From positions 608,001 through 672,000 of the forward strand of contig CBDUPA010000001.1 in NCBI GenBank assembly GCA_965368975.1: DNA of 64,000 bases, in the 5' to 3' direction. The notes below the pieces were generated by a model, which made no database searches, was not told where the DNA came from, and saw nothing but the letters and a program-made list of their open reading frames with translations. Shown one piece after another: positions 1 through 64,000 of this stretch; position 1 is the first letter of the stretch; each line of letters opens with the position of its first letter. Origin of the DNA: an uncultured bacterium. Lineage in GTDB: Bacteria > Acidobacteriota > Thermoanaerobaculia > Multivoradales > JAHZIX01. The translations under genes and the position numbers were made by a program.

Positions 1-151
1 CCCAGTAGAAGGCGGGCAGGACGGCCACGCCGCTCAGCAGGGACAGCATGGTGAGGACGTTGGGTGTCAGCCCCGGGACGCGGCGCAGCACCTGAACCGC
101 GGGGTCGAAGAGCAAGCGAGCGAACAGGGGGCGCAGCTTGGGACCGATCAT
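1..151 (-). CDS. CDP-alcohol phosphatidyltransferase family protein (5' part; runs off window)
   Basis: Hand translation from ATG at 151: MIGPKLRPLFARLLFDPAVQVLRRVPGLTPNVLTMLSLLSGVAVLPAFYW; TPNxLT motif followed by a hydrophobic helix; AGGAGG RBS upstream. Not in the ORF track. Confidence 0.7.
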   Translation of the reverse strand, partial: MIGPKLRPLFARLLFDPAVQVLRRVPGLTPNVLTMLSLLSGVAVLPAFYW

Positions 152-162
152 GTGCGTGCCTC

Positions 163-570
163 CTAGAACGTTGCCGCGCTGGAAACGGGGGAGAACCAAA
201 GGACCAGGCGCGGCAGCAAGGGGATCAGCTGCGATAGCAAGAAAAGCAGCAGGTAGGCGCGGTGCCAACGTCGTTCCTCACTTTGCGCGAAGCCGAGTAC
301 GCACAGCAGCGTGGCGAAGCCGCCGACCGGGGCGACCAGGTAGGTGGTGCCGAGGAAGAGAAGAAGGAGCAGCTCGCGCAAAGTCGCCGGTGAAACCTTG
401 GCAGTCGCGGTGGCGTCCACAGGAAGAGGACGGCGAGTAGCGCTTCGATGACGAGAGTCCAGTACGACATCAGCACTGCCGTCCAGCGCAGGCGCGGACT
501 CGAGGTGAGGACGGCGACCGCGTCGCTGCACACCACCGACGAACGAGGCCAGGCCCGCGAAGCGTTCAGG
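163..570 (-). pseudogene. Fragmented multi-pass membrane protein (HTTM-like C-terminal half)
   Basis: Hydrophobic segments are split over two frames: ERFAGLASFVGGV / LRWTAVLMSYWTLVIEALLAVLFLW / LRELLLLLFLGTTYLVAPVGGFATLLCVLGFAQ. No start or N-terminal half. Family call from recalled similarity. Confidence 0.5.
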
Positions 571-1000
571 TGACCCGGGGGGGCTCCTCGGGCGGACTTC
601 CAGGATGCCAGTGATAGTGCTGGACGCTGAGGCGCACGCGCGCCACTCTCGAACTGGCTCGTGCGGCGATCGTCGAGTTGGCCGGAAGTGGATGGCAGAT
701 GGGCAGCGTCGCCGATGCCGATGCCGATGCCGATGCCGATCCCGATGCCGATCCCGACGCCGACTCCAGCTGCAGCGCGAGCCGACCCAGGGCCTCGGCC
801 AGGGCCTGGAAGTCTCGCTCGTTGGGGCGAGTTCGCAGGCGCACCAGGCGCTCGGGCTCGCCCAGGCTCGGCCACGCCTCGGCGCTCAGCCGACAGGAGA
901 TACCTTCGGTGGTCGTGACGACGCCGTACACCGCCGGCAAGCGCGCGAGCAGGGCCACGAGCCGCTGCCGTGAGCCCGCGTCGCGCAGGGGCACTTTCAT
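566..1000 (-). CDS. Hypothetical protein, probable partner of the HTTM-like gene, possibly internally deleted
   Basis: ATG overlaps the TGA of the upstream glycosyltransferase (ATGA); 144 aa with an SA/SG low-complexity insert. Confidence 0.45.
   Translation of the reverse strand: MKVPLRDAGSRQRLVALLARLPAVYGVVTTTEGISCRLSAEAWPSLGEPERLVRLRTRPNERDFQALAEALGRLALQLESASGSASGSASASASASATLPICHPLPANSTIAARASSRVARVRLSVQHYHWHPGSPPEEPPRVT
711..764. repeat. Hexamer tandem repeat (GCCGAT-like x9)
   Basis: gccgat x5, cccgat, gccgat, cccgac, gccgac; encodes SASGSASGSASASASASA on the minus strand. Confidence 0.9.
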
Positions 1001-2103
1001 CTCTCATGGACACGCTGGGCAACGTACCGTGGGTAGTCGGTGCCCGGCTCGCGCTCGAGCAAGTTTCGGTGCAGGCGTTCGAGCACCGCCAGGTCGAAGC
1101 CCGTGGCGCGCCAGGCTTCGTAGCGGATGCCGAAGCCCAGGTGTTCCCAGATGTCGGCATTCTTCTCTTCGGCATAGCCGAACGGGTCGAGCAGGATCAG
1201 GGGGGTGGCCGAGGCCAGGGAGTCGATCATGGTGCCGCCGCCGGGCTTGCTGATGACGGCGCGGCTGCGACGGACGGTGTCGAACAACTCGTGATGGCTG
1301 TCACGGTTGCGAAAACCGCCCTTGCCGTCACGCACCGGTCCGAAAGGCGGGAACTCGGCGCGCTCGCCGATCTCCAGTTGCCAGGCGGCCCAGCCGGGCC
1401 GCACCATGAAGCAACGGCTACCGTCAGCGACATCGTGGGTTTCCTCCAGCTCGTAAGCGAGGATATCGAGGTCGAAGCCGGCGGCCCGCAGCTCGGGGAT
1501 CAAGCGCTGGTAGTTGCCCAGGCCCCAGCCACCGCCGTGGATGACGAAGCGTGCCTCGCGCTGATCCCAGGGCAGCGGAGGTTGGTCGCCGACCGGGATC
1601 TCGAAGTCCAGGCGGCGCTCGTGCCAGGGCCAGAGCCAGACTTCCCGGCCGCTTTGCAGAAGTTCAGGTTCGAGATCGGCGTAGGGCTGGAACGAGGCCG
1701 AGACGACGGCGTCGATGCGGCACAGGTGGATGTCGCAGGCGATGCCGTCGCGCCGCTCTCGGTAGGCATCGAGAATCGGCAGCCAGAAGCCGGACCAGAC
1801 GAGGAAACGCCGCCGATCTTCCGCCTGCCAGCGAGCCAGCAGCTTCTCCAGGAGTCGCGGGTCGAGGCTGGGCCGGATGTCCTTGACCATGCGGTGGGCC
1901 ATCAGGGCGAGCGAGAAGTTCTTGTGGTAGGCCTTCTTGTGTTGCCAGAGCTTGGCGCGTTCCGTCGCCTGGTAGCAGCTCTCGATGACCTCGACCTCGG
2001 CGGCGACGCCCAGGGCTTCGAGCCGGCGGGCGACCAGCATGGCGGGAATGTAGACACCCAGATTGACGCCGGAGCCGAGGACGGAGACGGTAGCTTCACT
2101 CAT
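997..2103 (-). CDS. GT-B fold glycosyltransferase (MurG/MGDG-synthase-like C-terminal domain)
   Basis: N-terminal VLGSGVNLGVYIPA loop; HGGGWGLG; VISKPGGGTMIDSL...PFGYAEEKNA nucleotide-sugar binding signature. Confidence 0.75.
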   Translation of the reverse strand: MSEATVSVLGSGVNLGVYIPAMLVARRLEALGVAAEVEVIESCYQATERAKLWQHKKAYHKNFSLALMAHRMVKDIRPSLDPRLLEKLLARWQAEDRRRFLVWSGFWLPILDAYRERRDGIACDIHLCRIDAVVSASFQPYADLEPELLQSGREVWLWPWHERRLDFEIPVGDQPPLPWDQREARFVIHGGGWGLGNYQRLIPELRAAGFDLDILAYELEETHDVADGSRCFMVRPGWAAWQLEIGERAEFPPFGPVRDGKGGFRNRDSHHELFDTVRRSRAVISKPGGGTMIDSLASATPLILLDPFGYAEEKNADIWEHLGFGIRYEAWRATGFDLAVLERLHRNLLEREPGTDYPRYVAQRVHER

Positions 2104-2138
2104 TCGGTGGCTTCAGCCGCGGGAGCGGTCTGACTCAT
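2100..2138 (-). other. 12-aa mini-ORF (MSQTAPAAEATE) coupled at both ends; possible deletion remnant
   Basis: ATG overlaps the ACP stop (ATGA) and its TGA overlaps the glycosyltransferase ATG (ATGA). Confidence 0.5.
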
Positions 2139-2425
2139 GTGCTGATGTGACAGGTGGCCGTGTCGGCTGCGGGCGTCGGCTCTCCTAGACGGTTCAGCGT
2201 GCCGAGGAACTGCGCCAGGCTGCCGAGCGACTGCAGTTGACTGAAGTCCATGCGGGCGAAGTCGATCTCGATCTGTAGCTGTTGTTCGATGCCGAGCATC
2301 AAGTGCAGCATCTCGAGCGAGTCGAGGCCGACGTCTTCGAGGATGTTGGTCGAGGCATCGAGAGTCGCGGCCAGGCCGGGTTGTCCCTTGATGTCTTCCA
2401 GGATGCTCTTGAGACCTTCGATCAT
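2135..2425 (-). CDS. Acyl carrier protein
   Basis: 96 aa, acidic, DVGLDSLEML phosphopantetheine-serine motif; start reassigned to ATG 2425 behind GAGGG. Confidence 0.88.
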   Translation of the reverse strand: MIEGLKSILEDIKGQPGLAATLDASTNILEDVGLDSLEMLHLMLGIEQQLQIEIDFARMDFSQLQSLGSLAQFLGTLNRLGEPTPAADTATCHIST

Positions 2426-2435
2426 GGTGGGTCCC

Positions 2436-3197
2436 TCAGTTCGCCGCGGCGAGGCGGTCGTTGCGGATCGCCAGGCCGATCCCCATGAACCGGCCCTGGA
2501 CGCTGTCGTATTGATCAGTGAATTCGAAGCACTCGTACTCGCCCAGCGCCTGCACTTCCCGCCACACGGTCGCCACGTCGGGGTACGTGTCGCTGGCAAT
2601 GTCGTGGAAGGCGAGCATATTCGCGTAGGGGTGCAGGGCTCGAACCTCGTTACGGCAGTGTTCGGCCTCGTGCAGCGAATCGATGAGCACCAGGTCGAAG
2701 CGGCCGTGGCGTTCCAGCAGCTCGGTGAAGGCAGGCTTCTGGGTGTCGAGGCAGGCGAACTCGGCTTTCGGCTGGTACTGCCGACGGTAGGCGTCGAGGG
2801 CGGTACAGGGAATGATGTCGACACCGACGGCGTGATCGAGTGGGGTGAAGCGTTGCAGGTATTCCACCGTCGCGACGAAGGTGCCGCCATGCCGTACGCC
2901 GAGTTCCAGGTAGGACGTGATGCCGAGCCGCGACAGCGCCGCCAGGTAGCGGCCGAATTGGTGTGGGTACTGCCAGATGCGCAGACCCTGGCCGCAGTAG
3001 GGATGGAGGTCCACGGGGTACTCGTCCAAGCCTTCGTCGTTGAGTCCGAGTTCTAGTAGCAGAGGCACGAGTCGCACCGGGTCGCGCAGCCGCTCGCGGG
3101 GACAGGTGCGCAGGAGTGCCAGGCGAGACAACTCGATCGGGCTGGGTGTCAGGCGCTTGAGCCTGCTCCATGCACTGGGTATGCCGGTTGCGCTCAC
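2436..3197 (-). CDS. Class I SAM-dependent methyltransferase (Methyltransf_24-like)
   Basis: YLELGVRHGGT motif I, FDLVLIDSLH, AFHDI; GTG start overlaps the ligase stop. Confidence 0.75.
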   Translation of the reverse strand: MSATGIPSAWSRLKRLTPSPIELSRLALLRTCPRERLRDPVRLVPLLLELGLNDEGLDEYPVDLHPYCGQGLRIWQYPHQFGRYLAALSRLGITSYLELGVRHGGTFVATVEYLQRFTPLDHAVGVDIIPCTALDAYRRQYQPKAEFACLDTQKPAFTELLERHGRFDLVLIDSLHEAEHCRNEVRALHPYANMLAFHDIASDTYPDVATVWREVQALGEYECFEFTDQYDSVQGRFMGIGLAIRNDRLAAAN

Positions 3198-4849
3198 GGG
3201 CTTGCCTCCGCAGACTCCGTGGGCTCGGCGCTCGCCTGTGTGCTGGTCAGGGCTGGCGGGCTCAGGGCCTGCTCGCGCGCTTGCCGGCGGTGGGTCTTGC
3301 CGGTGCTCGTACGCGGCAGCGAAGCGATGAATTCGATGTCGCGCGGCACCATGAACTTCTCGAGCACCGTCGTGCAGTGCTCGCGTACCTGCTGGACGTG
3401 TAGGCGGGCGCCGTCGGCTAGCACGAGACGTGCCGCCAGCGCCTGCCCGAGGATCGGGTCGTCGACACCGAAGACCACGGCTTCAGCGACCGCCTCGAGC
3501 TGGAACAAGGCGTTCTCGACTTCTTTGGGCGAGACCAACTCGCCACCGATCTTGAGCATGTCATCGCGGCGGCTGACGAAGTACAGGAAGCCCTCGGCGT
3601 CGAGGCGGAAGAGGTCGCCGGAATGGAGTCGACGGCTGCCGGGCGTGCCCTCGGGATCGGGACGCAGTGCCAGGGACGTCGCGCGGGGCCGGCGCCAGTA
3701 GCTCTGCATCACGTGCGGGCCGCGCACCACCAGTTCGCCGATCCGGCCGCGTTGGTGGATGGCCCGGCCATCGCGATCGACCGGGAAGGCCTCGGTGCCG
3801 GGCATGGCCTTGCCCACCGAGGCCGGCCGTCGCCCGAGCTCGGTCGGGGGAAGGTATGAAACCCTCTTGCACTCGGTGAGGCCGTACATCGAGTACAGCT
3901 GCACCCTGGGCAGGCGTTGACGTAACTGCTCGATGTGGCTCGGCGGCAAGGCCTGGCCGGTGCTCGTGATGTAACGCAGACTGGGCAGTCGGTAGGTGCC
4001 ACGGTGCTGGAAACGCAGCAGGATGGCGATCGACGTCGGTACCAGCGGTAAGCCGGTGATGTGCTGCTGCTCGACCAACCCGATCAGCTGGAACGGATAG
4101 AGGAAGGCGCGTTCGAGTCGTAGCGTGGCGCGGTTGCGGAAAGCGAGCAGCACGTTATAGAGGCCGTAGTCGCAGGACAGCGGTGAGAATCCAGCGATCC
4201 GGTCCGTGGCGCGCAGTTGCAGGTACTGGCTGATCGACGCCGTGGCCTGCAGCACGTTCTCGTGCGTCAGCGCGACGCCCTTGGGGTAGCCGGTGGAGCC
4301 CGAGGTATAGACCAGGCAGCAGAGTTCGTTGCCGTCCAGGTGGTGGTCGAACTCGTCGGCCTTCGGCACGCCAGCGGGGGAGTCTGGCCTCGGAGTCAGA
4401 GCGTCGAGGAAGCCCTGGCGGGGTACGCGCGAAGAGGGGGCGGTGCGGTGTGCGGTCTCGAGGACCCAACGCAGCGGTTTGCAACTGCCGTCGGTCAGCG
4501 ATGGATCGACCCTCTGGGTGATCAGCACGGATGCGCCGGCATCGTCGATGAGGAAACGCAGCTTGGCGGCCTTGACCTCAGGGTGGACCAGCGCGAAGCA
4601 ACCCCCGGCTCGCAGCACGCCGAACATCGAAATGACAGCCTCGACGCTGTTGCCGAGATGGATCAGGACCCGGTCGCGCGAGCACAGGCCACCAGTCCTC
4701 AGAGCTCCGGCGAGCCGGCCGGCAAGCCGATCGAGGCAGCCGTAGCTGAAGGCCTGATCACCGAACAGCAAGCCGATGCGATCCGGCTGTACCGCGGCGA
4801 CATGTTCCAAGAAGTGTCGGACCGACCGATGCGGTGAGGGAGCGGGCAT
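3194..4849 (-). CDS. Adenylate-forming enzyme (acyl-CoA/acyl-ACP ligase)
   Basis: YTSGSTGYPKG, YGLTE, SGDL, RRDDMLKIGG, PRTSTGK motifs; true start ATG 4849 (the track's extension overlaps the radical SAM gene). Confidence 0.92.
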   Translation of the reverse strand: MPAPSPHRSVRHFLEHVAAVQPDRIGLLFGDQAFSYGCLDRLAGRLAGALRTGGLCSRDRVLIHLGNSVEAVISMFGVLRAGGCFALVHPEVKAAKLRFLIDDAGASVLITQRVDPSLTDGSCKPLRWVLETAHRTAPSSRVPRQGFLDALTPRPDSPAGVPKADEFDHHLDGNELCCLVYTSGSTGYPKGVALTHENVLQATASISQYLQLRATDRIAGFSPLSCDYGLYNVLLAFRNRATLRLERAFLYPFQLIGLVEQQHITGLPLVPTSIAILLRFQHRGTYRLPSLRYITSTGQALPPSHIEQLRQRLPRVQLYSMYGLTECKRVSYLPPTELGRRPASVGKAMPGTEAFPVDRDGRAIHQRGRIGELVVRGPHVMQSYWRRPRATSLALRPDPEGTPGSRRLHSGDLFRLDAEGFLYFVSRRDDMLKIGGELVSPKEVENALFQLEAVAEAVVFGVDDPILGQALAARLVLADGARLHVQQVREHCTTVLEKFMVPRDIEFIASLPRTSTGKTHRRQAREQALSPPALTSTQASAEPTESAEASP

Positions 4850-4854
4850 CGAGG

Positions 4855-6066
4855 TCAGATACCCCGTGAGTAGAGCAGGTTGCACTTCGAGCACACGGGC
4901 ATCAGACCTTGGTCGATGGTCTGGCGCACGCGCTGGAAAGTCTCGCTGTGCCAGACGTCTTCGACGCTCGCCTCGCTCAGGTTGCCGACGGAAAACTCGG
5001 GGAAGAACTTGCAGGAGATGACCTCCCCGTTGGGGAACACGTCCATGCGGTTCTTGATCGCGGTGCAGCGGGTCTTGCCTTGCGCCGGCCGGTCGCTGCC
5101 GGAAAGGAACTCCTCGAGTTCTTCGAACGCGAGTTCCGGGTTGTAGCGGACCTTGATCTTCCAGCTGCGCTGGTGGATGCGATCGAGCTCTTCGATCAGC
5201 TGGTCCTTGAGCTGGGGACTGAGCTGGTACTTGTAGGCGTGCCAGCTGAAGCGCGCCGTCTCGTGCTCGGAGCACAGCCAGTTGAACTGCCGGGCGTAGT
5301 AGGCGTCCATCTTGGCCGAGGTCGCGGCGGACAGGAACCACGGGAAGCTGAGATAGATCGAGTCCAGCCCCTTGGCTTCGAGGTACTCCGCCAGCGCGGT
5401 GAGCTTGCCGACCATGGGTCCGGTGATCACGCAGTTGACGGCGATCTCGCCCTGGTACTCGCCGCGCCGCTTGTGTTCGAGCAGCAGATCGATACCCGCC
5501 ATGGTGCGCTGGAACGTGCTCTTGCCGCGGATCGCGTCGTGTTCTTCTTCGAAGCCTTCGAGCGCGATCAGTGCCTCGAAGTGATCCGAGATGCGCAGCA
5601 GCGAGGCAAGACGTTTGTCCAGGCCGATGCCGTTGGTACACATGGTGGTCCACCGGGGATCGGCTTCGAGCAGATCGACGAGATCGTCCCAGCGACCGTA
5701 GATCAGCGGCTCGCCGCCCCACAGGTAGACGTTCGACTTCAGCTCGCGGGTGGCGTCGAACACCTTGCGGATGATGCTGAAGTCCATCTCGCGCTTCTGC
5801 TCTGCCTTGCTGAGATCGTGGTGGTGACCATCCTCGTTCCACTGGTAGCAGTGTTTGCAACGCAGGTTGCACCGGTTGGTCAGCTTGAAGGCGATCTCTT
5901 CCGGCAGCGCGCGTACACCCAGGTCGCTCGGCTGCTGACTGCGGTGGGCGCTCAGCAACCCCGGCAAGATCCGCTTCATCTTCTCGAAGGCGACCTGGTC
6001 GAGGGTGACCCCGTCGAGGGCGACCCCGTCGACCGCGTCGACTTTCAGCTCGGATTTCGCTGTCAT
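4855..6066 (-). CDS. Radical SAM enzyme with SPASM/twitch domain
   Basis: CNLRCKHC (CX3CX2C), WGGEP, TNG; C-terminal C...PNGEVISC...GNL...CSKC; start ATG 6066. Confidence 0.92.
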   Translation of the reverse strand: MTAKSELKVDAVDGVALDGVTLDQVAFEKMKRILPGLLSAHRSQQPSDLGVRALPEEIAFKLTNRCNLRCKHCYQWNEDGHHHDLSKAEQKREMDFSIIRKVFDATRELKSNVYLWGGEPLIYGRWDDLVDLLEADPRWTTMCTNGIGLDKRLASLLRISDHFEALIALEGFEEEHDAIRGKSTFQRTMAGIDLLLEHKRRGEYQGEIAVNCVITGPMVGKLTALAEYLEAKGLDSIYLSFPWFLSAATSAKMDAYYARQFNWLCSEHETARFSWHAYKYQLSPQLKDQLIEELDRIHQRSWKIKVRYNPELAFEELEEFLSGSDRPAQGKTRCTAIKNRMDVFPNGEVISCKFFPEFSVGNLSEASVEDVWHSETFQRVRQTIDQGLMPVCSKCNLLYSRGI

Positions 6067-6257
6067 GAACCGGCCCCCGCGGCTTGTGCGGCGAGCAGAA
6101 CCACCCGGCAATGAGGAACCGAGCGGGCAGCGCCGCTGTGCCGTTTCTCGAGTGTTTAGGCGATCAAGCCAGAGAGAGACTAACCTATTTCGAGTGGGGC
6201 GACAAGCGGCGACTGCCCAGGGTTCTCTACCGGCGGGAGTCGTTCCCGAGGGCGAGA

Positions 6258-9215
6258 CTAGAAGCGGAAGCCGACCGAGAAGCGGTAGGTGAGCGGCAGC
6301 TGGTAGGCGTTCTCGCTCACCGCCTGGCCGAACTCCGGATGCTTCTGCCAGTGCACGCCTTCGATCGGCGTGGTGGTCATCGGGTTGAAGCGGTCGCAGC
6401 GGCTGCCGTCGGCTTGACGGCACGCCGAGTTACGGCTGGTGTAGATCGTCTGGCGGACGCTGCTCGGATCTTCGATCCCGGCCTCGTCCCACAGGTTCAG
6501 GATGTCCGCCTGCAGGAACAACTCGATGCCGCGGATGTCGACGCTGTAGTTGATCGCCAGGTCGGTCTGGGTGATGTCGTCGGTGCGGTAGGCCTGGTCA
6601 CCCTCGAAGAAGTAGGTGGCCGTGGTCGGTGCACTCTGATATCCCGGATTGGGGATCGCGCGCAGGTCGATCGTACCGGCGGCATAGTAGGGGTAGCCCG
6701 AGTGGTACTTCTGTAGCAGGGCGAAGTTGAAGTTGCCCACCGAAGTCGGCAGGTCGTAGGTCAGCCACAGGTTGGCACGATGCTCGACGTCACCTGGCAA
6801 CGCCCGATCAGGCTTGTTCCAGGAGAAGTCGATGTACTCAGGGTAGTTGTTGATCGCACCTATCGAATCGGTAGCGCTATTGGAGGCTTCGCCGACCGCG
6901 TTGCCGCGCAACTCGGACCACGTGTAGTTGCCGTTCAGCGACATGCTGCGGTTGAAGCGGTAGGAACCTTGCACCTGGAGGCCGTCGTACTCGCGCGACA
7001 GTCCTGTGGCGTTGGTACCGACGAGCTCGAGGTCGAAGACCTGACCGAGTGCGTTGCTCACCGTACCTGTCTCGAGGTTGGTCCAGTTGGTGTAGAAGTC
7101 GTCCCACTCACGGTGAATGTAGTTGGCTCGGATGTAGCCCTGGCCTCCGAAGGAGTAGCTATAGCCGAGATAAATCTCCTCCATGGTCGGCGACTTCAGG
7201 CCACTGCCGGCGATGCGGGTACTGACTCCCGGCAGGCTGGTGCTGCGCAGGTTGCCGGTGCAGCCGATGGTCGCTTCCGAGCCGACCTCGAAGCCCGGGC
7301 AGTTGACGTTGTAGAACCAGTCGAAAACCATCGTCAGCACGACGTCCGACGGCAGCAACGAGCCGTCCGGAACACCTGGGCCGTTGATCTCCGGGCCGGT
7401 GTAGAACCACGAGAACGACGCCGGCGAACCGGCCGAAGAAGCCTCATCGTTGACGCCGTTGTCGATTGCAGCGGCGTACTGGCCGTAGCCGACCGAGAAG
7501 CGCTGCTTGCCGTCGCCGGCCGGGTCGTAGGTTGCCGACAGCCGGGGGCTGAAGGCATTGTCGTCGGCAGTCGTGGCGCCGGCCTGGTCGACCGACTCGT
7601 TCTTGTCGTAGCGGACGCCGACGTTGAAGCTCCAGTTCTCGTTCAGGTCCCACTTGTCGTTGATGTAGGCCGACTTGGTGGTGCCGTCGGAGGTCTCGCT
7701 CAGCTGCAAGACCGGGAAGAACTGAATGTAGGACTCGTTCGGGTCGACATTGATGAACGTATCGCCGTTGGGATGGCGGAAGTTGCCCCACAGGCGGAAG
7801 CCGCTGCCTCCCTGGTGGTTGTTCTCGTTGCGCAGCTGCGAGAAGTCCTCGTAGCCGGCGACGACATTGTGCGAGCCGAGGTCGTCGGTCGACAAGAAGT
7901 AGGAACCACGCACCTGGTAGTACTCGTTGTCTCGTGACTTCGGCGGGCCACAGATCGCGCAGAAGGTTGGAGACCAAGCGCGACGGCTGCCGGAGAAGCC
8001 GCGCAGGATGGTGCCGTCGATCAGGTCCGTCGTCTGGGCACCTGAGTTGACGAAGGCGAACTCACGCTCGGACCACTGCAAGTCGAGAATGAAGTTCGAG
8101 CTGAGCAGACCGTTGTAGTTGGCCGTGGTCAGGGTGTAGGGAAGAGAGCGGTCGTAAAGCGAGCGTAGATCGGTGATCGAACCGAAGCTGTTGTTGCTCT
8201 GGATGATCTCGCGGTCGAGGTAGGACGCGACCACGGAGTGGCTCTGCGACAGCTGACCGGTGAGCTTGATCTCCCAGCGATCTTCTTCGTCCGCGAAGGT
8301 GTAGGGCAAGTTGGTGTCCCGCGTGTTGCGCGAAGTCTCGCCGTCCTCGATACGGCCGGCGGTGAAGAACCACAGGCGGTCGCGCAGGATGCGGCCACCG
8401 AGGGTGCCTTCCCAGCGATCGTTGATCGAGTCCTCGTGATCCGCTTCGCCCTCGAAGGGGGTCTTGCGCGTCCAATCGTCGTTGGTCAGGGAGTCACGCA
8501 GCGAACCGGAAAATTCGTTGCCGCCTTGCTTGGTGATCGCGCTGACCACGCCACCGGTGAAGCGGCCATACTCGGCGGAGATGTTGCCGGTGATCACGGT
8601 GGTCTGGGAGATGGCGTCCTCGATGAAAACGCTCTGTGGCTGGCCGCGCAGGTTCTCGTTGACCACCGCGCCGTTGACCAGGTAGAGGCTCTCGTACGAC
8701 GGTGCGCCGGAGATCATCACCTGGTCGTTGGGACCTTCGGTCGAGATGCCGGGGGCCAGCTCCGTGGCGCCGCGGATGGTGCGATTGACCGGCAACTGGT
8801 TGATGACCTCGGCGGTGAAGTTCTGCGACATCTCCGAGGTCTCGAGCACGCTCGCCTCGGCGCTCACGTTGAGCACCTCGCTAATCGCGCTCAGGCTCAT
8901 CTCGGCGTTGATGCGGGTCGTCTGGTTGAGCGACACCGTCGCTTCTCGGGTGACCGTTTCCATCCCTTCGAGCTGGAAGCTCAGCTCATACACACCAGGT
9001 GGCAAGGCTGGGAAGATGTAGTTACCGATGGCGTCGGTGACAGTGGTACGGGTGCCCTGCAGGGCGGGTGAAGCGATGGTCACGCTGACACCGGGCAGTG
9101 CCGCGCCCTCGCTTTCCACCGTTCCACGAAGGATGCCGCGCGTGCCTTGCGCGAACAGGGGTGTGGCTATCAGGAAGCTGCACACCAACAATCCCAGGAT
9201 CATTCTGACTCTCAT
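6258..9215 (-). CDS. Oar-like TonB-dependent receptor with N-terminal carboxypeptidase-regulatory-like domain
   Basis: Signal peptide; GTV...LPGVSV...TDAIGNY; plug motif SAEYGRFTGGVVSAITKQG; beta-rich body ending in GFRF. Confidence 0.9.
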   Translation of the reverse strand: MRVRMILGLLVCSFLIATPLFAQGTRGILRGTVESEGAALPGVSVTIASPALQGTRTTVTDAIGNYIFPALPPGVYELSFQLEGMETVTREATVSLNQTTRINAEMSLSAISEVLNVSAEASVLETSEMSQNFTAEVINQLPVNRTIRGATELAPGISTEGPNDQVMISGAPSYESLYLVNGAVVNENLRGQPQSVFIEDAISQTTVITGNISAEYGRFTGGVVSAITKQGGNEFSGSLRDSLTNDDWTRKTPFEGEADHEDSINDRWEGTLGGRILRDRLWFFTAGRIEDGETSRNTRDTNLPYTFADEEDRWEIKLTGQLSQSHSVVASYLDREIIQSNNSFGSITDLRSLYDRSLPYTLTTANYNGLLSSNFILDLQWSEREFAFVNSGAQTTDLIDGTILRGFSGSRRAWSPTFCAICGPPKSRDNEYYQVRGSYFLSTDDLGSHNVVAGYEDFSQLRNENNHQGGSGFRLWGNFRHPNGDTFINVDPNESYIQFFPVLQLSETSDGTTKSAYINDKWDLNENWSFNVGVRYDKNESVDQAGATTADDNAFSPRLSATYDPAGDGKQRFSVGYGQYAAAIDNGVNDEASSAGSPASFSWFYTGPEINGPGVPDGSLLPSDVVLTMVFDWFYNVNCPGFEVGSEATIGCTGNLRSTSLPGVSTRIAGSGLKSPTMEEIYLGYSYSFGGQGYIRANYIHREWDDFYTNWTNLETGTVSNALGQVFDLELVGTNATGLSREYDGLQVQGSYRFNRSMSLNGNYTWSELRGNAVGEASNSATDSIGAINNYPEYIDFSWNKPDRALPGDVEHRANLWLTYDLPTSVGNFNFALLQKYHSGYPYYAAGTIDLRAIPNPGYQSAPTTATYFFEGDQAYRTDDITQTDLAINYSVDIRGIELFLQADILNLWDEAGIEDPSSVRQTIYTSRNSACRQADGSRCDRFNPMTTTPIEGVHWQKHPEFGQAVSENAYQLPLTYRFSVGFRF

Positions 9216-9354
9216 GCTACCTACCTCCAGCCTCTAGTCCGTGTGGGGTGGGCCTCACCGATGAGGCCACAGACTTCCCGTGCGTCGCCGAAGGCTCACA
9301 GCTTCGCGCGGGCGTTCAACGTTCAAGAGTGGACCCAGCTACAGGGTCTCGACA

Positions 9355-9375
9355 TGTGAAATCTGTGTGAAATCT
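9355..9375. promoter_or_regulatory. Direct repeat TGTGAAATCT-g-TGTGAAATCT (11-bp period), candidate OmpR/PhoB-family box
   Basis: Perfect 10-bp AT-rich direct repeat in a divergent intergenic region. Confidence 0.45.
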
Positions 9376-9599
9376 TAGCACGGTGACCCGCATCCGTGGC
9401 TCTATGGGATGTGGTAGATTGCCGGCGTTTCCATGCTCCATGCTGCCGGCCGCTTCACGGAAGCTCCAGCGTGTCGGCAACTCATCTCGTCGCCCGGCCT
9501 GAACCGGTGGCGCACTCCTCAGTGACCTGATTCCCGGCAACCGTAGCTGGGAGCGGATCCGGGGTGTCGTCGACGGGCGATGGTTACGAAAGGGATTTC

Positions 9600-10964
9600 A
9601 TGTTTCGCTCAATTCTGCTTTCTATTGTCCCCGCAGCGTTGCTGCTCTTCGGTCTCGCCTGCGGTGGTGGACAGCCGGCGGATTCGCAAGGCGAGTCCGC
9701 CTCCGCTGAAGATGCCTCCGCTGACGTGTCCCAGGCGACCCCAGCTTCGAACAACCGCTACGACCCGTTCAATTACGCCTTTCCGCGCCCGTCTACAGGG
9801 CCGGATGGCCAGCCTTACACCGGCCCTTTCTTTGATGTACCGGAAGACTGGCCCACGACGCCGCCCGCTGCACCGCAGGGTCCATGGGACAACTACGCTT
9901 CGATCGACACCAGCAACGTCGAAGACTTCATGGTCGACATGCGCAACTATGTCTTCGACGCCCTGTTGCCGGTCGACTGGCGCTATCAAGATCAGCCGGC
10001 GGAAGAGCGTTGGTACTCCGGGCCCTGGATGCCGCGTGAGACCGTGCGCGGCATGTACGATGGCAACAACCAGCCGGCCGGTTCCTACGGTCCGGACCAG
10101 GTCGACTGTGCCGTCAACTACACCCTCGATCTCTACAACCACGTCGGCGGGTATACCTTCGGCGAGGTGTGGGGCAAGGCAGCCAACGTCCACGAGCCCA
10201 ACATCACGGTCACCTCGACGCAGTTCCCCGAGGGCACGGTCGTAGCCAAGCTGGCCATGACCTCGTTGCCCGTCGCGCAGGTGCCGAGTCTGGCCAACGC
10301 GCCCACCTGGTGGATCTATCGCGAGAAAGTCGTAGCCAATGCGGATTGCTCTACGACCAGTAGCGGAGCGCTAGAGTGGATCGAAGTGCGGATCATGCAG
10401 ATGGACGTGATCGTCAAGAACAGCCGCCTGGCGCCCGAAACCGGCTGGGTGTTCGGCACCCTGGCCTACAACCAGGATCCCGATCCGCGCGGCTGGGATG
10501 GCAACCCGGAAACCGAAGCCTGGTACCAGTCTTCCGCCGTCGGCGCCATGTGGGGCAATGACCCCAACGCGCCGAACCCTGGAGACACGCTGACCGAGAC
10601 GGTCATCGGTCCGCATATCAACAGCGTCAACACGGCACTGCTGGGCTACGGTGGTCGCTTGTCCGGTCCCATTGATGGTGGTCAGCCCCAGGCCGGTGCC
10701 ACGCCCGGTTCCTCCTGCATGAGCTGTCACAGTGCTGCCCAGGTCCCCGTGGACTTCGCCCTGCTAGTGCCGGCCGAGCCGATTCAGTCGGGACACACCC
10801 TGATGGACTGGTTCCAGAATCCCGCGGGCAATGTTCCCTTCACCGCGGGCGACATCGCGACGGACTACGACTTCGTCATCGCCGCCGGCGCCGCACATGC
10901 GGCGCAGGGCCAGTTGGGCAAGTCGTTCAGCGAGATGGACACCCTGGTCGGTAGGCACCACTGA
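9600..10964 (+). CDS. Lipoprotein with single c-type heme motif (putative cytochrome c)
   Basis: Lipobox LFGLAC after ATG 9600; CMSCH near the C-terminus; Trp/Gly-rich blocks (GWVFGT, MWGNDP, GRLSGPID). Confidence 0.7.
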   Translation: MFRSILLSIVPAALLLFGLACGGGQPADSQGESASAEDASADVSQATPASNNRYDPFNYAFPRPSTGPDGQPYTGPFFDVPEDWPTTPPAAPQGPWDNYASIDTSNVEDFMVDMRNYVFDALLPVDWRYQDQPAEERWYSGPWMPRETVRGMYDGNNQPAGSYGPDQVDCAVNYTLDLYNHVGGYTFGEVWGKAANVHEPNITVTSTQFPEGTVVAKLAMTSLPVAQVPSLANAPTWWIYREKVVANADCSTTSSGALEWIEVRIMQMDVIVKNSRLAPETGWVFGTLAYNQDPDPRGWDGNPETEAWYQSSAVGAMWGNDPNAPNPGDTLTETVIGPHINSVNTALLGYGGRLSGPIDGGQPQAGATPGSSCMSCHSAAQVPVDFALLVPAEPIQSGHTLMDWFQNPAGNVPFTAGDIATDYDFVIAAGAAHAAQGQLGKSFSEMDTLVGRHH

Positions 10965-11030
10965 TCACCGCTGACCTCTGCCCTCGAGAGATCTAGATCT
11001 CGAGCGAGTTCGAGGCAGTGAGTTCGAGAC

Positions 11031-11062
11031 AGAGCCCAGCCAGGGTCCCTTGGCTGGGCTCT
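11031..11062. terminator. Hairpin between convergent genes (probable terminator)
   Basis: AGAGCCCAGCCA-gggtccct-TGGCTGGGCTCT, perfect 12-bp stem; no clear U-tract. Confidence 0.55.
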
Positions 11063-11076
11063 TGCCGTCTGCGGGT

Positions 11077-12393
11077 TCAGTGCGGGCAGCGCGGGCCTAT
11101 GTCGAGCAAAACGCGCCAACCCGCGGGGGTGTGCGTCCAGGTCGAGACGAAGGATGAGGTCCAAGTGCCGTCAGGCAGGAATACCGGACCGGTCGAGAGC
11201 CCGCGCTGGCCACTGGCTTCGACGGCCACGCGTTCCGGCCGCCAGGTGAACGGCGGTTCCGGACCCTCTCCGCGCAGCGGCGTCCAGCGCTCCAGCACTG
11301 CCTCAGGGCCACGCAGTGGCTGGTCACCGGCCATGAAGACAACCCCTTCGGCGAGGAAGGTCGCGAAGGCCTCCATGTCGCCGCTCGCGAACGCCGCCGC
11401 GAAGGCGGCCTCGGCGTCACGAAGTTCGACTTCCAGGGCGGAGATGCGGTCGGCGGGTAGGGACACCGGGCCTGTTGCGGCACGCTCGACGAGTTCCAGC
11501 AGTTCCTCGATCTGGTCCGCGTCGTCACTGCGTTGTAGGGCACGCAGCGCCGATGTGCGGGCGTCGGTCGAGCTACCGGCCTGCAGCTGGGCAGCCGCCA
11601 GGCGCGCGTGCGTCGTAGCGCTGTCCCAGAACAGCGAAGCGTTGACCTCGGACAGCTTGACGGCTTCGACGACGTCACCGCGCAGCAGCAGCACGCGCGC
11701 CGCGGAGTAGATCTCGGACTCCGAGCTGGCGAGGTGGCGCACCTGCTGCGCCAGGCCATCGGCACTGACGTTCGGGTCGACGAGCAGTCCGTCCTGCAAC
11801 CAGCGTCGCAGTACGGGGTAGGTCGGGTAGCTTGGCTGGTAAGCGTCGCCGTCCTGGTAGCTGCCGCCGTCGAGGATCGCCAGCAGGTCGCGTTCCAGCG
11901 AGCGCACCGGGTGCTCGACCAGCCGCGCCACTTCGTCGCCGCCGTGACTGACCATGACCGTCGGTACTCGGTAGATCTCGAAGCCTTCTTCTTCGCCGTT
12001 TGGCGAGCGCTTGTGCAGCGTGTCCGTGTTGTCGACCGCGATCAGCTCTACGGCCGAGTCCGCGACGCCGAGCGTGTCCAACAACTTGAGCAGCCGCGGT
12101 ACCTCGCGCCGGCTGTCGCCGCACCAGGTGCCGAAGAAGACGGTGAACTCCAACTCGTCGAGCGCCTGCCCGCGCAGCGCCTCGACGACGTCGGCGTCTG
12201 GATGGTAGTGCGTGTAGCCGGAGGTGAACCATTCGGCGAAGGGAGCTTGCTCGAGCTGCGTTTCGGTCACCGAACCGAGCAGTTTCTCGGGTGTCTCAGC
12301 GCCCGCCGGAACGGCGGCGAAGCTGAGCACCAACTGGAGGGCCGCAGCGGCCAGAGCCGTGGCAGCCAGGGGACGTGAAAGCTGGATGATCAT
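11077..12393 (-). CDS. Exported thioredoxin-like (WCGDS) / helical repeat / SnoaL-DUF4440 fusion protein
   Basis: Signal peptide; FFGTWCGDSRREVP and RVPT cis-Pro; TPR-like helices; C-terminal NTF2-like domain (EAAFAAAF...TW....GWRVLLD). Confidence 0.75.
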   Translation of the reverse strand: MIIQLSRPLAATALAAAALQLVLSFAAVPAGAETPEKLLGSVTETQLEQAPFAEWFTSGYTHYHPDADVVEALRGQALDELEFTVFFGTWCGDSRREVPRLLKLLDTLGVADSAVELIAVDNTDTLHKRSPNGEEEGFEIYRVPTVMVSHGGDEVARLVEHPVRSLERDLLAILDGGSYQDGDAYQPSYPTYPVLRRWLQDGLLVDPNVSADGLAQQVRHLASSESEIYSAARVLLLRGDVVEAVKLSEVNASLFWDSATTHARLAAAQLQAGSSTDARTSALRALQRSDDADQIEELLELVERAATGPVSLPADRISALEVELRDAEAAFAAAFASGDMEAFATFLAEGVVFMAGDQPLRGPEAVLERWTPLRGEGPEPPFTWRPERVAVEASGQRGLSTGPVFLPDGTWTSSFVSTWTHTPAGWRVLLDIGPRCPH

Positions 12394-12476
12394 CCACCGA
12401 GTCTACACCGCCTCGCGCCAGCTACAGCTGGCCTGGGGGCTGCTGGAGGCGACCGATTCCTGCTAGGGTTGCGCCA

Positions 12477-13427
12477 ATGCTCGATCTACGGCAAACCATC
12501 CAGCGCGTCCTAGGGTTGCCGCCAGAGATCCAAGACAAGCTCCTGCTCAGCCTGTTGGTCTTCCTGGTACTGTGGCTGCTGCGCCGGATGCTACTGCGGA
12601 TGGTGCGCCGCCGTACCGAGGATGTACGCGTCCATTATCAGTGGCAGAAGATCTCGGGCTATGTCTCGGCCTTGCTTGGCATCCTGCTGCTGGCCCGCAT
12701 CTGGCTGCAGGGTTTCGGTTCGCTGACGACCTTCTTCGGTTTGCTCTCGGCGGGCATCGCGATCGCGCTCAAGGACCTCTTTGTCAACCTGGCCGGCTGG
12801 GTCTTCATCCTCTGGCGCAGTCCCTTCGACGTCGGTGACCGCATCGAGATCGGCGACCATGCCGGCGACGTCATCGACGTGCGCATCTTTGAGTTCAGCC
12901 TGCTCGAGATCGGCAAATGGGTGCACGCCGACCAGAGCACTGGCCGCGTTCTGCACATTCCGAACGGCTGGGTCTTGACCCATTCCCTGGCGAACTTTAC
13001 GCGCGGATTCGAGTTCATCTGGAACGAGATCGAAGTCCTGGTGACCTTCGAGAGCCACTGGCAGCAGGCCAAAGAGATCCTGCTCGACGTCGCGCGCCGC
13101 CATTCCGAGCACCTGAGCGAAGAAGCCGAGAAGCAAGTACGCCGCACCGCCCAGCGCTACTTGATCTTCTATTCCAAGCTGACGCCGATCGTCTATACGA
13201 GCGTCGAGAACAGCGGCGTCCTGCTGACCATCCGCTACCTGTGCGAGGTACGCAAGCGTCGCGGCAGTGCGCAGGCGATCTGGGAAGACATCCTCACCAG
13301 CTTTAGCCAGCACGACGACATCGACTTCGCCTATCCGACCCAGCGCTTCTACGACAATGTCGTCGAGGGCAAGCCGGCAGCCCGCGCGAGGCCCCTGCCG
13401 TCAGGAGCACCGGTGTCTGGAGACTAG
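12477..13427 (+). CDS. mscS: Mechanosensitive channel, MscS family
   Basis: Three TM helices, GIAIALKDLFVNLAG, PFDVGDRIEIG, HIPN, IDFAYP. Confidence 0.88.
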   Translation: MLDLRQTIQRVLGLPPEIQDKLLLSLLVFLVLWLLRRMLLRMVRRRTEDVRVHYQWQKISGYVSALLGILLLARIWLQGFGSLTTFFGLLSAGIAIALKDLFVNLAGWVFILWRSPFDVGDRIEIGDHAGDVIDVRIFEFSLLEIGKWVHADQSTGRVLHIPNGWVLTHSLANFTRGFEFIWNEIEVLVTFESHWQQAKEILLDVARRHSEHLSEEAEKQVRRTAQRYLIFYSKLTPIVYTSVENSGVLLTIRYLCEVRKRRGSAQAIWEDILTSFSQHDDIDFAYPTQRFYDNVVEGKPAARARPLPSGAPVSGD

Positions 13428-13443
13428 CGAGAGAGCTTGTTCG

Positions 13444-15135
13444 CTAGCGACGCGGAACTGGTCTACGACTCCGACCGGCCGAGGTTGACGGAAAGCTCTC
13501 GTCGACGATCGCCTGCATGCGCTCGAGTTCACTGTCACTGAGGCGAGCGAAATGCTGCTTGCGTTTGCGAGCCGACAGGGTGCCGTCGCCCTGGCGGCAG
13601 AGACGGATGAACAGGCTGATCAGCCGGTCCGGCATGTCGGCGACTTCCTGTATTGCGTGCTTGGCCGCGTCAAAGCCAGTGAGGTACTCCAACTCGGCCA
13701 CGAGCTCTTGTTCGATTGCTGTGTCCAACCATGAGATCAACGTTTCTGCCATGTGAGTCAGGTCGGGATGGCGGTAGAGATCGATCGTCGAGCCCTCCAC
13801 CGTCATGCGGCCCTCTCGATCGAAGTGCCAGTCGAGTTGCCGCAGAAGCGGGCGCGAGAAGGTCTCCAGGGTCTCGTCGTAGCGACGGCGCTGGGCCTGA
13901 ATCACCGCGGACACCGGGATCACCACTTCCGGTGGCGTCACGCCACGGCGGGCGAGAACCCAGCGGATCAGCCATCGATGCAAGCGGCCGTTGCCGTCCT
14001 CGAAGGGGTGGAGGAGCACGAACAGGAACGACAGTGCGGAAGCCGCCAGTACCGGCTCGAGTTCGTCGTCGCGGATCAGCAGCTCGCAGACGTCCAGAAA
14101 ACTGGTCATGAGGGCATCGAGATCTGCCGCTTGGGGCCCGACGAAGTGAACGTGTTCCAGGTGGTCGGACCCGGCACCGCGCCTGGCCGATTCGCCCACG
14201 TACACGAGGCTCTGCCGCCAGCCCTTGTCGCGAAAGCGCGGATCGACGGTCTCGTTCTGAAGCTGTACGAGAGTTGCTTTGTCCAGCTTGTCGAGGCCTG
14301 GCGCGCGCTGTAACAGAGCGATGAAGCGATCCTCACGGCTGCGGCTCGGGCGCTCGCTCTCGATGTCGAAGCTGGCCATCGTCTCGCGGCTGTACAGGAA
14401 TGAGAGCGCACGGCGGATGACTCCATCGTCGTAGCGCTGTAGCAGGCGATCGATCCGCCTCCGTAGGTCGCTCGAGATGGGACGCCCCAGCGCTTCGTCA
14501 ATGATCAGAGTCCGCCGGATTGCCGGGGCCAGATCGAGTGTTCCGAGCAGGTTCAAATCGATGCGCCAGCGCTGCATCTTGCGTACCGGCCCGGTGACGA
14601 AGATCAGTGGGTCGAGCAGCGGCACGTAGTTGCCACGGTCCAGATCGGGTAGCGGCAGAGGCTGTCCCGTCAGAGTTTCCCAGAGGAACCAGAGACGGCG
14701 CCGGAAGGCACTGGTCGGCTTGTTGCGAACCTCTTGGACTATTGCTTGGCAGAGATCCTGTTCTCGACAGAGGTCCTGTTCTTGACAGAGATCTTGGCGG
14801 AGAGTCTCGCGAACTGACTGGTGGAACAGAGCCCGGCAGATAGCGATGTCGACGCCCTCGTAGCGCACCGCGAAGAGGAGATGGTCGATGTCACGGTCAC
14901 CAGGTGCACGGCCTTTCGGCAGGAGCTGGAAGCTCTGCCCAACACGCTCCACTTTGCGTGGCCGGGAGCTGTCCTGGAGAAACGTCCAGCGGCAAGAACC
15001 GACGACCTGCAAGCGGTGTTTCAGCACCAGCTGGGCATATCCCACCGGCCTACAGCCGGGTTCCGGCGGCTCGACAGGAGACCGCCAAGCTGGCGAGGAA
15101 GGAGGCTTGCTATCCGGTACGCTGTTCTCTGACAC
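13444..15135 (-). CDS. Fic family protein
   Basis: HPFEDGNGRLHR canonical Fic motif; long N-terminal extension. Confidence 0.9.
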   Translation of the reverse strand: MSENSVPDSKPPSSPAWRSPVEPPEPGCRPVGYAQLVLKHRLQVVGSCRWTFLQDSSRPRKVERVGQSFQLLPKGRAPGDRDIDHLLFAVRYEGVDIAICRALFHQSVRETLRQDLCQEQDLCREQDLCQAIVQEVRNKPTSAFRRRLWFLWETLTGQPLPLPDLDRGNYVPLLDPLIFVTGPVRKMQRWRIDLNLLGTLDLAPAIRRTLIIDEALGRPISSDLRRRIDRLLQRYDDGVIRRALSFLYSRETMASFDIESERPSRSREDRFIALLQRAPGLDKLDKATLVQLQNETVDPRFRDKGWRQSLVYVGESARRGAGSDHLEHVHFVGPQAADLDALMTSFLDVCELLIRDDELEPVLAASALSFLFVLLHPFEDGNGRLHRWLIRWVLARRGVTPPEVVIPVSAVIQAQRRRYDETLETFSRPLLRQLDWHFDREGRMTVEGSTIDLYRHPDLTHMAETLISWLDTAIEQELVAELEYLTGFDAAKHAIQEVADMPDRLISLFIRLCRQGDGTLSARKRKQHFARLSDSELERMQAIVDESFPSTSAGRSRRPVPRR

Positions 15136-15168
15136 GTCTTGGCTCGCTGAACGGTTATCGACGTCTGG

Positions 15169-15197
15169 AATTTATTACCTGGGCCAGATGGCGTCAA
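15169..15197 (-). promoter_or_regulatory. Sigma70-type promoter for the Fic gene
   Basis: TTGACG-17 bp-TAAATT with an AT-rich upstream tract. Confidence 0.5.
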
Positions 15198-15204
15198 ATT
15201 TTTA

Positions 15205-15723
15205 TTATGAAGCCGACTCCCGTGCTCGAAATTCCATGTACGAGATCTCCAGCGTCGGAAACTCGTCCGTGCCTGCGAGCAGATCGGGTTCCCCCTCGGG
15301 GCGCTCGGCGGGCCGGAAGCCGAGGGAGCGATACAGGTTCACCGCCGGTGTGTTCACCGCTAGCACGTTCAGCGATATCACCTTGGCGCCTTGCTCCAGG
15401 GCTCGTTCGAACAAGAAAGTCGTGATGCCGCGGCCGAATCCCTCGCCGCGGTGGTCCGGTGACGAGATCAAGCGTGCCAGGTGCCGCCGACCGTCCGACC
15501 GTGTCATGAGTTGGCCAAAGGCGACCACCGGACCGCCGCTAGCTGCAGCGGCGGTCCGTGTCCAGCAGTCGTGCACGTCGAATCGTAGGATCCCCGGCAG
15601 TGCCTCGACGTCGATGGGATAGCTGAGGCTCAGGCCGCTCCATTGGCGGCACTCCGCCTGGGAGCGGATCCACGAAGCGATGACGGCGAGGTCGTCGAGT
15701 TGGGCGGGGCGGTAGTCAGACAT
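15205..15723 (-). CDS. GNAT family N-acetyltransferase
   Basis: SPDHRGEGFG motif A, NTPAVNLYRSLGF motif B; start ATG 15723. Confidence 0.88.
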   Translation of the reverse strand: MSDYRPAQLDDLAVIASWIRSQAECRQWSGLSLSYPIDVEALPGILRFDVHDCWTRTAAAASGGPVVAFGQLMTRSDGRRHLARLISSPDHRGEGFGRGITTFLFERALEQGAKVISLNVLAVNTPAVNLYRSLGFRPAERPEGEPDLLAGTDEFPTLEISYMEFRARESAS

Positions 15724-15736
15724 GCCCGCGGTTGTA

Positions 15737-16900
15737 TCAGCCCAGTCCCAGCAGTTCCAAGAGTTTGCGCCACCAGGATTTCGACGATGCTTGGCTCGAT
15801 GCTGCCGTACCTCCAGATTCCCGTGCCGGTGCCGGTGAAGAGGCTGAAGCCACCTGCGGTGGAGTTTCGCGTCTGCCATCCGTCACCACGTAGGTGAAGA
15901 CGGGGCCGGCGTTCTTGCCGCTCCCGTCGCCCAGCGGGATCTGCAGCAGCTGCTGGGCGGCCAGGCGCAGCTGGTACATCAGGCCGATCGCGGTGTTGAT
16001 CCTGTCCGGCCTGCCGTTGAACGCTTCGTGCAGAGAGCGCAAGAGGTTGCTGTAGCCCCAACTGAACGTCTCGGCCAGCAACGCGAGCTGGCTTCCTGGG
16101 GGGAAGGTGAGTAACTGCGGATTGTCGACCATCGGGTAGACGCCATCTTCGTCGAAGTCGATCGGCGCACCGGCATACGCGTAGCCGTCGTCGGTCTTGA
16201 TCAGCTTCTTGCCGTAGTAGATCTCGCCGAAGCGGTAGTAGTGGGCGGGCTCGCCAGGAGACTCGAATGGACTGGTACTGGTGCCCTCGCCCTCGATCAC
16301 CACCGTCTCGATGGCGTGGTTGGCGCTCTTGACGTCGACGATCGGGAACAGGCGTTCGTCGTCGAACCAGGTCAGGACCTGGCGCTCGGGACCGACGATG
16401 AAGATGCCGTCGCCGAGCTGGGCAATCTTCTTCTGGATCGCCTGGTAGAACTGGCCGATGGTGGCGAACTCGGGTTCCTCCGCGAGAGCTTCGGTCTTGA
16501 CCGGAATCGGATGCTCGGGTTCTTCGATCTCCATGAAGACGTCCTTCACCAGGTCCTTGGTGAAGGCCTGGATCGGTACCAGGAGGTGCTTGTGGATCCC
16601 CATCGGCAGATGGCCGGGATATTGGGGGACGAACGCCGGGTTGTCGATCTGCGGGCTACCGCCGATCGCCACCAGGATGTTGGCGGCGATGGTCAAGTGC
16701 AGCATTTCCTCGATCACCACCGAGCGAATCAACTCGGAGATCTCGTCATTCTTGCCGGGAATCAGCGAGTACATCGCTGTCAAGTACGGCGGGATGGTGG
16801 CGTGTTCGAGTTCGATGGCATTCTGCAGGAAGTACTTCAGGCCCTCGGCGTCTGTGCAGGCTTCGAGATCCTTGAGGATTTGCGGGTCGATCTTGAGCAT
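15737..16900 (-). CDS. Ferritin-like domain protein (VioB/RebD C-terminal-like)
   Basis: LQNAIELEHATIPPYL, EEMLH, TIGQFY, EGEG, AHYYRF. Confidence 0.85.
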   Translation of the reverse strand: MLKIDPQILKDLEACTDAEGLKYFLQNAIELEHATIPPYLTAMYSLIPGKNDEISELIRSVVIEEMLHLTIAANILVAIGGSPQIDNPAFVPQYPGHLPMGIHKHLLVPIQAFTKDLVKDVFMEIEEPEHPIPVKTEALAEEPEFATIGQFYQAIQKKIAQLGDGIFIVGPERQVLTWFDDERLFPIVDVKSANHAIETVVIEGEGTSTSPFESPGEPAHYYRFGEIYYGKKLIKTDDGYAYAGAPIDFDEDGVYPMVDNPQLLTFPPGSQLALLAETFSWGYSNLLRSLHEAFNGRPDRINTAIGLMYQLRLAAQQLLQIPLGDGSGKNAGPVFTYVVTDGRRETPPQVASASSPAPARESGGTAASSQASSKSWWRKLLELLGLG

Positions 16901-16915
16901 GATGGTCCTTCCCGT

Positions 16916-18856
16916 CTACTGCCCGGAACGGTTTTGGTGGGCGAGCGCCTGGCGCACGAAGTTGAACTTGCTGGCAACATCGGGCGCATCTGCGGACGCC
17001 TCGGCGGCTGCCGATGTCACGCCCTCGGGCTGCGCTGGGGGCGGATCACCGAGGTAGGGCTTGCCGGTCGCCGGGTCGGGTGTGGTCAGCCAGCGAAGGA
17101 TCATCTGGCGCTTGGCGTCAGACAAGTCGCGGGTCACGGGCATCGAGTTCGGATTGCTGATCGGCAGCCGGAAGCTCAGCTCCAGGATCGCCAGGTTCTG
17201 GACTACCTGGTCGTAGTCGGCCAGGTCGAACAGGCTCTTGCTCATGATCGGGTAGAGATTGGCGTACTGCTGCAGGATGGGCTGGATGTCCTGGTACCAG
17301 GTCGGCTGTGCCGGAGCCTCGAAGCGGTTCCAGGCCAGGATGCTCAGGTAGTTGAAGGGATTGGAAGCGTAGCCCTTGGGCTGGTTGTGGAGCTGGTAGG
17401 CGACGCCGTAGAGTTGACCGTCGAGGTAGCCGCGCGGACCCAGCGGCTTGCCCTGGTTGGGGCCATCGGTGGCCGCGCTCAAGGTCAGTGCTCCGTGACC
17501 GTGACGGTCGGTCTGCAAGCTGGCGGCATAGGTCACGATGCCGTCAGGTGTTCCAATGGGTGGCGTCTTGATGTCGGGAAGCTTGGCGCCAGTGCCGTCG
17601 CCCCCCATGAAGCCTTCCGTGCTGCTGGTCTCGACTGTCGCTGCCAGCGGTGCGCCGTAGCGTGTCGCCCACAAGTCGGCGCCGGCGTCCTGACCGGCGT
17701 TGAGCCGGAAGACGAACTGGTCGGCGCGCACGAACACGCCGTCGAGCGTTTCGCGGTTCATCACGGTGAAGCCGCTGCTGTTCTCCTGCAGTATGGCCAG
17801 CGGGTGATCGCCGATGTTGTCGACCACCCAGCTATTGCCGCCGAAGTCGAAGTCAACGACGCCGGCCGTGCGCGGATACCAGTGCTTCTGCCGATATGGA
17901 AGTGCGCCGATCAACGCGACCTCACTGGCATTGATGGTGTCACCCTGCGCGGTATCGGCGTCTTTCAGCACACCGAAGTGCATTTCGCCGAGGTTTTCCA
18001 GGTCACCACTGGAGTCGGTGGTCGGCAGAGCGTTGCCGAAGTCGGCGGTGACGCGGCAGGCACCGTTGTCGACCTGGGCCTGGATGTTGGAGATCTTGTT
18101 GTTGGGCACGAAGGGATAGGAGGCTTTGTCGAGCGTTGCCACGAGCTGCCGGCCGAGTACGAAGCGCTTCGGGCCGGTCGCCGAGGCGGGACCGATGGTG
18201 CCCACGACCCTGCCCGTCGTGTAGTCGGGGGCGCCGGGTGTCCGGTCGTAGCCGAAGACGTTCATGCGGATCGACAGCTGACCGTCGGCACTCGCTTGCT
18301 GCAGGGCGCAGAGCACTGGCGAGTCCGAGATGTCGTGCCACTCTACGTCGATCAGGTGTGATTGGTAGGCCGCGGCGAGGGTTTGATCGAAGGCATGTGT
18401 CGCGTTCTGCTGACGGAGCCACAGATCACAGAAGGGGGCAACCTCGAACTCGCTGCGCACGGCCGTTCTGCCCTTGGCGTCTTGCAGTCGAATGCCCAGA
18501 CCCCAGATCTCGGACACCATCTGCTGCTGCGGATCGAGGTCGACCAGCTTGCCAGCCACGCGGTCGTCGGCGCCGGTCAGCTGCATGCTGAGCACCGGAT
18601 CGTCCCCGGTGCCGCAAGCGCGACCGTTGAGCACGGCACCGGTGATCGCACAGCCGACCATGCGCCAGGCACCGGTGCCGTCGGGGTTCCAGTAGCCGTT
18701 GTACTTGACGATGGTGTCGCCCTTGGTCTGCATGATCTCCTGGAAGCTGGGGCGAAACTTGGCGTCGTCGAAGTGGCGCACATCGTTGTTGATCGTCGAA
18801 GTATCAGCCTGGAAGCGGCCGGCGAAGTGCAGGCGGGTACCGTCCAGATAACTCAT
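16916..18856 (-). CDS. VioB/RebD/StaD N-terminal-like protein
   Basis: MSYL...RLHFAGRFQADTSTINN, WNPDG, KLVDLDP, YANLYPIM, MPVTRDLS blocks match the N-terminal/middle part of VioB-type enzymes. Confidence 0.75.
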   Translation of the reverse strand: MSYLDGTRLHFAGRFQADTSTINNDVRHFDDAKFRPSFQEIMQTKGDTIVKYNGYWNPDGTGAWRMVGCAITGAVLNGRACGTGDDPVLSMQLTGADDRVAGKLVDLDPQQQMVSEIWGLGIRLQDAKGRTAVRSEFEVAPFCDLWLRQQNATHAFDQTLAAAYQSHLIDVEWHDISDSPVLCALQQASADGQLSIRMNVFGYDRTPGAPDYTTGRVVGTIGPASATGPKRFVLGRQLVATLDKASYPFVPNNKISNIQAQVDNGACRVTADFGNALPTTDSSGDLENLGEMHFGVLKDADTAQGDTINASEVALIGALPYRQKHWYPRTAGVVDFDFGGNSWVVDNIGDHPLAILQENSSGFTVMNRETLDGVFVRADQFVFRLNAGQDAGADLWATRYGAPLAATVETSSTEGFMGGDGTGAKLPDIKTPPIGTPDGIVTYAASLQTDRHGHGALTLSAATDGPNQGKPLGPRGYLDGQLYGVAYQLHNQPKGYASNPFNYLSILAWNRFEAPAQPTWYQDIQPILQQYANLYPIMSKSLFDLADYDQVVQNLAILELSFRLPISNPNSMPVTRDLSDAKRQMILRWLTTPDPATGKPYLGDPPPAQPEGVTSAAAEASADAPDVASKFNFVRQALAHQNRSGQ

Positions 18857-19923
18857 CGGTCGCCTCCCGAACCCTGCTGATGCGGCCGTAGATTGCTCCA
18901 GTCCGTGTTCGTGGGGGCCTCGGCCTCAGCTTCGGCACCATGGCTGGCATAGCCGGAGGGACAATCGGTCGGGAACAAGCAGCACCACTTGGGCTCCGGC
19001 GGGCACACCTGGTCGACGAGGTCCCACAGCTCACTCGGTGGCTGCGCGACGCGGAAGCTCTCGTAGTTCTGGCTGACGATCGGCGCATCTGGCGGATCGG
19101 TGGGTTGACCAGAGAAGTAGAAGCTCTGCGGAAGGTTGTACTTTTCGCCCGTCGCCGGGTCGGTGATCCACTGGTCCTTGTAGAAGGCGTAGCCGAAGAG
19201 GATCGGCGGTGATGGCGGCGGTGTAGTCCAGGCGTAGGCGAGAAGGCTACCGTCGAGATGCTGGCTGCGCTCGGTGCTGTACGGCAGGTGCTTGATGAAG
19301 TCTGGCCGTGGTGGATGATTGAAGGGCGAGAACTTACAGCAGGTCGGGGTCACATCCCTCGGCGGCACGGCGCCGTTCTGCGTCGTACCGACTTCCAGCT
19401 TGCCGTAATTCAAAAAGTACGCCTTGTTGCCGCGCGAGATGAAGGCGCAGCTGTAGTCGTTGCGCATCGGGAAGATGGGTAGGCACTGGTTGTAGCCGTA
19501 GAATTCCATCATCGCCCCGGTTCCGTCGCCATCGGCGGGCACGTAGGTGTTGTCGTAGAACGTGCTGCCGCGCGAGACGCGGTAGTCACTCTGCGTCAAG
19601 TGCTGGGGCGGATTGGCGTAGGGCGGTGGAAACACCTGGTAGTTCTGGAACACCTGGTACATCGTCCACTGGCTCATCCAGTAGGGCGCGTAGTGTGGGT
19701 CTGCCGGCCGGCCTTCCTGGTCGGAGAAATCGCACTTGGCCGGCGGGTCGCAGAAGCAGTCGTTGTGGACGCTGTTGTTGGCGTAGATGTGGTTCTTCGC
19801 CATCGGATCGCTGGGATTGCAGCGCGGATCCTCGGCTTGCACACCTCCGGCCACGAGCAAGGCGGCAAAAAGTGCGGTGATTGCTGAGGGAAGCGAATGT
19901 GGAAATTTCTGGGTCTCGAGCAC
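18853..19923 (-). CDS. Secreted Cys/Pro/Tyr-rich hypothetical protein
   Basis: GTG 19923 behind GAGGAG; signal peptide ending VQA; many cysteines including two CC pairs; stop overlaps the next ATG. Confidence 0.75.
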   Translation of the reverse strand: MLETQKFPHSLPSAITALFAALLVAGGVQAEDPRCNPSDPMAKNHIYANNSVHNDCFCDPPAKCDFSDQEGRPADPHYAPYWMSQWTMYQVFQNYQVFPPPYANPPQHLTQSDYRVSRGSTFYDNTYVPADGDGTGAMMEFYGYNQCLPIFPMRNDYSCAFISRGNKAYFLNYGKLEVGTTQNGAVPPRDVTPTCCKFSPFNHPPRPDFIKHLPYSTERSQHLDGSLLAYAWTTPPPSPPILFGYAFYKDQWITDPATGEKYNLPQSFYFSGQPTDPPDAPIVSQNYESFRVAQPPSELWDLVDQVCPPEPKWCCLFPTDCPSGYASHGAEAEAEAPTNTDWSNLRPHQQGSGGDR

Positions 19924-20013
19924 GGCTGACTCCTCTGTGTAATTTCGGCTCACGCGATACGCGAGACACCACCCAAAGGTGGGTCTCATCGAGTGCTTCA
20001 GTGCCAAGGGATC

Positions 20014-20042
20014 AGAATAGGAACGGAACGAGGAGGAGTCTA
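20014..20042 (-). promoter_or_regulatory. Possible sigma70 promoter of the VioB-like operon
   Basis: TAGACT-17 bp-TATTCT, about 90 bp before the GTG start. Confidence 0.3.
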
Positions 20043-20335
20043 CACCAAACGGGTGGCGGCGAAGCGGTCGAAGAGCCAGGGCCGGTTCACCAAGTTGACC
20101 GCCGCAATGCGTCCCCGCTGGAAGGTCAGGTACTCCGTGTCCATGGTGACACCGCCACTGCGCCAGGTACCGATGCATCGCGTCTGCACACCGACTGCCG
20201 CCGCCTTGGCGTCGCTGAGAAGACGGGCTTCCGTAAACATGGAGTCCCAGTTTAGCCGCTGGTCGTAGTAGTGCAGCAGGTCGAAGGCCGTCTCGCAACT
20301 TGCTGGGAGCTCGATCTGGACGTGTTTCTGGGCAT
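20040..20335 (-). pseudogene. SRPBCC/polyketide-cyclase family pseudogene
   Basis: AGGAG-ATG CCC AGA is out of frame with KHVQIELPASCETAFDLLHYYDQRLNWD; the frame stops after FAATRLV, lacking the expected C-terminal part. Confidence 0.6.
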
Positions 20336-20638
20336 GCTCCTGCCAGGAGTAGCTACTCAACTAGCCGCTTCAGCATGTCACTGTAGCTCGGGTGCAGGCG
20401 CTGGATCGCTTTCGGCTCGGCCGAGTCCACCTTGGCAGGCGGCACGTTATGCCAATGGCTTCTATGACTGCTATCGTTGCTGATCAGAACGTGACTGCTG
20501 CTGTGCTTCTGTAGCGCCTTGATCATACTGTAATCTGACTACGATGTTGGCCCGAAACCGGGGCTGACTGGTCCAAGAGATGCCAAGAGTGTGCACGTAG
20601 ACATACCGAAGGTTCGTGGAGCCTGCTACTTCGGATGG

Positions 20639-21505
20639 TTAGTTTGGTCTTTGGTTTCCCTGGGGGATTCGCTGAAGTTCTCTCTCAATTCGTAAGGCAC
20701 CTGCAACAGGAACGTTAACGGAGAAGGACTGCGAAGTCCCGAGGTCTCGGACATCAACTTCCCATGTTCCTGGAGCAACGTTGTCAACTTGGAGTGTGCC
20801 ATTGGCATCTGTCGTGCCTCGTAGCTCGTCCCCTGCTCCGCCGCCAAGTCTTCGTAGTACTATATATATATGAGCTAGCGGCTCTTCAGAATTAACGGTC
20901 ATGCGAATGGTCACTCGTGAACTCAAGAGGGCGGGATTAATCGTGCTTTTTTGCGTTTCTCGAATGAAGTCGTCCCGTTGGCTGGGGTCTAGAGCAGCCC
21001 AAAGCTCATGAATTCTGAATCTTTGCTGACCCTTTGACATGTTCGAGGCAGAGATTCCTTCGATTGTCCTCAATGCGGATTGTACCGAGAGTATAGGGCT
21101 TGGCTTGTCTTTGATCTTTGGCTCCTCTTGGGAGCCGTCGGATAGGCAGAATCTGATCTCGTAGTTATCTCTTCCGATTTCAATCTGGCGGGACTGTTGC
21201 TTCGGCTGCATTGAGTCCGCTTCTACCGTGACTGTAGCTTTCCCCGCTTCGAGGTCTCTGCAAGTGAACCGCCCTTGTTCGTCAGTCCGGCCTGATGCCA
21301 TCAGTTTAGGTTGTTCTCTTCTTTCAACCGTGCAAGTTATCCGGACCAGTGCGATGCCTGATTCTCGGCAGCCACTCCCAACCGTAAGACCGTTACAGTC
21401 TTCATCCTTGGCATCTAGACATACCAAGCCGCTGATCTCTGCTGCACTAATGATGTTCGGGCAGCAAGTTATTAATGTGGCTAATAATATGTGTCTTGCT
21501 GTCAT
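20639..21505 (-). CDS. Exported protein with two carboxypeptidase-regulatory-like (prealbumin-fold) domains
   Basis: Signal peptide; TDEQGRF..RDLEAGKATVTV and TDANGTL..DNVAPGTWEVDV; low GC. Confidence 0.65.
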   Translation of the reverse strand: MTARHILLATLITCCPNIISAAEISGLVCLDAKDEDCNGLTVGSGCRESGIALVRITCTVERREQPKLMASGRTDEQGRFTCRDLEAGKATVTVEADSMQPKQQSRQIEIGRDNYEIRFCLSDGSQEEPKIKDKPSPILSVQSALRTIEGISASNMSKGQQRFRIHELWAALDPSQRDDFIRETQKSTINPALLSSRVTIRMTVNSEEPLAHIYIVLRRLGGGAGDELRGTTDANGTLQVDNVAPGTWEVDVRDLGTSQSFSVNVPVAGALRIERELQRIPQGNQRPN

Positions 21506-21535
21506 CGTGCCTCTCCTTGGTTACTGCGGCTGGAT

Positions 21536-22693
21536 CTAGTCCTGGGCTGCGCAGCTCTCTCGGATTTCACAGCTCTCACATGAGATCCTGAAGTGCTGTT
21601 GGATACTCCCCAAGGACTCTCGCGCCAGCTGCATGTTGGGTGCGTGCGCTTCGATAGCTAATGCAACATCCTGACATTCTTCTAGGGGCTCCATTGTCCA
21701 GAGCAGCCTTGACCCCTGAGGAACGTCCCTAGCAAACCCAAGTGCTGCGTGAGAGGACTCAATCCCAACACCCTTAACCCGGCTCAGTATTAGGCTAGAT
21801 TCAGATAGTGCTGCCTTGCAGGTGAGTCCTTCCTTCTGGGCGCGGCCGACATGAATTGACGTAGAAAACGTGAGAGTCTGGCTGGATGCGCCAACATGTA
21901 TAGGTTTGTCTATTTTAGTATTCCTGCTGCGAACTCTGAATGAGAGTTGAGTGTAGCCCTCGATGTCTTTGCCTATCGAGCTGCTTGCTGTTCTGTAATG
22001 TATCTGGATTCTGTAGGTGCCTGGCTCAAGACTATCGACTGTTAGCTGTAAGCGCCGCTCTTCTCCTCCGGAGAGAGGGCCGATTCTTCCTGGCAGCTCG
22101 ACGTTTCGGAGAGAGGAAGGACCAGCCGAAGTTCGCATAAGTCTGACTTCTATGAAATCAATGCTGAGTCTCACCGAGTCATTCTTGTTGTTGACGACTA
22201 TTGGAACCTTGATTCGATTCTGACTAACAAGACAGGTATTTACAGGGCAGCTTAGACTAATCTTCGGTGTGCGGAAGTACTCAAGCCAAAAGTCAAAGCC
22301 AGTGTTGGCGAGAGAGATCAACGTGAGGCTGAACGTGCATACTAAAAGGAAGAGGCTAAGGTTGTCGTTGACGTATTCTGTGATCGAGCGCTTCTTTCCA
22401 GTCTGCAGGGAGGTTACGCTTCCATAAGATTCAATTCTGAAGTCTCTCCTGATGGTTGGAGCAGCTTGCCGGAAATGCTCGCGAGACTTCCATAGGGTCA
22501 AAACTAAGTGACTTCTAGCAGAGCTAATCTCTAGAGACCACAAGAACCCGGGTAGCTTGGCTAAGTTATGGCGACATACTTCCCTCCGCCTTGGAGCGAG
22601 TGTGCTAGCGAAGACAAGACTCTGGTCGATTCTCTTTCGTATTCTCTTGGATGCCTTGGATAGGGCAAGCCTAGACCTGTAGGCGCGGAGCAT
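21536..22693 (-). CDS. Hypothetical single-pass membrane protein with Ig-like extracellular domain
   Basis: 385-aa ORF in low-GC DNA; TM LSLFLLVCTFSLTLISLA; LSGGEERRLQL...LEPGTYRIQI CARDB-like pattern. Confidence 0.6.
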   Translation of the reverse strand: MLRAYRSRLALSKASKRIRKRIDQSLVFASTLAPRRREVCRHNLAKLPGFLWSLEISSARSHLVLTLWKSREHFRQAAPTIRRDFRIESYGSVTSLQTGKKRSITEYVNDNLSLFLLVCTFSLTLISLANTGFDFWLEYFRTPKISLSCPVNTCLVSQNRIKVPIVVNNKNDSVRLSIDFIEVRLMRTSAGPSSLRNVELPGRIGPLSGGEERRLQLTVDSLEPGTYRIQIHYRTASSSIGKDIEGYTQLSFRVRSRNTKIDKPIHVGASSQTLTFSTSIHVGRAQKEGLTCKAALSESSLILSRVKGVGIESSHAALGFARDVPQGSRLLWTMEPLEECQDVALAIEAHAPNMQLARESLGSIQQHFRISCESCEIRESCAAQD

Positions 22694-22817
22694 TGTTCCG
22701 GGATTCCTCTGATCTGCGTTTAGCCGCGCAACGCTAAAGCACTAACTTACGTTTACATGTCATGCTTTCGACTTACCGAACGAGGGCTCTCTAATACTAG
22801 TATCGAGGACGGCATTT

Positions 22818-22846
22818 ATTATAGCATGGTTGCTGAGATGCGGCAA
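22818..22846 (-). promoter_or_regulatory. Near-consensus sigma70 promoter driving the low-GC islet
   Basis: TTGCCG-17 bp-TATAAT with TGn extended -10. Confidence 0.6.
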
Positions 22847-22889
22847 GGCCGAAGCAGCGAAGCTGCGGCTGCACCTGCTCTCAGCGCTC

Positions 22890-24563
22890 TCAACCCACCA
22901 TCTCGACGCCCACCGCCTCCGCGACGCGAATCCCGTCGATCCCCGCCGACAAGATCCCCCCCGCGTAGCCTGCACCCTCACCAGCGGGATACAGCCCCCG
23001 CGTGTTGACGCTCTGCATGTCTTCCCCCCGGGGAATCCGGATCGGCGACGACGTGCGGGTCTCGACGCCGGTGAACAGGGCGTCAGGCATGGCGAAGCCT
23101 TTGAGCTTGCGATCGAAGGCAGGGATGGCTTCGCGGATGGCGTCGATGGCCCACGAGGGCAGGCACTCGGAGAGGTCACCGAGCTGGACGCCCGGCTTGT
23201 AGGAGGGGAGGACATCGCCGAATTTCTTGGACGCACGACCGGCGAGGAAGTCGCCGATCTTCTGGCCGGGGGCTTCGTAGGTGCTGCCACCGGCGACGAA
23301 GGCTTTGGCTTCCCAGTGGCGCTGGAAGGTGATGCCGGCGAGCGGTTCGCCGGGACGCAGGCCGGGGAGCAGGTCGGCTTCGGGGACCTCGATCTCGACC
23401 GCGGTGTCTTCCGGCTGTAGGCCCACGACGATGCCGGCGTTGGCGTTGCGCTCGCTGCGGTCGTACTGGCTCATACCGTTGGTGACCACGCGGCCCAGCT
23501 CGGACGCGGCGGCGACGACGGTGCCGCCGGGGCACATGCAGAAGCTGTAGACAGAGCGACCCTTGACGCGTTCCCCCTTGCAGTGGTGCACCAGCTTGTA
23601 GTCGGCGGCGCCGAGCAAGGGGTGGCCGGCGGCTTTGCCATAGCGGCGGCGATCGATCAGGGCTTGTGGGTGCTCGACGCGGAAGCCGACGGAGAAGGGC
23701 TTGGGGTCGATCTGGACGCCTTCGGCGTAGAGATGCTGGAAAGTATCGCGTGCGCTGTGGCCGGCGGCGAGGACCAGGTGATCGCAGCGGATGTGCTCAC
23801 CGTCCGCCAAGATCACACCGCGCACGTGGCGCTGACCGTCGGGGGTTTGCTCGATGTGGAAACTCTCGACGCGCGCTTGGAAGCGGATCTCGCCGCCCAG
23901 GCCCTCGATCTTGGCTCGCAGGTGTTCGACCATCTTGACCAGCTTGAAGGTGCCGATGTGCGGCTTGGCTTGCCACAGGATTTCCTCGGGCGCGCCGGCC
24001 TCGACGAACTCGGTCAGCACCTTGCGGCCGAGGTGGCGCGGATCGCGCACCTGGCTGTAGAGCTTGCCGTCCGAGAAGGTGCCGGCGCCGCCTTCGCCGA
24101 ACTGGACGTTGGACTCCGGGTCGAGGACATTCTTGCGCCAGAAACCGAAAGTGTCGACAGTGCGCTCGCGGACCTTCTTGCCGCGCTCCAGGATCAGCGG
24201 TTCCAGGCCCATCTCGGCCAGGATCAGGCCGGCGAACAGGCCGCACGGGCCCATGCCGATGATGACCGGCCGGGGTCTAAGCGGTGCGTCGGCATGGGCG
24301 ACCGCCTGGTACTCCATGTTCGGCGTCGGCTGGACGTGCGGGTCCTCCGCGAAGCGTTCGAGCAACTCGGCTTCGCGCGGCGTGTCGATGTCGAGGCTGT
24401 AGATCAGCTGCACACCTCGCCGGCTACGCGCGTCGGCGCTGCGCTTGAAAACGCTGAAGTCCTGTAAGTCGCTGGCGTCGAGGCTGAGGCGTTCGAGCAC
24501 CGCAGCGCGCAGGGCTGCGGGAGTATGGTCGAGAGGCAGCGATAACTGGTGGAGGCGGATCAT
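22890..24563 (-). CDS. NAD(P)/FAD-dependent oxidoreductase (COG2509-like)
   Basis: IIGMGPCG, FGEGGAGTFSDGKL, SFCMCPGG, GVETRTSSP, GEGAGYAGGI. Confidence 0.92.
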   Translation of the reverse strand: MIRLHQLSLPLDHTPAALRAAVLERLSLDASDLQDFSVFKRSADARSRRGVQLIYSLDIDTPREAELLERFAEDPHVQPTPNMEYQAVAHADAPLRPRPVIIGMGPCGLFAGLILAEMGLEPLILERGKKVRERTVDTFGFWRKNVLDPESNVQFGEGGAGTFSDGKLYSQVRDPRHLGRKVLTEFVEAGAPEEILWQAKPHIGTFKLVKMVEHLRAKIEGLGGEIRFQARVESFHIEQTPDGQRHVRGVILADGEHIRCDHLVLAAGHSARDTFQHLYAEGVQIDPKPFSVGFRVEHPQALIDRRRYGKAAGHPLLGAADYKLVHHCKGERVKGRSVYSFCMCPGGTVVAAASELGRVVTNGMSQYDRSERNANAGIVVGLQPEDTAVEIEVPEADLLPGLRPGEPLAGITFQRHWEAKAFVAGGSTYEAPGQKIGDFLAGRASKKFGDVLPSYKPGVQLGDLSECLPSWAIDAIREAIPAFDRKLKGFAMPDALFTGVETRTSSPIRIPRGEDMQSVNTRGLYPAGEGAGYAGGILSAGIDGIRVAEAVGVEMVG

Positions 24564-24697
24564 ACTTTTGGCCTGGTTTTGCGTATGTGGGAGCGGACGG
24601 CTCTGCAGTCATGCCAGGAGAGAGCGGCAGCGACTGTCGATCGCAAGAGCCGATCATAGATCAGGGTGGTACGATCCTGGAAAGGAGACTCACTAGA

Positions 24698-25702
24698 ATG
24701 ACTGACAAACCCCTGAAGTTCCCAATCCGTCTACCGAAATTACCCGGTGCTTCGACCGGGCTCTTCCTACCCTTGATCCTGACGATTCTGGCCATCGCCT
24801 TCGTCTGGACGACGTTCTACACCGTGCCCGCGGAGTCCGAGGGCGTGGTGATGCGCTTCGGCGAGTTCCACACCACCGTATCCCCGGGGCTGCATTTCAA
24901 GATCCCGTTGGGTGTCGACACCGTGGAGATCGTGCCGGTACGCCGGCAGCTGAAGCAGGAGTTCGGCTTCGGCACGGCGGGGGGCGGCAACCCTTCACAG
25001 GTGGGTGCGCCCAACGAGTGGAGTGACGTCAAGGCGATGGTGACCGGAGATCTCAACACGGCCTTGGTCGAGTGGGTGATCCAGTACCGTATCGAGCGGC
25101 CGGACCACTACCTGTTCAACGTGCGCAATCCCGACGCCACCCTGCGCGATGCTTCCGAAAGCGTGATGCGCGAGGTGGTCGGTGACCGCACGGTCGACGA
25201 AGTGATCACCATCGGACGTCAGGAGATCGAGGACGAGGCCCTGGTCAAGCTGCAGGCGCTGGTCAAGGACTACGAGATGGGCATTCGCATCGACCAGGTG
25301 CAGCTCAAGAACGTCAATCCACCCGAGCGCGTGCAGGCTTCGTTCAACGAGGTCAACCAGGCGCAGCAGGAAAAGGAGAGCGCGATCAACAACGCGCGCG
25401 GTGAGTACAACAAGTCGATCCCGCGCGCCCGTGGCCTGGCCGACCAGAGCATCCGCGCCGCCGAGGGCTACGCGCAGAAGCGAGTCAACGAGGCACAGGG
25501 TGAAGTCACCGCCTTCAATGCCTTGCTCAGCGAGTACGTGCAGGCGCCGGAGGTGACTCGCCAGCGGTTGTACCTGGAGACCATGGCAGAGGTGCTGCCG
25601 GGGGTGCAGAACAAGGTGATCGTGGACGAGAACGCCACCAGCATCTTGCCGCTCCTCAACCTGGACGGTGGACGCACCAGCAACGTGGGAGGGTCGAACT
25701 GA
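24698..25702 (+). CDS. hflK: FtsH protease modulator HflK
   Basis: Single TM, SPFH domain, MVTGDLN, APEVTRQRLYLETM; paired with hflC. Confidence 0.93.
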   Translation: MTDKPLKFPIRLPKLPGASTGLFLPLILTILAIAFVWTTFYTVPAESEGVVMRFGEFHTTVSPGLHFKIPLGVDTVEIVPVRRQLKQEFGFGTAGGGNPSQVGAPNEWSDVKAMVTGDLNTALVEWVIQYRIERPDHYLFNVRNPDATLRDASESVMREVVGDRTVDEVITIGRQEIEDEALVKLQALVKDYEMGIRIDQVQLKNVNPPERVQASFNEVNQAQQEKESAINNARGEYNKSIPRARGLADQSIRAAEGYAQKRVNEAQGEVTAFNALLSEYVQAPEVTRQRLYLETMAEVLPGVQNKVIVDENATSILPLLNLDGGRTSNVGGSN

Positions 25703-26676
25703 TGGCACAAGCAAAGAAAGGTTGTGGCCTCCTCGCATTGGCCATCGTCCTGATCGTCACCGGCTGGAATGCCGCGTACATCCTCAGCGAGACCGAGCAA
25801 GCGATCATCACCCAGTTCGGCAAGCCGATCGGCGAACCGATCACTGAAGCCGGTCTGCACTTCAAGGTGCCGTTCATCCAGGAAGTCAACAGCATCGAGA
25901 AGCGGATCATGGAGTGGGACGGACAGCGTACCGAGATGCCCACGCGCGACAAGCTCTATATCTCGGTCGACACCTTCGCGCGCTGGCGCGTGGTCGATCC
26001 GCTGGAGTACTTCCGCCGTCTGCGCGACGAGCGCAGCGCACAGAGTCGCCTGGACGACATTCTGGGTAGTGAGACGCGCAACGCGATCGCCAAGCACGAC
26101 CTGATCGAGGTCATCCGCACCACCCGCGATCGCGAACCGATGGTCGACCAGACGCTGGAGCAGATCGTCGATAGCGGTTCCAACATCGGCGTGCTGCACC
26201 CGATCAACAAGGGGCGGCAGCTGATCGAGGAAGAGATCATGGAAGCCGCCGCGGCCAAGCTGGCGGAGTTCGGGATCGAGTTGCTGGACATCCGCTTCAA
26301 GCGCATCAACTACAACCCGAGCGTGGTCGAAAAGATCTACGAGCGCATGATTTCCGAGCGCCGCCAGATCGCCTCGCGCTTCCGCTCCGAGGGTGAGGGC
26401 GAGGCTGCCCGTATCCTGGGTGACAAGGATCGTGACCTCAGCGTCATCGAGTCCGAGGCCTACCGCCGCGTGCAGGAAATCCGCGGTGCCGCCGACGCCG
26501 AGGCGACGGGCATCTACGCCGCGGCTTACGACCAGAGCCGCCAGGCGCGCGAGCTCTACGCATTCGTCAAGACCATGGAGACCTACCGCCGCGTCGTCGG
26601 TGCGGACAGCACACTCGTGTTCTCGACCGACAGCGACCTGTTCAAGTACCTGACCGATGCGGAGGGTGGCCCGTAG
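25702..26676 (+). CDS. hflC: FtsH protease modulator HflC
   Basis: TQFGKP, GLHFKVPF, YERMISER, FRSEG; overlaps the hflK stop. Confidence 0.93.
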   Translation: MAQAKKGCGLLALAIVLIVTGWNAAYILSETEQAIITQFGKPIGEPITEAGLHFKVPFIQEVNSIEKRIMEWDGQRTEMPTRDKLYISVDTFARWRVVDPLEYFRRLRDERSAQSRLDDILGSETRNAIAKHDLIEVIRTTRDREPMVDQTLEQIVDSGSNIGVLHPINKGRQLIEEEIMEAAAAKLAEFGIELLDIRFKRINYNPSVVEKIYERMISERRQIASRFRSEGEGEAARILGDKDRDLSVIESEAYRRVQEIRGAADAEATGIYAAAYDQSRQARELYAFVKTMETYRRVVGADSTLVFSTDSDLFKYLTDAEGGP

Positions 26677-26683
26677 ATGGGTT

Positions 26684-26709
26684 GTGGCACCGGCTTTCGC
26701 TGGTGCCAC
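26684..26709. terminator. Hairpin after hflC
   Basis: GTGGCACCGGC-TTTC-GCTGGTGCCAC. Confidence 0.45.
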
Positions 26710-26723
26710 TCCTCATTTCAGAT

Positions 26724-26803
26724 GTAGGGGCGGCCCCATGTGGCCGCCCTGCGGCGTCAGCCGCATCCGGATCTGGAGGGCACCCACGAGGGAGTGCCCC
26801 TAC
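26724..26803. repeat. GTAG-family REP doublet (inverted pair)
   Basis: GTAGGGGCGGCCCCATGTGGCCGCCC ... GGGCACCCACGAGGGAGTGCCCCTAC between convergent genes. Confidence 0.75.
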
Positions 26804-26830
26804 CCAGATTTGGAATCCCGTTGGTTGTCG

Positions 26831-28192
26831 TCACTCCCCGTTCGACGCCATGTAGTCCAGCGTCAGGTGCGTCAAGGCACGCACCCCGAGTCCCAGGCCG
26901 CTCTCGTCGATGAAGAAATCCGGCGTGTGGTGGCCCGGGGCTTCGTCTTCGCTGAGGTCCAGGGACTTGCCGCCGAGGAAGAAGAAGAAGCCGGGCACCT
27001 GCTCGGCGAAGAAGGAAAAGTCCTCGGCACCGGTGATCGCCGGCACGATATGCAGGTTGTCCTCGCCGGCGACGCGGCGCAGCGTCGGCTCGACGGCGGC
27101 AGTCAGGTCGACGTTGTTGTAGGTCACCGGGTAGGAGGTGGTGAGCGGGATCTCGACCTTCACCTCGGCACCGAGACTCTCACCGACGCCGGAGGCGATC
27201 TGGCGTACTTTGGCGTGGATGCGCTTGCGGTCGTCGGGGCTGAGCGCGCGCAGCGTACCGACTAGCACCACTTCTTCCGGGATGATGTTGGAGCGTACGC
27301 CGCCGTGGATGCTGCCGACGGTCACCACGCTGGCGTTCTCGGTCAGGTTCATCTGCCGGCTGACGATGGTCTGCAGCGCGGTGATGATGTGCGCCGAGGC
27401 AACGATCGGGTCGGCACCCTTCCACGGCTGCGAGCCGTGTGCTTGCTTGCCCGTCACGGTGATGCGGTAGTTGTCGGCACTGGCCAGCATGCCGCCCGGG
27501 CGGTAGGAGAGCGAGCCGACGTCGAAGGTGGAGGAGATGTGCAGGCCGAAGACGACGTCAACGTCGGGATTCTGCAACGCCCCTTCCTTGACCATCAGCT
27601 CGGCGCCGCCCTCTTCGCCTTCCGGCGGCCCTTCCTCGGCCGGCTGGAACAGGAACTTGACGGTGCCCGGCAAGTCGTCGCGCAACTGGCTGAGCACTTG
27701 CGCGACCCCCATCAGGATCGCCACGTGGGTGTCGTGGCCGCAGGCGTGCATCACCGGCACTTCCGCGCCGTTGAAGACACCGGTCGCCTTGGAGGCGAAG
27801 GGCAGGTCGGCTCGTTCGGGCACCGGCAGGGCGTCCATGTCGGCGCGCAGCGCGACGACCGGGCCGCCATCCGCACCCGCCTTGCCACCGCGTAGCACAC
27901 CGACGACGCCGGTGTGGGCGACCTCGGTCTGCACGTCGATGCCGAGCGAGCGCAGGTGCTCGGCGATCAGGCCAGCGGTGCGAAACTCGCGGTTTCCCAA
28001 CTCCGGATTCTGGTGGATGTCGCGCCGCCAGGTGATGACGTCCGGCTGGACGGCGGCGCACAGCTGGTCGACGTTGTCGGCGCCGAGCTTTCCGTCGCCG
28101 GCCGCGCTCAGCGGGGCCAGGGCGAGCGGCGCGATCAGGAATGCGAGCAGCAGCAGGCTGCCGCGGGAGCACACGGTGTTGATGGTCAGCAT
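26831..28192 (-). CDS. M20D family amidohydrolase, exported
   Basis: Signal peptide; RRDIHQNPELGNRE, LRADMDALP, MHACGHD, FQPAEE, AEDFS, HH. Confidence 0.93.
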   Translation of the reverse strand: MLTINTVCSRGSLLLLAFLIAPLALAPLSAAGDGKLGADNVDQLCAAVQPDVITWRRDIHQNPELGNREFRTAGLIAEHLRSLGIDVQTEVAHTGVVGVLRGGKAGADGGPVVALRADMDALPVPERADLPFASKATGVFNGAEVPVMHACGHDTHVAILMGVAQVLSQLRDDLPGTVKFLFQPAEEGPPEGEEGGAELMVKEGALQNPDVDVVFGLHISSTFDVGSLSYRPGGMLASADNYRITVTGKQAHGSQPWKGADPIVASAHIITALQTIVSRQMNLTENASVVTVGSIHGGVRSNIIPEEVVLVGTLRALSPDDRKRIHAKVRQIASGVGESLGAEVKVEIPLTTSYPVTYNNVDLTAAVEPTLRRVAGEDNLHIVPAITGAEDFSFFAEQVPGFFFFLGGKSLDLSEDEAPGHHTPDFFIDESGLGLGVRALTHLTLDYMASNGE

Positions 28193-28309
28193 GGCGGTGA
28201 TTCTGCCACAAAGCTGGCGTCGCGGCAGGGGCAGCTACAGGACGAGTCAGGCCGAGTTGGCGAGGCGGTACAGTCCCTGGTTGTCTGCCTCCTGTGCAGC
28301 CGACAGCAG

Positions 28310-28347
28310 AAAAAAGGCGGGCCCGGACGCGTAGCGTCCGAGTCCGC
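28310..28347 (-). terminator. Rho-independent terminator of the large secreted protein gene
   Basis: Minus strand GCGGACTCGGACGC-TAC-GCGTCCGGGCCCGC followed by CTTTTTT. Confidence 0.8.
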
Positions 28348-28378
28348 GTGTAGGAGTAGACCCTTGGGAAGTTCGTGT

Positions 28379-31300
28379 CTATGGACAGGTCGCGAACGCC
28401 TGCGTGTCCTGGATCGGCTGGAAAGCGGTTGCCTGCGGATTCAGGTAGCGCACGACCTCGCCGCTCTGGGTATCCGTGACCGTGATCCGGGCCTCGACGT
28501 TGGTCAGGCCACCGGCGAAGACCCAGAAGCGGTCGCGGCCGGCGCAGGCGTCGAGCACCTTGATCACCAGCTCGACGTTGGTGTCGCGGAAGAACCAGAA
28601 GTAGCCGGTGTCGTCGGTGAGCTGGACACCCTGGCCAATGCCGCTGGTGCCGTTGGCACGGGTCCAGTCGACGCTGACCTCGAAGCGGTCGGCGTTGAGC
28701 AGGATCGAGTCGCTGCCCGGCGGTGGTGGTCCGGGATCGACCAGGTCCGAGGACACATCGAGGGCGTCGCAGGTGCTGAAGGCGCTGGTGTCCTGGAGCG
28801 GTTGGAACGGTGCTTCGAGCGGGTTCTGGTACAGCTGTACCTCGCCGGTCCAGGTGTCGGTGACGGTCATCACCACCTCGACGTTGGTCAGGCCGCCGGC
28901 GAAGACCCAGAAGCGATCACGGCTGGCGCAAGCGTCCAGGGCCTTGACCACCATCTCGACGTTGCTGTTCTGGAAGAACCAGAAGTAGCCGGTGTCGTCG
29001 GTCAGCTGCACGGCATGTCCCGTGCCGGTACGGTCGTTGGGCGTGCGCCAGTCGGTTTCGACGGCGAAGCGACCCTCGTTCAGGCACAGTACCTGCTCGG
29101 AAGGCGTGCAGGCGCGGCCGACATGGGCGTTGGTGACCGTCAGCTCCTCGATACCGCCCTTGGCGACCACCTCGAGCGAGCTCTTGCCGCTGATCCGCTC
29201 CGAGGTGCCCTCGGCGGCCAGCAGCCGGATCTCGTCGCCCACCACGGTGAGCTTGGCCGGTGTACGCAGACCGTCGGGGTCGTCGGGCACGGCTTCGAAC
29301 AGGGAGATGGTGATGTCCTGGTCGAAGTCCATGACGTAGCCCTCGGTTGCGGTGTCCAGCTTGCCGAGACGGTCCGGGAGTCCCGTCAGCAGGGCGGCCG
29401 GCCCGGCGGGTAAGACGGTCTCGGTGACCAGGAAGCCGTCCTGGAACACCTGAACGGTCTGGGTCGGCGAGGCGATGGTCGAGAAGTCGGTGGCGACCTC
29501 GATGATCGCGTCGATGTCCGGCCGCGCCAGCTCGAGGCGGCCGAGGGGCTGGTCGGCGACGCCGTCGTAAGTACCGAAGGCGGTCAGCTGCAGGGAACTC
29601 CCCTCGGGGGGCAGGTCGGTATTGCCTGGAGCTCCGACGGTGAGGTCGAGAAGGAAGGTCTGGGCCTCGCCCTGCCGGCTGTTGGTGACCAGATTGAACC
29701 CGCCACCCTCGGCCGGGATCTCGCTGACACGCAGGCTGCCATTGGCTGGTTCCAGTCGCACGGGGCCGACGGCACCGTACAACTCCTCGCCAACGATGAC
29801 TGTCGAGGGCCCGATCACCAGCTCGTCGAGGCCGTTGTTGGTCACCTCGATGCTCGACAGGCTTAGTTCCTTGACGGGAACGACCAGCGGCGGGCAGATG
29901 ACGACGCGATCGCCTGTCACGTTCCGAGGGCCACCTTGCGCAATGTCGACCTCGGTAGTCTGGGTCAAGTAGACCTCGAAGCAGTAGGTCTGCGGATGGC
30001 TGCCAAACTCACGAAGGTCGATCTCGCTGAAGCACGAGCCGGCCGGCAAGGTGGCGACGAGGCCTTCCGCCGCGTTGAAGTACTCGGTAACCTTGGTATC
30101 TCCGTTCCAGATCTCGACTCTCACGAAGGGTTCAGTGCCGGGGAAGTCGATTGTGACAGTGGCAGGGTTGCCGCCTGTGTAAGTGAGAACTGCAGGGGTG
30201 TCAGTGCCGCCGAAGTTCGCCGTCGTCACGATTTCCTCCCCGATGTCCGGGCAGGTGATCTCAGTGTTGGCGCAGACGCCGTTGGCACCATTGAGTTCGA
30301 AGACGATGCTGCTGCCGGTAGGCAGGGCGATGTACTCGTTCGAGAAGTCGATGTCCCCGATCGGTATGCAGGTCCAGCCGTAGCAGGGCACCGGTGGTGG
30401 GCAGGTGCGGTAGCGCAGACGGGCGTAGTCGAGGATGGTGTCGTCCTGGATATAGAGGTCGAGCCGGCCGTCTAGGATCAGGTCGGAGACGTCGAAGTTG
30501 AAGGTGGTGGGTGGGCCGTCGATCCGCCAAATGCCGCCCGCCTCCGGCAGGGCGCGGATCTCGCTCATGAAGGCGAAGAGCGGACTGCCGCCGCGCAGGC
30601 CGAGATGCAGGGTGTCGTTGGAGAGTAAGCTCGAGCTACCGGGCTGCAGACGGACTTCGAGCTCGGCTTCGAAGATCGACTCGGGGAGGTTCTGGAAGGT
30701 GCAGGCGACCGCGCGGTCGGTGCGGATCTCGTCGGCGGTCTTCCACAGCACGCTCGGCAGAGCCGCTTCGAGCTCTGGGCCCCGGTAGGTGAAGTCCGTG
30801 GGCAGGGCGAACTCGTCCGGCCGGCCGCAGTAGCGGGTCGTCCAGGGTACCGACCACAGCCGCAGCTCGAAGTAGTCGACGGTCGAGTCGTCCTGCACGC
30901 GCACATCGAGCACGCGCTCACTCTTCAGCACGTCGAGCACTGTCATGCCGTCACCGAACCCCAGTGTCGAGAGATCGAGCGTAAAGGTAGTGGGACCGTT
31001 GTTGGCGATGTCCCAGGTACCGCCGGACTCCGGCAGCTGGACGAAGCTCTTGCTGGCGAAGCCCTGACCGGAGGTAGCCGAACCGAGGTTGACGCCATCG
31101 TTGGAGGCCAACGAGCTGTTCAAGGGCCGGGTGCGGATGACCAGTTCCGCTCGGCAGAGGTCGGCGGGAATGTCGGTGAAGGTGTGTCCGACCCAGTGGT
31201 CCGTGGTGGTCTGGTCGAAGCTGCCCCAGAAGGTCGGGCTGCCGAAGGCGGTGTCGAGTTCCGGGCGTCGTGACGTCGCATCCGTCGGTGGTGCGAAGTC

Positions 31301-31444
31301 GTCGGCCAGGCCGGCGCGCAGGACGACAGGCTCACCGAGATTGTCGCACTCGGACGCGTGGCTGGGTACGGGTGTCAAACACAGGCAGAGCACCGCGACC
31401 AGTACGGTCAAAAGTGCCTTGCGTGGGGGCAGAGGTAGAAGCAT
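28379..31444 (-). CDS. Large secreted multi-domain protein (two N-terminal repeats, two C-terminal repeats)
   Basis: ATG 31444 behind GGAG; signal peptide; duplicated 'TF..P.....AEL...SND...QDD...DY..LR' domain; duplicated 'RFxVxxDW...LTDDTGYFWFF...FWVFAGGLTNVE...QDT.AF.TC' domain. Confidence 0.85.
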   Translation of the reverse strand: MLLPLPPRKALLTVLVAVLCLCLTPVPSHASECDNLGEPVVLRAGLADDFAPPTDATSRRPELDTAFGSPTFWGSFDQTTTDHWVGHTFTDIPADLCRAELVIRTRPLNSSLASNDGVNLGSATSGQGFASKSFVQLPESGGTWDIANNGPTTFTLDLSTLGFGDGMTVLDVLKSERVLDVRVQDDSTVDYFELRLWSVPWTTRYCGRPDEFALPTDFTYRGPELEAALPSVLWKTADEIRTDRAVACTFQNLPESIFEAELEVRLQPGSSSLLSNDTLHLGLRGGSPLFAFMSEIRALPEAGGIWRIDGPPTTFNFDVSDLILDGRLDLYIQDDTILDYARLRYRTCPPPVPCYGWTCIPIGDIDFSNEYIALPTGSSIVFELNGANGVCANTEITCPDIGEEIVTTANFGGTDTPAVLTYTGGNPATVTIDFPGTEPFVRVEIWNGDTKVTEYFNAAEGLVATLPAGSCFSEIDLREFGSHPQTYCFEVYLTQTTEVDIAQGGPRNVTGDRVVICPPLVVPVKELSLSSIEVTNNGLDELVIGPSTVIVGEELYGAVGPVRLEPANGSLRVSEIPAEGGGFNLVTNSRQGEAQTFLLDLTVGAPGNTDLPPEGSSLQLTAFGTYDGVADQPLGRLELARPDIDAIIEVATDFSTIASPTQTVQVFQDGFLVTETVLPAGPAALLTGLPDRLGKLDTATEGYVMDFDQDITISLFEAVPDDPDGLRTPAKLTVVGDEIRLLAAEGTSERISGKSSLEVVAKGGIEELTVTNAHVGRACTPSEQVLCLNEGRFAVETDWRTPNDRTGTGHAVQLTDDTGYFWFFQNSNVEMVVKALDACASRDRFWVFAGGLTNVEVVMTVTDTWTGEVQLYQNPLEAPFQPLQDTSAFSTCDALDVSSDLVDPGPPPPGSDSILLNADRFEVSVDWTRANGTSGIGQGVQLTDDTGYFWFFRDTNVELVIKVLDACAGRDRFWVFAGGLTNVEARITVTDTQSGEVVRYLNPQATAFQPIQDTQAFATCP

Positions 31445-31473
31445 GTGGATCTCCAATCGAGGGTGGAGTGAGT

Positions 31474-31514
31474 GCCGCGGCGGCTCTGGAAAGAAATCCG
31501 AGAGCTGCCGCGGC
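31474..31514 (-). other. Strong 5'-UTR hairpin
   Basis: Plus strand GCCGCGGCGGCTCT-GGA..TCC-G-AGAGCTGCCGCGGC, between the promoter motif and the RBS. Confidence 0.55.
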
Positions 31515-31527
31515 GGGTTCTACCTCT

Positions 31528-31555
31528 CTCTTTGCGGTGGGTGGATCTTTTGGAC
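31528..31555 (-). promoter_or_regulatory. Putative ECF promoter, copy 3
   Basis: GTCCAAA-AGATCCACCCAC-CGCAAAGAG; same spacing as the copies at 34644 and 39169. Confidence 0.7.
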
Positions 31556-31602
31556 GAGTTGTCTCGGAGTCTGTCTTGGCGTCTAATCTCGGTGCGTGAT
31601 CC

Positions 31603-32337
31603 TCAGAGATCGAATTCCAGGCCGACCGTCAGCCGCACCGTGGTCTGGTTGTCTCGCGGCAGCTGCAGCGCCTTCGGTCCGGCCGGTCCGTCGAAGTTCA
31701 GCGTCGTATCGCCGTGGAAGACGGTCGAGGCCCGCGCTTCGAAACGCAGCGCCAGTCGTGGTGAGATCGGATGGCGCAGGCCGGCACCGAAGGTGAGCAG
31801 CGGACTCGTCTCGGCTCCGGTCGATGCTTCGACGCCGAGGCCAGAATCTCGACCGCGCTCGTGCCACAAGCCTGCTCCCACGAAGACCGAGGGCTGCCAG
31901 CAGCAGTCGGTGCGAAAGGTCCACTCCAGGCTGGGCGTGAGGGAGATCGCCGGCCCGGCTTCCCGATCCTCCGGAGCGATGGCGAAAGGGAGGTCACAGC
32001 CGGGAGCGGGGCACGGATCACCCCAGTCGACGCGGTAAGCCTCGGGGATCCACATCAGCGGCAACGCCAGCTGCAGCCGGGTAGTACCTCGGCTACGCAG
32101 GGTGTAGCGTGGGGTCAGGCTGATCGTGAGGCGCTCAGACGAAGCAGCCTCGAGGTCGATGACGCCGGCATTGACTTCGAGGCTCCAGCGCGACGGACAG
32201 GCCTGCACGTCGATGCCGCCGCGCTTGAGGGTCTGCGCTTCAGAGCTTGCCGTGCCGAGCACGACCAGGAGCGCCGCCAGGAGCCGCCGGCATCCGAAGC
32301 GGTGCGGGGTCGCACAGAGAAAGGTGGTCTTGCGCAT
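31603..32337 (-). CDS. Outer-membrane beta-barrel protein (OmpA/OmpW-like membrane domain)
   Basis: Signal peptide; PSVFVGAG, FGAGLRHPISPRLALRFEAR, terminal LTVGLEFDL; GAGGAGG RBS just after the S8 gene stop. Confidence 0.75.
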   Translation of the reverse strand: MRKTTFLCATPHRFGCRRLLAALLVVLGTASSEAQTLKRGGIDVQACPSRWSLEVNAGVIDLEAASSERLTISLTPRYTLRSRGTTRLQLALPLMWIPEAYRVDWGDPCPAPGCDLPFAIAPEDREAGPAISLTPSLEWTFRTDCCWQPSVFVGAGLWHERGRDSGLGVEASTGAETSPLLTFGAGLRHPISPRLALRFEARASTVFHGDTTLNFDGPAGPKALQLPRDNQTTVRLTVGLEFDL

Positions 32338-32350
32338 GATCTAGACCTCC

Positions 32351-34612
32351 TCACTGTCCCAGCAGGACGGGACTCTCGGTCGGGCCGTCCTGGGTCATGA
32401 AGTGGAGCAGGACGGTGGGACGTCGACCGCCGTGTTGCGCCGCGTCCAACCACTCGTGCCGGATGCCGTGGAAGATCCGGCTGTCACCCGGCTGCAAGGG
32501 TGTCGTCAGCGGCAAGGCGATGTACCGGTCGCCAATGCGCAGCGTCGGCGACGTCAGTGGGTACTCAGGGTCCCAGCCGGGGTCGATGTTGACGTGCAGG
32601 CTCCACGTCGTCGTCCCGGTTCTAGTCGTCTCAGGACCTCCCGAGCCGTCCGTGTCGACCCACAGGCCGCCGCTCGGTGGGGGCTCCGGCGTCAGGTCGC
32701 AGCCCACGCACGGATTGCCCTGCGGCTGCGGTCCCGTCCACGGCCGGGCCCAGATACCGTAGTACTGGCGGAAGGGGCACGGACTGGCCGCCGTCTCTCC
32801 GGGTGGATGGTAGAAGTCGCCCGAGCCACAGAATTCGGGCAAGGTGCCCGCCAGCTCGACGACGCCGACGTCCATGCCGCGCGTATGGGTGTGCAAGACC
32901 GACAGCTTGGGTCGTTGGGTGTCGGGTGCCGGGCACGAAACTGAGCATTCCGTGTCCCCGTGGGTCGACGCAGGCTCGCAGCCGAGGGCCAGAGCGACCG
33001 CTGGGCAGACGCCGACACGGCGCACCGCCGGAGCCGTCGAGCCCAGGAAGACGTTGGCTCGACGCTCGACGGGGCGGCCCGCTCGTTCGACCAGCTCCAT
33101 GACCTGGTGCCGCGACAGCTCCGGCCGCGTCTGCCAGGCCGCCGCGGCGGCGCTGGCGACGACGGTGGTGGCGACCGACGAACCGGTGAGGAAGGATGCG
33201 CGCGCCCGCGGCTTCGAGGCGTTCGGCTCGGGCGGATGCTCGATCATCGCATGATCGGCATAGGCCACGCGGGCCGGCTCGGACTCGGGACGTGCATTGG
33301 CCAGGGCCAGATCGTTCCCGTGCACTCCCCCCGCTGCGTAGAGCAGGGGCTGGCGCGCCGACTGTGCGTCAAAGGAGCCCTGTGCATCGAAGGAGCCCTG
33401 GTGCTCGGTGCCGAGCAGGCGTTCACAGTCGCGGGCATCCGGCGCCGGACGTCGTTCCCAGGCTGCCGGGAGCAACGGACCGCTCTCGACTTCCGGGCCG
33501 CCGGTGCGGTTGCCGGCCGCGACGACCACCATGGCTCCCTGGCAGCTGGCGATTTCGAGCGTCCGGTAGAGCGTGCGCACCGGTAAGGGCATGTCGCGCA
33601 CGCGCCGCTCCAAGCCGCCGAAGCGCTCACCGACCCAGCCCAGGGACAGGTTGAGCACCAGATGGTCCTCGCCGCCGCGCCGCCAAGCGAGCAGTTCCCC
33701 CCAGACCGCCTGGGCCAGCTGGTCGATGGTGCCGAAGTAGCCGCCGCTGGACCAGTCGAAAGTCGTCTGCGTCGGGTCCGCCCAGTCGAAGGCAGCGATC
33801 GGCATCGCCAGCCGCGTGGTGATCCGGACCGGGCAGCTTGCTCCGGCTTCCGTTCCACCGTCGCAGATCAGCTGGCTGGCGAGCTGCTGCAGCGCGTAGC
33901 CGTGATCCGACCTGCCGCTGGCAGTCAGGTCCGAGGGCTGCGTATCGAGCAGGGCCAGGCGGACGCGCGCCGCCCCGGCTGCCTCGCTGGCTGCCTCGCT
34001 GGCTGCCTCGCTGATTGTCTCGGAACCTGTGAGCCTGTTGACCTCCGGCAGCGACGGCAACGACACCGACTGTGCCTGCTGCCGGAAGTGCGTACCGATT
34101 TCGCGCCACACCGCGGGATCGTGGCCGGCCATCGGTGCCACCGCGGCACAGCCGGATTCCACCTCGCGCAGGCGATCCGCCTGTACTTGCTCTTCGAGGA
34201 AGCGCATCAGCATCGCCCGTGCCGCTTCAGTCGAGACGGTCGGCACGTGCTCAGCGTCGGTGTCTCCCGCTTGCTTCGGGGATATTTGGTAGACGCAGTA
34301 GGGCGACAGTGCCGGTGGCAGGGAGTCGTCATCGGGTTCGAAGAGCGAGCCTCCCGTCCAGGTGAGGCCGGGAATCGCGGGCAGCGACGGGCACGTAGCC
34401 TGCTTCTTTCCCTTGACGGCCACCCAGCGCCAGGCCGGGCAGGCCGCGCGCGTGTCGATCGGCGGATCCGTCGGCAGATCCGGCGGCGGATAGTCCGGGT
34501 ACATCGGTGGCGTGGGGGCGGCGCCCGAGCATTGCGCAGAGGCCGATGGGATGCTGCCGAGAGTGGCGAGAGAGAAGAGTATCCAGGCGGTGAGCTGCTT
34601 CAAGTATCGCAT
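32351..34612 (-). CDS. Secreted S8 (subtilisin-like) serine peptidase
   Basis: Signal peptide; LALLDT (Asp), DHG (His), VLNLSLG, AAGN (oxyanion Asn), TGSSVAT (Ser); Cys-rich flanking regions. Confidence 0.8.
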   Translation of the reverse strand: MRYLKQLTAWILFSLATLGSIPSASAQCSGAAPTPPMYPDYPPPDLPTDPPIDTRAACPAWRWVAVKGKKQATCPSLPAIPGLTWTGGSLFEPDDDSLPPALSPYCVYQISPKQAGDTDAEHVPTVSTEAARAMLMRFLEEQVQADRLREVESGCAAVAPMAGHDPAVWREIGTHFRQQAQSVSLPSLPEVNRLTGSETISEAASEAASEAAGAARVRLALLDTQPSDLTASGRSDHGYALQQLASQLICDGGTEAGASCPVRITTRLAMPIAAFDWADPTQTTFDWSSGGYFGTIDQLAQAVWGELLAWRRGGEDHLVLNLSLGWVGERFGGLERRVRDMPLPVRTLYRTLEIASCQGAMVVVAAGNRTGGPEVESGPLLPAAWERRPAPDARDCERLLGTEHQGSFDAQGSFDAQSARQPLLYAAGGVHGNDLALANARPESEPARVAYADHAMIEHPPEPNASKPRARASFLTGSSVATTVVASAAAAAWQTRPELSRHQVMELVERAGRPVERRANVFLGSTAPAVRRVGVCPAVALALGCEPASTHGDTECSVSCPAPDTQRPKLSVLHTHTRGMDVGVVELAGTLPEFCGSGDFYHPPGETAASPCPFRQYYGIWARPWTGPQPQGNPCVGCDLTPEPPPSGGLWVDTDGSGGPETTRTGTTTWSLHVNIDPGWDPEYPLTSPTLRIGDRYIALPLTTPLQPGDSRIFHGIRHEWLDAAQHGGRRPTVLLHFMTQDGPTESPVLLGQ

Positions 34613-34643
34613 TGGGGAGTCCCTCCATGAGTCGTTCATCTCC

Positions 34644-34671
34644 CCCTTTGCGACGGCCCCTCATCTTTGAC
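34644..34671 (-). promoter_or_regulatory. Putative ECF promoter, copy 2
   Basis: GTCAAAG-ATGAGGGGCCGT-CGCAAAGGG, 32 bp before the S8 ATG. Confidence 0.7.
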
Positions 34672-34708
34672 GCTCTATCTGTCGCGGAGCCCCGTCCCCG
34701 GCGGGGAG

Positions 34709-37700
34709 TCAGGGTTCGAGTAGGCGAAAACTCGCCCAGTCGGCCGTCGGTTCCGCGCGTCGCCAGTCGAGCTGCGCCTGGCGCAGGCGCTCGCCCAGGT
34801 TCTTCCCATTCCCGGTATAGAAACGGTGGAACAGGGCTTCCGTGTCGCGATCGCCGACCGGTCGCAAAGAAGCGACAACAGCCGAGGAGCCGGCGACCAG
34901 GAAGGCCTGGGCCAAACCCAGACCGGCGGTTCTCGCGCCGTCTTCGCGCCCACCCGACGGGCCCAGCGCGCGCGCGCTGTCGCAGCCCGACAGCACCACC
35001 CAGGTCGGAGCCTCGGGTAGCGCCAGGACGTCACCCAGGGTCAGGCGACCGTCGTCGGCCAGCAGCAGCGCGCTGTCCCAGCCGAAGCGCCCGGCACGCA
35101 CACTGTGTCCGGCGACGTGCAGGAGGTCGATGTCTTCGAGTCGTCCCTGCAGCGCTGCCAGGGTGGCCTCGTGCTGTTGCAAGCTCTCTACCCGCGTGTA
35201 CCCATGCTCGGTGAGCAACGCAGCCGTGTGCTCGGCCTCGCGTCGCGCCGCTGGCAAGTCGCCGCGCGGATCTCCCACTACCAGGGCTCGCCGTGGTGTC
35301 CTTGGAGAAGCTGGCGCCGTCAAGTCGAGGCTGTAGACCACCGGCAGCGCGGCGAGCACGACGTCGCCGTTCCAGGGCAAGGCGTGGACGTCGACGTCCT
35401 GCAACGGACCGTGAGCCAGGATGCGCAGCCGCCGACTGGCGTCGATGGCGTCGCGGAAGGGCGCCAGCAGCTGGTCCGCGAGTCGCGGTGGATCGGCCAG
35501 GAGCTCGGCGTCCAGGTCGAAGCGGTGGCTTTCTACCGCGGGACGGCCGTCGTTGCCGAGCCGTGCCGCGAACACGACCCAGGGCTGCGCGCCGCGAGCG
35601 TCGGCAGTGTCAGGTTGGACGCCGCGCTGAGCCAGCGGATGAAACGCCAGCACCAGTTCTCCCGCGCGCAAGGGGGGAGGTGGAGCCGGTGGTTGGGTGT
35701 CGAGAACCTGGAAGCTACGGTCGAGCGCTTGCAACGCCTGCTGCTGCCGCGTCGAGTATCGCGCTTCGGCGACGTCGAGCCGGCGGCGCGACAGCGTCCA
35801 GTGCTCGGCCGCGGCGGCCTCGCTCTGCGCGCGTTGCTGCACGTATTCGGCGACGCCGAGGTCCCAGCGTGCCTGCTCTTCAGCGGTCAGTCGCGCGCGG
35901 CGATGCCCCTGGCGCACCGAGTGCAGGACGCGGGCGCGCGAGCGGCGGGCCGCGTCGAAGGCGTCGGCGACCCGGTCTTGGTCCAGCAGCAGGCTGATCT
36001 GCCGCCGCGCGCTCAGCTGGCGGGCGTTGTCGAAGGCGAAGCGTCCCTTGGCCAGCGGTACTAGCAGGCTTTGCTGATCGACCTGTCTCTCGGCCTCGGC
36101 ATAGGCGGTCAGAGCCGCGTCGACGTCACCGAGCAGTTCGTGAGCACCTGCCTGTTGCACTTTGGACCACCAGACCGCTTGCGGGTCGAAGGCTCGCGCG
36201 GCGAGTCGCTCCATGTCGGCATAGGTGTCCAGGGCTTTGAAGCCGTTGCTCTCGAGCAGAGCCAGCCGACCCTCGATATCGAGACGCCACAGGTGGTGCA
36301 GTGCATTGGCCCGCGCTTCGAAGGCCGCGGCCTGGTCCAGTGCTGCGTGGGCTTCCCAGGTCTCGCCGCGCTGCGTGTGGGCGAGGGCGAGGTTCAACCA
36401 CAGATCCAGCGGTAGCCAGCTGTCGCAGTCGCCGCCGCCCGTCGTGCTCGATTCCAAGGCTCGCCGCAGTAGCGGCAGCGGGTCGACCAGGCCTTCGCCG
36501 TCGAACAGCTGTGTCCAGGCGAAGGAGTTGAGCAGTTCCGCTTGCTGACAAGGCGGATGATCGGTATCAGGCCGCTCGGCGAAGGCGCGCACCAACTCCG
36601 CCGCTTCGTCGCGTCGCCCCAGTCGCTGCAGCACCAGCGCCTGCCGGGCCAGCACTGAGTCACGCAGGTGCTGGTTCAGATTCAAGCGGCGGCTCGTCTC
36701 GACGGCGTCCTGGAACACCTCCAGGGCGGTCCGGAAGTCTCCGAGGTCACTGTGTAGCGATCCCTCGTAGTACCCGAGGATGACAGTGGCTTCGCCCGGA
36801 ATGTGGGAAACCGGCAGCTCAGCCAGGCGCGGGCGGATCGTCTCGGCATGCTGCAATCGGCGCACGAAGTCGCGCGATTCGTTGTCGAGCCAGTTCAGGG
36901 TGGCGAAGTCCTGAGCCAGTTGGAGCAAGTTCCCCTGGGTCAGGTGGTGTTCGACGGCGGCTTCGAGCTGTTGTCGCATCTCGTCCCGGGACGGCGCCAG
37001 CTTGGCTTGCAGGCTCAGCACGAAGCCCAGCAGCTCCTCAGGCACCTCGTCGGCGTGTTCGTGCAACAGCCGCCGCGCACGCTCCGGATCTCGCCGCGAC
37101 CACCCGCGCGCCTCGTCCAGCCAGCGTGGCTGATCGGGCTCGACCAGAGCGAGCCGGAAGGTCCGTTCCCGGCCGTCCTCGATAGCGCTGACCCGTATCT
37201 CCATAGCGCCCGAAGCTACGGGGTTCGCCTCGATTGGTAGCGTGAAGCGCCACCCACCGTCGACGCTCTGCGCCACCTCGGACCTCGTGTCGAAGGCGCG
37301 ATCGTCGACCTGCACCCTGAGATCCGTCTCCGGCGCCGAGCGCGCCCAGACGGTTACGGTGGCACTGGGCTCACAGGCCGGTCCCGGTCGCACCTCCCGG
37401 CAGCCGGCGTAGCGCACCTCCAGCGGTACGCCCTCGCCTCCGCCCACCTCGTCCGCGATCCGGAAGGGTACGGTGAGCCACCGCCAGCGGGTGTCGGTGC
37501 CCTCCGTCGCAGCTTGCAGCTCGTCGAGCGTCGCGGCTGCCGGCAGCTCGGCGCCCGCCGGTCCGTAGACGAAGACGAGCCGCCAGGAACCGGGATCGAG
37601 CGCCAGATCTTCACCCACCACGCCGCGTACGCGCACGACACCGCTGGCGGTCACCTCGTCACCGGTCACCTCGTCATCGGCCGGCCAGGGCAGCAAGACA

Positions 37701-38344
37701 CCGTCGTCACTCGCCAGGTACAGGCGGTATGCCGGCTCCAGGTCGTCCTCGGGTTGCAGGGTCAGGTCGAAGGTCGTGCCGAAGGTGAACACCGGCACCT
37801 CTTCGGCGGCACCTCGGGGAGAGCGTGTCGTCGCGGGTGGGTTGCGCCACTTCGCTTCGTAGGAGGCCACTTCGACCACCTGGACGCCTCGGGAACCCTG
37901 CCAGAGAAGACGTCCGGGACCGTTCACCAGCAACCACAGGCCGAGCACCGCGACGGTGAGTCCGGCAGCTGCCGCGAGCCACCATTGTGGGGTCGTGCGA
38001 GGCCGAGCCGTCCAGGGAGAGGAGTCCGGTTCTTCCGCTGTCCGCAGGCCCTGCAGGCGTTCGAGCACGCTGCCGTGAAACTCCTCGCCCAGCGGTCGGA
38101 ACGCCTCGAAGTCCAAGCGTGTCGCATCCGACCGCTCAGCTTCGAGCCGCAACTCTTCGAGCTCGTCGGTGGACAGCTGGCCGCGTGTCAGCCGGTGTAG
38201 ACGCTGGCCGGTGTGCTGTGCGTCCTCGTGCTCGTCCCGGCGCGCCAGCTCCCCGAGCTGCTCGAGCAGGCCGTCTTCTTCGCGGGGCCCGCCGTTCATG
38301 GGGCTGCCGTTCGTGGGCCCACGATCTGTAGGTATGTCGCTCAT
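34709..38344 (-). CDS. Anti-sigma-like N-terminus + TM + TPR + CHAT (caspase-like) protease fusion
   Basis: ATG 38344 overlaps the ECF stop; helical N-domain, TM WWLAAAAGLTVAVLGLWLLV, TPR helices, CHAT motifs GDLPAARRE, LHVAGHS (His), VLSGCDS (Cys), AFLVAG, WASF. Confidence 0.88.
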   Translation of the reverse strand: MSDIPTDRGPTNGSPMNGGPREEDGLLEQLGELARRDEHEDAQHTGQRLHRLTRGQLSTDELEELRLEAERSDATRLDFEAFRPLGEEFHGSVLERLQGLRTAEEPDSSPWTARPRTTPQWWLAAAAGLTVAVLGLWLLVNGPGRLLWQGSRGVQVVEVASYEAKWRNPPATTRSPRGAAEEVPVFTFGTTFDLTLQPEDDLEPAYRLYLASDDGVLLPWPADDEVTGDEVTASGVVRVRGVVGEDLALDPGSWRLVFVYGPAGAELPAAATLDELQAATEGTDTRWRWLTVPFRIADEVGGGEGVPLEVRYAGCREVRPGPACEPSATVTVWARSAPETDLRVQVDDRAFDTRSEVAQSVDGGWRFTLPIEANPVASGAMEIRVSAIEDGRERTFRLALVEPDQPRWLDEARGWSRRDPERARRLLHEHADEVPEELLGFVLSLQAKLAPSRDEMRQQLEAAVEHHLTQGNLLQLAQDFATLNWLDNESRDFVRRLQHAETIRPRLAELPVSHIPGEATVILGYYEGSLHSDLGDFRTALEVFQDAVETSRRLNLNQHLRDSVLARQALVLQRLGRRDEAAELVRAFAERPDTDHPPCQQAELLNSFAWTQLFDGEGLVDPLPLLRRALESSTTGGGDCDSWLPLDLWLNLALAHTQRGETWEAHAALDQAAAFEARANALHHLWRLDIEGRLALLESNGFKALDTYADMERLAARAFDPQAVWWSKVQQAGAHELLGDVDAALTAYAEAERQVDQQSLLVPLAKGRFAFDNARQLSARRQISLLLDQDRVADAFDAARRSRARVLHSVRQGHRRARLTAEEQARWDLGVAEYVQQRAQSEAAAAEHWTLSRRRLDVAEARYSTRQQQALQALDRSFQVLDTQPPAPPPPLRAGELVLAFHPLAQRGVQPDTADARGAQPWVVFAARLGNDGRPAVESHRFDLDAELLADPPRLADQLLAPFRDAIDASRRLRILAHGPLQDVDVHALPWNGDVVLAALPVVYSLDLTAPASPRTPRRALVVGDPRGDLPAARREAEHTAALLTEHGYTRVESLQQHEATLAALQGRLEDIDLLHVAGHSVRAGRFGWDSALLLADDGRLTLGDVLALPEAPTWVVLSGCDSARALGPSGGREDGARTAGLGLAQAFLVAGSSAVVASLRPVGDRDTEALFHRFYTGNGKNLGERLRQAQLDWRRAEPTADWASFRLLEP

Positions 38345-39003
38345 GGCCGCACCCCCTTGCGCCGACCGGCCTTCGTCGCCGAAGACTCGTCGCGCCGCCT
38401 GCGCTTCGACACCAGCTCGCGACACTTGCGCGCCCGCTTGTAGAGCCGGCTGCGCCACTTGTAGACCGCCGCGACCGTGCGGCCCGAGGCTTCGGCAACG
38501 TGCTCCACCGGGTGCTCGCGCACGAAGAAGAGGTCGAAGAGGTGGAGATCCCCGGCGTGCAAGCCGGCCTGGACACATAGGTAGACCTTGCGCAACTCGT
38601 CCTGGGACAGCGCGTTGTCTTCCGGTGTCCGGCGGACCTCGGCCATCGGCAAGTCCTCGGGCGCGCTGGGCTGCTCCCGCCAGGGACTGCGCCGCGAGCG
38701 CAGTACTTGCGCGGTGCGGATGCGCGCCACGTAGCTGATGAAGCCTTCGAGAGACAGGCGTTCCGGGTCCCAGCGCCGCAGCGTGCGTCCATCGTGCTGG
38801 AACAGCTCGACGAACACCTCCTGCACCATGTCCTCGACCTCCTGCCGTAGATTCCGGCTCGCCGAACTCCCCGTGCGCCAGCGGCGCAACATGCTGGCGA
38901 CGCTCCACTGGATGTCGGGGGTCAGAGCCGCGACGAGCTGCCGCTGCGCGCCTGGATCCCCTTCCAGGGCGAGGTCGACCAGCTCGCGCGTGAGGTCGGG
39001 CAT
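38341..39003 (-). CDS. ECF-family RNA polymerase sigma factor
   Basis: Region 2 EVEDMVQEVFVELF...WDPER..LEGFI; region 4 VAEASGRTVAAVYKWRSRL; 220 aa from ATG 39003. Confidence 0.9.
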   Translation of the reverse strand: MPDLTRELVDLALEGDPGAQRQLVAALTPDIQWSVASMLRRWRTGSSASRNLRQEVEDMVQEVFVELFQHDGRTLRRWDPERLSLEGFISYVARIRTAQVLRSRRSPWREQPSAPEDLPMAEVRRTPEDNALSQDELRKVYLCVQAGLHAGDLHLFDLFFVREHPVEHVAEASGRTVAAVYKWRSRLYKRARKCRELVSKRRRRDESSATKAGRRKGVRP

Positions 39004-39168
39004 GGAAACGTGACTCCGGAGGCGCTGCTTGGAGATCGGATGCTCCCGGGGTGCGTTCTCCAGGAGACAGACAAGTGGTGTGTGCGGTCTTACGGCGTTA
39101 GTGTACATCATCAGTCTCGGTAGGAGTCGGCGAGTGGCGAAGCCGACCAGTGTCGGCCGTCAGAAGTT

Positions 39169-39196
39169 CTCTTTGCGGCCAGCTCGAACTTTGGAC
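39169..39196 (-). promoter_or_regulatory. Putative ECF promoter, copy 1 (autoregulatory)
   Basis: GTCCAAA-GTTCGAGCTGGC-CGCAAAGAG upstream of the ECF gene. Confidence 0.7.
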
Positions 39197-39241
39197 AGGG
39201 CACGCCCCGGCTCGACGCCTCGGAGCCTCGGAAATGGGCCG

Positions 39242-39268
39242 TGCAACCGCCCGGACGTCCTCACGTAA
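39242..39268 (+). promoter_or_regulatory. SigW/RpoE-like ECF promoter for the beta-propeller gene
   Basis: TGCAAC-16 bp-CGTAA, about 45 bp before ATG 39312. Confidence 0.45.
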
Positions 39269-39311
39269 GTGGAGAAGACATTCCATTTCTCTCTTGAAAG
39301 GACGACTATCT

Positions 39312-40988
39312 ATGCGTACCTTCTCCTCCTTCATCCTGCTTCTGCTCACCTTGCTGAGCGCCAGCTGGCTCGCTCCCGACGCCGAAGCGCGCTCGCGCAA
39401 CGCCAAGATCCTGGTCGACGGCGCCGACATCGCCGGCACCAACGGCATCGCCGTCGGCCCGGACGGCCAGCTCTACGTGACCAGCGTCAGTGGTCGCGAG
39501 ATCGTGGTGATGGATCGCCGCTCTGGACGCATCCTCGACCGCCTGGGCATGGACCTCGGTGTCGAGACGCCGGACGACGTGGCCTTCGGTCCGGATGGCT
39601 CGCTCTACTGGACGGCCCTGTTCGCCGGCCAGGTCGGCCGCCTGCAACCCGACGGCACGGCGTCGATCGTCGCCACCCTGCCGCCCGGTCCGAACCCGAT
39701 CGCCTTCAACGCTGAAGGACGCTTGTTCGTGGGTCTGGCAGCGTTCGGCGACGGACTCTACGAGATCGATCCCGAGGGCGTGCAGCCGCCGCGGCTGATC
39801 CTGGCGGCGACCGACGGGCTGAACGGTTTCGCCTTCGGTCCCGATGGCTCGCTTTACAGCCCGCAGACCAGGACTGGCTCGATTGTGAAGATCGACGTCG
39901 ATGCGCCGAGCGTGACCGTCGTCGCCACCGGCTTCACACTGCCGGTAGCGCTCGACTTCGACAGCCAGGGGCGACTCTACGTCAACGACACTGCCGTCGA
40001 CCAGATCGTACGCCTCGACCTGGCGACCGGGCAGCGCGAGGTCTTCGCCGAGCTGTCGGACGGTGTCGACAACCTGGCTTTCGACGCCGACGACAACCTC
40101 TACGTGACCAGCTTGCTACAAGGGTCGGTGCGACGTGTCAGCCAGCCGGTGGGGGCCGCCGAGGCGCACGTACGCACCTTGCGACCGGGCGGAATGACGA
40201 CGCCGGGTGGCGTCGCGGTCTTGCCGTCGGTCGTGCCCGGTGGCGAGCGCGAAGAGGTTTGGATCGCCGACTTCTTCAGCCTGCGCGCCTTCGACGACGC
40301 CTCCGGCCAGGAGCGTGTCTTCGAGCCCTCGATCCCCGGCATCTCCGCCATCACCGCGCCCTTCACTGCCGCTCCGGCACCGGGAACCAACGGCGAGCCG
40401 CGCCTGCTGCTCACGTCGTGGTTGCTCAACGCGGTGCAGCTCTATGCCGCTGAGAGCGGGCAGATCGTGCTCAATCTGAACGACTTCGCCGTGCCGCTGA
40501 ACGCGATTCAGTTCCAGGGCGACCTGGTCGTCGCCGAGCTCGGCACCGGCTCGGTCGTGCGCGCCGATGGTGCCGATCCGTCGCAACGCACGACGATCGG
40601 CGCCGGCCTCTTCGTGCCCACCGGCCTGGCCGCGTCGGACGACGACCTGTGGGCCGCCGATTGGGCCACCGGCAGCGTCTTCCAGCTGATCCAGGCAGGC
40701 CAGGTTCTCGCCGCCCCGGTCCTCGTTGCTTCCGGTCTCGCCGGCCCCGAAGGCCTGGCGCTGCTGCCTGACGGCAACCTGGTGGTGGTCGAGGCGCTGG
40801 CCGGCCGGGTCTCGCGCGTCGACGTCGCGACCGGCGCCGTGACACCGGTTGCGATCGACCTCGGCCTCGGCGCGCCGCCGCCGCCCCTGGCGCCACCGAC
40901 CTGGATCTTCAACGGCGTCGCGGTCGGCGCCCGGGGGCGGCTGTACGTCAGCGGTGACGTCGAGAACGTGGTCTACGAGCTGCGTTGA
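39312..40988 (+). CDS. Secreted tandem beta-propeller protein (SMP-30/gluconolactonase/NHL-like)
   Basis: Signal peptide; repeated NGIAVGPDGQLYV / DDVAFGPDGSLYW / EGLALLPDGNLVV blades. Confidence 0.85.
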   Translation: MRTFSSFILLLLTLLSASWLAPDAEARSRNAKILVDGADIAGTNGIAVGPDGQLYVTSVSGREIVVMDRRSGRILDRLGMDLGVETPDDVAFGPDGSLYWTALFAGQVGRLQPDGTASIVATLPPGPNPIAFNAEGRLFVGLAAFGDGLYEIDPEGVQPPRLILAATDGLNGFAFGPDGSLYSPQTRTGSIVKIDVDAPSVTVVATGFTLPVALDFDSQGRLYVNDTAVDQIVRLDLATGQREVFAELSDGVDNLAFDADDNLYVTSLLQGSVRRVSQPVGAAEAHVRTLRPGGMTTPGGVAVLPSVVPGGEREEVWIADFFSLRAFDDASGQERVFEPSIPGISAITAPFTAAPAPGTNGEPRLLLTSWLLNAVQLYAAESGQIVLNLNDFAVPLNAIQFQGDLVVAELGTGSVVRADGADPSQRTTIGAGLFVPTGLAASDDDLWAADWATGSVFQLIQAGQVLAAPVLVASGLAGPEGLALLPDGNLVVVEALAGRVSRVDVATGAVTPVAIDLGLGAPPPPLAPPTWIFNGVAVGARGRLYVSGDVENVVYELR

Positions 40989-40991
40989 TGG

Positions 40992-43900
40992 TCAAGGTCC
41001 CGCGCGCCCGGTCGAGTCCACGGTGATGTCGACATTGCCCTCCTCTTTGACCCCGATCAGGTTGTCCGCCAGATTGCGGTCGATGCGACGCAAGAAGGGG
41101 TCGATCTCGACGTAGCGCGGCAGCTCGGCGACTTCCAGCACCAGCTGGTCGTCGCCGCGCAGCCGATGGTGCTCGACGAGGATGCGTGCCTCGCCGCGAC
41201 CATGAGCGGCCGGGTGATGGCGGTAGAGCGCAAGCTGGATGTCCTCGTCGAAGTCCAGCGGTACCGAGCTTCCGTCGTCGAGCGCGTGGCGAGCCGCGTG
41301 TACATCGAGGGTGAGCCGGTAGCTGCCGTCCGGCAAAGCCTCGGCGCGCGCTTCTCCCAGGCGCAGGTCGTAGAAGACGATGCGGGTGAACCAGTCCTCG
41401 AGCAGCGCCCGCTGCCGCGCCGAGGCATCGCGTTGCAGCTCGTCGATCAGGTGGCGCGAGGTCAGCCGTCGATCCCCGGCGCGTGCCCGGGCGACCAGGC
41501 GCCGCAGCGCCGCCTCGACCGCCGGCCGGCCGAGCAGGTCATCGGCCGCCATCATCACCAGGGCCCCCTTCGAGTAGTAGAGGTAGGGCTGGTTCAGCAC
41601 CTCGAAGAGCGGCACGTCGCCGCGCGAGCGGCTGCCGAGGTAGAAGTTGCGCTCGTTCCTGAGCGCAGCGGTGACGGCGTCGATTCCCTGGCGCTTGTCG
41701 AGGGTGATCAGTTCGCTGTAGCGAGCTGTCGACTCGACCAGGACGCTGGCACCCGGGGCTTCGGCGGGGGTCACCTGGTGCCCCCACCACTGGTGGGCGA
41801 CCTCGTGCGAGATGCGCTTGGTGAGCAGGTCGAGGGGGGCGTCGGCGTCGAGGTCGGTGAGGAAGCCGCGGTCCTCGACCATGAAGATGGTGCCGGGTGT
41901 CGCCAGGCCGGCGCCGCGTTTGAGCAGGCTGGGGGTTTCGATCAAGCGCAGGTGATCGAGTGGGTAGGGCCCGAAGCGGCGCGACAGGTCTTCGAGCGCG
42001 TCGGTCGCGGCGTCCAGCATGTAGCGAGCGTTGCGTGCGTGTGGTGGGTGGTAGTAGACCTCGACCTCGATGTCGCTCTCGGAGCCGTCGGGCTGGGCTG
42101 TGCGCCGCTCGACGGCGTAGCGGCCCGAGGCGTAGGCGAGGAAGGGCACCACGGGTCGTTCGAGGACGAAGCGGGCCCAGCGCCGCACGGCACCGCCTTC
42201 GGCGTGTTCCCCCGTCGCGACGCGGCGACCGGGGCCGAGCGGGATCTGGTCGCCGTCGGTCGAGAGGGTGACGTCGAGCGTCAAGGTTTGGGTGCTATCT
42301 CCCAGCTGGCCGCTGACCATCGCTCCTTCGAGGGTGAGCGCCCGTTGCGACGGTGGCAGGCCCTGCCGGCGACGCTGCACCGGGTCGCGCAGTTCGCGGC
42401 CCGCTTGGTAGCCGAGGCTGACACCGTGTGCGTTCTGGAAGAGAAAAGAACCGTTGGCCAGGATGTCTCGGTCGACGCCGCCCGCCTGCACGCCGCCGCG
42501 CCGTATCTCCAGGTCGACTCGCAGCTCGGCCTCCTCGCCGGGCGGCAGCGGCTGTGCCAGGTCGAAGCGGTGGACGCCGAAGCGCGCGTCCGACGTGCTG
42601 GCTAGTTGCTCACCGTCCAGTGGCCCGCCGTCCGGCTGCTCGTTGAGAGAGGGGCCGGCGAGAACCAGCCGCTCGATGCGAGCGTCGCGCGGCACGGTGA
42701 CCCAGACGGTGTCGATCGGCAGGTCGGTGTCATTGCGCAGCTGGTACTGACTCGCGGTGCTGAAGCGGCGCTGACGTGGGTACAGGTCGATGGTCGCGCT
42801 CAGGTGGACCAGGCTCGGCTGCGGTAGTGCTTCCAGGTGCTGGTAGCGGCGCTCGTAGTCGGCGCGCCAGGTGTGCACGTCGTCCGCCGTTTCGTAGCCG
42901 TGGACGGCGTGGACCTGGTGCCAGATGGCACCGCCGATCAGCAGCCAGGCAGCTGTCAGCGCCAGCGACCAGTAGCGCACAGGCCGGCCGGCAGGCCCGC
43001 GCCAGAGAGCTGGCAACGCGGTCAGGCGAAAGCGCAGGCGAGCGTCGGTGCCGCGCCGCCACAGGCCGGTAGTCACGATGCCGAGCAGGATGGCGAACAG
43101 GCTCCAGTAGGCGGTCAGCCAATGAAAGCTCTCTGTCTCGGGGCCGAAGCCAGCCATCGCCGAGTACGGGACTTCCGGCATGGAGGCGAGCTGCAGCAGC
43201 GGGTGGTTGAGATGGCCGAGGGCGCCGCCGTACCAGACGACGACGGCGGCAGCGGTGAGCAGTAGACCGAGGTAGCGGTTGGCGCTCAGCGTCTGCAGCG
43301 CTACGGCCACCACGCCGACGATCGCCAGCGGCAGCACGGAGAAGTAGAGCTGCGAGGCGTAGACGCCGAGATCGAGGTCGAAGTACCCGGCGCTGAGCTG
43401 AAACGTCACGGCGACCGTCGTTGACACCGCGGTCAGCAGCAGGAGCAGGCAGCTCAGCACGGTGAGCTTCGAAGTCAGGAAGAGAGCGTTGCTCGCCGGT
43501 GTGGCGTCGACGATCGGTGCCATGCCGACGCTACGTTCGCGCCACACCAGCTCGGCACTGAAGAACACCAGCAGCACCAGGCCGATCAACGTCGAGGCTT
43601 CTTGCAAGCGCGCGACCAGCAGGGCGGTGCTGGGGAGTAGGGTAGAGCCGTACTCGGCATGCTGTACGTACTGCTGTATCTCCAGCAGACTGAGGCCCGC
43701 CCACAGCACCAGCAGTGCCAGCAGCGGCCAGCTACGCAGCGTCTGTTGCAGGTCGAGACGCACGGTAGATAGCCAGGCAGCCAGCGAACTAGGCAGCCAA
43801 GCTCGTGCCTGTTCGGGGGCGGGCGGAGGGAGTGTGGGCGTCAGAGATGAGGTTCGGTGTGGGATCGAGGGTGCGGTATCGAGTGTGGCCCGCCGACGCG

Positions 43901-44753
43901 CGCGCTTGGCGGTTCCCGTGATCCGGAAGTGGAAGACTCGGTACACCACCGCCAGCACGCATCCGGCGAGCGCCATCCACAGCAAGCGGTTGCTGAGCAA
44001 GTGGCCGCTGAGCGCGAGCCGCTGGCGGTTGAGTTCGTCGAGCGACCAGGTATGGGTCTGTTCGATCACCGCCGCGAGGCCGAAGGGATCGAGCAGTGCC
44101 GCCCAGGCCAGGCCCTCGGGCGTGGCGGGCGTCGAGGTGGCGATCAGCGGCGAGTTGCCGAGCATCGAGACGGCGAAGTAGAGCATGTAGACCACTACGC
44201 CACCGACATACGTGGCCAGCGTGCTGCGCGACAGCACCGCCAGGGCGAACAGCAGGCTGCCGACGATCAGCAGGTTGGGCACCACCAGCACGACGAAGGA
44301 CCACAGGTAGTCGAAGGCGTGGATCGGGCCGAGCTGGCTGGGATCATGACGGCCGAGGAGCAGGCCGAGGTTGTGCCCGAGCCACTGGCCGAGCGGTACC
44401 CAGGCGAAGATCGCCACCGCGACCAACCACACGGCGGCGAAGCTACCCAGCAGGTAGGTGCCGCGCGTCAGAGCGGTGCTATAGATCACCTCGGTCATGC
44501 GATGGGTGCTGTTGCGCAGCACCGACTGCGCGCACAGCACCGTCAGCGGGAAGACGCTGGCAATCGTCAGCAGCGCCATGCCGTGGGCGATCTGGTACGG
44601 CGAGTTGAGCAAGCTCTCACCCGGCAAGCGGCCGAAGGCGGTGAGGGCGAAGGCGAGGAAGCCGAAGATGACGACGGCGATGGCCGTGGTCGGACGGCGC
44701 AGATGGTAGCGCAGCTCGAAGCTGAGGAAGCCGGGGAATTGTTGGTCGAGCAT
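40992..44753 (-). CDS. ABC-2 type permease / M1 aminopeptidase fusion
   Basis: Two multi-TM permease halves, then HEVAHQWWG with downstream Glu (LVES) and YSKG; start ATG 44753. Confidence 0.9.
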   Translation of the reverse strand: MLDQQFPGFLSFELRYHLRRPTTAIAVVIFGFLAFALTAFGRLPGESLLNSPYQIAHGMALLTIASVFPLTVLCAQSVLRNSTHRMTEVIYSTALTRGTYLLGSFAAVWLVAVAIFAWVPLGQWLGHNLGLLLGRHDPSQLGPIHAFDYLWSFVVLVVPNLLIVGSLLFALAVLSRSTLATYVGGVVVYMLYFAVSMLGNSPLIATSTPATPEGLAWAALLDPFGLAAVIEQTHTWSLDELNRQRLALSGHLLSNRLLWMALAGCVLAVVYRVFHFRITGTAKRARRRATLDTAPSIPHRTSSLTPTLPPPAPEQARAWLPSSLAAWLSTVRLDLQQTLRSWPLLALLVLWAGLSLLEIQQYVQHAEYGSTLLPSTALLVARLQEASTLIGLVLLVFFSAELVWRERSVGMAPIVDATPASNALFLTSKLTVLSCLLLLLTAVSTTVAVTFQLSAGYFDLDLGVYASQLYFSVLPLAIVGVVAVALQTLSANRYLGLLLTAAAVVVWYGGALGHLNHPLLQLASMPEVPYSAMAGFGPETESFHWLTAYWSLFAILLGIVTTGLWRRGTDARLRFRLTALPALWRGPAGRPVRYWSLALTAAWLLIGGAIWHQVHAVHGYETADDVHTWRADYERRYQHLEALPQPSLVHLSATIDLYPRQRRFSTASQYQLRNDTDLPIDTVWVTVPRDARIERLVLAGPSLNEQPDGGPLDGEQLASTSDARFGVHRFDLAQPLPPGEEAELRVDLEIRRGGVQAGGVDRDILANGSFLFQNAHGVSLGYQAGRELRDPVQRRRQGLPPSQRALTLEGAMVSGQLGDSTQTLTLDVTLSTDGDQIPLGPGRRVATGEHAEGGAVRRWARFVLERPVVPFLAYASGRYAVERRTAQPDGSESDIEVEVYYHPPHARNARYMLDAATDALEDLSRRFGPYPLDHLRLIETPSLLKRGAGLATPGTIFMVEDRGFLTDLDADAPLDLLTKRISHEVAHQWWGHQVTPAEAPGASVLVESTARYSELITLDKRQGIDAVTAALRNERNFYLGSRSRGDVPLFEVLNQPYLYYSKGALVMMAADDLLGRPAVEAALRRLVARARAGDRRLTSRHLIDELQRDASARQRALLEDWFTRIVFYDLRLGEARAEALPDGSYRLTLDVHAARHALDDGSSVPLDFDEDIQLALYRHHPAAHGRGEARILVEHHRLRGDDQLVLEVAELPRYVEIDPFLRRIDRNLADNLIGVKEEGNVDITVDSTGRAGP

Positions 44754-44754
44754 C

Positions 44755-45648
44755 TCAGGCCGCCTCGAGGACGGAGAAGTAGAGGTCTTCGAGTCCGGGC
44801 TCGGTGGTACGGAACGGTTCGCCGCCCGAGGTGTCGGGCTGCTCGTCGGGGTTGGAGCCATCGGTCAGGACGCGCACGCATGTCTGCCCGGCCTGCAACT
44901 GGGTAGACAGCACGTGGAAGCGCGAACGGTAGGCGTCGAGGGCGGCACGCTCGACTGGCCGGCTCCACACCCTGCCGCGCAGCGCGTCGACCAGCTGCCT
45001 TGGTTCACCCTGGGCAACCACGCGACCTTGGTGCAGGATGGCCATCTGCAGGCACAGCTGGCGCACGTCCTCGACGATGTGGGTCGACAGCACCACCACC
45101 CGCTGCTCGCCGATCTCGGCCAGCAGGTCGTGGAAGCGGTGGCGCTCCTCGGGGTCGAGGCCGGCCGTTGGCTCGTCGACGATCACCAACCGCGGCGCGC
45201 CCAGCAGCGCCTGTGCGATGCCGAAGCGTCGCCGCATGCCGCCGGAGAAGCTGCTTACCGCCTGCTTGCGCTGTGTGTACAGGTTGGTGCGCGCGAGCAG
45301 CGCGTCGACCTGTTCACGCCGTTGCTGGCGGTCGGTGAGGCCCTTGAGTAGCGCCAGGTGATCGAGCAGGTCGAGCGCCGAGACGCCAGGGTAGACGCCG
45401 AATTCCTGCGGCAGGTACCCCAGGCCGCGCCGGTGCTCGCGCGGCTGCGTGAAGATGTCGTGGCCATCGAAGTGGATGTGGCCGGCGTCGGCGGTCTGGA
45501 GCGTCGCCAGGGTGCGCATCAGGGTCGATTTACCCGAGCCGTTGGGGCCGAGCAGGCCGAATAGGCCGGTGTCGATGTCGAGGTCGACGCCGTCGAGGGC
45601 GCGCACGCCGTTGGTGTAGGTCTTGGTCAAGCCACGAATTTCCAGCAT
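44755..45648 (-). CDS. ABC transporter ATP-binding protein
   Basis: GPNGSGKST, FSGGM, IVDEP, STH. Confidence 0.95.
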   Translation of the reverse strand: MLEIRGLTKTYTNGVRALDGVDLDIDTGLFGLLGPNGSGKSTLMRTLATLQTADAGHIHFDGHDIFTQPREHRRGLGYLPQEFGVYPGVSALDLLDHLALLKGLTDRQQRREQVDALLARTNLYTQRKQAVSSFSGGMRRRFGIAQALLGAPRLVIVDEPTAGLDPEERHRFHDLLAEIGEQRVVVLSTHIVEDVRQLCLQMAILHQGRVVAQGEPRQLVDALRGRVWSRPVERAALDAYRSRFHVLSTQLQAGQTCVRVLTDGSNPDEQPDTSGGEPFRTTEPGLEDLYFSVLEAA

Positions 45649-45754
45649 CGTGTATCTCCTATCGTGAGCACTGCTTCATGAGCATTGGAGGGCATAGCTT
45701 CGCCATCGCCGGCTCAGGACCGGCTGCGGCAAGCGGGTTTTTGTCTGTTGCAGT

Positions 45755-47680
45755 TCAGTCGCCGCGGGCGAGGAGCAGGAAGCTACACAGGCCCGGCAGG
45801 CTCGTCATCAGGGTGATCAGGGTCCAGAGTCGAGTGTCGCGCCGCGATAGACCGCGCCGCCGAGCGAGGCCGAAAGTAGTCCCAGCGGCCAGTAGGGCGA
45901 TCAGCAGCGCGGCGACGAGGATCGGGGTCGGCGGTGGCCGGTGCAGCAGGTCGCGCAGGCGCGCGTGATCGCCGGCCTCGGGCAGCAGTAGTGCGCGCGC
46001 CAGGTCCGCACCGCTTTGCAGCAGTGGTGCCTGGAGGAAGTTCCAGTGGCGCAGCCAGGCTGGTGGCCCAGCGGCCAGCGGCTGGTCGACGACGGTTTCG
46101 AAGCTGCTGCCCATCTCGAAGCTGCTGCCCATCTCGAAGTTGCTGGCCGTCTCGGAGTTCCCGTCGACGTGCAGCACGCCGACGATCTGTCGCGCCGGTC
46201 CCAGGTCGCGCTCGCTCAGCGTGCCGTAGGCGAAGGCGACGACGAAAGCTGGATCTGTTGAGGCTTGTGGGTCCTGGGGGTATGGAGTGATCACCACGTG
46301 CAGCAGGTGCCGTAGCTCTTCCGGCCACGGGACGCTGAGCATCCCGTTCGAGGCTGCGGGCACTAGCAGGTAGAGCGCCCGGTCGGTCAACACGCTGGCG
46401 AAGCCGTCGTGATCGATCAGCGGCGCCACCAGCGTTTCGGCTGCCGGGGCCTCGAAGCGCGTCTCGAAGCGCTGGCGGTCCGAGTCGAAGCTGTAGATCC
46501 GGTGGTCGGTGACCAGTTGAGAGTCACTCCAAACACGCGGCACCTCCTCGAAACGGCCGGCCTCTTCAGGAGTAGCGGCGCGGCCCGCGAGGCCCAGCCA
46601 ACCACGCGACACGTTGTCTCGTAGGTCACGACCGTGGAAGGCACGCTGGTCGTGGCGCAACGTCCAGCTCACGCCGGCCGGGTCGCCCAGTACCTGGTCG
46701 CGGTCCTGGAACGGCGGCTGCTGCCAACGTGACCGCCGCCACCAGCGGACGGCTCGCTGGGCACTCTTGTCTTCGCTGTCGAGTTCCTGATCTGCTGGCT
46801 CCAGCGCGGCTGGCCCCAGCGCGGCGAGCAGCTGACGGCTGCGCGGTGTTTGCTGCAGCCGTAGGCCGTGGACAAGGGCATCCTGGCCATAGAGGTAGGA
46901 GAGCCGGGCGTAGGTGCCGGGTGCGAAGTATTCGTTCCAGCTGTGGCGGGCGAAGCTGCGCCAACCGTGCTCTTGGACCGCGACGACGGTCGCGTAGCTC
47001 AGGTTGCCGGCAAACCAGAGCGCGCCAAAGAGCGCCAGCTGGATCGCCAGCGCTCGGCCGATCAAGGACAGCGCGGAGCGCGGTGGAGCGTCGATCGCCG
47101 GTTGTAGAGCCGAGCGTGCCAGCGCGTAGAGGCCGGCGATCACCGCCAGCAGCACCAGTGCACTCCACCAGCCGGCGGCGGTCAGACTGAGGTAGAGCAG
47201 CGGCAGGGCGATCACCAGGACACCGGCCCGGTGCGCACGCAGGTTCACCAGCAGGCCGAGCAGATAGCAGACCAACACGTGGCAGAACAGCCAGGGCAGC
47301 AGCAGCAAGGTGCGTGTCTCGACGCCCGGGCCGGCGCCGGCTTCGAGGCCCAGGACGACCAGCAGCCAGGGGCCGGCGAGCACGGCTAGCAGCAGCAGGA
47401 CGGCGGCGGTCAGCAACGCGTGCAGTACTTGCACCGGCGTCGAGGGGCGGTGCAGCAGGAAAGGCCACAGCCCCTTGCGGCGGTAGCCGGAAACCTGGGC
47501 GGCACCGAGCAGGGCACCGAGAAGTCCGTAGCTCACGCAGACGGCGAAGAAGGTCTGTCTGTCCGCGCCATCGCCCTTCGACGCGACCGCCGTGATCAGG
47601 ATCGCCAGGTGCGCCAGGCCTGCCCACAGCGCCAGGCGGCGGAAGCGGTACAACTCGGCTTGGACCAGATGCCACATCAC
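45755..47680 (-). CDS. ABC transporter permease-like membrane protein with large extracytoplasmic domain
   Basis: Multiple N-terminal TMs with FLLHRP motif, soluble domain, C-terminal TMs; follows an ATPase gene. Confidence 0.75.
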   Translation of the reverse strand: MMWHLVQAELYRFRRLALWAGLAHLAILITAVASKGDGADRQTFFAVCVSYGLLGALLGAAQVSGYRRKGLWPFLLHRPSTPVQVLHALLTAAVLLLLAVLAGPWLLVVLGLEAGAGPGVETRTLLLLPWLFCHVLVCYLLGLLVNLRAHRAGVLVIALPLLYLSLTAAGWWSALVLLAVIAGLYALARSALQPAIDAPPRSALSLIGRALAIQLALFGALWFAGNLSYATVVAVQEHGWRSFARHSWNEYFAPGTYARLSYLYGQDALVHGLRLQQTPRSRQLLAALGPAALEPADQELDSEDKSAQRAVRWWRRSRWQQPPFQDRDQVLGDPAGVSWTLRHDQRAFHGRDLRDNVSRGWLGLAGRAATPEEAGRFEEVPRVWSDSQLVTDHRIYSFDSDRQRFETRFEAPAAETLVAPLIDHDGFASVLTDRALYLLVPAASNGMLSVPWPEELRHLLHVVITPYPQDPQASTDPAFVVAFAYGTLSERDLGPARQIVGVLHVDGNSETASNFEMGSSFEMGSSFETVVDQPLAAGPPAWLRHWNFLQAPLLQSGADLARALLLPEAGDHARLRDLLHRPPPTPILVAALLIALLAAGTTFGLARRRGLSRRDTRLWTLITLMTSLPGLCSFLLLARGD

Positions 47681-47686
47681 GGACTC

Positions 47687-48658
47687 CTAGACGGTGGGGG
47701 AGGAAGGAAAAGACGAGTGGGTGGGGTCGACGGTACGCCCGAGCAGCGCGCGCGCCGCGGCTTCGAAACTGACGGCCTGCCGGCTGACGTCGGTGGCGCC
47801 GAGAGCCGCCAGCTCGGCGGCGAAGTCGTCGCCGCGGTCGAGGACGTGGAATTGCTGGATGCCGTCGAGGTCGCGGGCTTGCAGGACGCCATGCCCCGTG
47901 GGCACCGCCGCGCCGGCCGGCAGCGAGGCGGTCCAGGCGACGACGCGGCGGCACAGCTCGTCCGGCGTCGCCGACAGCAGGTTCTGGCCGCCATCGAGCA
48001 GCCAGACCGAGTCGGCCAGTCGCTCGACGTCGTCCAGCTGGTGGGAGCAATAGACCACGGTGCGTTGGAGGCCGTTCTCGCCGGTGTCGTCGCTGGAGCC
48101 CAGGCTGCCCTCCGGGTCCGCGAACAGCAGCGACTCGACGAAGCTCTGGCGCGCCACCACGTCGAGCCCCAGCATTGGCTCGTCGAGGATCAGCAAGCGC
48201 GGTTTCTGTGCCAGCGCCAACGCCAGCGCCAGCCCGGCGCGCTCACCGCGCGACAGCGCGCCGACGTGTTGCCGGGCGGGGATGTCGAATTGCCCCAGGA
48301 CTTCGGCGCACAAGCGTGGTTGCCAGCCAGCAAAGCTGGCTTCTTGTAGTGCGATCAACTGCTCGACGCGCAACCAGCCGGGCAGCGCGTGCTCTTCGCT
48401 GATCCAACCGATCCGCGCCCGTTGCGCCGGCGTCAGGCGTGTCGAGTCGGTGCCCAGGACCGAGCAGTGGCCGGACGTCGGGTGCAGGAAGCCGAGCAGC
48501 AACTGAAAGAGCGTCGATTTGCCGGCTCCGTTGCGTCCGATCACGGCATGGATGCCGCCTTCCGGGATGCGCATGGACAAGGCTCGCAGGACGGGCTTGC
48601 GGCCGTAGTTCTTGCACAGCGCGTGCGTCTCGACGGCTGCCGTGGGCGTTTCAGGCAT
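47687..48658 (-). CDS. ABC transporter ATP-binding protein (YtrB-like)
   Basis: GRNGAGKST, LSRGE, ILDEP, CSH. Confidence 0.93.
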   Translation of the reverse strand: MPETPTAAVETHALCKNYGRKPVLRALSMRIPEGGIHAVIGRNGAGKSTLFQLLLGFLHPTSGHCSVLGTDSTRLTPAQRARIGWISEEHALPGWLRVEQLIALQEASFAGWQPRLCAEVLGQFDIPARQHVGALSRGERAGLALALALAQKPRLLILDEPMLGLDVVARQSFVESLLFADPEGSLGSSDDTGENGLQRTVVYCSHQLDDVERLADSVWLLDGGQNLLSATPDELCRRVVAWTASLPAGAAVPTGHGVLQARDLDGIQQFHVLDRGDDFAAELAALGATDVSRQAVSFEAAARALLGRTVDPTHSSFPSSPTV

Positions 48659-49085
48659 CGTTGCCTCCCTTGCCGGGATGTTCTGGATCTTCGGTTCCTA
48701 CTGGCTCTCGAGGTTTGACCGCCTCGAGTTCCTGTGCCACGCGCTCGAGGATCTCGCCGTCCTCCAAGCTGAGGGGCAGCACCGCGTTGACGAAGTGCCG
48801 GGTCGCTTCCTGCAAACGTCGTTGCCGTTCCTCGTCGTGCAGCATCTGCTTCGGCTCACAGACGAAGACGCCGATGCCCTGGCGCGACTCGATCAACCCC
48901 TCGGCGGACAGCTGTCGGTACGCCTTGGCGACCGTGTTCAGGCTCACCGTCAGCTGTAGCGCCAGTCCGCGCACGCTGGGCAGGCGGCTACCCTGCGCCA
49001 GTTCGCCCGCGGCGATCTTGCGCCGCAGACCTTCGAGGATCTGCTGCGATATCGGGCGCGGGTCTCCGGTGATGATCTGGATCAT
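48651..49085 (-). CDS. GntR family regulator, YtrA subfamily
   Basis: PISQQI, LPSVRGLA, NTVAKAY, RQGIGVFV; short C-terminus; precedes ABC genes. Confidence 0.92.
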   Translation of the reverse strand: MIQIITGDPRPISQQILEGLRRKIAAGELAQGSRLPSVRGLALQLTVSLNTVAKAYRQLSAEGLIESRQGIGVFVCEPKQMLHDEERQRRLQEATRHFVNAVLPLSLEDGEILERVAQELEAVKPREPVGTEDPEHPGKGGNDA

Positions 49086-49128
49086 GGGTTGATGTTCTCG
49101 TTGGACGTCGGTGTGTCGTCCGTATCAG

Positions 49129-49164
49129 GTGTATCAATATGCTTGATACACTGGCTCGTGTCAA
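49129..49164 (-). promoter_or_regulatory. YtrA-type operator overlapping a sigma70 promoter
   Basis: Perfect inverted repeat GTGTATCAA-tatgc-TTGATACAC (49129-49151) covering the -10 of TTGACA-17 bp-CATATT. Confidence 0.8.
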
Positions 49165-49218
49165 GAGGAAAGATGGAGTGGGTGCAGGAGGTGGCGGGGG
49201 TCGAGGAATGAACGCGGT

Positions 49219-49238
49219 TAGTAACCTTTGTGTTACTA
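49219..49238 (+). promoter_or_regulatory. TA operon operator
   Basis: TAGTAAC-ctttgt-GTTACTA inverted repeat 10 bp before the toxin ATG. Confidence 0.65.
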
Positions 49239-49248
49239 TTGTCGCGTG

Positions 49249-49586
49249 ATGGAGCTTCGCGAGTTCGTCGACGACCAGGGCGGAGCCCCTTCGCGGATTG
49301 GTTCGATCGGTTGAATGCTCCCGCAGCGGCGAAAGTCGCCACCGCCTTGATCCGAATGGAGCAGGGGAATCTGTCGAACGCGAAGAGCGTTGGCCAAGGG
49401 GTCCTCGAAACGAGGATCGACTTCGGGCCAGGGTACCGAGTCTACTTTGGCAGGGATGGAGACGCCCTGATCATTTTGGTCGCCGGTGGTACCAAGAAGC
49501 GACAGTCCAGCGATATCCAGCAGGCGCAACAGCGGTGGCGGGATTACCGCCGACGCAAGCAGGCTCAACGAAAGAAGGGACGCTAG
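49249..49586 (+). pseudogene. RelE/ParE-type 'addiction module killer' toxin, frameshifted near codon 11
   Basis: MELREFVDDQG in one frame, RSPFADWFDRL...RIDFGPGYRVYFG...GGTKKRQ in another; one base missing at CAGGGCGG. Confidence 0.75.
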
Positions 49587-49588
49587 TC

Positions 49589-49921
49589 ATGCCTCTGACC
49601 AAGGACTTCAAGCTAACGATTAAACAGCGCATCCAGGCTGATCCAGCCTTCCGAGAGGAATTGTTCAAGGAAGGTATTCAGTGCTTGCTGACCGGGGACC
49701 TCGAAACAGGAAAGGCGATCTTGAGGGACTACATCAATGGAACCTTGGGTTTTCGAGAACTCAGTTCCCGGACCGGTAAGCCCGTCAAGAGCCTGATGCG
49801 GATGTTCAGTCCGGCAGGCAATCCGCAGGCGCGGAACGTTTTCGAGGTCCTGGGCTGTCTCCAGCGCCGGGAAGGTGTGCAAGTCGAGGTGCGGTTGCAG
49901 CCCGTAGCAACTCAGGTGTAG
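49589..49921 (+). CDS. HTH antitoxin / transcriptional regulator
   Basis: MPLTKDFK...LRDYINGTLGF..LS..TGKPVKSLMRMFSPAGNP; directly follows the toxin. Confidence 0.85.
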   Translation: MPLTKDFKLTIKQRIQADPAFREELFKEGIQCLLTGDLETGKAILRDYINGTLGFRELSSRTGKPVKSLMRMFSPAGNPQARNVFEVLGCLQRREGVQVEVRLQPVATQV

Positions 49922-49938
49922 TTCAGTTTCTTGCCACT

Positions 49939-51393
49939 TCACGGCACCTGGCTCGACCACTTGGTGAGGTTGCCCGACTCGAAGCCATCGCTGAAGATCC
50001 AGTCCGGAATCAGCGCGTCGGCCAGCTCATTGATGTACTCCTCGATCGCCGTGTATCCGGATGCCATCACCGTCGAGTGATCACTGCCGTTAGCCGGGTC
50101 GAGGCCGTTGTCGCTCTCCCAGGTGTCCGCCATGCCGTCACAATCGAGATCCGTCGGCGGTGTGCCGGGCGTCAGGCCATCGAGCCAGTCCGCTGGCCGC
50201 CGGTTGCCCCAGGCACCGCTGCGCCCTTCGACATCTTCCACGGCCCAACGGTTGACGATGTCTCGTGGAAAGGCGCCAACCTCGCGCAGGATACGCTCCG
50301 TGGTGACGGACGCCGCCTGCGTGCTGACCGGCACGTAGCCAGAGATCCCGCTGAAGTCGAAGAAGCCGGCGGCGTTGAACTGTCCTGAGACGATGCCGCA
50401 GCAGGCGAAGGAGTACTCGCTGGCGAAGTTCGGCGTGGTGTAGGGGTTGTCGACCCGACCGACGAACGTCCCTGGATCCTCGACGTAGTTGTCCCACACC
50501 CAGTAGCGCGTCGGGATCGGCGTCGAGCTGTTCTCGGGGTCGAAGTAGAAGGGGGCCAGCGAGATGCTGGGTCCCTCGAGGAAGACATTGCCCACCAGGT
50601 TGAAGTCGCCACCGGCGATGTTGTGGTGCACGAAGCCCTCGCGGCCGTTGTAGACCACGTTGTTGACCACATCCGCCGGGCCGGTCGACAGTGCTGGTGT
50701 GCGGTTGCGGGCGTGGGCGAAGAGATTGTGGTGGATCGAGATGCGGCCGCCGGGCGGATCGCCGGGGTCGCAGGTGCCGCTGTCTTCACAAGGCCGGTGG
50801 TTGAGGATGCCTTTGTTGTGCGTCCAGCCGTTGCCCGGGTCGTAGATCGGGTAGGTGATCGCCGACCACTGCAGCGTGATGTCGCTGGCACCGCCCCACA
50901 AGTCGATCGTCTCGTCGGCGCCGTGGGAAGCGTCGATGTGATCGAAGATGATCGTATGGTTGGTCGAGAACTGGATCGAGTCGTGCTGGCTGGCCGGCCA
51001 TTCGGCGTCCGGATCGGGTGGCCGGATGCGCAGGTGGCGGATGACGAGGTTGCCGAAAGTAGTGCCGTAGGTGGTGTAGAGGTGCCCGTGGATCGTGATG
51101 CCGGCGCCCGGTGCCGTCTGCCCGGCGATGGTGACGTCGCCGTGCGGAATGTGCACGTCGCCGTCGATGACGCCCGAGACGTCGAAGACGATGATCCGAG
51201 GTCCCGCTTGGTCGAGCGCCCATTGCAGGCTACCCGGGCCGCTGATGGCCAGCGTCGTGACCTTGTAGACGTTGCCGCCACGGCCACCGGTGGCGACGGC
51301 ACCGAAGCCCTCGGCGCCGGGGAAGGCGGGCAACTGCGCGGGGGCAGCCGTGGGTAGAACGCCGAGCGCGAGGATCAAGAGGAAGGCGATCAT
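49939..51393 (-). CDS. Secreted pectate lyase-like protein (PL1-type beta-helix)
   Basis: AFPGAEGFG..ATGGRGG, GSL, TIAGQTAPG, HHNLFAH..NRTP, DxDxDGM; tail IFSDGFESG. Confidence 0.88.
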   Translation of the reverse strand: MIAFLLILALGVLPTAAPAQLPAFPGAEGFGAVATGGRGGNVYKVTTLAISGPGSLQWALDQAGPRIIVFDVSGVIDGDVHIPHGDVTIAGQTAPGAGITIHGHLYTTYGTTFGNLVIRHLRIRPPDPDAEWPASQHDSIQFSTNHTIIFDHIDASHGADETIDLWGGASDITLQWSAITYPIYDPGNGWTHNKGILNHRPCEDSGTCDPGDPPGGRISIHHNLFAHARNRTPALSTGPADVVNNVVYNGREGFVHHNIAGGDFNLVGNVFLEGPSISLAPFYFDPENSSTPIPTRYWVWDNYVEDPGTFVGRVDNPYTTPNFASEYSFACCGIVSGQFNAAGFFDFSGISGYVPVSTQAASVTTERILREVGAFPRDIVNRWAVEDVEGRSGAWGNRRPADWLDGLTPGTPPTDLDCDGMADTWESDNGLDPANGSDHSTVMASGYTAIEEYINELADALIPDWIFSDGFESGNLTKWSSQVP

Positions 51394-51607
51394 GAGGCAC
51401 TCCTTGAACTGCACGTTGAGCCAGGATCTGAGCAACGATCCTAACCATGACGGACAACCAGTATGATCGCTTGATTCCGAGAAAGCGATACGGATGGACG
51501 AGTCTGAGGCTCTCTGCTGGGGCATTCTGATAATCTCCTAGTCCCCTCTTGTGCCATGTCGCCGCGGTGACTGGAGCCAGCGAACGGGGTCAAACTCAGG
51601 AGCGTCC

Positions 51608-51973
51608 ATGAAGCGATCGGTACGAGCCGATTCGGAGAAGAACATCCTCTACCTGAAATTTAGCGGCTTCCATCAGGCCGAGGACGCGCACGAGAATATC
51701 GCCGCAATCTTACGCGAGGTTCCGAAGCTCCAGCCAGGGTTTGCGGTCATCAACGACATCTCGGACTTCGATGTCGCAGACCTTGAGGCGCAGGAGATTC
51801 TGAAGCAGGGTATGGCCCACCTGCAGTCGATCGGTTGCCGGCGCGTGATCCGCGTGGTGAGCCGGACGTTGGCGATGCACCAATTCTCGAGCGCGTCCCA
51901 AGACGTCGGCTATAAAGCAGATCTGGCACTTTCCGTCGCCGAGGCAGAGCGGATGCTGGCAGAAGGAGCCTGA
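51608..51973 (+). CDS. Hypothetical protein (STAS/SEC14-like)
   Basis: AGGAG RBS; 121-aa alpha/beta pattern ending SVAEAERML. Confidence 0.6.
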   Translation: MKRSVRADSEKNILYLKFSGFHQAEDAHENIAAILREVPKLQPGFAVINDISDFDVADLEAQEILKQGMAHLQSIGCRRVIRVVSRTLAMHQFSSASQDVGYKADLALSVAEAERMLAEGA

Positions 51974-52038
51974 CCGGTTGCCGATTGGCGATCCTCGACA
52001 GGGTGCCTACCGTATACTGCGGCACCGGAAATACCCTC

Positions 52039-52707
52039 ATGAGTGCACCGTCCTCTCACACCCTGGATCTGACGACCTGGAAGCGGCGCCAGCACTTCGA
52101 ATTCTTCGAGGACTTTGATCGCCCTTTTTGGAACGTCTGCGTGCCGGTCGACGTCACGGGGTTGTACCAGCACTGCCGAGCGGCAGGGATCTCGTTCTTC
52201 GCCGCGACGCTACACCGCTCGTTGATCGCGGCCAACGAGGTCGAGGAATTCCGCTACCGCCTGCGTCGAGGCACTGATGGCAGAGCCGGGGTCGTCGTCC
52301 ACGACGTCGTCCACGGTGGCTCGACGGTGCTGCGCGACGACGAGACTTTCGGCTTCGGGTACTTCGAGTTCGACCGTGACTTTGACTGCTTTGCCCAAGG
52401 CGTCGCCGCGGGGTTGGAGCGTGCGCGCCAGGACTCCTCGCTGGAGCCGAGTTCGGGCAGCGACGACCTGATCCACTATTCGGTGCTGCGCTGGCTCGCC
52501 TTCACCAGCTTCCAGCACGCGCGCCAGCGTTCGGACGACGATTCGATTCCCAAGGTCGTCTTCGGCAAGGTGCACCGGGTGCAGCAGCCGAACGGTACAG
52601 CAGGCTGGAGCATGCCCGTGTCCGTGGAAGTGCATCATGCCTTGGTCGATGGTCTGCATGTGGGACGGTTCTTCGAGAGCTTCGAGGCGTTGCTGGCCAA
52701 GGTCTGA
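52039..52707 (+). CDS. CatA-like O-acetyltransferase (chloramphenicol acetyltransferase family)
   Basis: W.RRQHFEFF, PKVVFGK, catalytic HHALVDGLH. Confidence 0.88.
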   Translation: MSAPSSHTLDLTTWKRRQHFEFFEDFDRPFWNVCVPVDVTGLYQHCRAAGISFFAATLHRSLIAANEVEEFRYRLRRGTDGRAGVVVHDVVHGGSTVLRDDETFGFGYFEFDRDFDCFAQGVAAGLERARQDSSLEPSSGSDDLIHYSVLRWLAFTSFQHARQRSDDDSIPKVVFGKVHRVQQPNGTAGWSMPVSVEVHHALVDGLHVGRFFESFEALLAKV

Positions 52708-52802
52708 GCACCGCGGCGACGCTCGAGACGGCGCGCCCCTATGCTAGGCTGCCTGCCACAAGCTGACCCGCATCCACCATCTGCCTCACGGAGTCTCGCG
52801 TC

Positions 52803-53627
52803 ATGAAGAAGCTTTGGATTTGCGCCACCCTGCTCGCTCTTTTCGCAATGCCGGCGCAGGCCGGAGTCGTCTTCGAAGTGGAGACCACGGACCACGGAGG
52901 TTCTTCCCGCGGTACCACCACCACGCAGGCTTACATCGAGGGCAAGAACCTCAGGATAGAGATCGCTGCGGGGCGCGGCAGTTCCGAGAGCGAGGCGCTC
53001 TATCGCGGTGATCGTCGAGAGATGGTCGTCGTCGATCATGGAGACAAGACCTACAGGGTGATCGACCAGCAAACCATGGCCGAAATTGCGGGGCAGGTCA
53101 ATTCCGCGATGAGTCAGATCGAGGAGGCGCTCAAGAACGTACCCGAAGACCAGCGGGCGATGGTCGAGCAGATGATGAAGCAACGGATGCCGCAGGCCGC
53201 GGCGCCTCGCCGCCCTGCCGCGCAACTGCGCCGAACCGGCGAGCGTGCCACGCACGCGGGCTATCCCTGCGTCAAGTACGAGGTGCTGCGGGACGGGCGA
53301 AAGATTCGCGAGATGTGGGTGACGGATTGGAGCAACGTGGAGGGCGGAACTGAGGCCGTCGACGCCTTCGAAGGGATGGCGGAATTCTTCCAGGAGCTGC
53401 TGGATTCGATTCCTGACTTTGGCGGTGGCTCGGGGAGCCCCATGGATGACAACCCCTTCGTGCACATGAGGGATATCGGTGGTTTCCCAGTGGTGACTCG
53501 GGAGTTCGACGAAGATGGTTCTTTGGAGAGCGAATCTACACTGCGTTCCTCCCAGCGCCGGACGCTGGATCCGGCCGAGTTCGAGCCGCCCGCCGGCTAC
53601 AAGCGGCGGGAGATGTTCCCATCTTGA
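52803..53627 (+). CDS. Exported DUF4412-like protein
   Basis: Signal peptide AQA; TGE.ATHAGYPC.KY, GFPV, FEPPAGY. Confidence 0.75.
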   Translation: MKKLWICATLLALFAMPAQAGVVFEVETTDHGGSSRGTTTTQAYIEGKNLRIEIAAGRGSSESEALYRGDRREMVVVDHGDKTYRVIDQQTMAEIAGQVNSAMSQIEEALKNVPEDQRAMVEQMMKQRMPQAAAPRRPAAQLRRTGERATHAGYPCVKYEVLRDGRKIREMWVTDWSNVEGGTEAVDAFEGMAEFFQELLDSIPDFGGGSGSPMDDNPFVHMRDIGGFPVVTREFDEDGSLESESTLRSSQRRTLDPAEFEPPAGYKRREMFPS

Positions 53628-53806
53628 GGCGAGCCGAGCCGCCGGATAGCACTTCGTGGCTCCCGGGGGGGGTTCCCGTGACGCGTACGAGCGGCTAGAC
53701 TCGACACCTCGCTGTCACAAGAAGCAACCGTGCACAAGCTACCCGCCAGGGCTCATCACCCGGGCTGATCGCGTGGGAGCGGGGAGCCACAACCCAGGGA
53801 GGAAGC

Positions 53807-54484
53807 ATGGCCAAGAGTACGCTCGCTGGCCTGTTCGGCCGTTCGCCGTTCAAGCCGATGCAGGAGCACATGCAGATCGTCACGAACTGCGCCGCCGAGG
53901 TGATCCCATTGATCGACGCCCTGGTGGCCGGGGATCAGTCGGGCGTCGAAGGTTCGAAGCAGCGCATCTTCGAGCTGGAACAGCAGGCGGATGACGCCAA
54001 GAATGCCATTCGCGCCAATTTGCCGCGCAGCCTGCTGATGCCGGTTGATCGCCGGGATCTGCTCGAGATTCTGCACGCGCAGGACTCGATCGCCGACACC
54101 GCCCAAGATGTCGCTGGTCTGTGCGTGATGCGCAAGACGCGCGTGCCGGAGTCGTTCACGCCGCTGCTGCAGGAGTACGTGCGGCGGGTGGTCGACGCGG
54201 TCGAGCAGTGCCGGCGCGTGATCAACGAACTAGACGAGCTGTTGGAGATTGGCTTCCGCGGCCGGCAGGTCGACCAAGTCGAAGACATGATCAACGAATT
54301 GGGCCGCATCGAGACCGAGACGGACGAGCAGGGGATGCGGCTGATGGCGTGCCTGTTCGAGATTGACGAGCAGCTGAGCACCGGTGCCTTCTTCTTCTGG
54401 CACCAGATGATCGAGAACGTGGGAGACATCGCCGATTTCGCCGAAGACGTCGGCGACCGGCTACGCCTGCTGGTGGCCCGCTGA
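53807..54484 (+). CDS. DUF47/TIGR00153 phosphate transport regulator (PhoU-like)
   Basis: FGRSPFKPMQEHM, LEQQAD, MPVDRRDLL, QDSIAD; adjacent to PiT. Confidence 0.9.
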   Translation: MAKSTLAGLFGRSPFKPMQEHMQIVTNCAAEVIPLIDALVAGDQSGVEGSKQRIFELEQQADDAKNAIRANLPRSLLMPVDRRDLLEILHAQDSIADTAQDVAGLCVMRKTRVPESFTPLLQEYVRRVVDAVEQCRRVINELDELLEIGFRGRQVDQVEDMINELGRIETETDEQGMRLMACLFEIDEQLSTGAFFFWHQMIENVGDIADFAEDVGDRLRLLVAR

Positions 54485-54499
54485 GGAGCAAAGACGAGG

Positions 54500-55747
54500 A
54501 TGGAATACGCAACGGTTTATCTCACGCTGGCGGTGATCTTCGGCCTCTACATGACCTGGGGCGTTGGTGCCAACGACGTCGCCAACGCCATGGGGACCTC
54601 GGTGGGTTCCGGTGCCATCACCGTCAAGAAGGCGCTGATCATCGCCGCGATCTTCGAGTTCGCGGGTGCCGTGTTGGCCGGAGGCCACGTCACCAGCACG
54701 ATTCGCAAGGGCATCATCAATGCCGACTTCGTGTCGTCGCCCGATGTGCTGGTGCACGGCATGCTGGCCGCGTTGCTGGCCGCTGGCATCTGGCTTATGG
54801 TGGCCAGCTATTTTGGCTGGCCGGTGTCGACCACACACACTATCGTCGGTTCGTTGATCGGCTTCGGCCTTGTTGGCTTGGGCCCCGAAGCGGTGGCTTG
54901 GGACCAGGTGGGCAGCATTGTGGCCAGCTGGCTGATCTCACCGCTGCTGGGAGCGGTGCTCGCTTTCCTGCTCACGCTGTCGGTGCGCAAGTTGATCCTG
55001 GACACCGATGAACCGTTCGAGAACGCCAAGAAGTATGGCCCGGTGTATGTCTTCCTGATGGGCGTCTTGATTGGCTTGGTGACCCTGTTCAAGGGGCTCA
55101 AGCACCTCGACCTGCACCTGACCGGCCTGCAGTCGCTGCTCGTCGCGCTGGCGATCGGCGTCGTGATCAGTCTGGTCGGTCGGCAGCTGATTCGCCGTAT
55201 CGAAGTCGACCGCGAGGCCGAGCGCAAGTTTCACTTCGCCAGCGTCGAGAAGGTGTTCGCGCCGCTGTGCGTGTTCACCGCCTGCGCCATGGCCTTCGCG
55301 CACGGCTCCAACGACGTCGCCAATGGTGTCGGGCCTCTGGCGGCCGTCGTCAGTATCGTTTCCAGCGGTGAAGTGGTGCAGAAGTCTGCACTGCCGATCT
55401 GGATCCTGCTGCTCGGTGGTGCCGGCATCGTCATCGGCCTGGGCACGCTAGGGTACCGGGTGATGAAGACAGTGGGCAAGAAGATCACCGAGCTGACCCC
55501 CAGCCGCGGCTTCTGCGCCGAGCTGGCGGCCGCGGCGACGGTGGTGCTGGCATCACGCCTCGGCCTGCCGGTGTCGACCACCCACATCATCGTCGGTGCC
55601 GTGATGGGCGTTGGCCTGGCGCGCGGCATCGCGGCCATCGACCTGCGGGTCGTCGGCGGCATCATCACCTCGTGGATCGTCACGCTACCGATCGGCGCCG
55701 CCCTGGCCAGCTTCTTCTACTTCTTCTTCAAGGGCGTCTTCGGCTAG
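54500..55747 (+). CDS. pit: Inorganic phosphate transporter, PiT family
   Basis: GANDVANAMG and HGSNDVAN signatures, PVSTTH twice. Confidence 0.95.
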   Translation: MEYATVYLTLAVIFGLYMTWGVGANDVANAMGTSVGSGAITVKKALIIAAIFEFAGAVLAGGHVTSTIRKGIINADFVSSPDVLVHGMLAALLAAGIWLMVASYFGWPVSTTHTIVGSLIGFGLVGLGPEAVAWDQVGSIVASWLISPLLGAVLAFLLTLSVRKLILDTDEPFENAKKYGPVYVFLMGVLIGLVTLFKGLKHLDLHLTGLQSLLVALAIGVVISLVGRQLIRRIEVDREAERKFHFASVEKVFAPLCVFTACAMAFAHGSNDVANGVGPLAAVVSIVSSGEVVQKSALPIWILLLGGAGIVIGLGTLGYRVMKTVGKKITELTPSRGFCAELAAAATVVLASRLGLPVSTTHIIVGAVMGVGLARGIAAIDLRVVGGIITSWIVTLPIGAALASFFYFFFKGVFG

Positions 55748-55792
55748 GGCGAGGCCCCATCGTCACACATCGCCGCCAACGGATGCAGCGCA

Positions 55793-56779
55793 TCAAGCCG
55801 TTGCCGGTAGGGCAGTCGGCGCCGGTCGCGGCGTCGGCTTGTTGGTCAGCACCAGGTAGCCGCCGACGATGATCACCGCGATGCCGAGCCAGAAGCGCAC
55901 GTCGACTTCCGACCAGGTCGTCTCACCGGCGCTCATGACATAAAAGCTGTTGACCACCGGTGCCCCGGCGAAGACCAGTGGCATGACGATCGACGGGCCA
56001 CCCTTGACGTAGCGATTGCCGAAGACGATGCCCCAGGCTCCGAGGGTGGTGATCAGGCCGGCAATCAGGCCGCGGTTGAAGCCCGGCCAGTTGAAGGTGG
56101 CGGTGCTGTCGAAGCCGAGGCCGAAGACCGAGATGGCGACGAGCGCCACCGCGACGTAGGCCAGGCTGAGCGCGATCATGGCTCGGATGCCGCTCTTCTT
56201 GAAGCCTTCGATGGCGCTGTGCACCTGCACACCGTACTTGCCCCAGCACACCCACACGACGGCGACGGCCGGTAGGAACCACCAGTTCATTTCGAGATCC
56301 GCGTGGTGCTCAGCTGGGCGATACCACAAGGTCGTCACGACACCCAGGATCAGCAGCACGACGCCGAGCGCGAAGCCGCGCTTGGGCGGGCTCTTGAGGT
56401 GCAGGCAGGTGAAGACAGTGTTGCCCAACTGGACACCGCCGAAGAGCAGCGGCATGACGACTTCGGGCCGGTGGTAGAGCGTCAGCGCGACGATCAATGC
56501 CAGGTTCCCGCCGGCGCCCAGCAAGCCGGCGGCGAAGCCCTTGCGCATGCCGTCTCGAGTCCAGGCGCCGTTGTCCGTCACCAGGCCGGTCTTGAGCAGC
56601 GCGAAGCCACCGAGGACGCCCTCGAGACCGTAGCCGAGGCCGATCAACGCCAGCGCGAGCGCCGTCGAGCCGCCGAGCATGGCGTTGGCCTGCCCCAGGA
56701 TCGGCCCATAGGTGCCCCAGCACAGCATCGCCAGAAGCGGGAAAATCAAGGCAAGTTGGAACATGTCAGATCGCTTCAC
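55793..56779 (-). CDS. Internally duplicated membrane protein (DMT/EamA-like)
   Basis: Two homologous halves (CWGTYG...VMPLLFGG / CWGKYG...VMPLVFAG), about 10 TMs. Confidence 0.7.
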   Translation of the reverse strand: MKRSDMFQLALIFPLLAMLCWGTYGPILGQANAMLGGSTALALALIGLGYGLEGVLGGFALLKTGLVTDNGAWTRDGMRKGFAAGLLGAGGNLALIVALTLYHRPEVVMPLLFGGVQLGNTVFTCLHLKSPPKRGFALGVVLLILGVVTTLWYRPAEHHADLEMNWWFLPAVAVVWVCWGKYGVQVHSAIEGFKKSGIRAMIALSLAYVAVALVAISVFGLGFDSTATFNWPGFNRGLIAGLITTLGAWGIVFGNRYVKGGPSIVMPLVFAGAPVVNSFYVMSAGETTWSEVDVRFWLGIAVIIVGGYLVLTNKPTPRPAPTALPATA

Positions 56780-56866
56780 GTGTTGGGCTCCTCGTGGGTT
56801 TGTCGTCGTCCGCCTACCTTATCGCTTCTCTCTTTCGGGGTCAGGCTCTGATAATATCTGCCCAAC

Positions 56867-57226
56867 ATGGCATCCATATTATTAGTTGAAGATGACAATT
56901 TGATCAGTCGCATGATTACGCTGCGCTTGCAACTTCGTGGGCACACCGTGGATCTGGCGCGAGATGGCCACGAGGGTGTGGAGAAAGCCCTTGCAGGCGA
57001 CTTCGATTTGGTTCTGATGGACATGCACATGCCGAAGATGGATGGGCACGAGGCGGTCCAGCATCTACGTGGCCAGGGCTTCGATACGACGATCGTCGCG
57101 GTGACTGCTTCAGCCACCAGTCGTGACAGCGAGGCAGCGCTCGAGTCTGGCTGCGACAGCTTCATCAGCAAGCCGATCGGCGACGATTTCGAGGACCGTG
57201 TCGACGCGATCCTGGCCGAGTCCTGA
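56867..57226 (+). CDS. Single-domain response regulator
   Basis: LLVEDD, LMDMHMP.MDG, VTA, SKP. Confidence 0.93.
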   Translation: MASILLVEDDNLISRMITLRLQLRGHTVDLARDGHEGVEKALAGDFDLVLMDMHMPKMDGHEAVQHLRGQGFDTTIVAVTASATSRDSEAALESGCDSFISKPIGDDFEDRVDAILAES

Positions 57227-57247
57227 GGCGGAGCCGGGGCGCAGCCG

Positions 57248-58447
57248 ATGCAGATACCACCAAGGCTGCCCAACGAGGCCGAGCGACTGCGAGCCTTGCG
57301 CTTGCTCGGCGTTCTCGACACGCTCCCGGAGCGGCGCTTCGACCGGCTGACGCGCTTGGCTTGCCGGCTGTTCGATGTACCGATTGCGCTGGTCAGCTTG
57401 GTCGACCGCGATCGGCAGTGGTTCAAGTCGCGTCAGGGACTCGAAGTCTGCGAGACCGCGCGGGATGTTTCGTTCTGCAGTCACGCCATCGTGGATGCTG
57501 GCATCTTGCAGGTTTCGGACGCCACCAAGGATTCTCGTTTTGCCGACAATCCCTTGGTCACCGGGGCACCGGACGTCCGCTTCTACGCGGGGGCGCCACT
57601 GTTGACTCGAGATGGCCACCGGGTAGGGACGTTGTGCATCATCGATCGCCAACCTCGGTACCTCGAGGCGCAGCAACTCGACGATCTGCGCGATCTCGCC
57701 GATTGCGTGCAAGACGAGCTCGGCAGGGCCGACCTGATCGAAGCCAAGGAGAGGGCTGAAGAGACGAATCGTCTGAAGGACGAGTTCCTCAACATGATCA
57801 GCCACGAGCTGCGCACGCCGTTGACCGTGCTCTTGGGCTATCTGCCGCTGCTGCAGGAAGTCGAGGCCTTGCCTCCGGCCGAGCTGATCGCCGAGATGGC
57901 GGGAGACATGCGGCAGGCAGGGGATCATCTGTTGCAGGTGATCAACGACTTGCTCGATCTATCGCGGATCGAGAGCGGCAAGCTGGATTTGCACATGGAA
58001 GACGTGGACACCAGCGACATCGCGCAGACCGTCTTTCGACAGCTCAAGGGCAAGGCGGACGAAAAGGGCCTGCTGCTGGAGAACCGGGTGACCTCGAGCG
58101 TGATCCACTGCGACCCCTTGCGCTTGCGCCAGATTCTGATCAACTTGGTGGGCAACGCCATCAAGTTCACGGACGAGGGCAGCATCCTCATCGAGAGCCG
58201 CGAGACCGAAGATGGCACTGAGCTGTCCGTGGTGGACAGTGGGATCGGTATCGCCAAGGAAGACTTACCCAAGATCTTCGACCACTTTCGCCAAGTCGAC
58301 AGCACGAGCACCCGCAAGGTCGGCGGCTCGGGCCTGGGGCTGGCCATCACCCGCCGGTTGGTCGAGCTGCACGGTGGCTCGATCGCCGTCGGGAGCCGCT
58401 TGAGTGAGGGCTCGACATTCACCGTGAAGCTACCGGAGAGACCGTGA
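57248..58447 (+). CDS. GAF-domain sensor histidine kinase
   Basis: GAF (FYAGAPL, GTLCIID); SHELRTPL; NAIKF; DSGIG; GSGLGL. Confidence 0.95.
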   Translation: MQIPPRLPNEAERLRALRLLGVLDTLPERRFDRLTRLACRLFDVPIALVSLVDRDRQWFKSRQGLEVCETARDVSFCSHAIVDAGILQVSDATKDSRFADNPLVTGAPDVRFYAGAPLLTRDGHRVGTLCIIDRQPRYLEAQQLDDLRDLADCVQDELGRADLIEAKERAEETNRLKDEFLNMISHELRTPLTVLLGYLPLLQEVEALPPAELIAEMAGDMRQAGDHLLQVINDLLDLSRIESGKLDLHMEDVDTSDIAQTVFRQLKGKADEKGLLLENRVTSSVIHCDPLRLRQILINLVGNAIKFTDEGSILIESRETEDGTELSVVDSGIGIAKEDLPKIFDHFRQVDSTSTRKVGGSGLGLAITRRLVELHGGSIAVGSRLSEGSTFTVKLPERP

Positions 58448-60093
58448 CCGAACGCAGAGAAGCCGGAACCGGGCAGGAGATCGAGGCCCTCAGAGCCGAG
58501 TTCTCCGACTTGCTGAGCAGTCGCTTGCAGGTCATCGAGCAGCTGTGGCGAGGCCTGACGTGCGAGGAGTGGGATGAGGAGAAGGTGCGGCAGCTGAAGC
58601 GCGCGGTGCACACGCTGAGCGGTTCCGCGAGTACCTTTGGCTTTCCCGCCCTGGGGCAGATCGCTCTGTCTCTGGAGGGGCAGCTGCAGCCATGGTGCGA
58701 GACGGAAGCAGGAATCCCGGCCGGTGAAGAACTACAGGACCTGGCCGCTCTGATCGATGAACTGCGCGGTAGCGCCTCGTTGCCGCGCACGACGCTACGC
58801 GACAGCGCACTGACTCTCGGCTGTGATCTGCGGCAAGGCTGCCTGGTCTACCTGGTCGAAGACGACGCCACCTTGGCGAGCGAGCTGCAGCAGCAGCTCG
58901 GCAGCTTCGGGTATGAAGTCGAGGTCTTCGGACGCTGTCACCGAGTCGTCGAAGCGGTCGCGGAGCGCCGTCCGGACGCACTGATCGTCGACATCGTACT
59001 CACGGAAGGGGATGAGGCCGGCATCGACCTGGTGAGACAACTGCGACGCCAGTTCGATCTGCAGGTTCCGATGTTGTTCATCACTGCACGCACGGATGTC
59101 CAGGCCCGGCTCGCGGCGGTGCGCTGTGGCTGCGACGCGTATCTGGCCAAGCCTCTGGATGTCATCGCCCTGGTCGATCGACTCAACCAGCTGATGCGTC
59201 CGAAGGGGGCCGAGTCCTATCGAATCCTGATCGTGGACGACGACGTGACGCTCAGCAGGTACTACGCTCAAGTCCTGGAGCAAGCAGGGATGAAGGTCTC
59301 GGTGCTCAACGAGCCGCTCGGCATCATCGAACAGCTCGATCGGGGTTTACCCGATCTGATCCTGATGGATATCAACATGCCACAGTGTTCGGGCACCGAG
59401 CTGGTCAAGATCCTGCGCCAGTTCGACCGCTACACCGGCCTGTCCATTGTCTACCTGTCTTCTGAGAGCGAACTCGAGCGCCAGCTGGCGGCGTTGCGGT
59501 TCGGTGGTGACGACTTCCTGACCAAGCCCCTGAGCGATGCGCACTTGCTGGCCGCGGTCGCCATGCGTGCGGAGCGGAGCCGCAGGCTGCGGGCGTTGAT
59601 GAACCAGGACAGTCTCACGGGTCTGGTCTCGCATGTGGCCCTCAAGGAGCGGCTCGCGTCGGAGCTAGAACTGGCTCGGCACTACGGTGCCGAGCTGGCT
59701 TTCGCCATGCTCGATCTCGACAGCTTCAAGCAGGTCAACGATTGGTACGGGCACCTGGTGGGTGACTCGGTGCTGCGCACCCTGGCGGACTTGCTGCGTC
59801 AGCGGGTGCGCCAGTGCGACGTTGTCGGGCGTTACGGCGGCGAGGAGTTCGGCATCGTGCTGCCGAATTGCGGGCTGCAGGACGCCGTCGGGTTGGTGGA
59901 GCGGCTGCGCCGAGCGTTCAGTCGCATCGGCTTCTATCCTGAGGACGAGCGGGTCACCGTCACCTTCAGCTCGGGCGTGGCGTCGACGCAGGAGCCGATG
60001 AGCGTCGAGGGGCTGATCGCGCGCGCCGACCAGGCTCTTTACCGAGCCAAGACGGAAGGTGGCAACCGGGTGCTCCCGGCAGTGCCGGAATGA
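58444..60093 (+). CDS. Hpt-REC-REC-GGDEF diguanylate cyclase
   Basis: HTLSGSASTFG (Hpt), two receiver domains, RQCD I-site, GGEEF. Confidence 0.93.
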   Translation: MTERREAGTGQEIEALRAEFSDLLSSRLQVIEQLWRGLTCEEWDEEKVRQLKRAVHTLSGSASTFGFPALGQIALSLEGQLQPWCETEAGIPAGEELQDLAALIDELRGSASLPRTTLRDSALTLGCDLRQGCLVYLVEDDATLASELQQQLGSFGYEVEVFGRCHRVVEAVAERRPDALIVDIVLTEGDEAGIDLVRQLRRQFDLQVPMLFITARTDVQARLAAVRCGCDAYLAKPLDVIALVDRLNQLMRPKGAESYRILIVDDDVTLSRYYAQVLEQAGMKVSVLNEPLGIIEQLDRGLPDLILMDINMPQCSGTELVKILRQFDRYTGLSIVYLSSESELERQLAALRFGGDDFLTKPLSDAHLLAAVAMRAERSRRLRALMNQDSLTGLVSHVALKERLASELELARHYGAELAFAMLDLDSFKQVNDWYGHLVGDSVLRTLADLLRQRVRQCDVVGRYGGEEFGIVLPNCGLQDAVGLVERLRRAFSRIGFYPEDERVTVTFSSGVASTQEPMSVEGLIARADQALYRAKTEGGNRVLPAVPE

Positions 60094-60120
60094 GCCGTGC
60101 CGCGGCTCACCGACGGTGGG

Positions 60121-62985
60121 CTAGCCGGGGCAGAACTCGCCATAGGCCACACAGCTGAGAGCGGCAGCTTCACCGGTACGCCCCTGCTCTACCAGGAAGC
60201 CAGCAAGGGCCAGAGTCGCCTCACGGACGGCGTCGGAGGTTGGTGTCATCGTGGCACGGCAGAGGTCGAGCGCGCGCCGGTAGAGGGACTCGGCGGCATC
60301 CAGGTCGCCGCGGCGGTCGAGCATGCCGGCCAGCAGGAGCAGAGGCTCGGTGAGCGGCGTGCCGTGTGGACCGAAAATCGATTCGAAATGCTCGACGCTG
60401 CGGCGCAAGGGGGCTTCGGCCTCAGCGTCTCGACCCTGGGCCAGCAGGGCCTGGCCGAGAGAATAGAGAGTGTAGCCGTGCTGCTGGTGTGACGGTTCCA
60501 GGATCTCGTGTTGCAGCCGCTGTAGCTCGCGCAACTCCTGCTCGGCGCCCTGCGGGTCGCCCTGCTCGAGGCGGAAGGTGGCGAGGTTGTAGCGAATGCG
60601 CGTGCTGTCGGCGGACGGACGTCCGCCGAGGGTGGCTTCAGTTGTGATCAGGGCTTGGCGCAGCAGGCGCGTCGCTTCTTCGACGTCACCCTGTTGGTAA
60701 AGGCTGATCGCCAGGTTCTGGCGCTCGCTGGCGACTGCCAGGCTGTCCGGACCAAAGCGCAGCTCCAGGACGCGCAGTGCCTCGCGGAAGAGCGGCGCCG
60801 CCGCCACGTGGTCGCCCTGCATGCCGTAGCTGCGCGCCAGGTCGGCAGCCGCGTAGGCGACCAGCGTGTGGTCCGGTCCGCCAACGCGGCGCGTCATCTC
60901 TAGCGCTCGCTGCAGGAAGCCGCGGGCGGTGTCAGTCTCGCCCTGGGCTTGCCGGAAGCCGGCCAGGCGCGAGAGCACCCAGGCATGCTCGAAAGAGTCA
61001 CCATCGCCGAGTGCCACGTGCACTTCACGGGCCGCTTCCAACTCACCTTCGGCGTCCTCGTAGCGCCCCTGGTACAAGAGCAGGTTGGCCAGCCCGGCGT
61101 GGCCGATAGCGACCTGGGTATGCGCGTGGCCGTAGAGCTGCTGGTAGAGGGCGAGGGACTGGCGCAGCGGAGCCTCAGCCGCGTCCAGGCGCCGCATACC
61201 GACGTACAGATCACCCAGGGCACGCAGGCTCTCGGCGATTTCCTGTGGCTCGCCTGCCGCCTGCTGACGTAGCTCCAACGCTTCTACCAGCAGCGGCTGG
61301 GCGCGTTCGAAGAGCTCCAGGCGTCGATAGATCTCGCCCGTGATGTGCTGCATCTTGGCCTGCACCAAGGGTTGGCCAGGGAAGGCATCCGCTTGCAGCT
61401 TGGCGACACCTTGATCCAAGAGCTCGCGCGCCGTCAGGTCGAGTTCGGGCTGCGACATGTAGGGATCTGAGCCCCACAGCAGGCCGCTCAGGAACAGCGC
61501 GACTTGCTCGGTTTCCTGGCGCTTGCGCTCGGCCCGTTCGGCTTGCTGGCGTGTCTGGTCGCGCTCGCGGGCCAGACGCCAGGTGAAGGCGCTGAGCAGG
61601 GCCGCGAGGGTCGTCAGCGCCAGCACGGTTGCGGCCACCGCCGCCCGGTGCCGGCGTACGAACTTGCCCAGCCGATAGCGCAGAGTATCCGGCTGGGCCG
61701 AGACAGGCATGCCATTCAGGTAGCGGTGCAAGTCGAGGCGCAGCTGCTCGACGGAGCCGTAGCGCCGCTCCGGTTCCTTGTGCAGCGCCTTGAGCACGAT
61801 GGTGTCGAGATCACCCCGAATGGCATAGGTTCTCGATCCGGGCGCGGAAGCGCTAGCCAGCGCACTGGGGCGCACCGGTTGCTCTTGGCAGACCTTGCGC
61901 TCGGCCTCGGCGGCGCTCAGACCGGAGAGCCGGTAGGGCCGGCAGCCGGCGATCAGCTCATAGGCGATCAGGCCTAACTGGTAGACGTCCGAAGCGACCG
62001 TGATCACCTCGCCGCGCACCTGCTCCGGACTGGCGTACTGCGGCGTCAGGAAGTGGCCGGCGGTGATCGGTGCCGCTCGGCCGTGAGCGTCACCGATCGC
62101 CGAGGCCCGGTCCGCATCGAGCAGCTTGGCGATCCCGAAGTCGAGTAGCTTGACCGCACCCTCGCGGGTGACCAGGATGTTCGAGGGTTTGAGGTCGCGG
62201 TGTACGATCAGCTGTCGGTGCGCCGCCTCGACCGCGCCGCACACCTCGACCAGCAGTTCGACGCGCTGGCGCAGGTTCAGGCCGTCTTGCTCGCAGTACT
62301 CGTCGAGCGGTACGCCGTCGACGTACTCCATTACCAGGTAGGGCATGACCAAGGCTGGCATCTTTCTGCGGGGCTGCCCGTCCCCGTCGACCGCGTCACT
62401 GACGCCGCCGTCGATCAAGCGGGCGATGCGCGGGTGCTCCAGGTCAGCCAGGATCTGGCGCTCGCGGCGGAAACGGTCGAGTGCCGCGTCGTCGGCCCAG
62501 CTGGTCATCACTTTCAGCGCCACTTGCTGTTCGAACGCACCGTCGGCGCGCTCGGCCAAGAAGACAACACCCATGCCGCCGCGGCCGATCTCTCGCAGCA
62601 ACCGGTAGCGTCCGATCTCGCGGCCGGGCTGCAGACCGCTTTGTTCCAACGGCGGCCGGGCGTTGGCGTAGACCTCGGGTTGGCGCAGATCCTCCAGCAA
62701 GCCCGCGCCAGCAGCGCCTCCCGGACGCAGTAGCGGATCCGTCTGCTCGGCGCTGTCGAGCAGTGCCTGCACCTGCTGGAACAGTTGCAGATCTTCGCCG
62801 CAAGCTTGGGCCAGGTGCCGCCGCCGCTGCTCGGGCGGCACGTCCAGCAGCTGACAGAACAAGTCGTCGACGCGGGCCGTCGCGGCGGCAGGTGCCTTCG
62901 CGGTCGGTGCAGTTGCGGTCGGTGCGGTTACGGTCGGTACGGTCGCGGTCGGTGCCGTCGTTGTGGATCGTGCGTGAGGCTTCAT
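60121..62985 (-). CDS. Ser/Thr protein kinase with TM and TPR repeats
   Basis: GRGGMG, VALK, HRDLKPSN, DFG, YASPE; TM; C-terminal TPRs; start ATG 62985 behind AGGAG. Confidence 0.93.
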   Translation of the reverse strand: MKPHARSTTTAPTATVPTVTAPTATAPTAKAPAAATARVDDLFCQLLDVPPEQRRRHLAQACGEDLQLFQQVQALLDSAEQTDPLLRPGGAAGAGLLEDLRQPEVYANARPPLEQSGLQPGREIGRYRLLREIGRGGMGVVFLAERADGAFEQQVALKVMTSWADDAALDRFRRERQILADLEHPRIARLIDGGVSDAVDGDGQPRRKMPALVMPYLVMEYVDGVPLDEYCEQDGLNLRQRVELLVEVCGAVEAAHRQLIVHRDLKPSNILVTREGAVKLLDFGIAKLLDADRASAIGDAHGRAAPITAGHFLTPQYASPEQVRGEVITVASDVYQLGLIAYELIAGCRPYRLSGLSAAEAERKVCQEQPVRPSALASASAPGSRTYAIRGDLDTIVLKALHKEPERRYGSVEQLRLDLHRYLNGMPVSAQPDTLRYRLGKFVRRHRAAVAATVLALTTLAALLSAFTWRLARERDQTRQQAERAERKRQETEQVALFLSGLLWGSDPYMSQPELDLTARELLDQGVAKLQADAFPGQPLVQAKMQHITGEIYRRLELFERAQPLLVEALELRQQAAGEPQEIAESLRALGDLYVGMRRLDAAEAPLRQSLALYQQLYGHAHTQVAIGHAGLANLLLYQGRYEDAEGELEAAREVHVALGDGDSFEHAWVLSRLAGFRQAQGETDTARGFLQRALEMTRRVGGPDHTLVAYAAADLARSYGMQGDHVAAAPLFREALRVLELRFGPDSLAVASERQNLAISLYQQGDVEEATRLLRQALITTEATLGGRPSADSTRIRYNLATFRLEQGDPQGAEQELRELQRLQHEILEPSHQQHGYTLYSLGQALLAQGRDAEAEAPLRRSVEHFESIFGPHGTPLTEPLLLLAGMLDRRGDLDAAESLYRRALDLCRATMTPTSDAVREATLALAGFLVEQGRTGEAAALSCVAYGEFCPG
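62884..62958. repeat. 15-bp tandem repeat (TAPTA x5)
   Basis: cgcggtcggtgcagt-like units. Confidence 0.85.
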
Positions 62986-63221
62986 GTCGAACTCCTGGAC
63001 GTGAGCCCCACGTCCGCGGGGCCTCAGGAAGACTTTCGAGATGACACGGGCGCCTCTGACGGTTTGCCGTACGGAGCTCCAGCAGGTCAACCGGGTTCTA
63101 ATCGAGAATGATGTATAGTTGGCGCTTCGTGAAGTCGCGCAAGTTCATTGAAGTGACTTTGAGAGTTGATGGAATTTCATGCAGTGCAATGTTTCTGCGG
63201 GGAGTCAACCTAGGAGGAAGG

Positions 63222-64000
63222 ATGCAGAAACTGGCGATTGTGATCTGCTACTTTGGGTCTTGGCCGAGGTGGATGCACCTGTTCATGGAGAGTTGTCGTC
63301 TCAATCCGACGGTCGACTTTGTCCTGGTGACCGACTGCGGAGCTTGCGACTCGAGCTGCGACAATGTCAAGAGGATCGAGATGACGCTGGCGAGCTTCCA
63401 GGAGCTTGCCGTCGAGCGCCTCGGGATCGAGCTCGAGATCGCAGATCCCTACAAGCTGTCGGACTACAAGCCCTTTTATGGTGTCCTCTTCGAGGAGGTT
63501 CTGCGAGGCTATGACTTCTGGGCCTATGCGGATCTGGATGTGATCTACGGCGACATTCGGAGCTTTCTCACCGACGACGTGCTCCACCGATACGATGTGA
63601 TTTCCAGTCGCCCCGAATTCACCGCGGGACACTTCACTCTGTGGCGCAATACCCCTGAGCTGAGCCGCCTCTTCGAGCAGAGCAAGAACTGGCGCCGCGT
63701 TCTTCAGTTGCCGAATGTCTGCAGCTTCGGTGAGTGCGGCAAAGGGTTGCAGGGCCCTCTGATCTATGGCCACAGCTGGGAGAAGGTAGCTCCGATGACG
63801 GAAGTCGACAGCATCATGCATGTGCTCGACCGCAATCCGGACATTCGGGTCTTGAAGACGATGCTGTGTGAAGAGCAGATCGATCTGTCCCGCCGCTACT
63901 GGGACAAGCTGAGTTGGGAGATGCGCTGGGACAAAGGCAAGATGGTCGACGTCCAGACGTCACGCGAGGTGATGTACTTCCATCTCCAGTTCTGCAAGGC
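63222..64000 (+). CDS. DUF6625-like protein (putative glycosyltransferase-related), partial
   Basis: Hand translation MQKLAIVICYFGSWPRWMHLFMESCRLNP...YKLSDYKPFYG...YDFWAYADLDVIYGD; AGGAGG RBS; runs off the window. Confidence 0.8.
   Translation, partial: MQKLAIVICYFGSWPRWMHLFMESCRLNPTVDFVLVTDCGACDSSCDNVKRIEMTLASFQELAVERLGIELEIADPYKLSDYKPFYGVLFEEVLRGYDFWAYADLDVIYGDIRSFLTDDVLHRYDVISSRPEFTAGHFTLWRNTPELSRLFEQSKNWRRVLQLPNVCSFGECGKGLQGPLIYGHSWEKVAPMTEVDSIMHVLDRNPDIRVLKTMLCEEQIDLSRRYWDKLSWEMRWDKGKMVDVQTSREVMYFHLQFCK

Follow-up and report, generated by a model that had tools for sequence, protein, structure and literature searches.

Does an ECF sigma factor read the three copies of a bipartite motif that lie among its neighboring genes, and do these copies join the genes behind them into one circuit? 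The locus is on the minus strand of the window, by which we mean the whole 64,000-nucleotide stretch of Acidobacteriota DNA that was analyzed. A first-pass annotation had reported three 28-nt minus-strand copies, and we found their coordinates and sequences to be as claimed (Table 1). The aligned regions were alike in two blocks only, with spacers and flanks that differed, which upholds the proposed consensus GTCMAAR-N12-CGCAAAGRG with its unconserved spacers. Each copy was indeed intergenic and gene-oriented, on the coding strand between genes and 32 to 166 nt ahead of a start codon. Copy 1 is about 166 nt ahead of the sigma ATG (39003). Copy 2 is 38 nt past the CHAT stop codon and 32 nt ahead of the S8 ATG (34612), and copy 3 is 84 nt ahead of the ATG (31444) of the gene for a 1021-aa protein. 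The GTC-N16-CGC geometry has the same spacing as the AAC-N16-CGT of classic ECF promoters. Transcription from copy 1 is predicted to start a few nucleotides downstream of it, near 39163-39167.

Table 1. Genes, domains, and motif copies of the locus (positions in the window)
Feature	Coordinates	Strand	Details
Motif copy 1	39169..39196	-	GTCCAAA-N12-CGCAAAGAG; predicted promoter of the sigma/anti-sigma operon
ECF-type sigma factor, 220 aa	38341..39003	-	TIGR02937 match; alignment A1
Membrane TPR-CHAT protein, 1211 aa	34709..38344	-	Pfam CHAT 1.8e-30; weak TPR matches
Cytoplasmic helical domain of CHAT protein, predicted anti-sigma	38033..38278	-	Complex and fold models
Predicted transmembrane helix of CHAT protein	37922..37984	-	Helix 122-142 in model; hydrophobic stretch WWLAAAAGLTVAVLGLWLLV
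CHAT protease domain	34724..35485	-	PF12770, residues 955-1208; catalytic His (HVAGHS) and Cys (LSGCDS)
Motif copy 2	34644..34671	-	GTCAAAG-N12-CGCAAAGGG; predicted promoter of the S8-OMP operon
S8 subtilase-like peptidase with signal peptide	32351..34612	-	Pfam Peptidase_S8 24.8 bits (cut-off 21.8)
Putative outer-membrane beta-barrel protein, 244 aa	31603..32337	-	Weak matches, below cut-offs
Motif copy 3	31528..31555	-	GTCCAAA-N12-CGCAAAGAG; predicted promoter of the large secreted protein gene
Protein with signal peptide, 1021 aa	28379..31444	-	Two C-terminal repeats of ~115 aa each; no known family

Scanning the window for the consensus gave 3 exact matches; in 100 dinucleotide-preserving shuffles, the mean was 0.00. 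The same 3 sites alone were found when two mismatches were allowed (shuffle mean, 0.19). We also ran a proposed check, a scan of the whole genome (7,125,974 bases in 59 contigs), and the motif was not frequent at random positions: there were exactly the window's 3 matches, all within one 7.7-kb stretch, and the pattern read backwards had 0. The half-sites themselves are not rare genome-wide (1608 for GTCMAAR and 66 for CGCAAAGRG). Among all pairings at spacers from 8 to 17, the three sites were the sole co-occurrences, each at spacer 12. With up to 1 mismatch, the count stayed at 3; with up to 2, another 12 sites appeared, a background level given the 14 of the reversed control. In its own genome, GTCMAAR-N12-CGCAAAGRG is private to the sigma-CHAT-S8 cluster.

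The candidate reader of the motif is encoded behind copy 1. It matched TIGR02937 (sigma70-ECF) at 45.6 bits (cut-off, 42.9) over profile positions 2-163 of 165. That match spans residues 55-229 of a 256-aa form, which would start at an alternative in-frame ATG at 39111; the homologues (17 in alignment A1) align from the 39003 start. Pfam Sigma70_r2 matched weakly (20.7 versus a cut-off of 24). By its TIGR02937 match and its length of 220 aa, the predicted product belongs to the ECF (group IV) sigma-70 factors.

The ATG of the next gene overlaps the sigma stop codon (ATGA). Its 1211-aa product carries a predicted sigma-binding domain at the N terminus, followed by a single predicted membrane helix and then by TPR repeats and a CHAT (caspase-like) domain whose His/Cys dyad is invariant in all 36 of the 36 family members. 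A complex model of the sigma factor with residues 2-112 of the CHAT protein scored 0.82, whereas the best of 3 controls scored 0.01. The modeled contacts are on sigma residues 15-71 and 132-195, the runs agreed in at least 93% of contacts, and the pLDDT of the partner was at least 76. The mark for this score was passed by 116/157 solved complexes and 2/215 mismatched pairs, counts that are approximate with the alignments built here. The model may pass by likeness, because solved structures include many sigma/anti-sigma complexes. It supports binding of the sigma factor by the N-terminal domain, as a modeled interaction.

The fold model of this domain has helices at 22-54, 60-72, 74-82, and 88-104 (mean pLDDT, 76). 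It had no Pfam match at E values up to 1, zf-HC2 included, and Foldseek returned nothing at E ≤0.001 (best E value, 1.9). A likeness to MucA(cyto) came from three weak Foldseek rows (E values, 4.6-7.4), and we do not count it as evidence. The window protein lacks cysteine throughout its first 150 residues, and no Cys or His column of alignment A3 is conserved. Of the related loci, at least 17 encode the domain and the membrane helix in a separate gene of 249-309 aa ahead of the TPR-CHAT gene. By sequence, the predicted anti-sigma domain and the TPR-CHAT protein are a fused/split pair across the relatives.

For the S8 gene, we set the start at the ATG of MRYLKQL, because the ATG at 34639 is only 5 nt past the motif. 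The Asp/His/Asn/Ser columns are kept in 34/35 family members as aligned; in L086, the Asp is one column off. The putative barrel gene begins 14 nt past the S8 stop and is likely co-transcribed with it. Its product matched PF13505 (0.0022) and TIGR04565 (0.0011) below the cut-offs, and homologues follow S8 in L024 and L028. The 1021-aa protein had no Pfam or NCBIfam match and no usable match in the Protein Atlas, and a homologue is absent from all 37 related loci.

Related loci (n = 37, of which 3 are cut by contig ends) allowed the cassette and its motif to be compared. A related-locus search with a 3-row alignment returned only two genomes already known. Members of the sigma family occurred in 88 of 300 genomes of the order (Acidobacteriota, Thermoanaerobaculia) and in 25/89 genera. 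All 34 of the 34 loci that reach far enough have sigma, TPR-CHAT, and S8 in the same order on one strand. The first-pass annotation had called the motif the probable promoter of the ECF sigma factor and had suggested looking upstream of its orthologs. Comparison supports that proposal: the homologous gaps of relatives contain a related, bipartite, strand-specific motif, yTGTCAGAAA-N13-GCGAA, and the closest relative has the window's own variant.

We trained a weight matrix on the S8-upstream sites of 13 relatives and scanned the 37 loci with it at a threshold of at least 13 bits. There were 81 sense versus 10 antisense sites, and the 24 loci outside the training set had 51 versus 8. The CHAT-S8 gap had a matrix site in 28/34 loci (15/21 of the independent ones), and that of L096 also has a family-type site. 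Six of the 34 had nothing of 13 bits or more ahead of S8. These include a paralogous cassette of the window's genome (contig C7), which has no site of that strength anywhere and whose S8 gene begins ~25 nt after CHAT; it offers no support either way. Motif copies also precede varied genes after S8 in the relatives. Among 55 strong sites, the 13-nt spacer showed no conservation, and a C at +30, outside the matrix, is present in 44. An alternative -35 element, GAAAC within GTCAGAAAC, was rejected: it would lie 13 nt from the conserved GCGAA, which is too close, and only 26/55 sites have a C at position 9.

It had also been proposed that the sigma factor regulates its own gene. In the window, a copy does precede sigma, but this is not a family rule: a matrix site lies within 450 nt upstream of sigma in 7/37 loci, and just past the sigma stop, before the predicted anti-sigma gene, in 19/37.

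The relation between window and family motifs emerged only when homologous gaps were compared. A search of the first 16 related loci for the window pattern itself, allowing up to 4 mismatches, had no meaningful result. The relatives' matrix scored two window sites at 16.3 and 14.9 bits and the S8 site below 13. In a genome scan with a matrix from relatives only, the window sites were not top-ranked, and at gap 11, there were 31 matches of at least 15 bits versus 17 in the reversed control. Because this matrix does not single out the window sites, we tie the two motifs together through homologous position and intermediates. In the two closest genomes, GTCAGA-N13-TGCAAAGAG stands upstream of sigma and again in front of S8; the TGCAAAGAG-type sites are at -197 and -196 from the sigma start, and window copy 1 is at -193. 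The closest relative is a metagenomic contig whose sigma factor is 61% identical; it has GTCCAAC...GCAAAGAGAGG past the sigma gene and GTCCAGG...GCAAAGGGGAGG ahead of S8, so that the window's variant (GTCCAr...GCAAAGrG) is found in two homologous gaps. In all three window copies, the spacer is 1 nt shorter than in every relative, the 61% one included. The -10 variants follow the sigma clades on the tree. This is no proof of co-evolution, because kin share motifs by descent.

Other top matrix sites in the genome (for example, C14:60003, C10:131135, C3:36589, and C8:154932) were considered as regulon members and rejected, since they are not above the reversed control. At gap 12, the genome and the control had 3 versus 3 sites at 20 bits or more and 3 versus 1 at 22 bits or more.

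On this comparison of sequences, we judge it probable (roughly 0.78) that the three copies are -35 (GTCMAA) and -10 (GCAAAG) boxes read by the ECF sigma factor, and that the sigma, CHAT, S8, barrel, and 1021-aa genes form one private regulon. The first-pass annotation had placed all five genes in one circuit. The relatives support this for sigma, CHAT, and S8, whereas the link of the 1021-aa protein comes from one genome's motif copy, that in the window, because no relative has the gene.

The motif could belong to another factor, either a different ECF sigma factor, of which this genome has many, or a DNA-binding regulator with two half-sites, and merely co-occur with the cassette. The link between motif and sigma comes from comparison, and a first look scored 28 sigma-like candidates in the genome. 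Strong-looking family-type matches also occur elsewhere in the genome, but not above the reversed control, and the window variant exists only inside its own cluster. Furthermore, motif and cassette occur together across 25 genera, and the form of the motif varies with the sigma clade. Its blocks are neither palindromic nor direct repeats, and the strand specificity noted above fits -35/-10 boxes, not a dimeric regulator. We consider this explanation improbable.

There is a still smaller chance that the copies act in RNA, as protein or small-RNA sites or as processing sites in 5' leaders, with the true promoters further upstream. The start sites are predicted ones, and the distance from copy 1 to the sigma start codon would give room for a long leader. 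However, a search for a leader element between copy 1 and the sigma start found no conservation beyond the motif among the three closest loci. The position of copy 2 between the CHAT stop and the S8 start leaves little room for an upstream promoter, and the same 11.6 kb had 0 sigma-70-type promoter-like sites (0.5 expected). A fixed two-block layout with a free spacer of 12-13 nt is also a hallmark of sigma recognition. As for mere chance, or relics of a mobile or short repeated element, the half-sites are common when taken alone. That explanation is effectively refuted by the shuffles, the backwards control, the unrelated spacers and flanks, and conservation at homologous positions of other genomes.

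If the copies are promoters of the cassette sigma factor, RNA polymerase with this factor would start transcription a few nucleotides past GCAAAG. At rest, the complex model suggests, the N-terminal helical domain of the 1211-aa protein would keep the sigma factor at the membrane. A periplasmic signal might act via the TPR-CHAT part, in which the His-Cys dyad is intact. By analogy with the proposal for DdvA, itself unproven, the signal may lead to cleavage of the anti-sigma domain and then to intramembrane cleavage by an RseP-type protease, releasing the sigma factor. The genome has an RseP-like M50 gene (227.7 bits). Free sigma would raise its own operon, giving both positive and negative feedback in the window genome, and would also raise the putative outputs, the secreted subtilase with the barrel protein and the large secreted protein.

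The architecture is of known kinds. In the accounts of DdvS/DdvA from Myxococcus xanthus (PMC6061681, PMC11506125), an ECF sigma gene is followed by a single-pass membrane anti-sigma factor with a periplasmic TPR-CHAT part and a His-Cys dyad, a layout shared by the predicted anti-sigma protein of the window. The few DdvS-dependent promoters are clustered at the locus and include that of the sigma/anti-sigma operon, as is predicted here. The release model put forward there is CHAT-mediated cleavage followed by RseP. Those accounts call DdvA the only characterized anti-sigma factor with TPR-CHAT and place DdvA-like proteins only in Myxococcota and one Comamonas. DdvA binds its sigma factor via a zinc (CHCC) three-helix bundle, whereas the window domain has no cysteine and no Pfam family. 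DdvS promoters are GTAA-N16-CGT, as opposed to GTCMAA/GCAAAG, and their targets are CBASS and type III-B CRISPR-Cas genes (PMC6061681, PMC11506125), whereas the window motifs front sigma/CHAT, S8/barrel, and the secreted protein gene. In most relatives of the window cassette, unlike DdvA, the predicted anti-sigma and TPR-CHAT are separate genes. Neither the window sigma factor nor the CHAT protein matched any solved chain (PDB) at E values up to 0.01, DdvA included, and the CHAT half had nothing relevant at E values up to 10.

Group ECF54, for which Huang et al. in 2015 is reportedly the work cited, is the other close parallel. As it is described (PMC7826278, PMC8999054), a subtilase and a TPR-CHAT protein are conserved beside the sigma gene, as in the related loci here, and regulation through these proteases was proposed but never tested. 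ECF54 is 100% Actinobacteria, and its layout has a carboxypeptidase-regulatory-like gene at +1, the subtilase at +2 or -1, and CHAT at +3 or -2 (Casas-Pastor et al. 2021, PMC7826278). The window cassette is from Acidobacteriota, its order is sigma, (anti-sigma), CHAT, and S8, and its +1 gene encodes a predicted sigma-binding membrane protein. The ECF54 description (PMC7826278) reports no anti-sigma factor found and predicts a GTATCAG/CTCC promoter, in contrast to TGTCAGAAA-N13-GCGAA for the window family. We set the window sigma factor apart from ECF54 by this description, not by sigma sequence.

Taken literally, the claim that the motif departs from the classic AAC/CGT type holds, but such boxes are not unprecedented: a TGTCA-type -35 and a GCGAAT -10 are already listed (PMC7826278). 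The groups given with TGTCA-type -35 boxes are ECF37, 41, 103, 131 (TGTCA/CGCAC), 250, and 288. ECF22, with TGTGATTTT/GCGAAT(C/A)AT, is close to the window family's TGTCAGAAA/GCGAAg in both boxes. Other partners are described in those groups, such as four-helix DUF2207 anti-sigmas (ECF22) and SnoaL extensions (ECF41), and the descriptions give none of the seven CHAT or subtilase neighbors. In the portion of the supplement's text that was searched, which reaches ECF294, the word CHAT stands only under ECF54 (PMC7826278).

A broader reading is possible, and we put it forward tentatively as the less likely outcome. The cassette may be an uncharacterized, self-contained module for envelope signaling that is gated by proteases, with the ECF sigma factor held by a zinc-free membrane anti-sigma factor fused to or beside a periplasmic, caspase-like TPR-CHAT sensor protease, and with a dedicated subtilase as universal target. 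The two proteases, unrelated to each other, might form a sensor-and-output (or feedback) cascade under a private TGTCAGAAA-N13-GCGAA promoter code. Together with ECF54 and DdvA, such a module would belong to a phylum-spanning set of CHAT/subtilase-gated sigma switches. Within that reading, the fused and split anti-sigma/TPR-CHAT pairs would show directly which parts cooperate. Should the reading fail, the locus would still be a conserved gene cluster of an ordinary sort, with a motif that lacks an explanation.

ECF sigma factors find use as orthogonal switches, but few of the signals that act on them are known. The cassette is a compact and testable case, with a predicted high-information promoter present in only three copies in 7.1 Mb. 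It also offers a predicted anti-sigma domain of no known family and natural fused and split forms of this domain and the TPR-CHAT protease. As another family of the DdvA architecture, unrelated to DdvA itself and with a subtilase as its conserved target, it may allow us to ask whether the caspase-like domain gates sigma release and what the subtilase does.

The first-pass annotation had described three 28-nt copies of a bipartite motif, GTCMAAR-N12-CGCAAAGRG, on the minus strand within 31528-39196, and all three were found with the positions and sequences it gave. The copies are oriented with genes, and the distance to the start codon is approximately 166 nt for the sigma factor, 32 nt for the S8 protein, and 84 nt for the secreted protein. 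An alignment of the three regions showed them to be alike in the two blocks alone, which agrees with the description of the spacers as unconserved. No sigma-70-type promoter-like site was found in window positions 28000-39600.

The motif is rare. The window had three exact matches, whereas 100 shuffled sequences averaged 0.00, and allowing up to two mismatches added no further site there. A pattern search of the whole genome (7,125,974 bases in 59 contigs, 65% G+C) was the check that the annotation had called for. It returned the same three sites only, so the motif is not frequent at random positions, and the motif read backwards had no match anywhere in the genome. The half-sites alone are not rare genome-wide (1608 occurrences of GTCMAAR and 66 of CGCAAAGRG). 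When they were paired at spacers of 8 to 17 nt, they co-occurred at a spacer of 12 only, and at the same three sites only. With up to one mismatch allowed, the genome still had three sites. Two mismatches brought in 12 more, which we regard as background because a reversed control gave 14.

Genes of the cluster associated with the motif
Feature	Position	Strand	Remarks
ECF sigma factor, 220 aa	38341-39003	minus	TIGR02937, 45.6 bits (cut-off 42.9)
CHAT protein, 1211 aa	34709-38344	minus	ATG overlaps sigma stop codon; Pfam CHAT, 1.8e-30
S8 subtilase-like protein with signal peptide	32351-34612	minus	
Putative outer-membrane barrel protein	31603-32337	minus	14 nt past S8 stop; weak matches
Secreted protein of no known family, 1021 aa	28379-31444	minus	

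From its N-terminus on, the CHAT protein consists of a helical domain, a single predicted membrane helix, TPR repeats, and the CHAT domain. The C-terminus of the 1021-aa protein (28379-29100, minus strand) has two tandem repeats of approximately 115 aa with conserved cysteines in each (CLN.GRF.V...TDDTGYFWFF...RFWVFAGGLTNVE...FQP.QDT.AF.TC), which had no match in Pfam, NCBIfam, or Atlas. Elsewhere in the window, a minus-strand gene (40992-44861) encodes a 1289-aa protein with an ABC-2-type membrane region (a weak match) and a peptidase M1 domain. It is preceded by an ABC ATPase gene (44755-45648) that overlaps its start.

Using a profile built from 17 sigma homologues, we identified this sigma family in 25 of the order's 89 genera (88 of 300 genomes). 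In a phylum-wide sample, with only eight candidates scored per genome, it was found in only 3 of 401 genomes, including the window's own and one more of its order. We compared 37 related loci, 34 of which are long enough to cover the CHAT gene to its end as well as S8; the other three end at contig edges. In each of the 34, the genes for sigma, CHAT, and S8 follow one another in that order on the same strand. The CHAT His-Cys dyad is conserved in all 36 family members, and the S8 catalytic columns, as aligned, are conserved in 34 of 35. The window's genome has a second sigma/anti-sigma/TPR-CHAT/S8 cassette (locus L038, contig C7, ~148774-155400), with a sigma factor 38% identical to that of the window. 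Its S8 gene starts approximately 25 nt past the CHAT stop codon, and another canonical-looking ECF sigma gene directly follows S8. This cassette had no motif site scoring 13 bits or more. Searching the same genome with the CHAT domain profile gave 23 matches, the majority in open frames of approximately 1000 to 1400 aa. This is an unusually large repertoire, and only two of the 23 adjoin a sigma gene of this sigma family.

The exact pattern of the window was not found in the related loci searched. A related motif emerged when, locus by locus, the sequence ahead of sigma was compared with the CHAT-S8 gap. The two closest genomes (47-49% sigma identity) have GTCAGA-N13-TGCAAAGA at each of these positions, and its distance from sigma (-197 and -196) can be set beside that of the window copy (-193). 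Nearly all other loci have tGTCAGAAA-N13-GCGAAg immediately past the CHAT stop codon. Thirteen of these sites, none of them from the window, went into a weight matrix that was used to scan all 37 loci. It found 81 distinct sense sites of at least 13 bits versus 10 antisense, and 51 versus 8 in the 24 loci that had no part in its construction. The CHAT-S8 gap holds a matrix site in 28 of 34 loci (15 of 21 when independent loci alone are counted). The six with no scored site before S8 include L038, where S8 directly follows CHAT. A site lies directly after the sigma stop codon in 19 of 37 loci, within 450 nt upstream of sigma in 7, and at either place in 25.

Beyond S8, too, genes are preceded by copies of the motif; the 12 such genes scanned were five subtilases and seven without a Pfam family. 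Some relatives have at least three strong copies after S8 (L089, 8053-8590; L093, 7251 and 10142; L094, 7767 and 8388), followed by small ORFs of 91-97 aa, more subtilases, and large proteins with no family assignment. Therefore, the regulon appears to be variable, and larger in those genomes.

In a logo of 55 strong sites, yTGTCAGAAA is followed by a 13-nt unconserved spacer and GCGAA. Position +30, counted from the G of GTC, lies four bases past GCGAA and outside the search matrix; it is a C in 44 of the 55 sites, and this C is possibly a discriminator or start-site feature. The three window sites do not have it. They share GCAAAGrGrG with L096, a relative found by metagenome scan on two contigs with identical matches (61% sigma identity). 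In L096, GTCCAAC...GGCAAAGAGAGG directly follows sigma and GTCCAGG...CGCAAAGGGGAGG precedes S8; both boxes are of the window's flavor. In the sigma tree, the -10 variants go with clades. This fits coevolution of sigma factor and promoter, but also plain descent.

Some findings weigh against reading the window sites as promoters. The relatives' matrix scores two of the window sites at 16.3 and 14.9 bits and the third below 13, and it fails to single them out genome-wide, where background at that level is substantial. The window spacers are also all exactly 1 nt shorter, with GCAAA at 21-25 from the G of GTC versus 22-26 in every relative compared (L023-L039 and L075-L094), including L096. This would be a concerted change in three promoters. 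The best family-type matches elsewhere in the genome (22-23 bits, upstream of genes) are C3:36589 (+), C10:131135 (+), C14:60003 (-), and C8:154932 (+). These may be chance because as a set they do not exceed the reversed control. Behind one is a gene for a 773-aa protein with an N-terminus that we take to resemble a contractile tail sheath. Separately, at C10:129402-129447 (+), a gene for a 527-aa signal-peptide protein is preceded by three CCGTCAGAAA-type half-sites that overlap at intervals of 18 nt. For the window sites, the related motif in homologous gaps and the window's flavor in L096 support the annotation's promoter interpretation. Judging from sequence comparison, the motif is probably the promoter of this ECF sigma factor (probability about 0.8).

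Two broader proposals were supported in part. Autoregulation is consistent with the motif upstream of sigma in the window and the two closest genomes, whereas in most relatives it precedes the anti-sigma gene only. The placing of five genes in one circuit agrees with the conserved order of sigma, CHAT, and S8, but the secreted protein is linked by this genome's motif copy alone.

The N-terminal 110 residues of the CHAT protein contain no cysteine and matched no Pfam family. Their predicted fold is helical (mean pLDDT, 76), and a fold comparison gave no significant match. A complex model of sigma with CHAT protein residues 2-112 scored 0.82, versus 0.01 for the best of three controls. Of 157 solved complexes, 116 attained the mark used for this score, as did 2 of 215 mismatched pairs; with our own alignments, these counts are rough. 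The runs agreed in at least 93% of contacts, with partner pLDDT of at least 76, and the modeled contacts are on sigma residues 15-71 and 132-195, in both sigma domains. The pass may reflect likeness because many sigma/anti-sigma complexes have been solved. In at least 17 related loci, the domain and membrane helix form their own 249-309-aa gene before that of an exported TPR-CHAT protein of 850-1000 aa. The fused form is in the window, L023, L024, L036, and perhaps L032. In some loci the two ORFs share a reading frame interrupted by a stop codon, as indicated by individual tblastn matches that span the stop in L027, L075, and L078.

DdvS/DdvA of Myxococcus has the same architecture as the window cassette. 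However, the DdvA anti-sigma domain is zinc binding, unlike the cysteine-free domain here; DdvS promoters are GTAA-N16-CGT, unlike the window motif; and the DdvS regulon consists of CRISPR/CBASS genes, whereas the window motif precedes sigma, S8, and the secreted protein (PMC6061681, PMC11506125). According to its authors, DdvA is the only characterized TPR-CHAT anti-sigma factor (PMC11506125). Actinobacterial ECF54 is catalogued with subtilase and CHAT neighbors, and proteolytic control was proposed there, untested (PMC7826278, PMC8999054). It differs from the window cassette in gene order and promoter (GTATCAG/CTCC). For other ECF groups, -35 boxes of the TGTCA type and a -10 box reading GCGAAT are already listed (PMC7826278). 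The portion of the classification supplement covered, which runs to ECF294, has CHAT under ECF54 only and describes no Acidobacteria-containing group with CHAT (PMC7826278). A full-text literature search returned no paper on this sigma/CHAT/S8 family. Members may be listed in table S7 of PMC11506125 and in the group tables of PMC7826278.

In the resting state, the sigma factor would be bound by the N-terminal domain of the membrane protein. A periplasmic signal might act via TPR-CHAT to cause cleavage and sigma release, as proposed for DdvA; an RseP-like gene is present in the genome. The subtilase would be the conserved output, and in the window and its two closest genome relatives, the promoter before sigma would provide feedback on sigma and anti-sigma.
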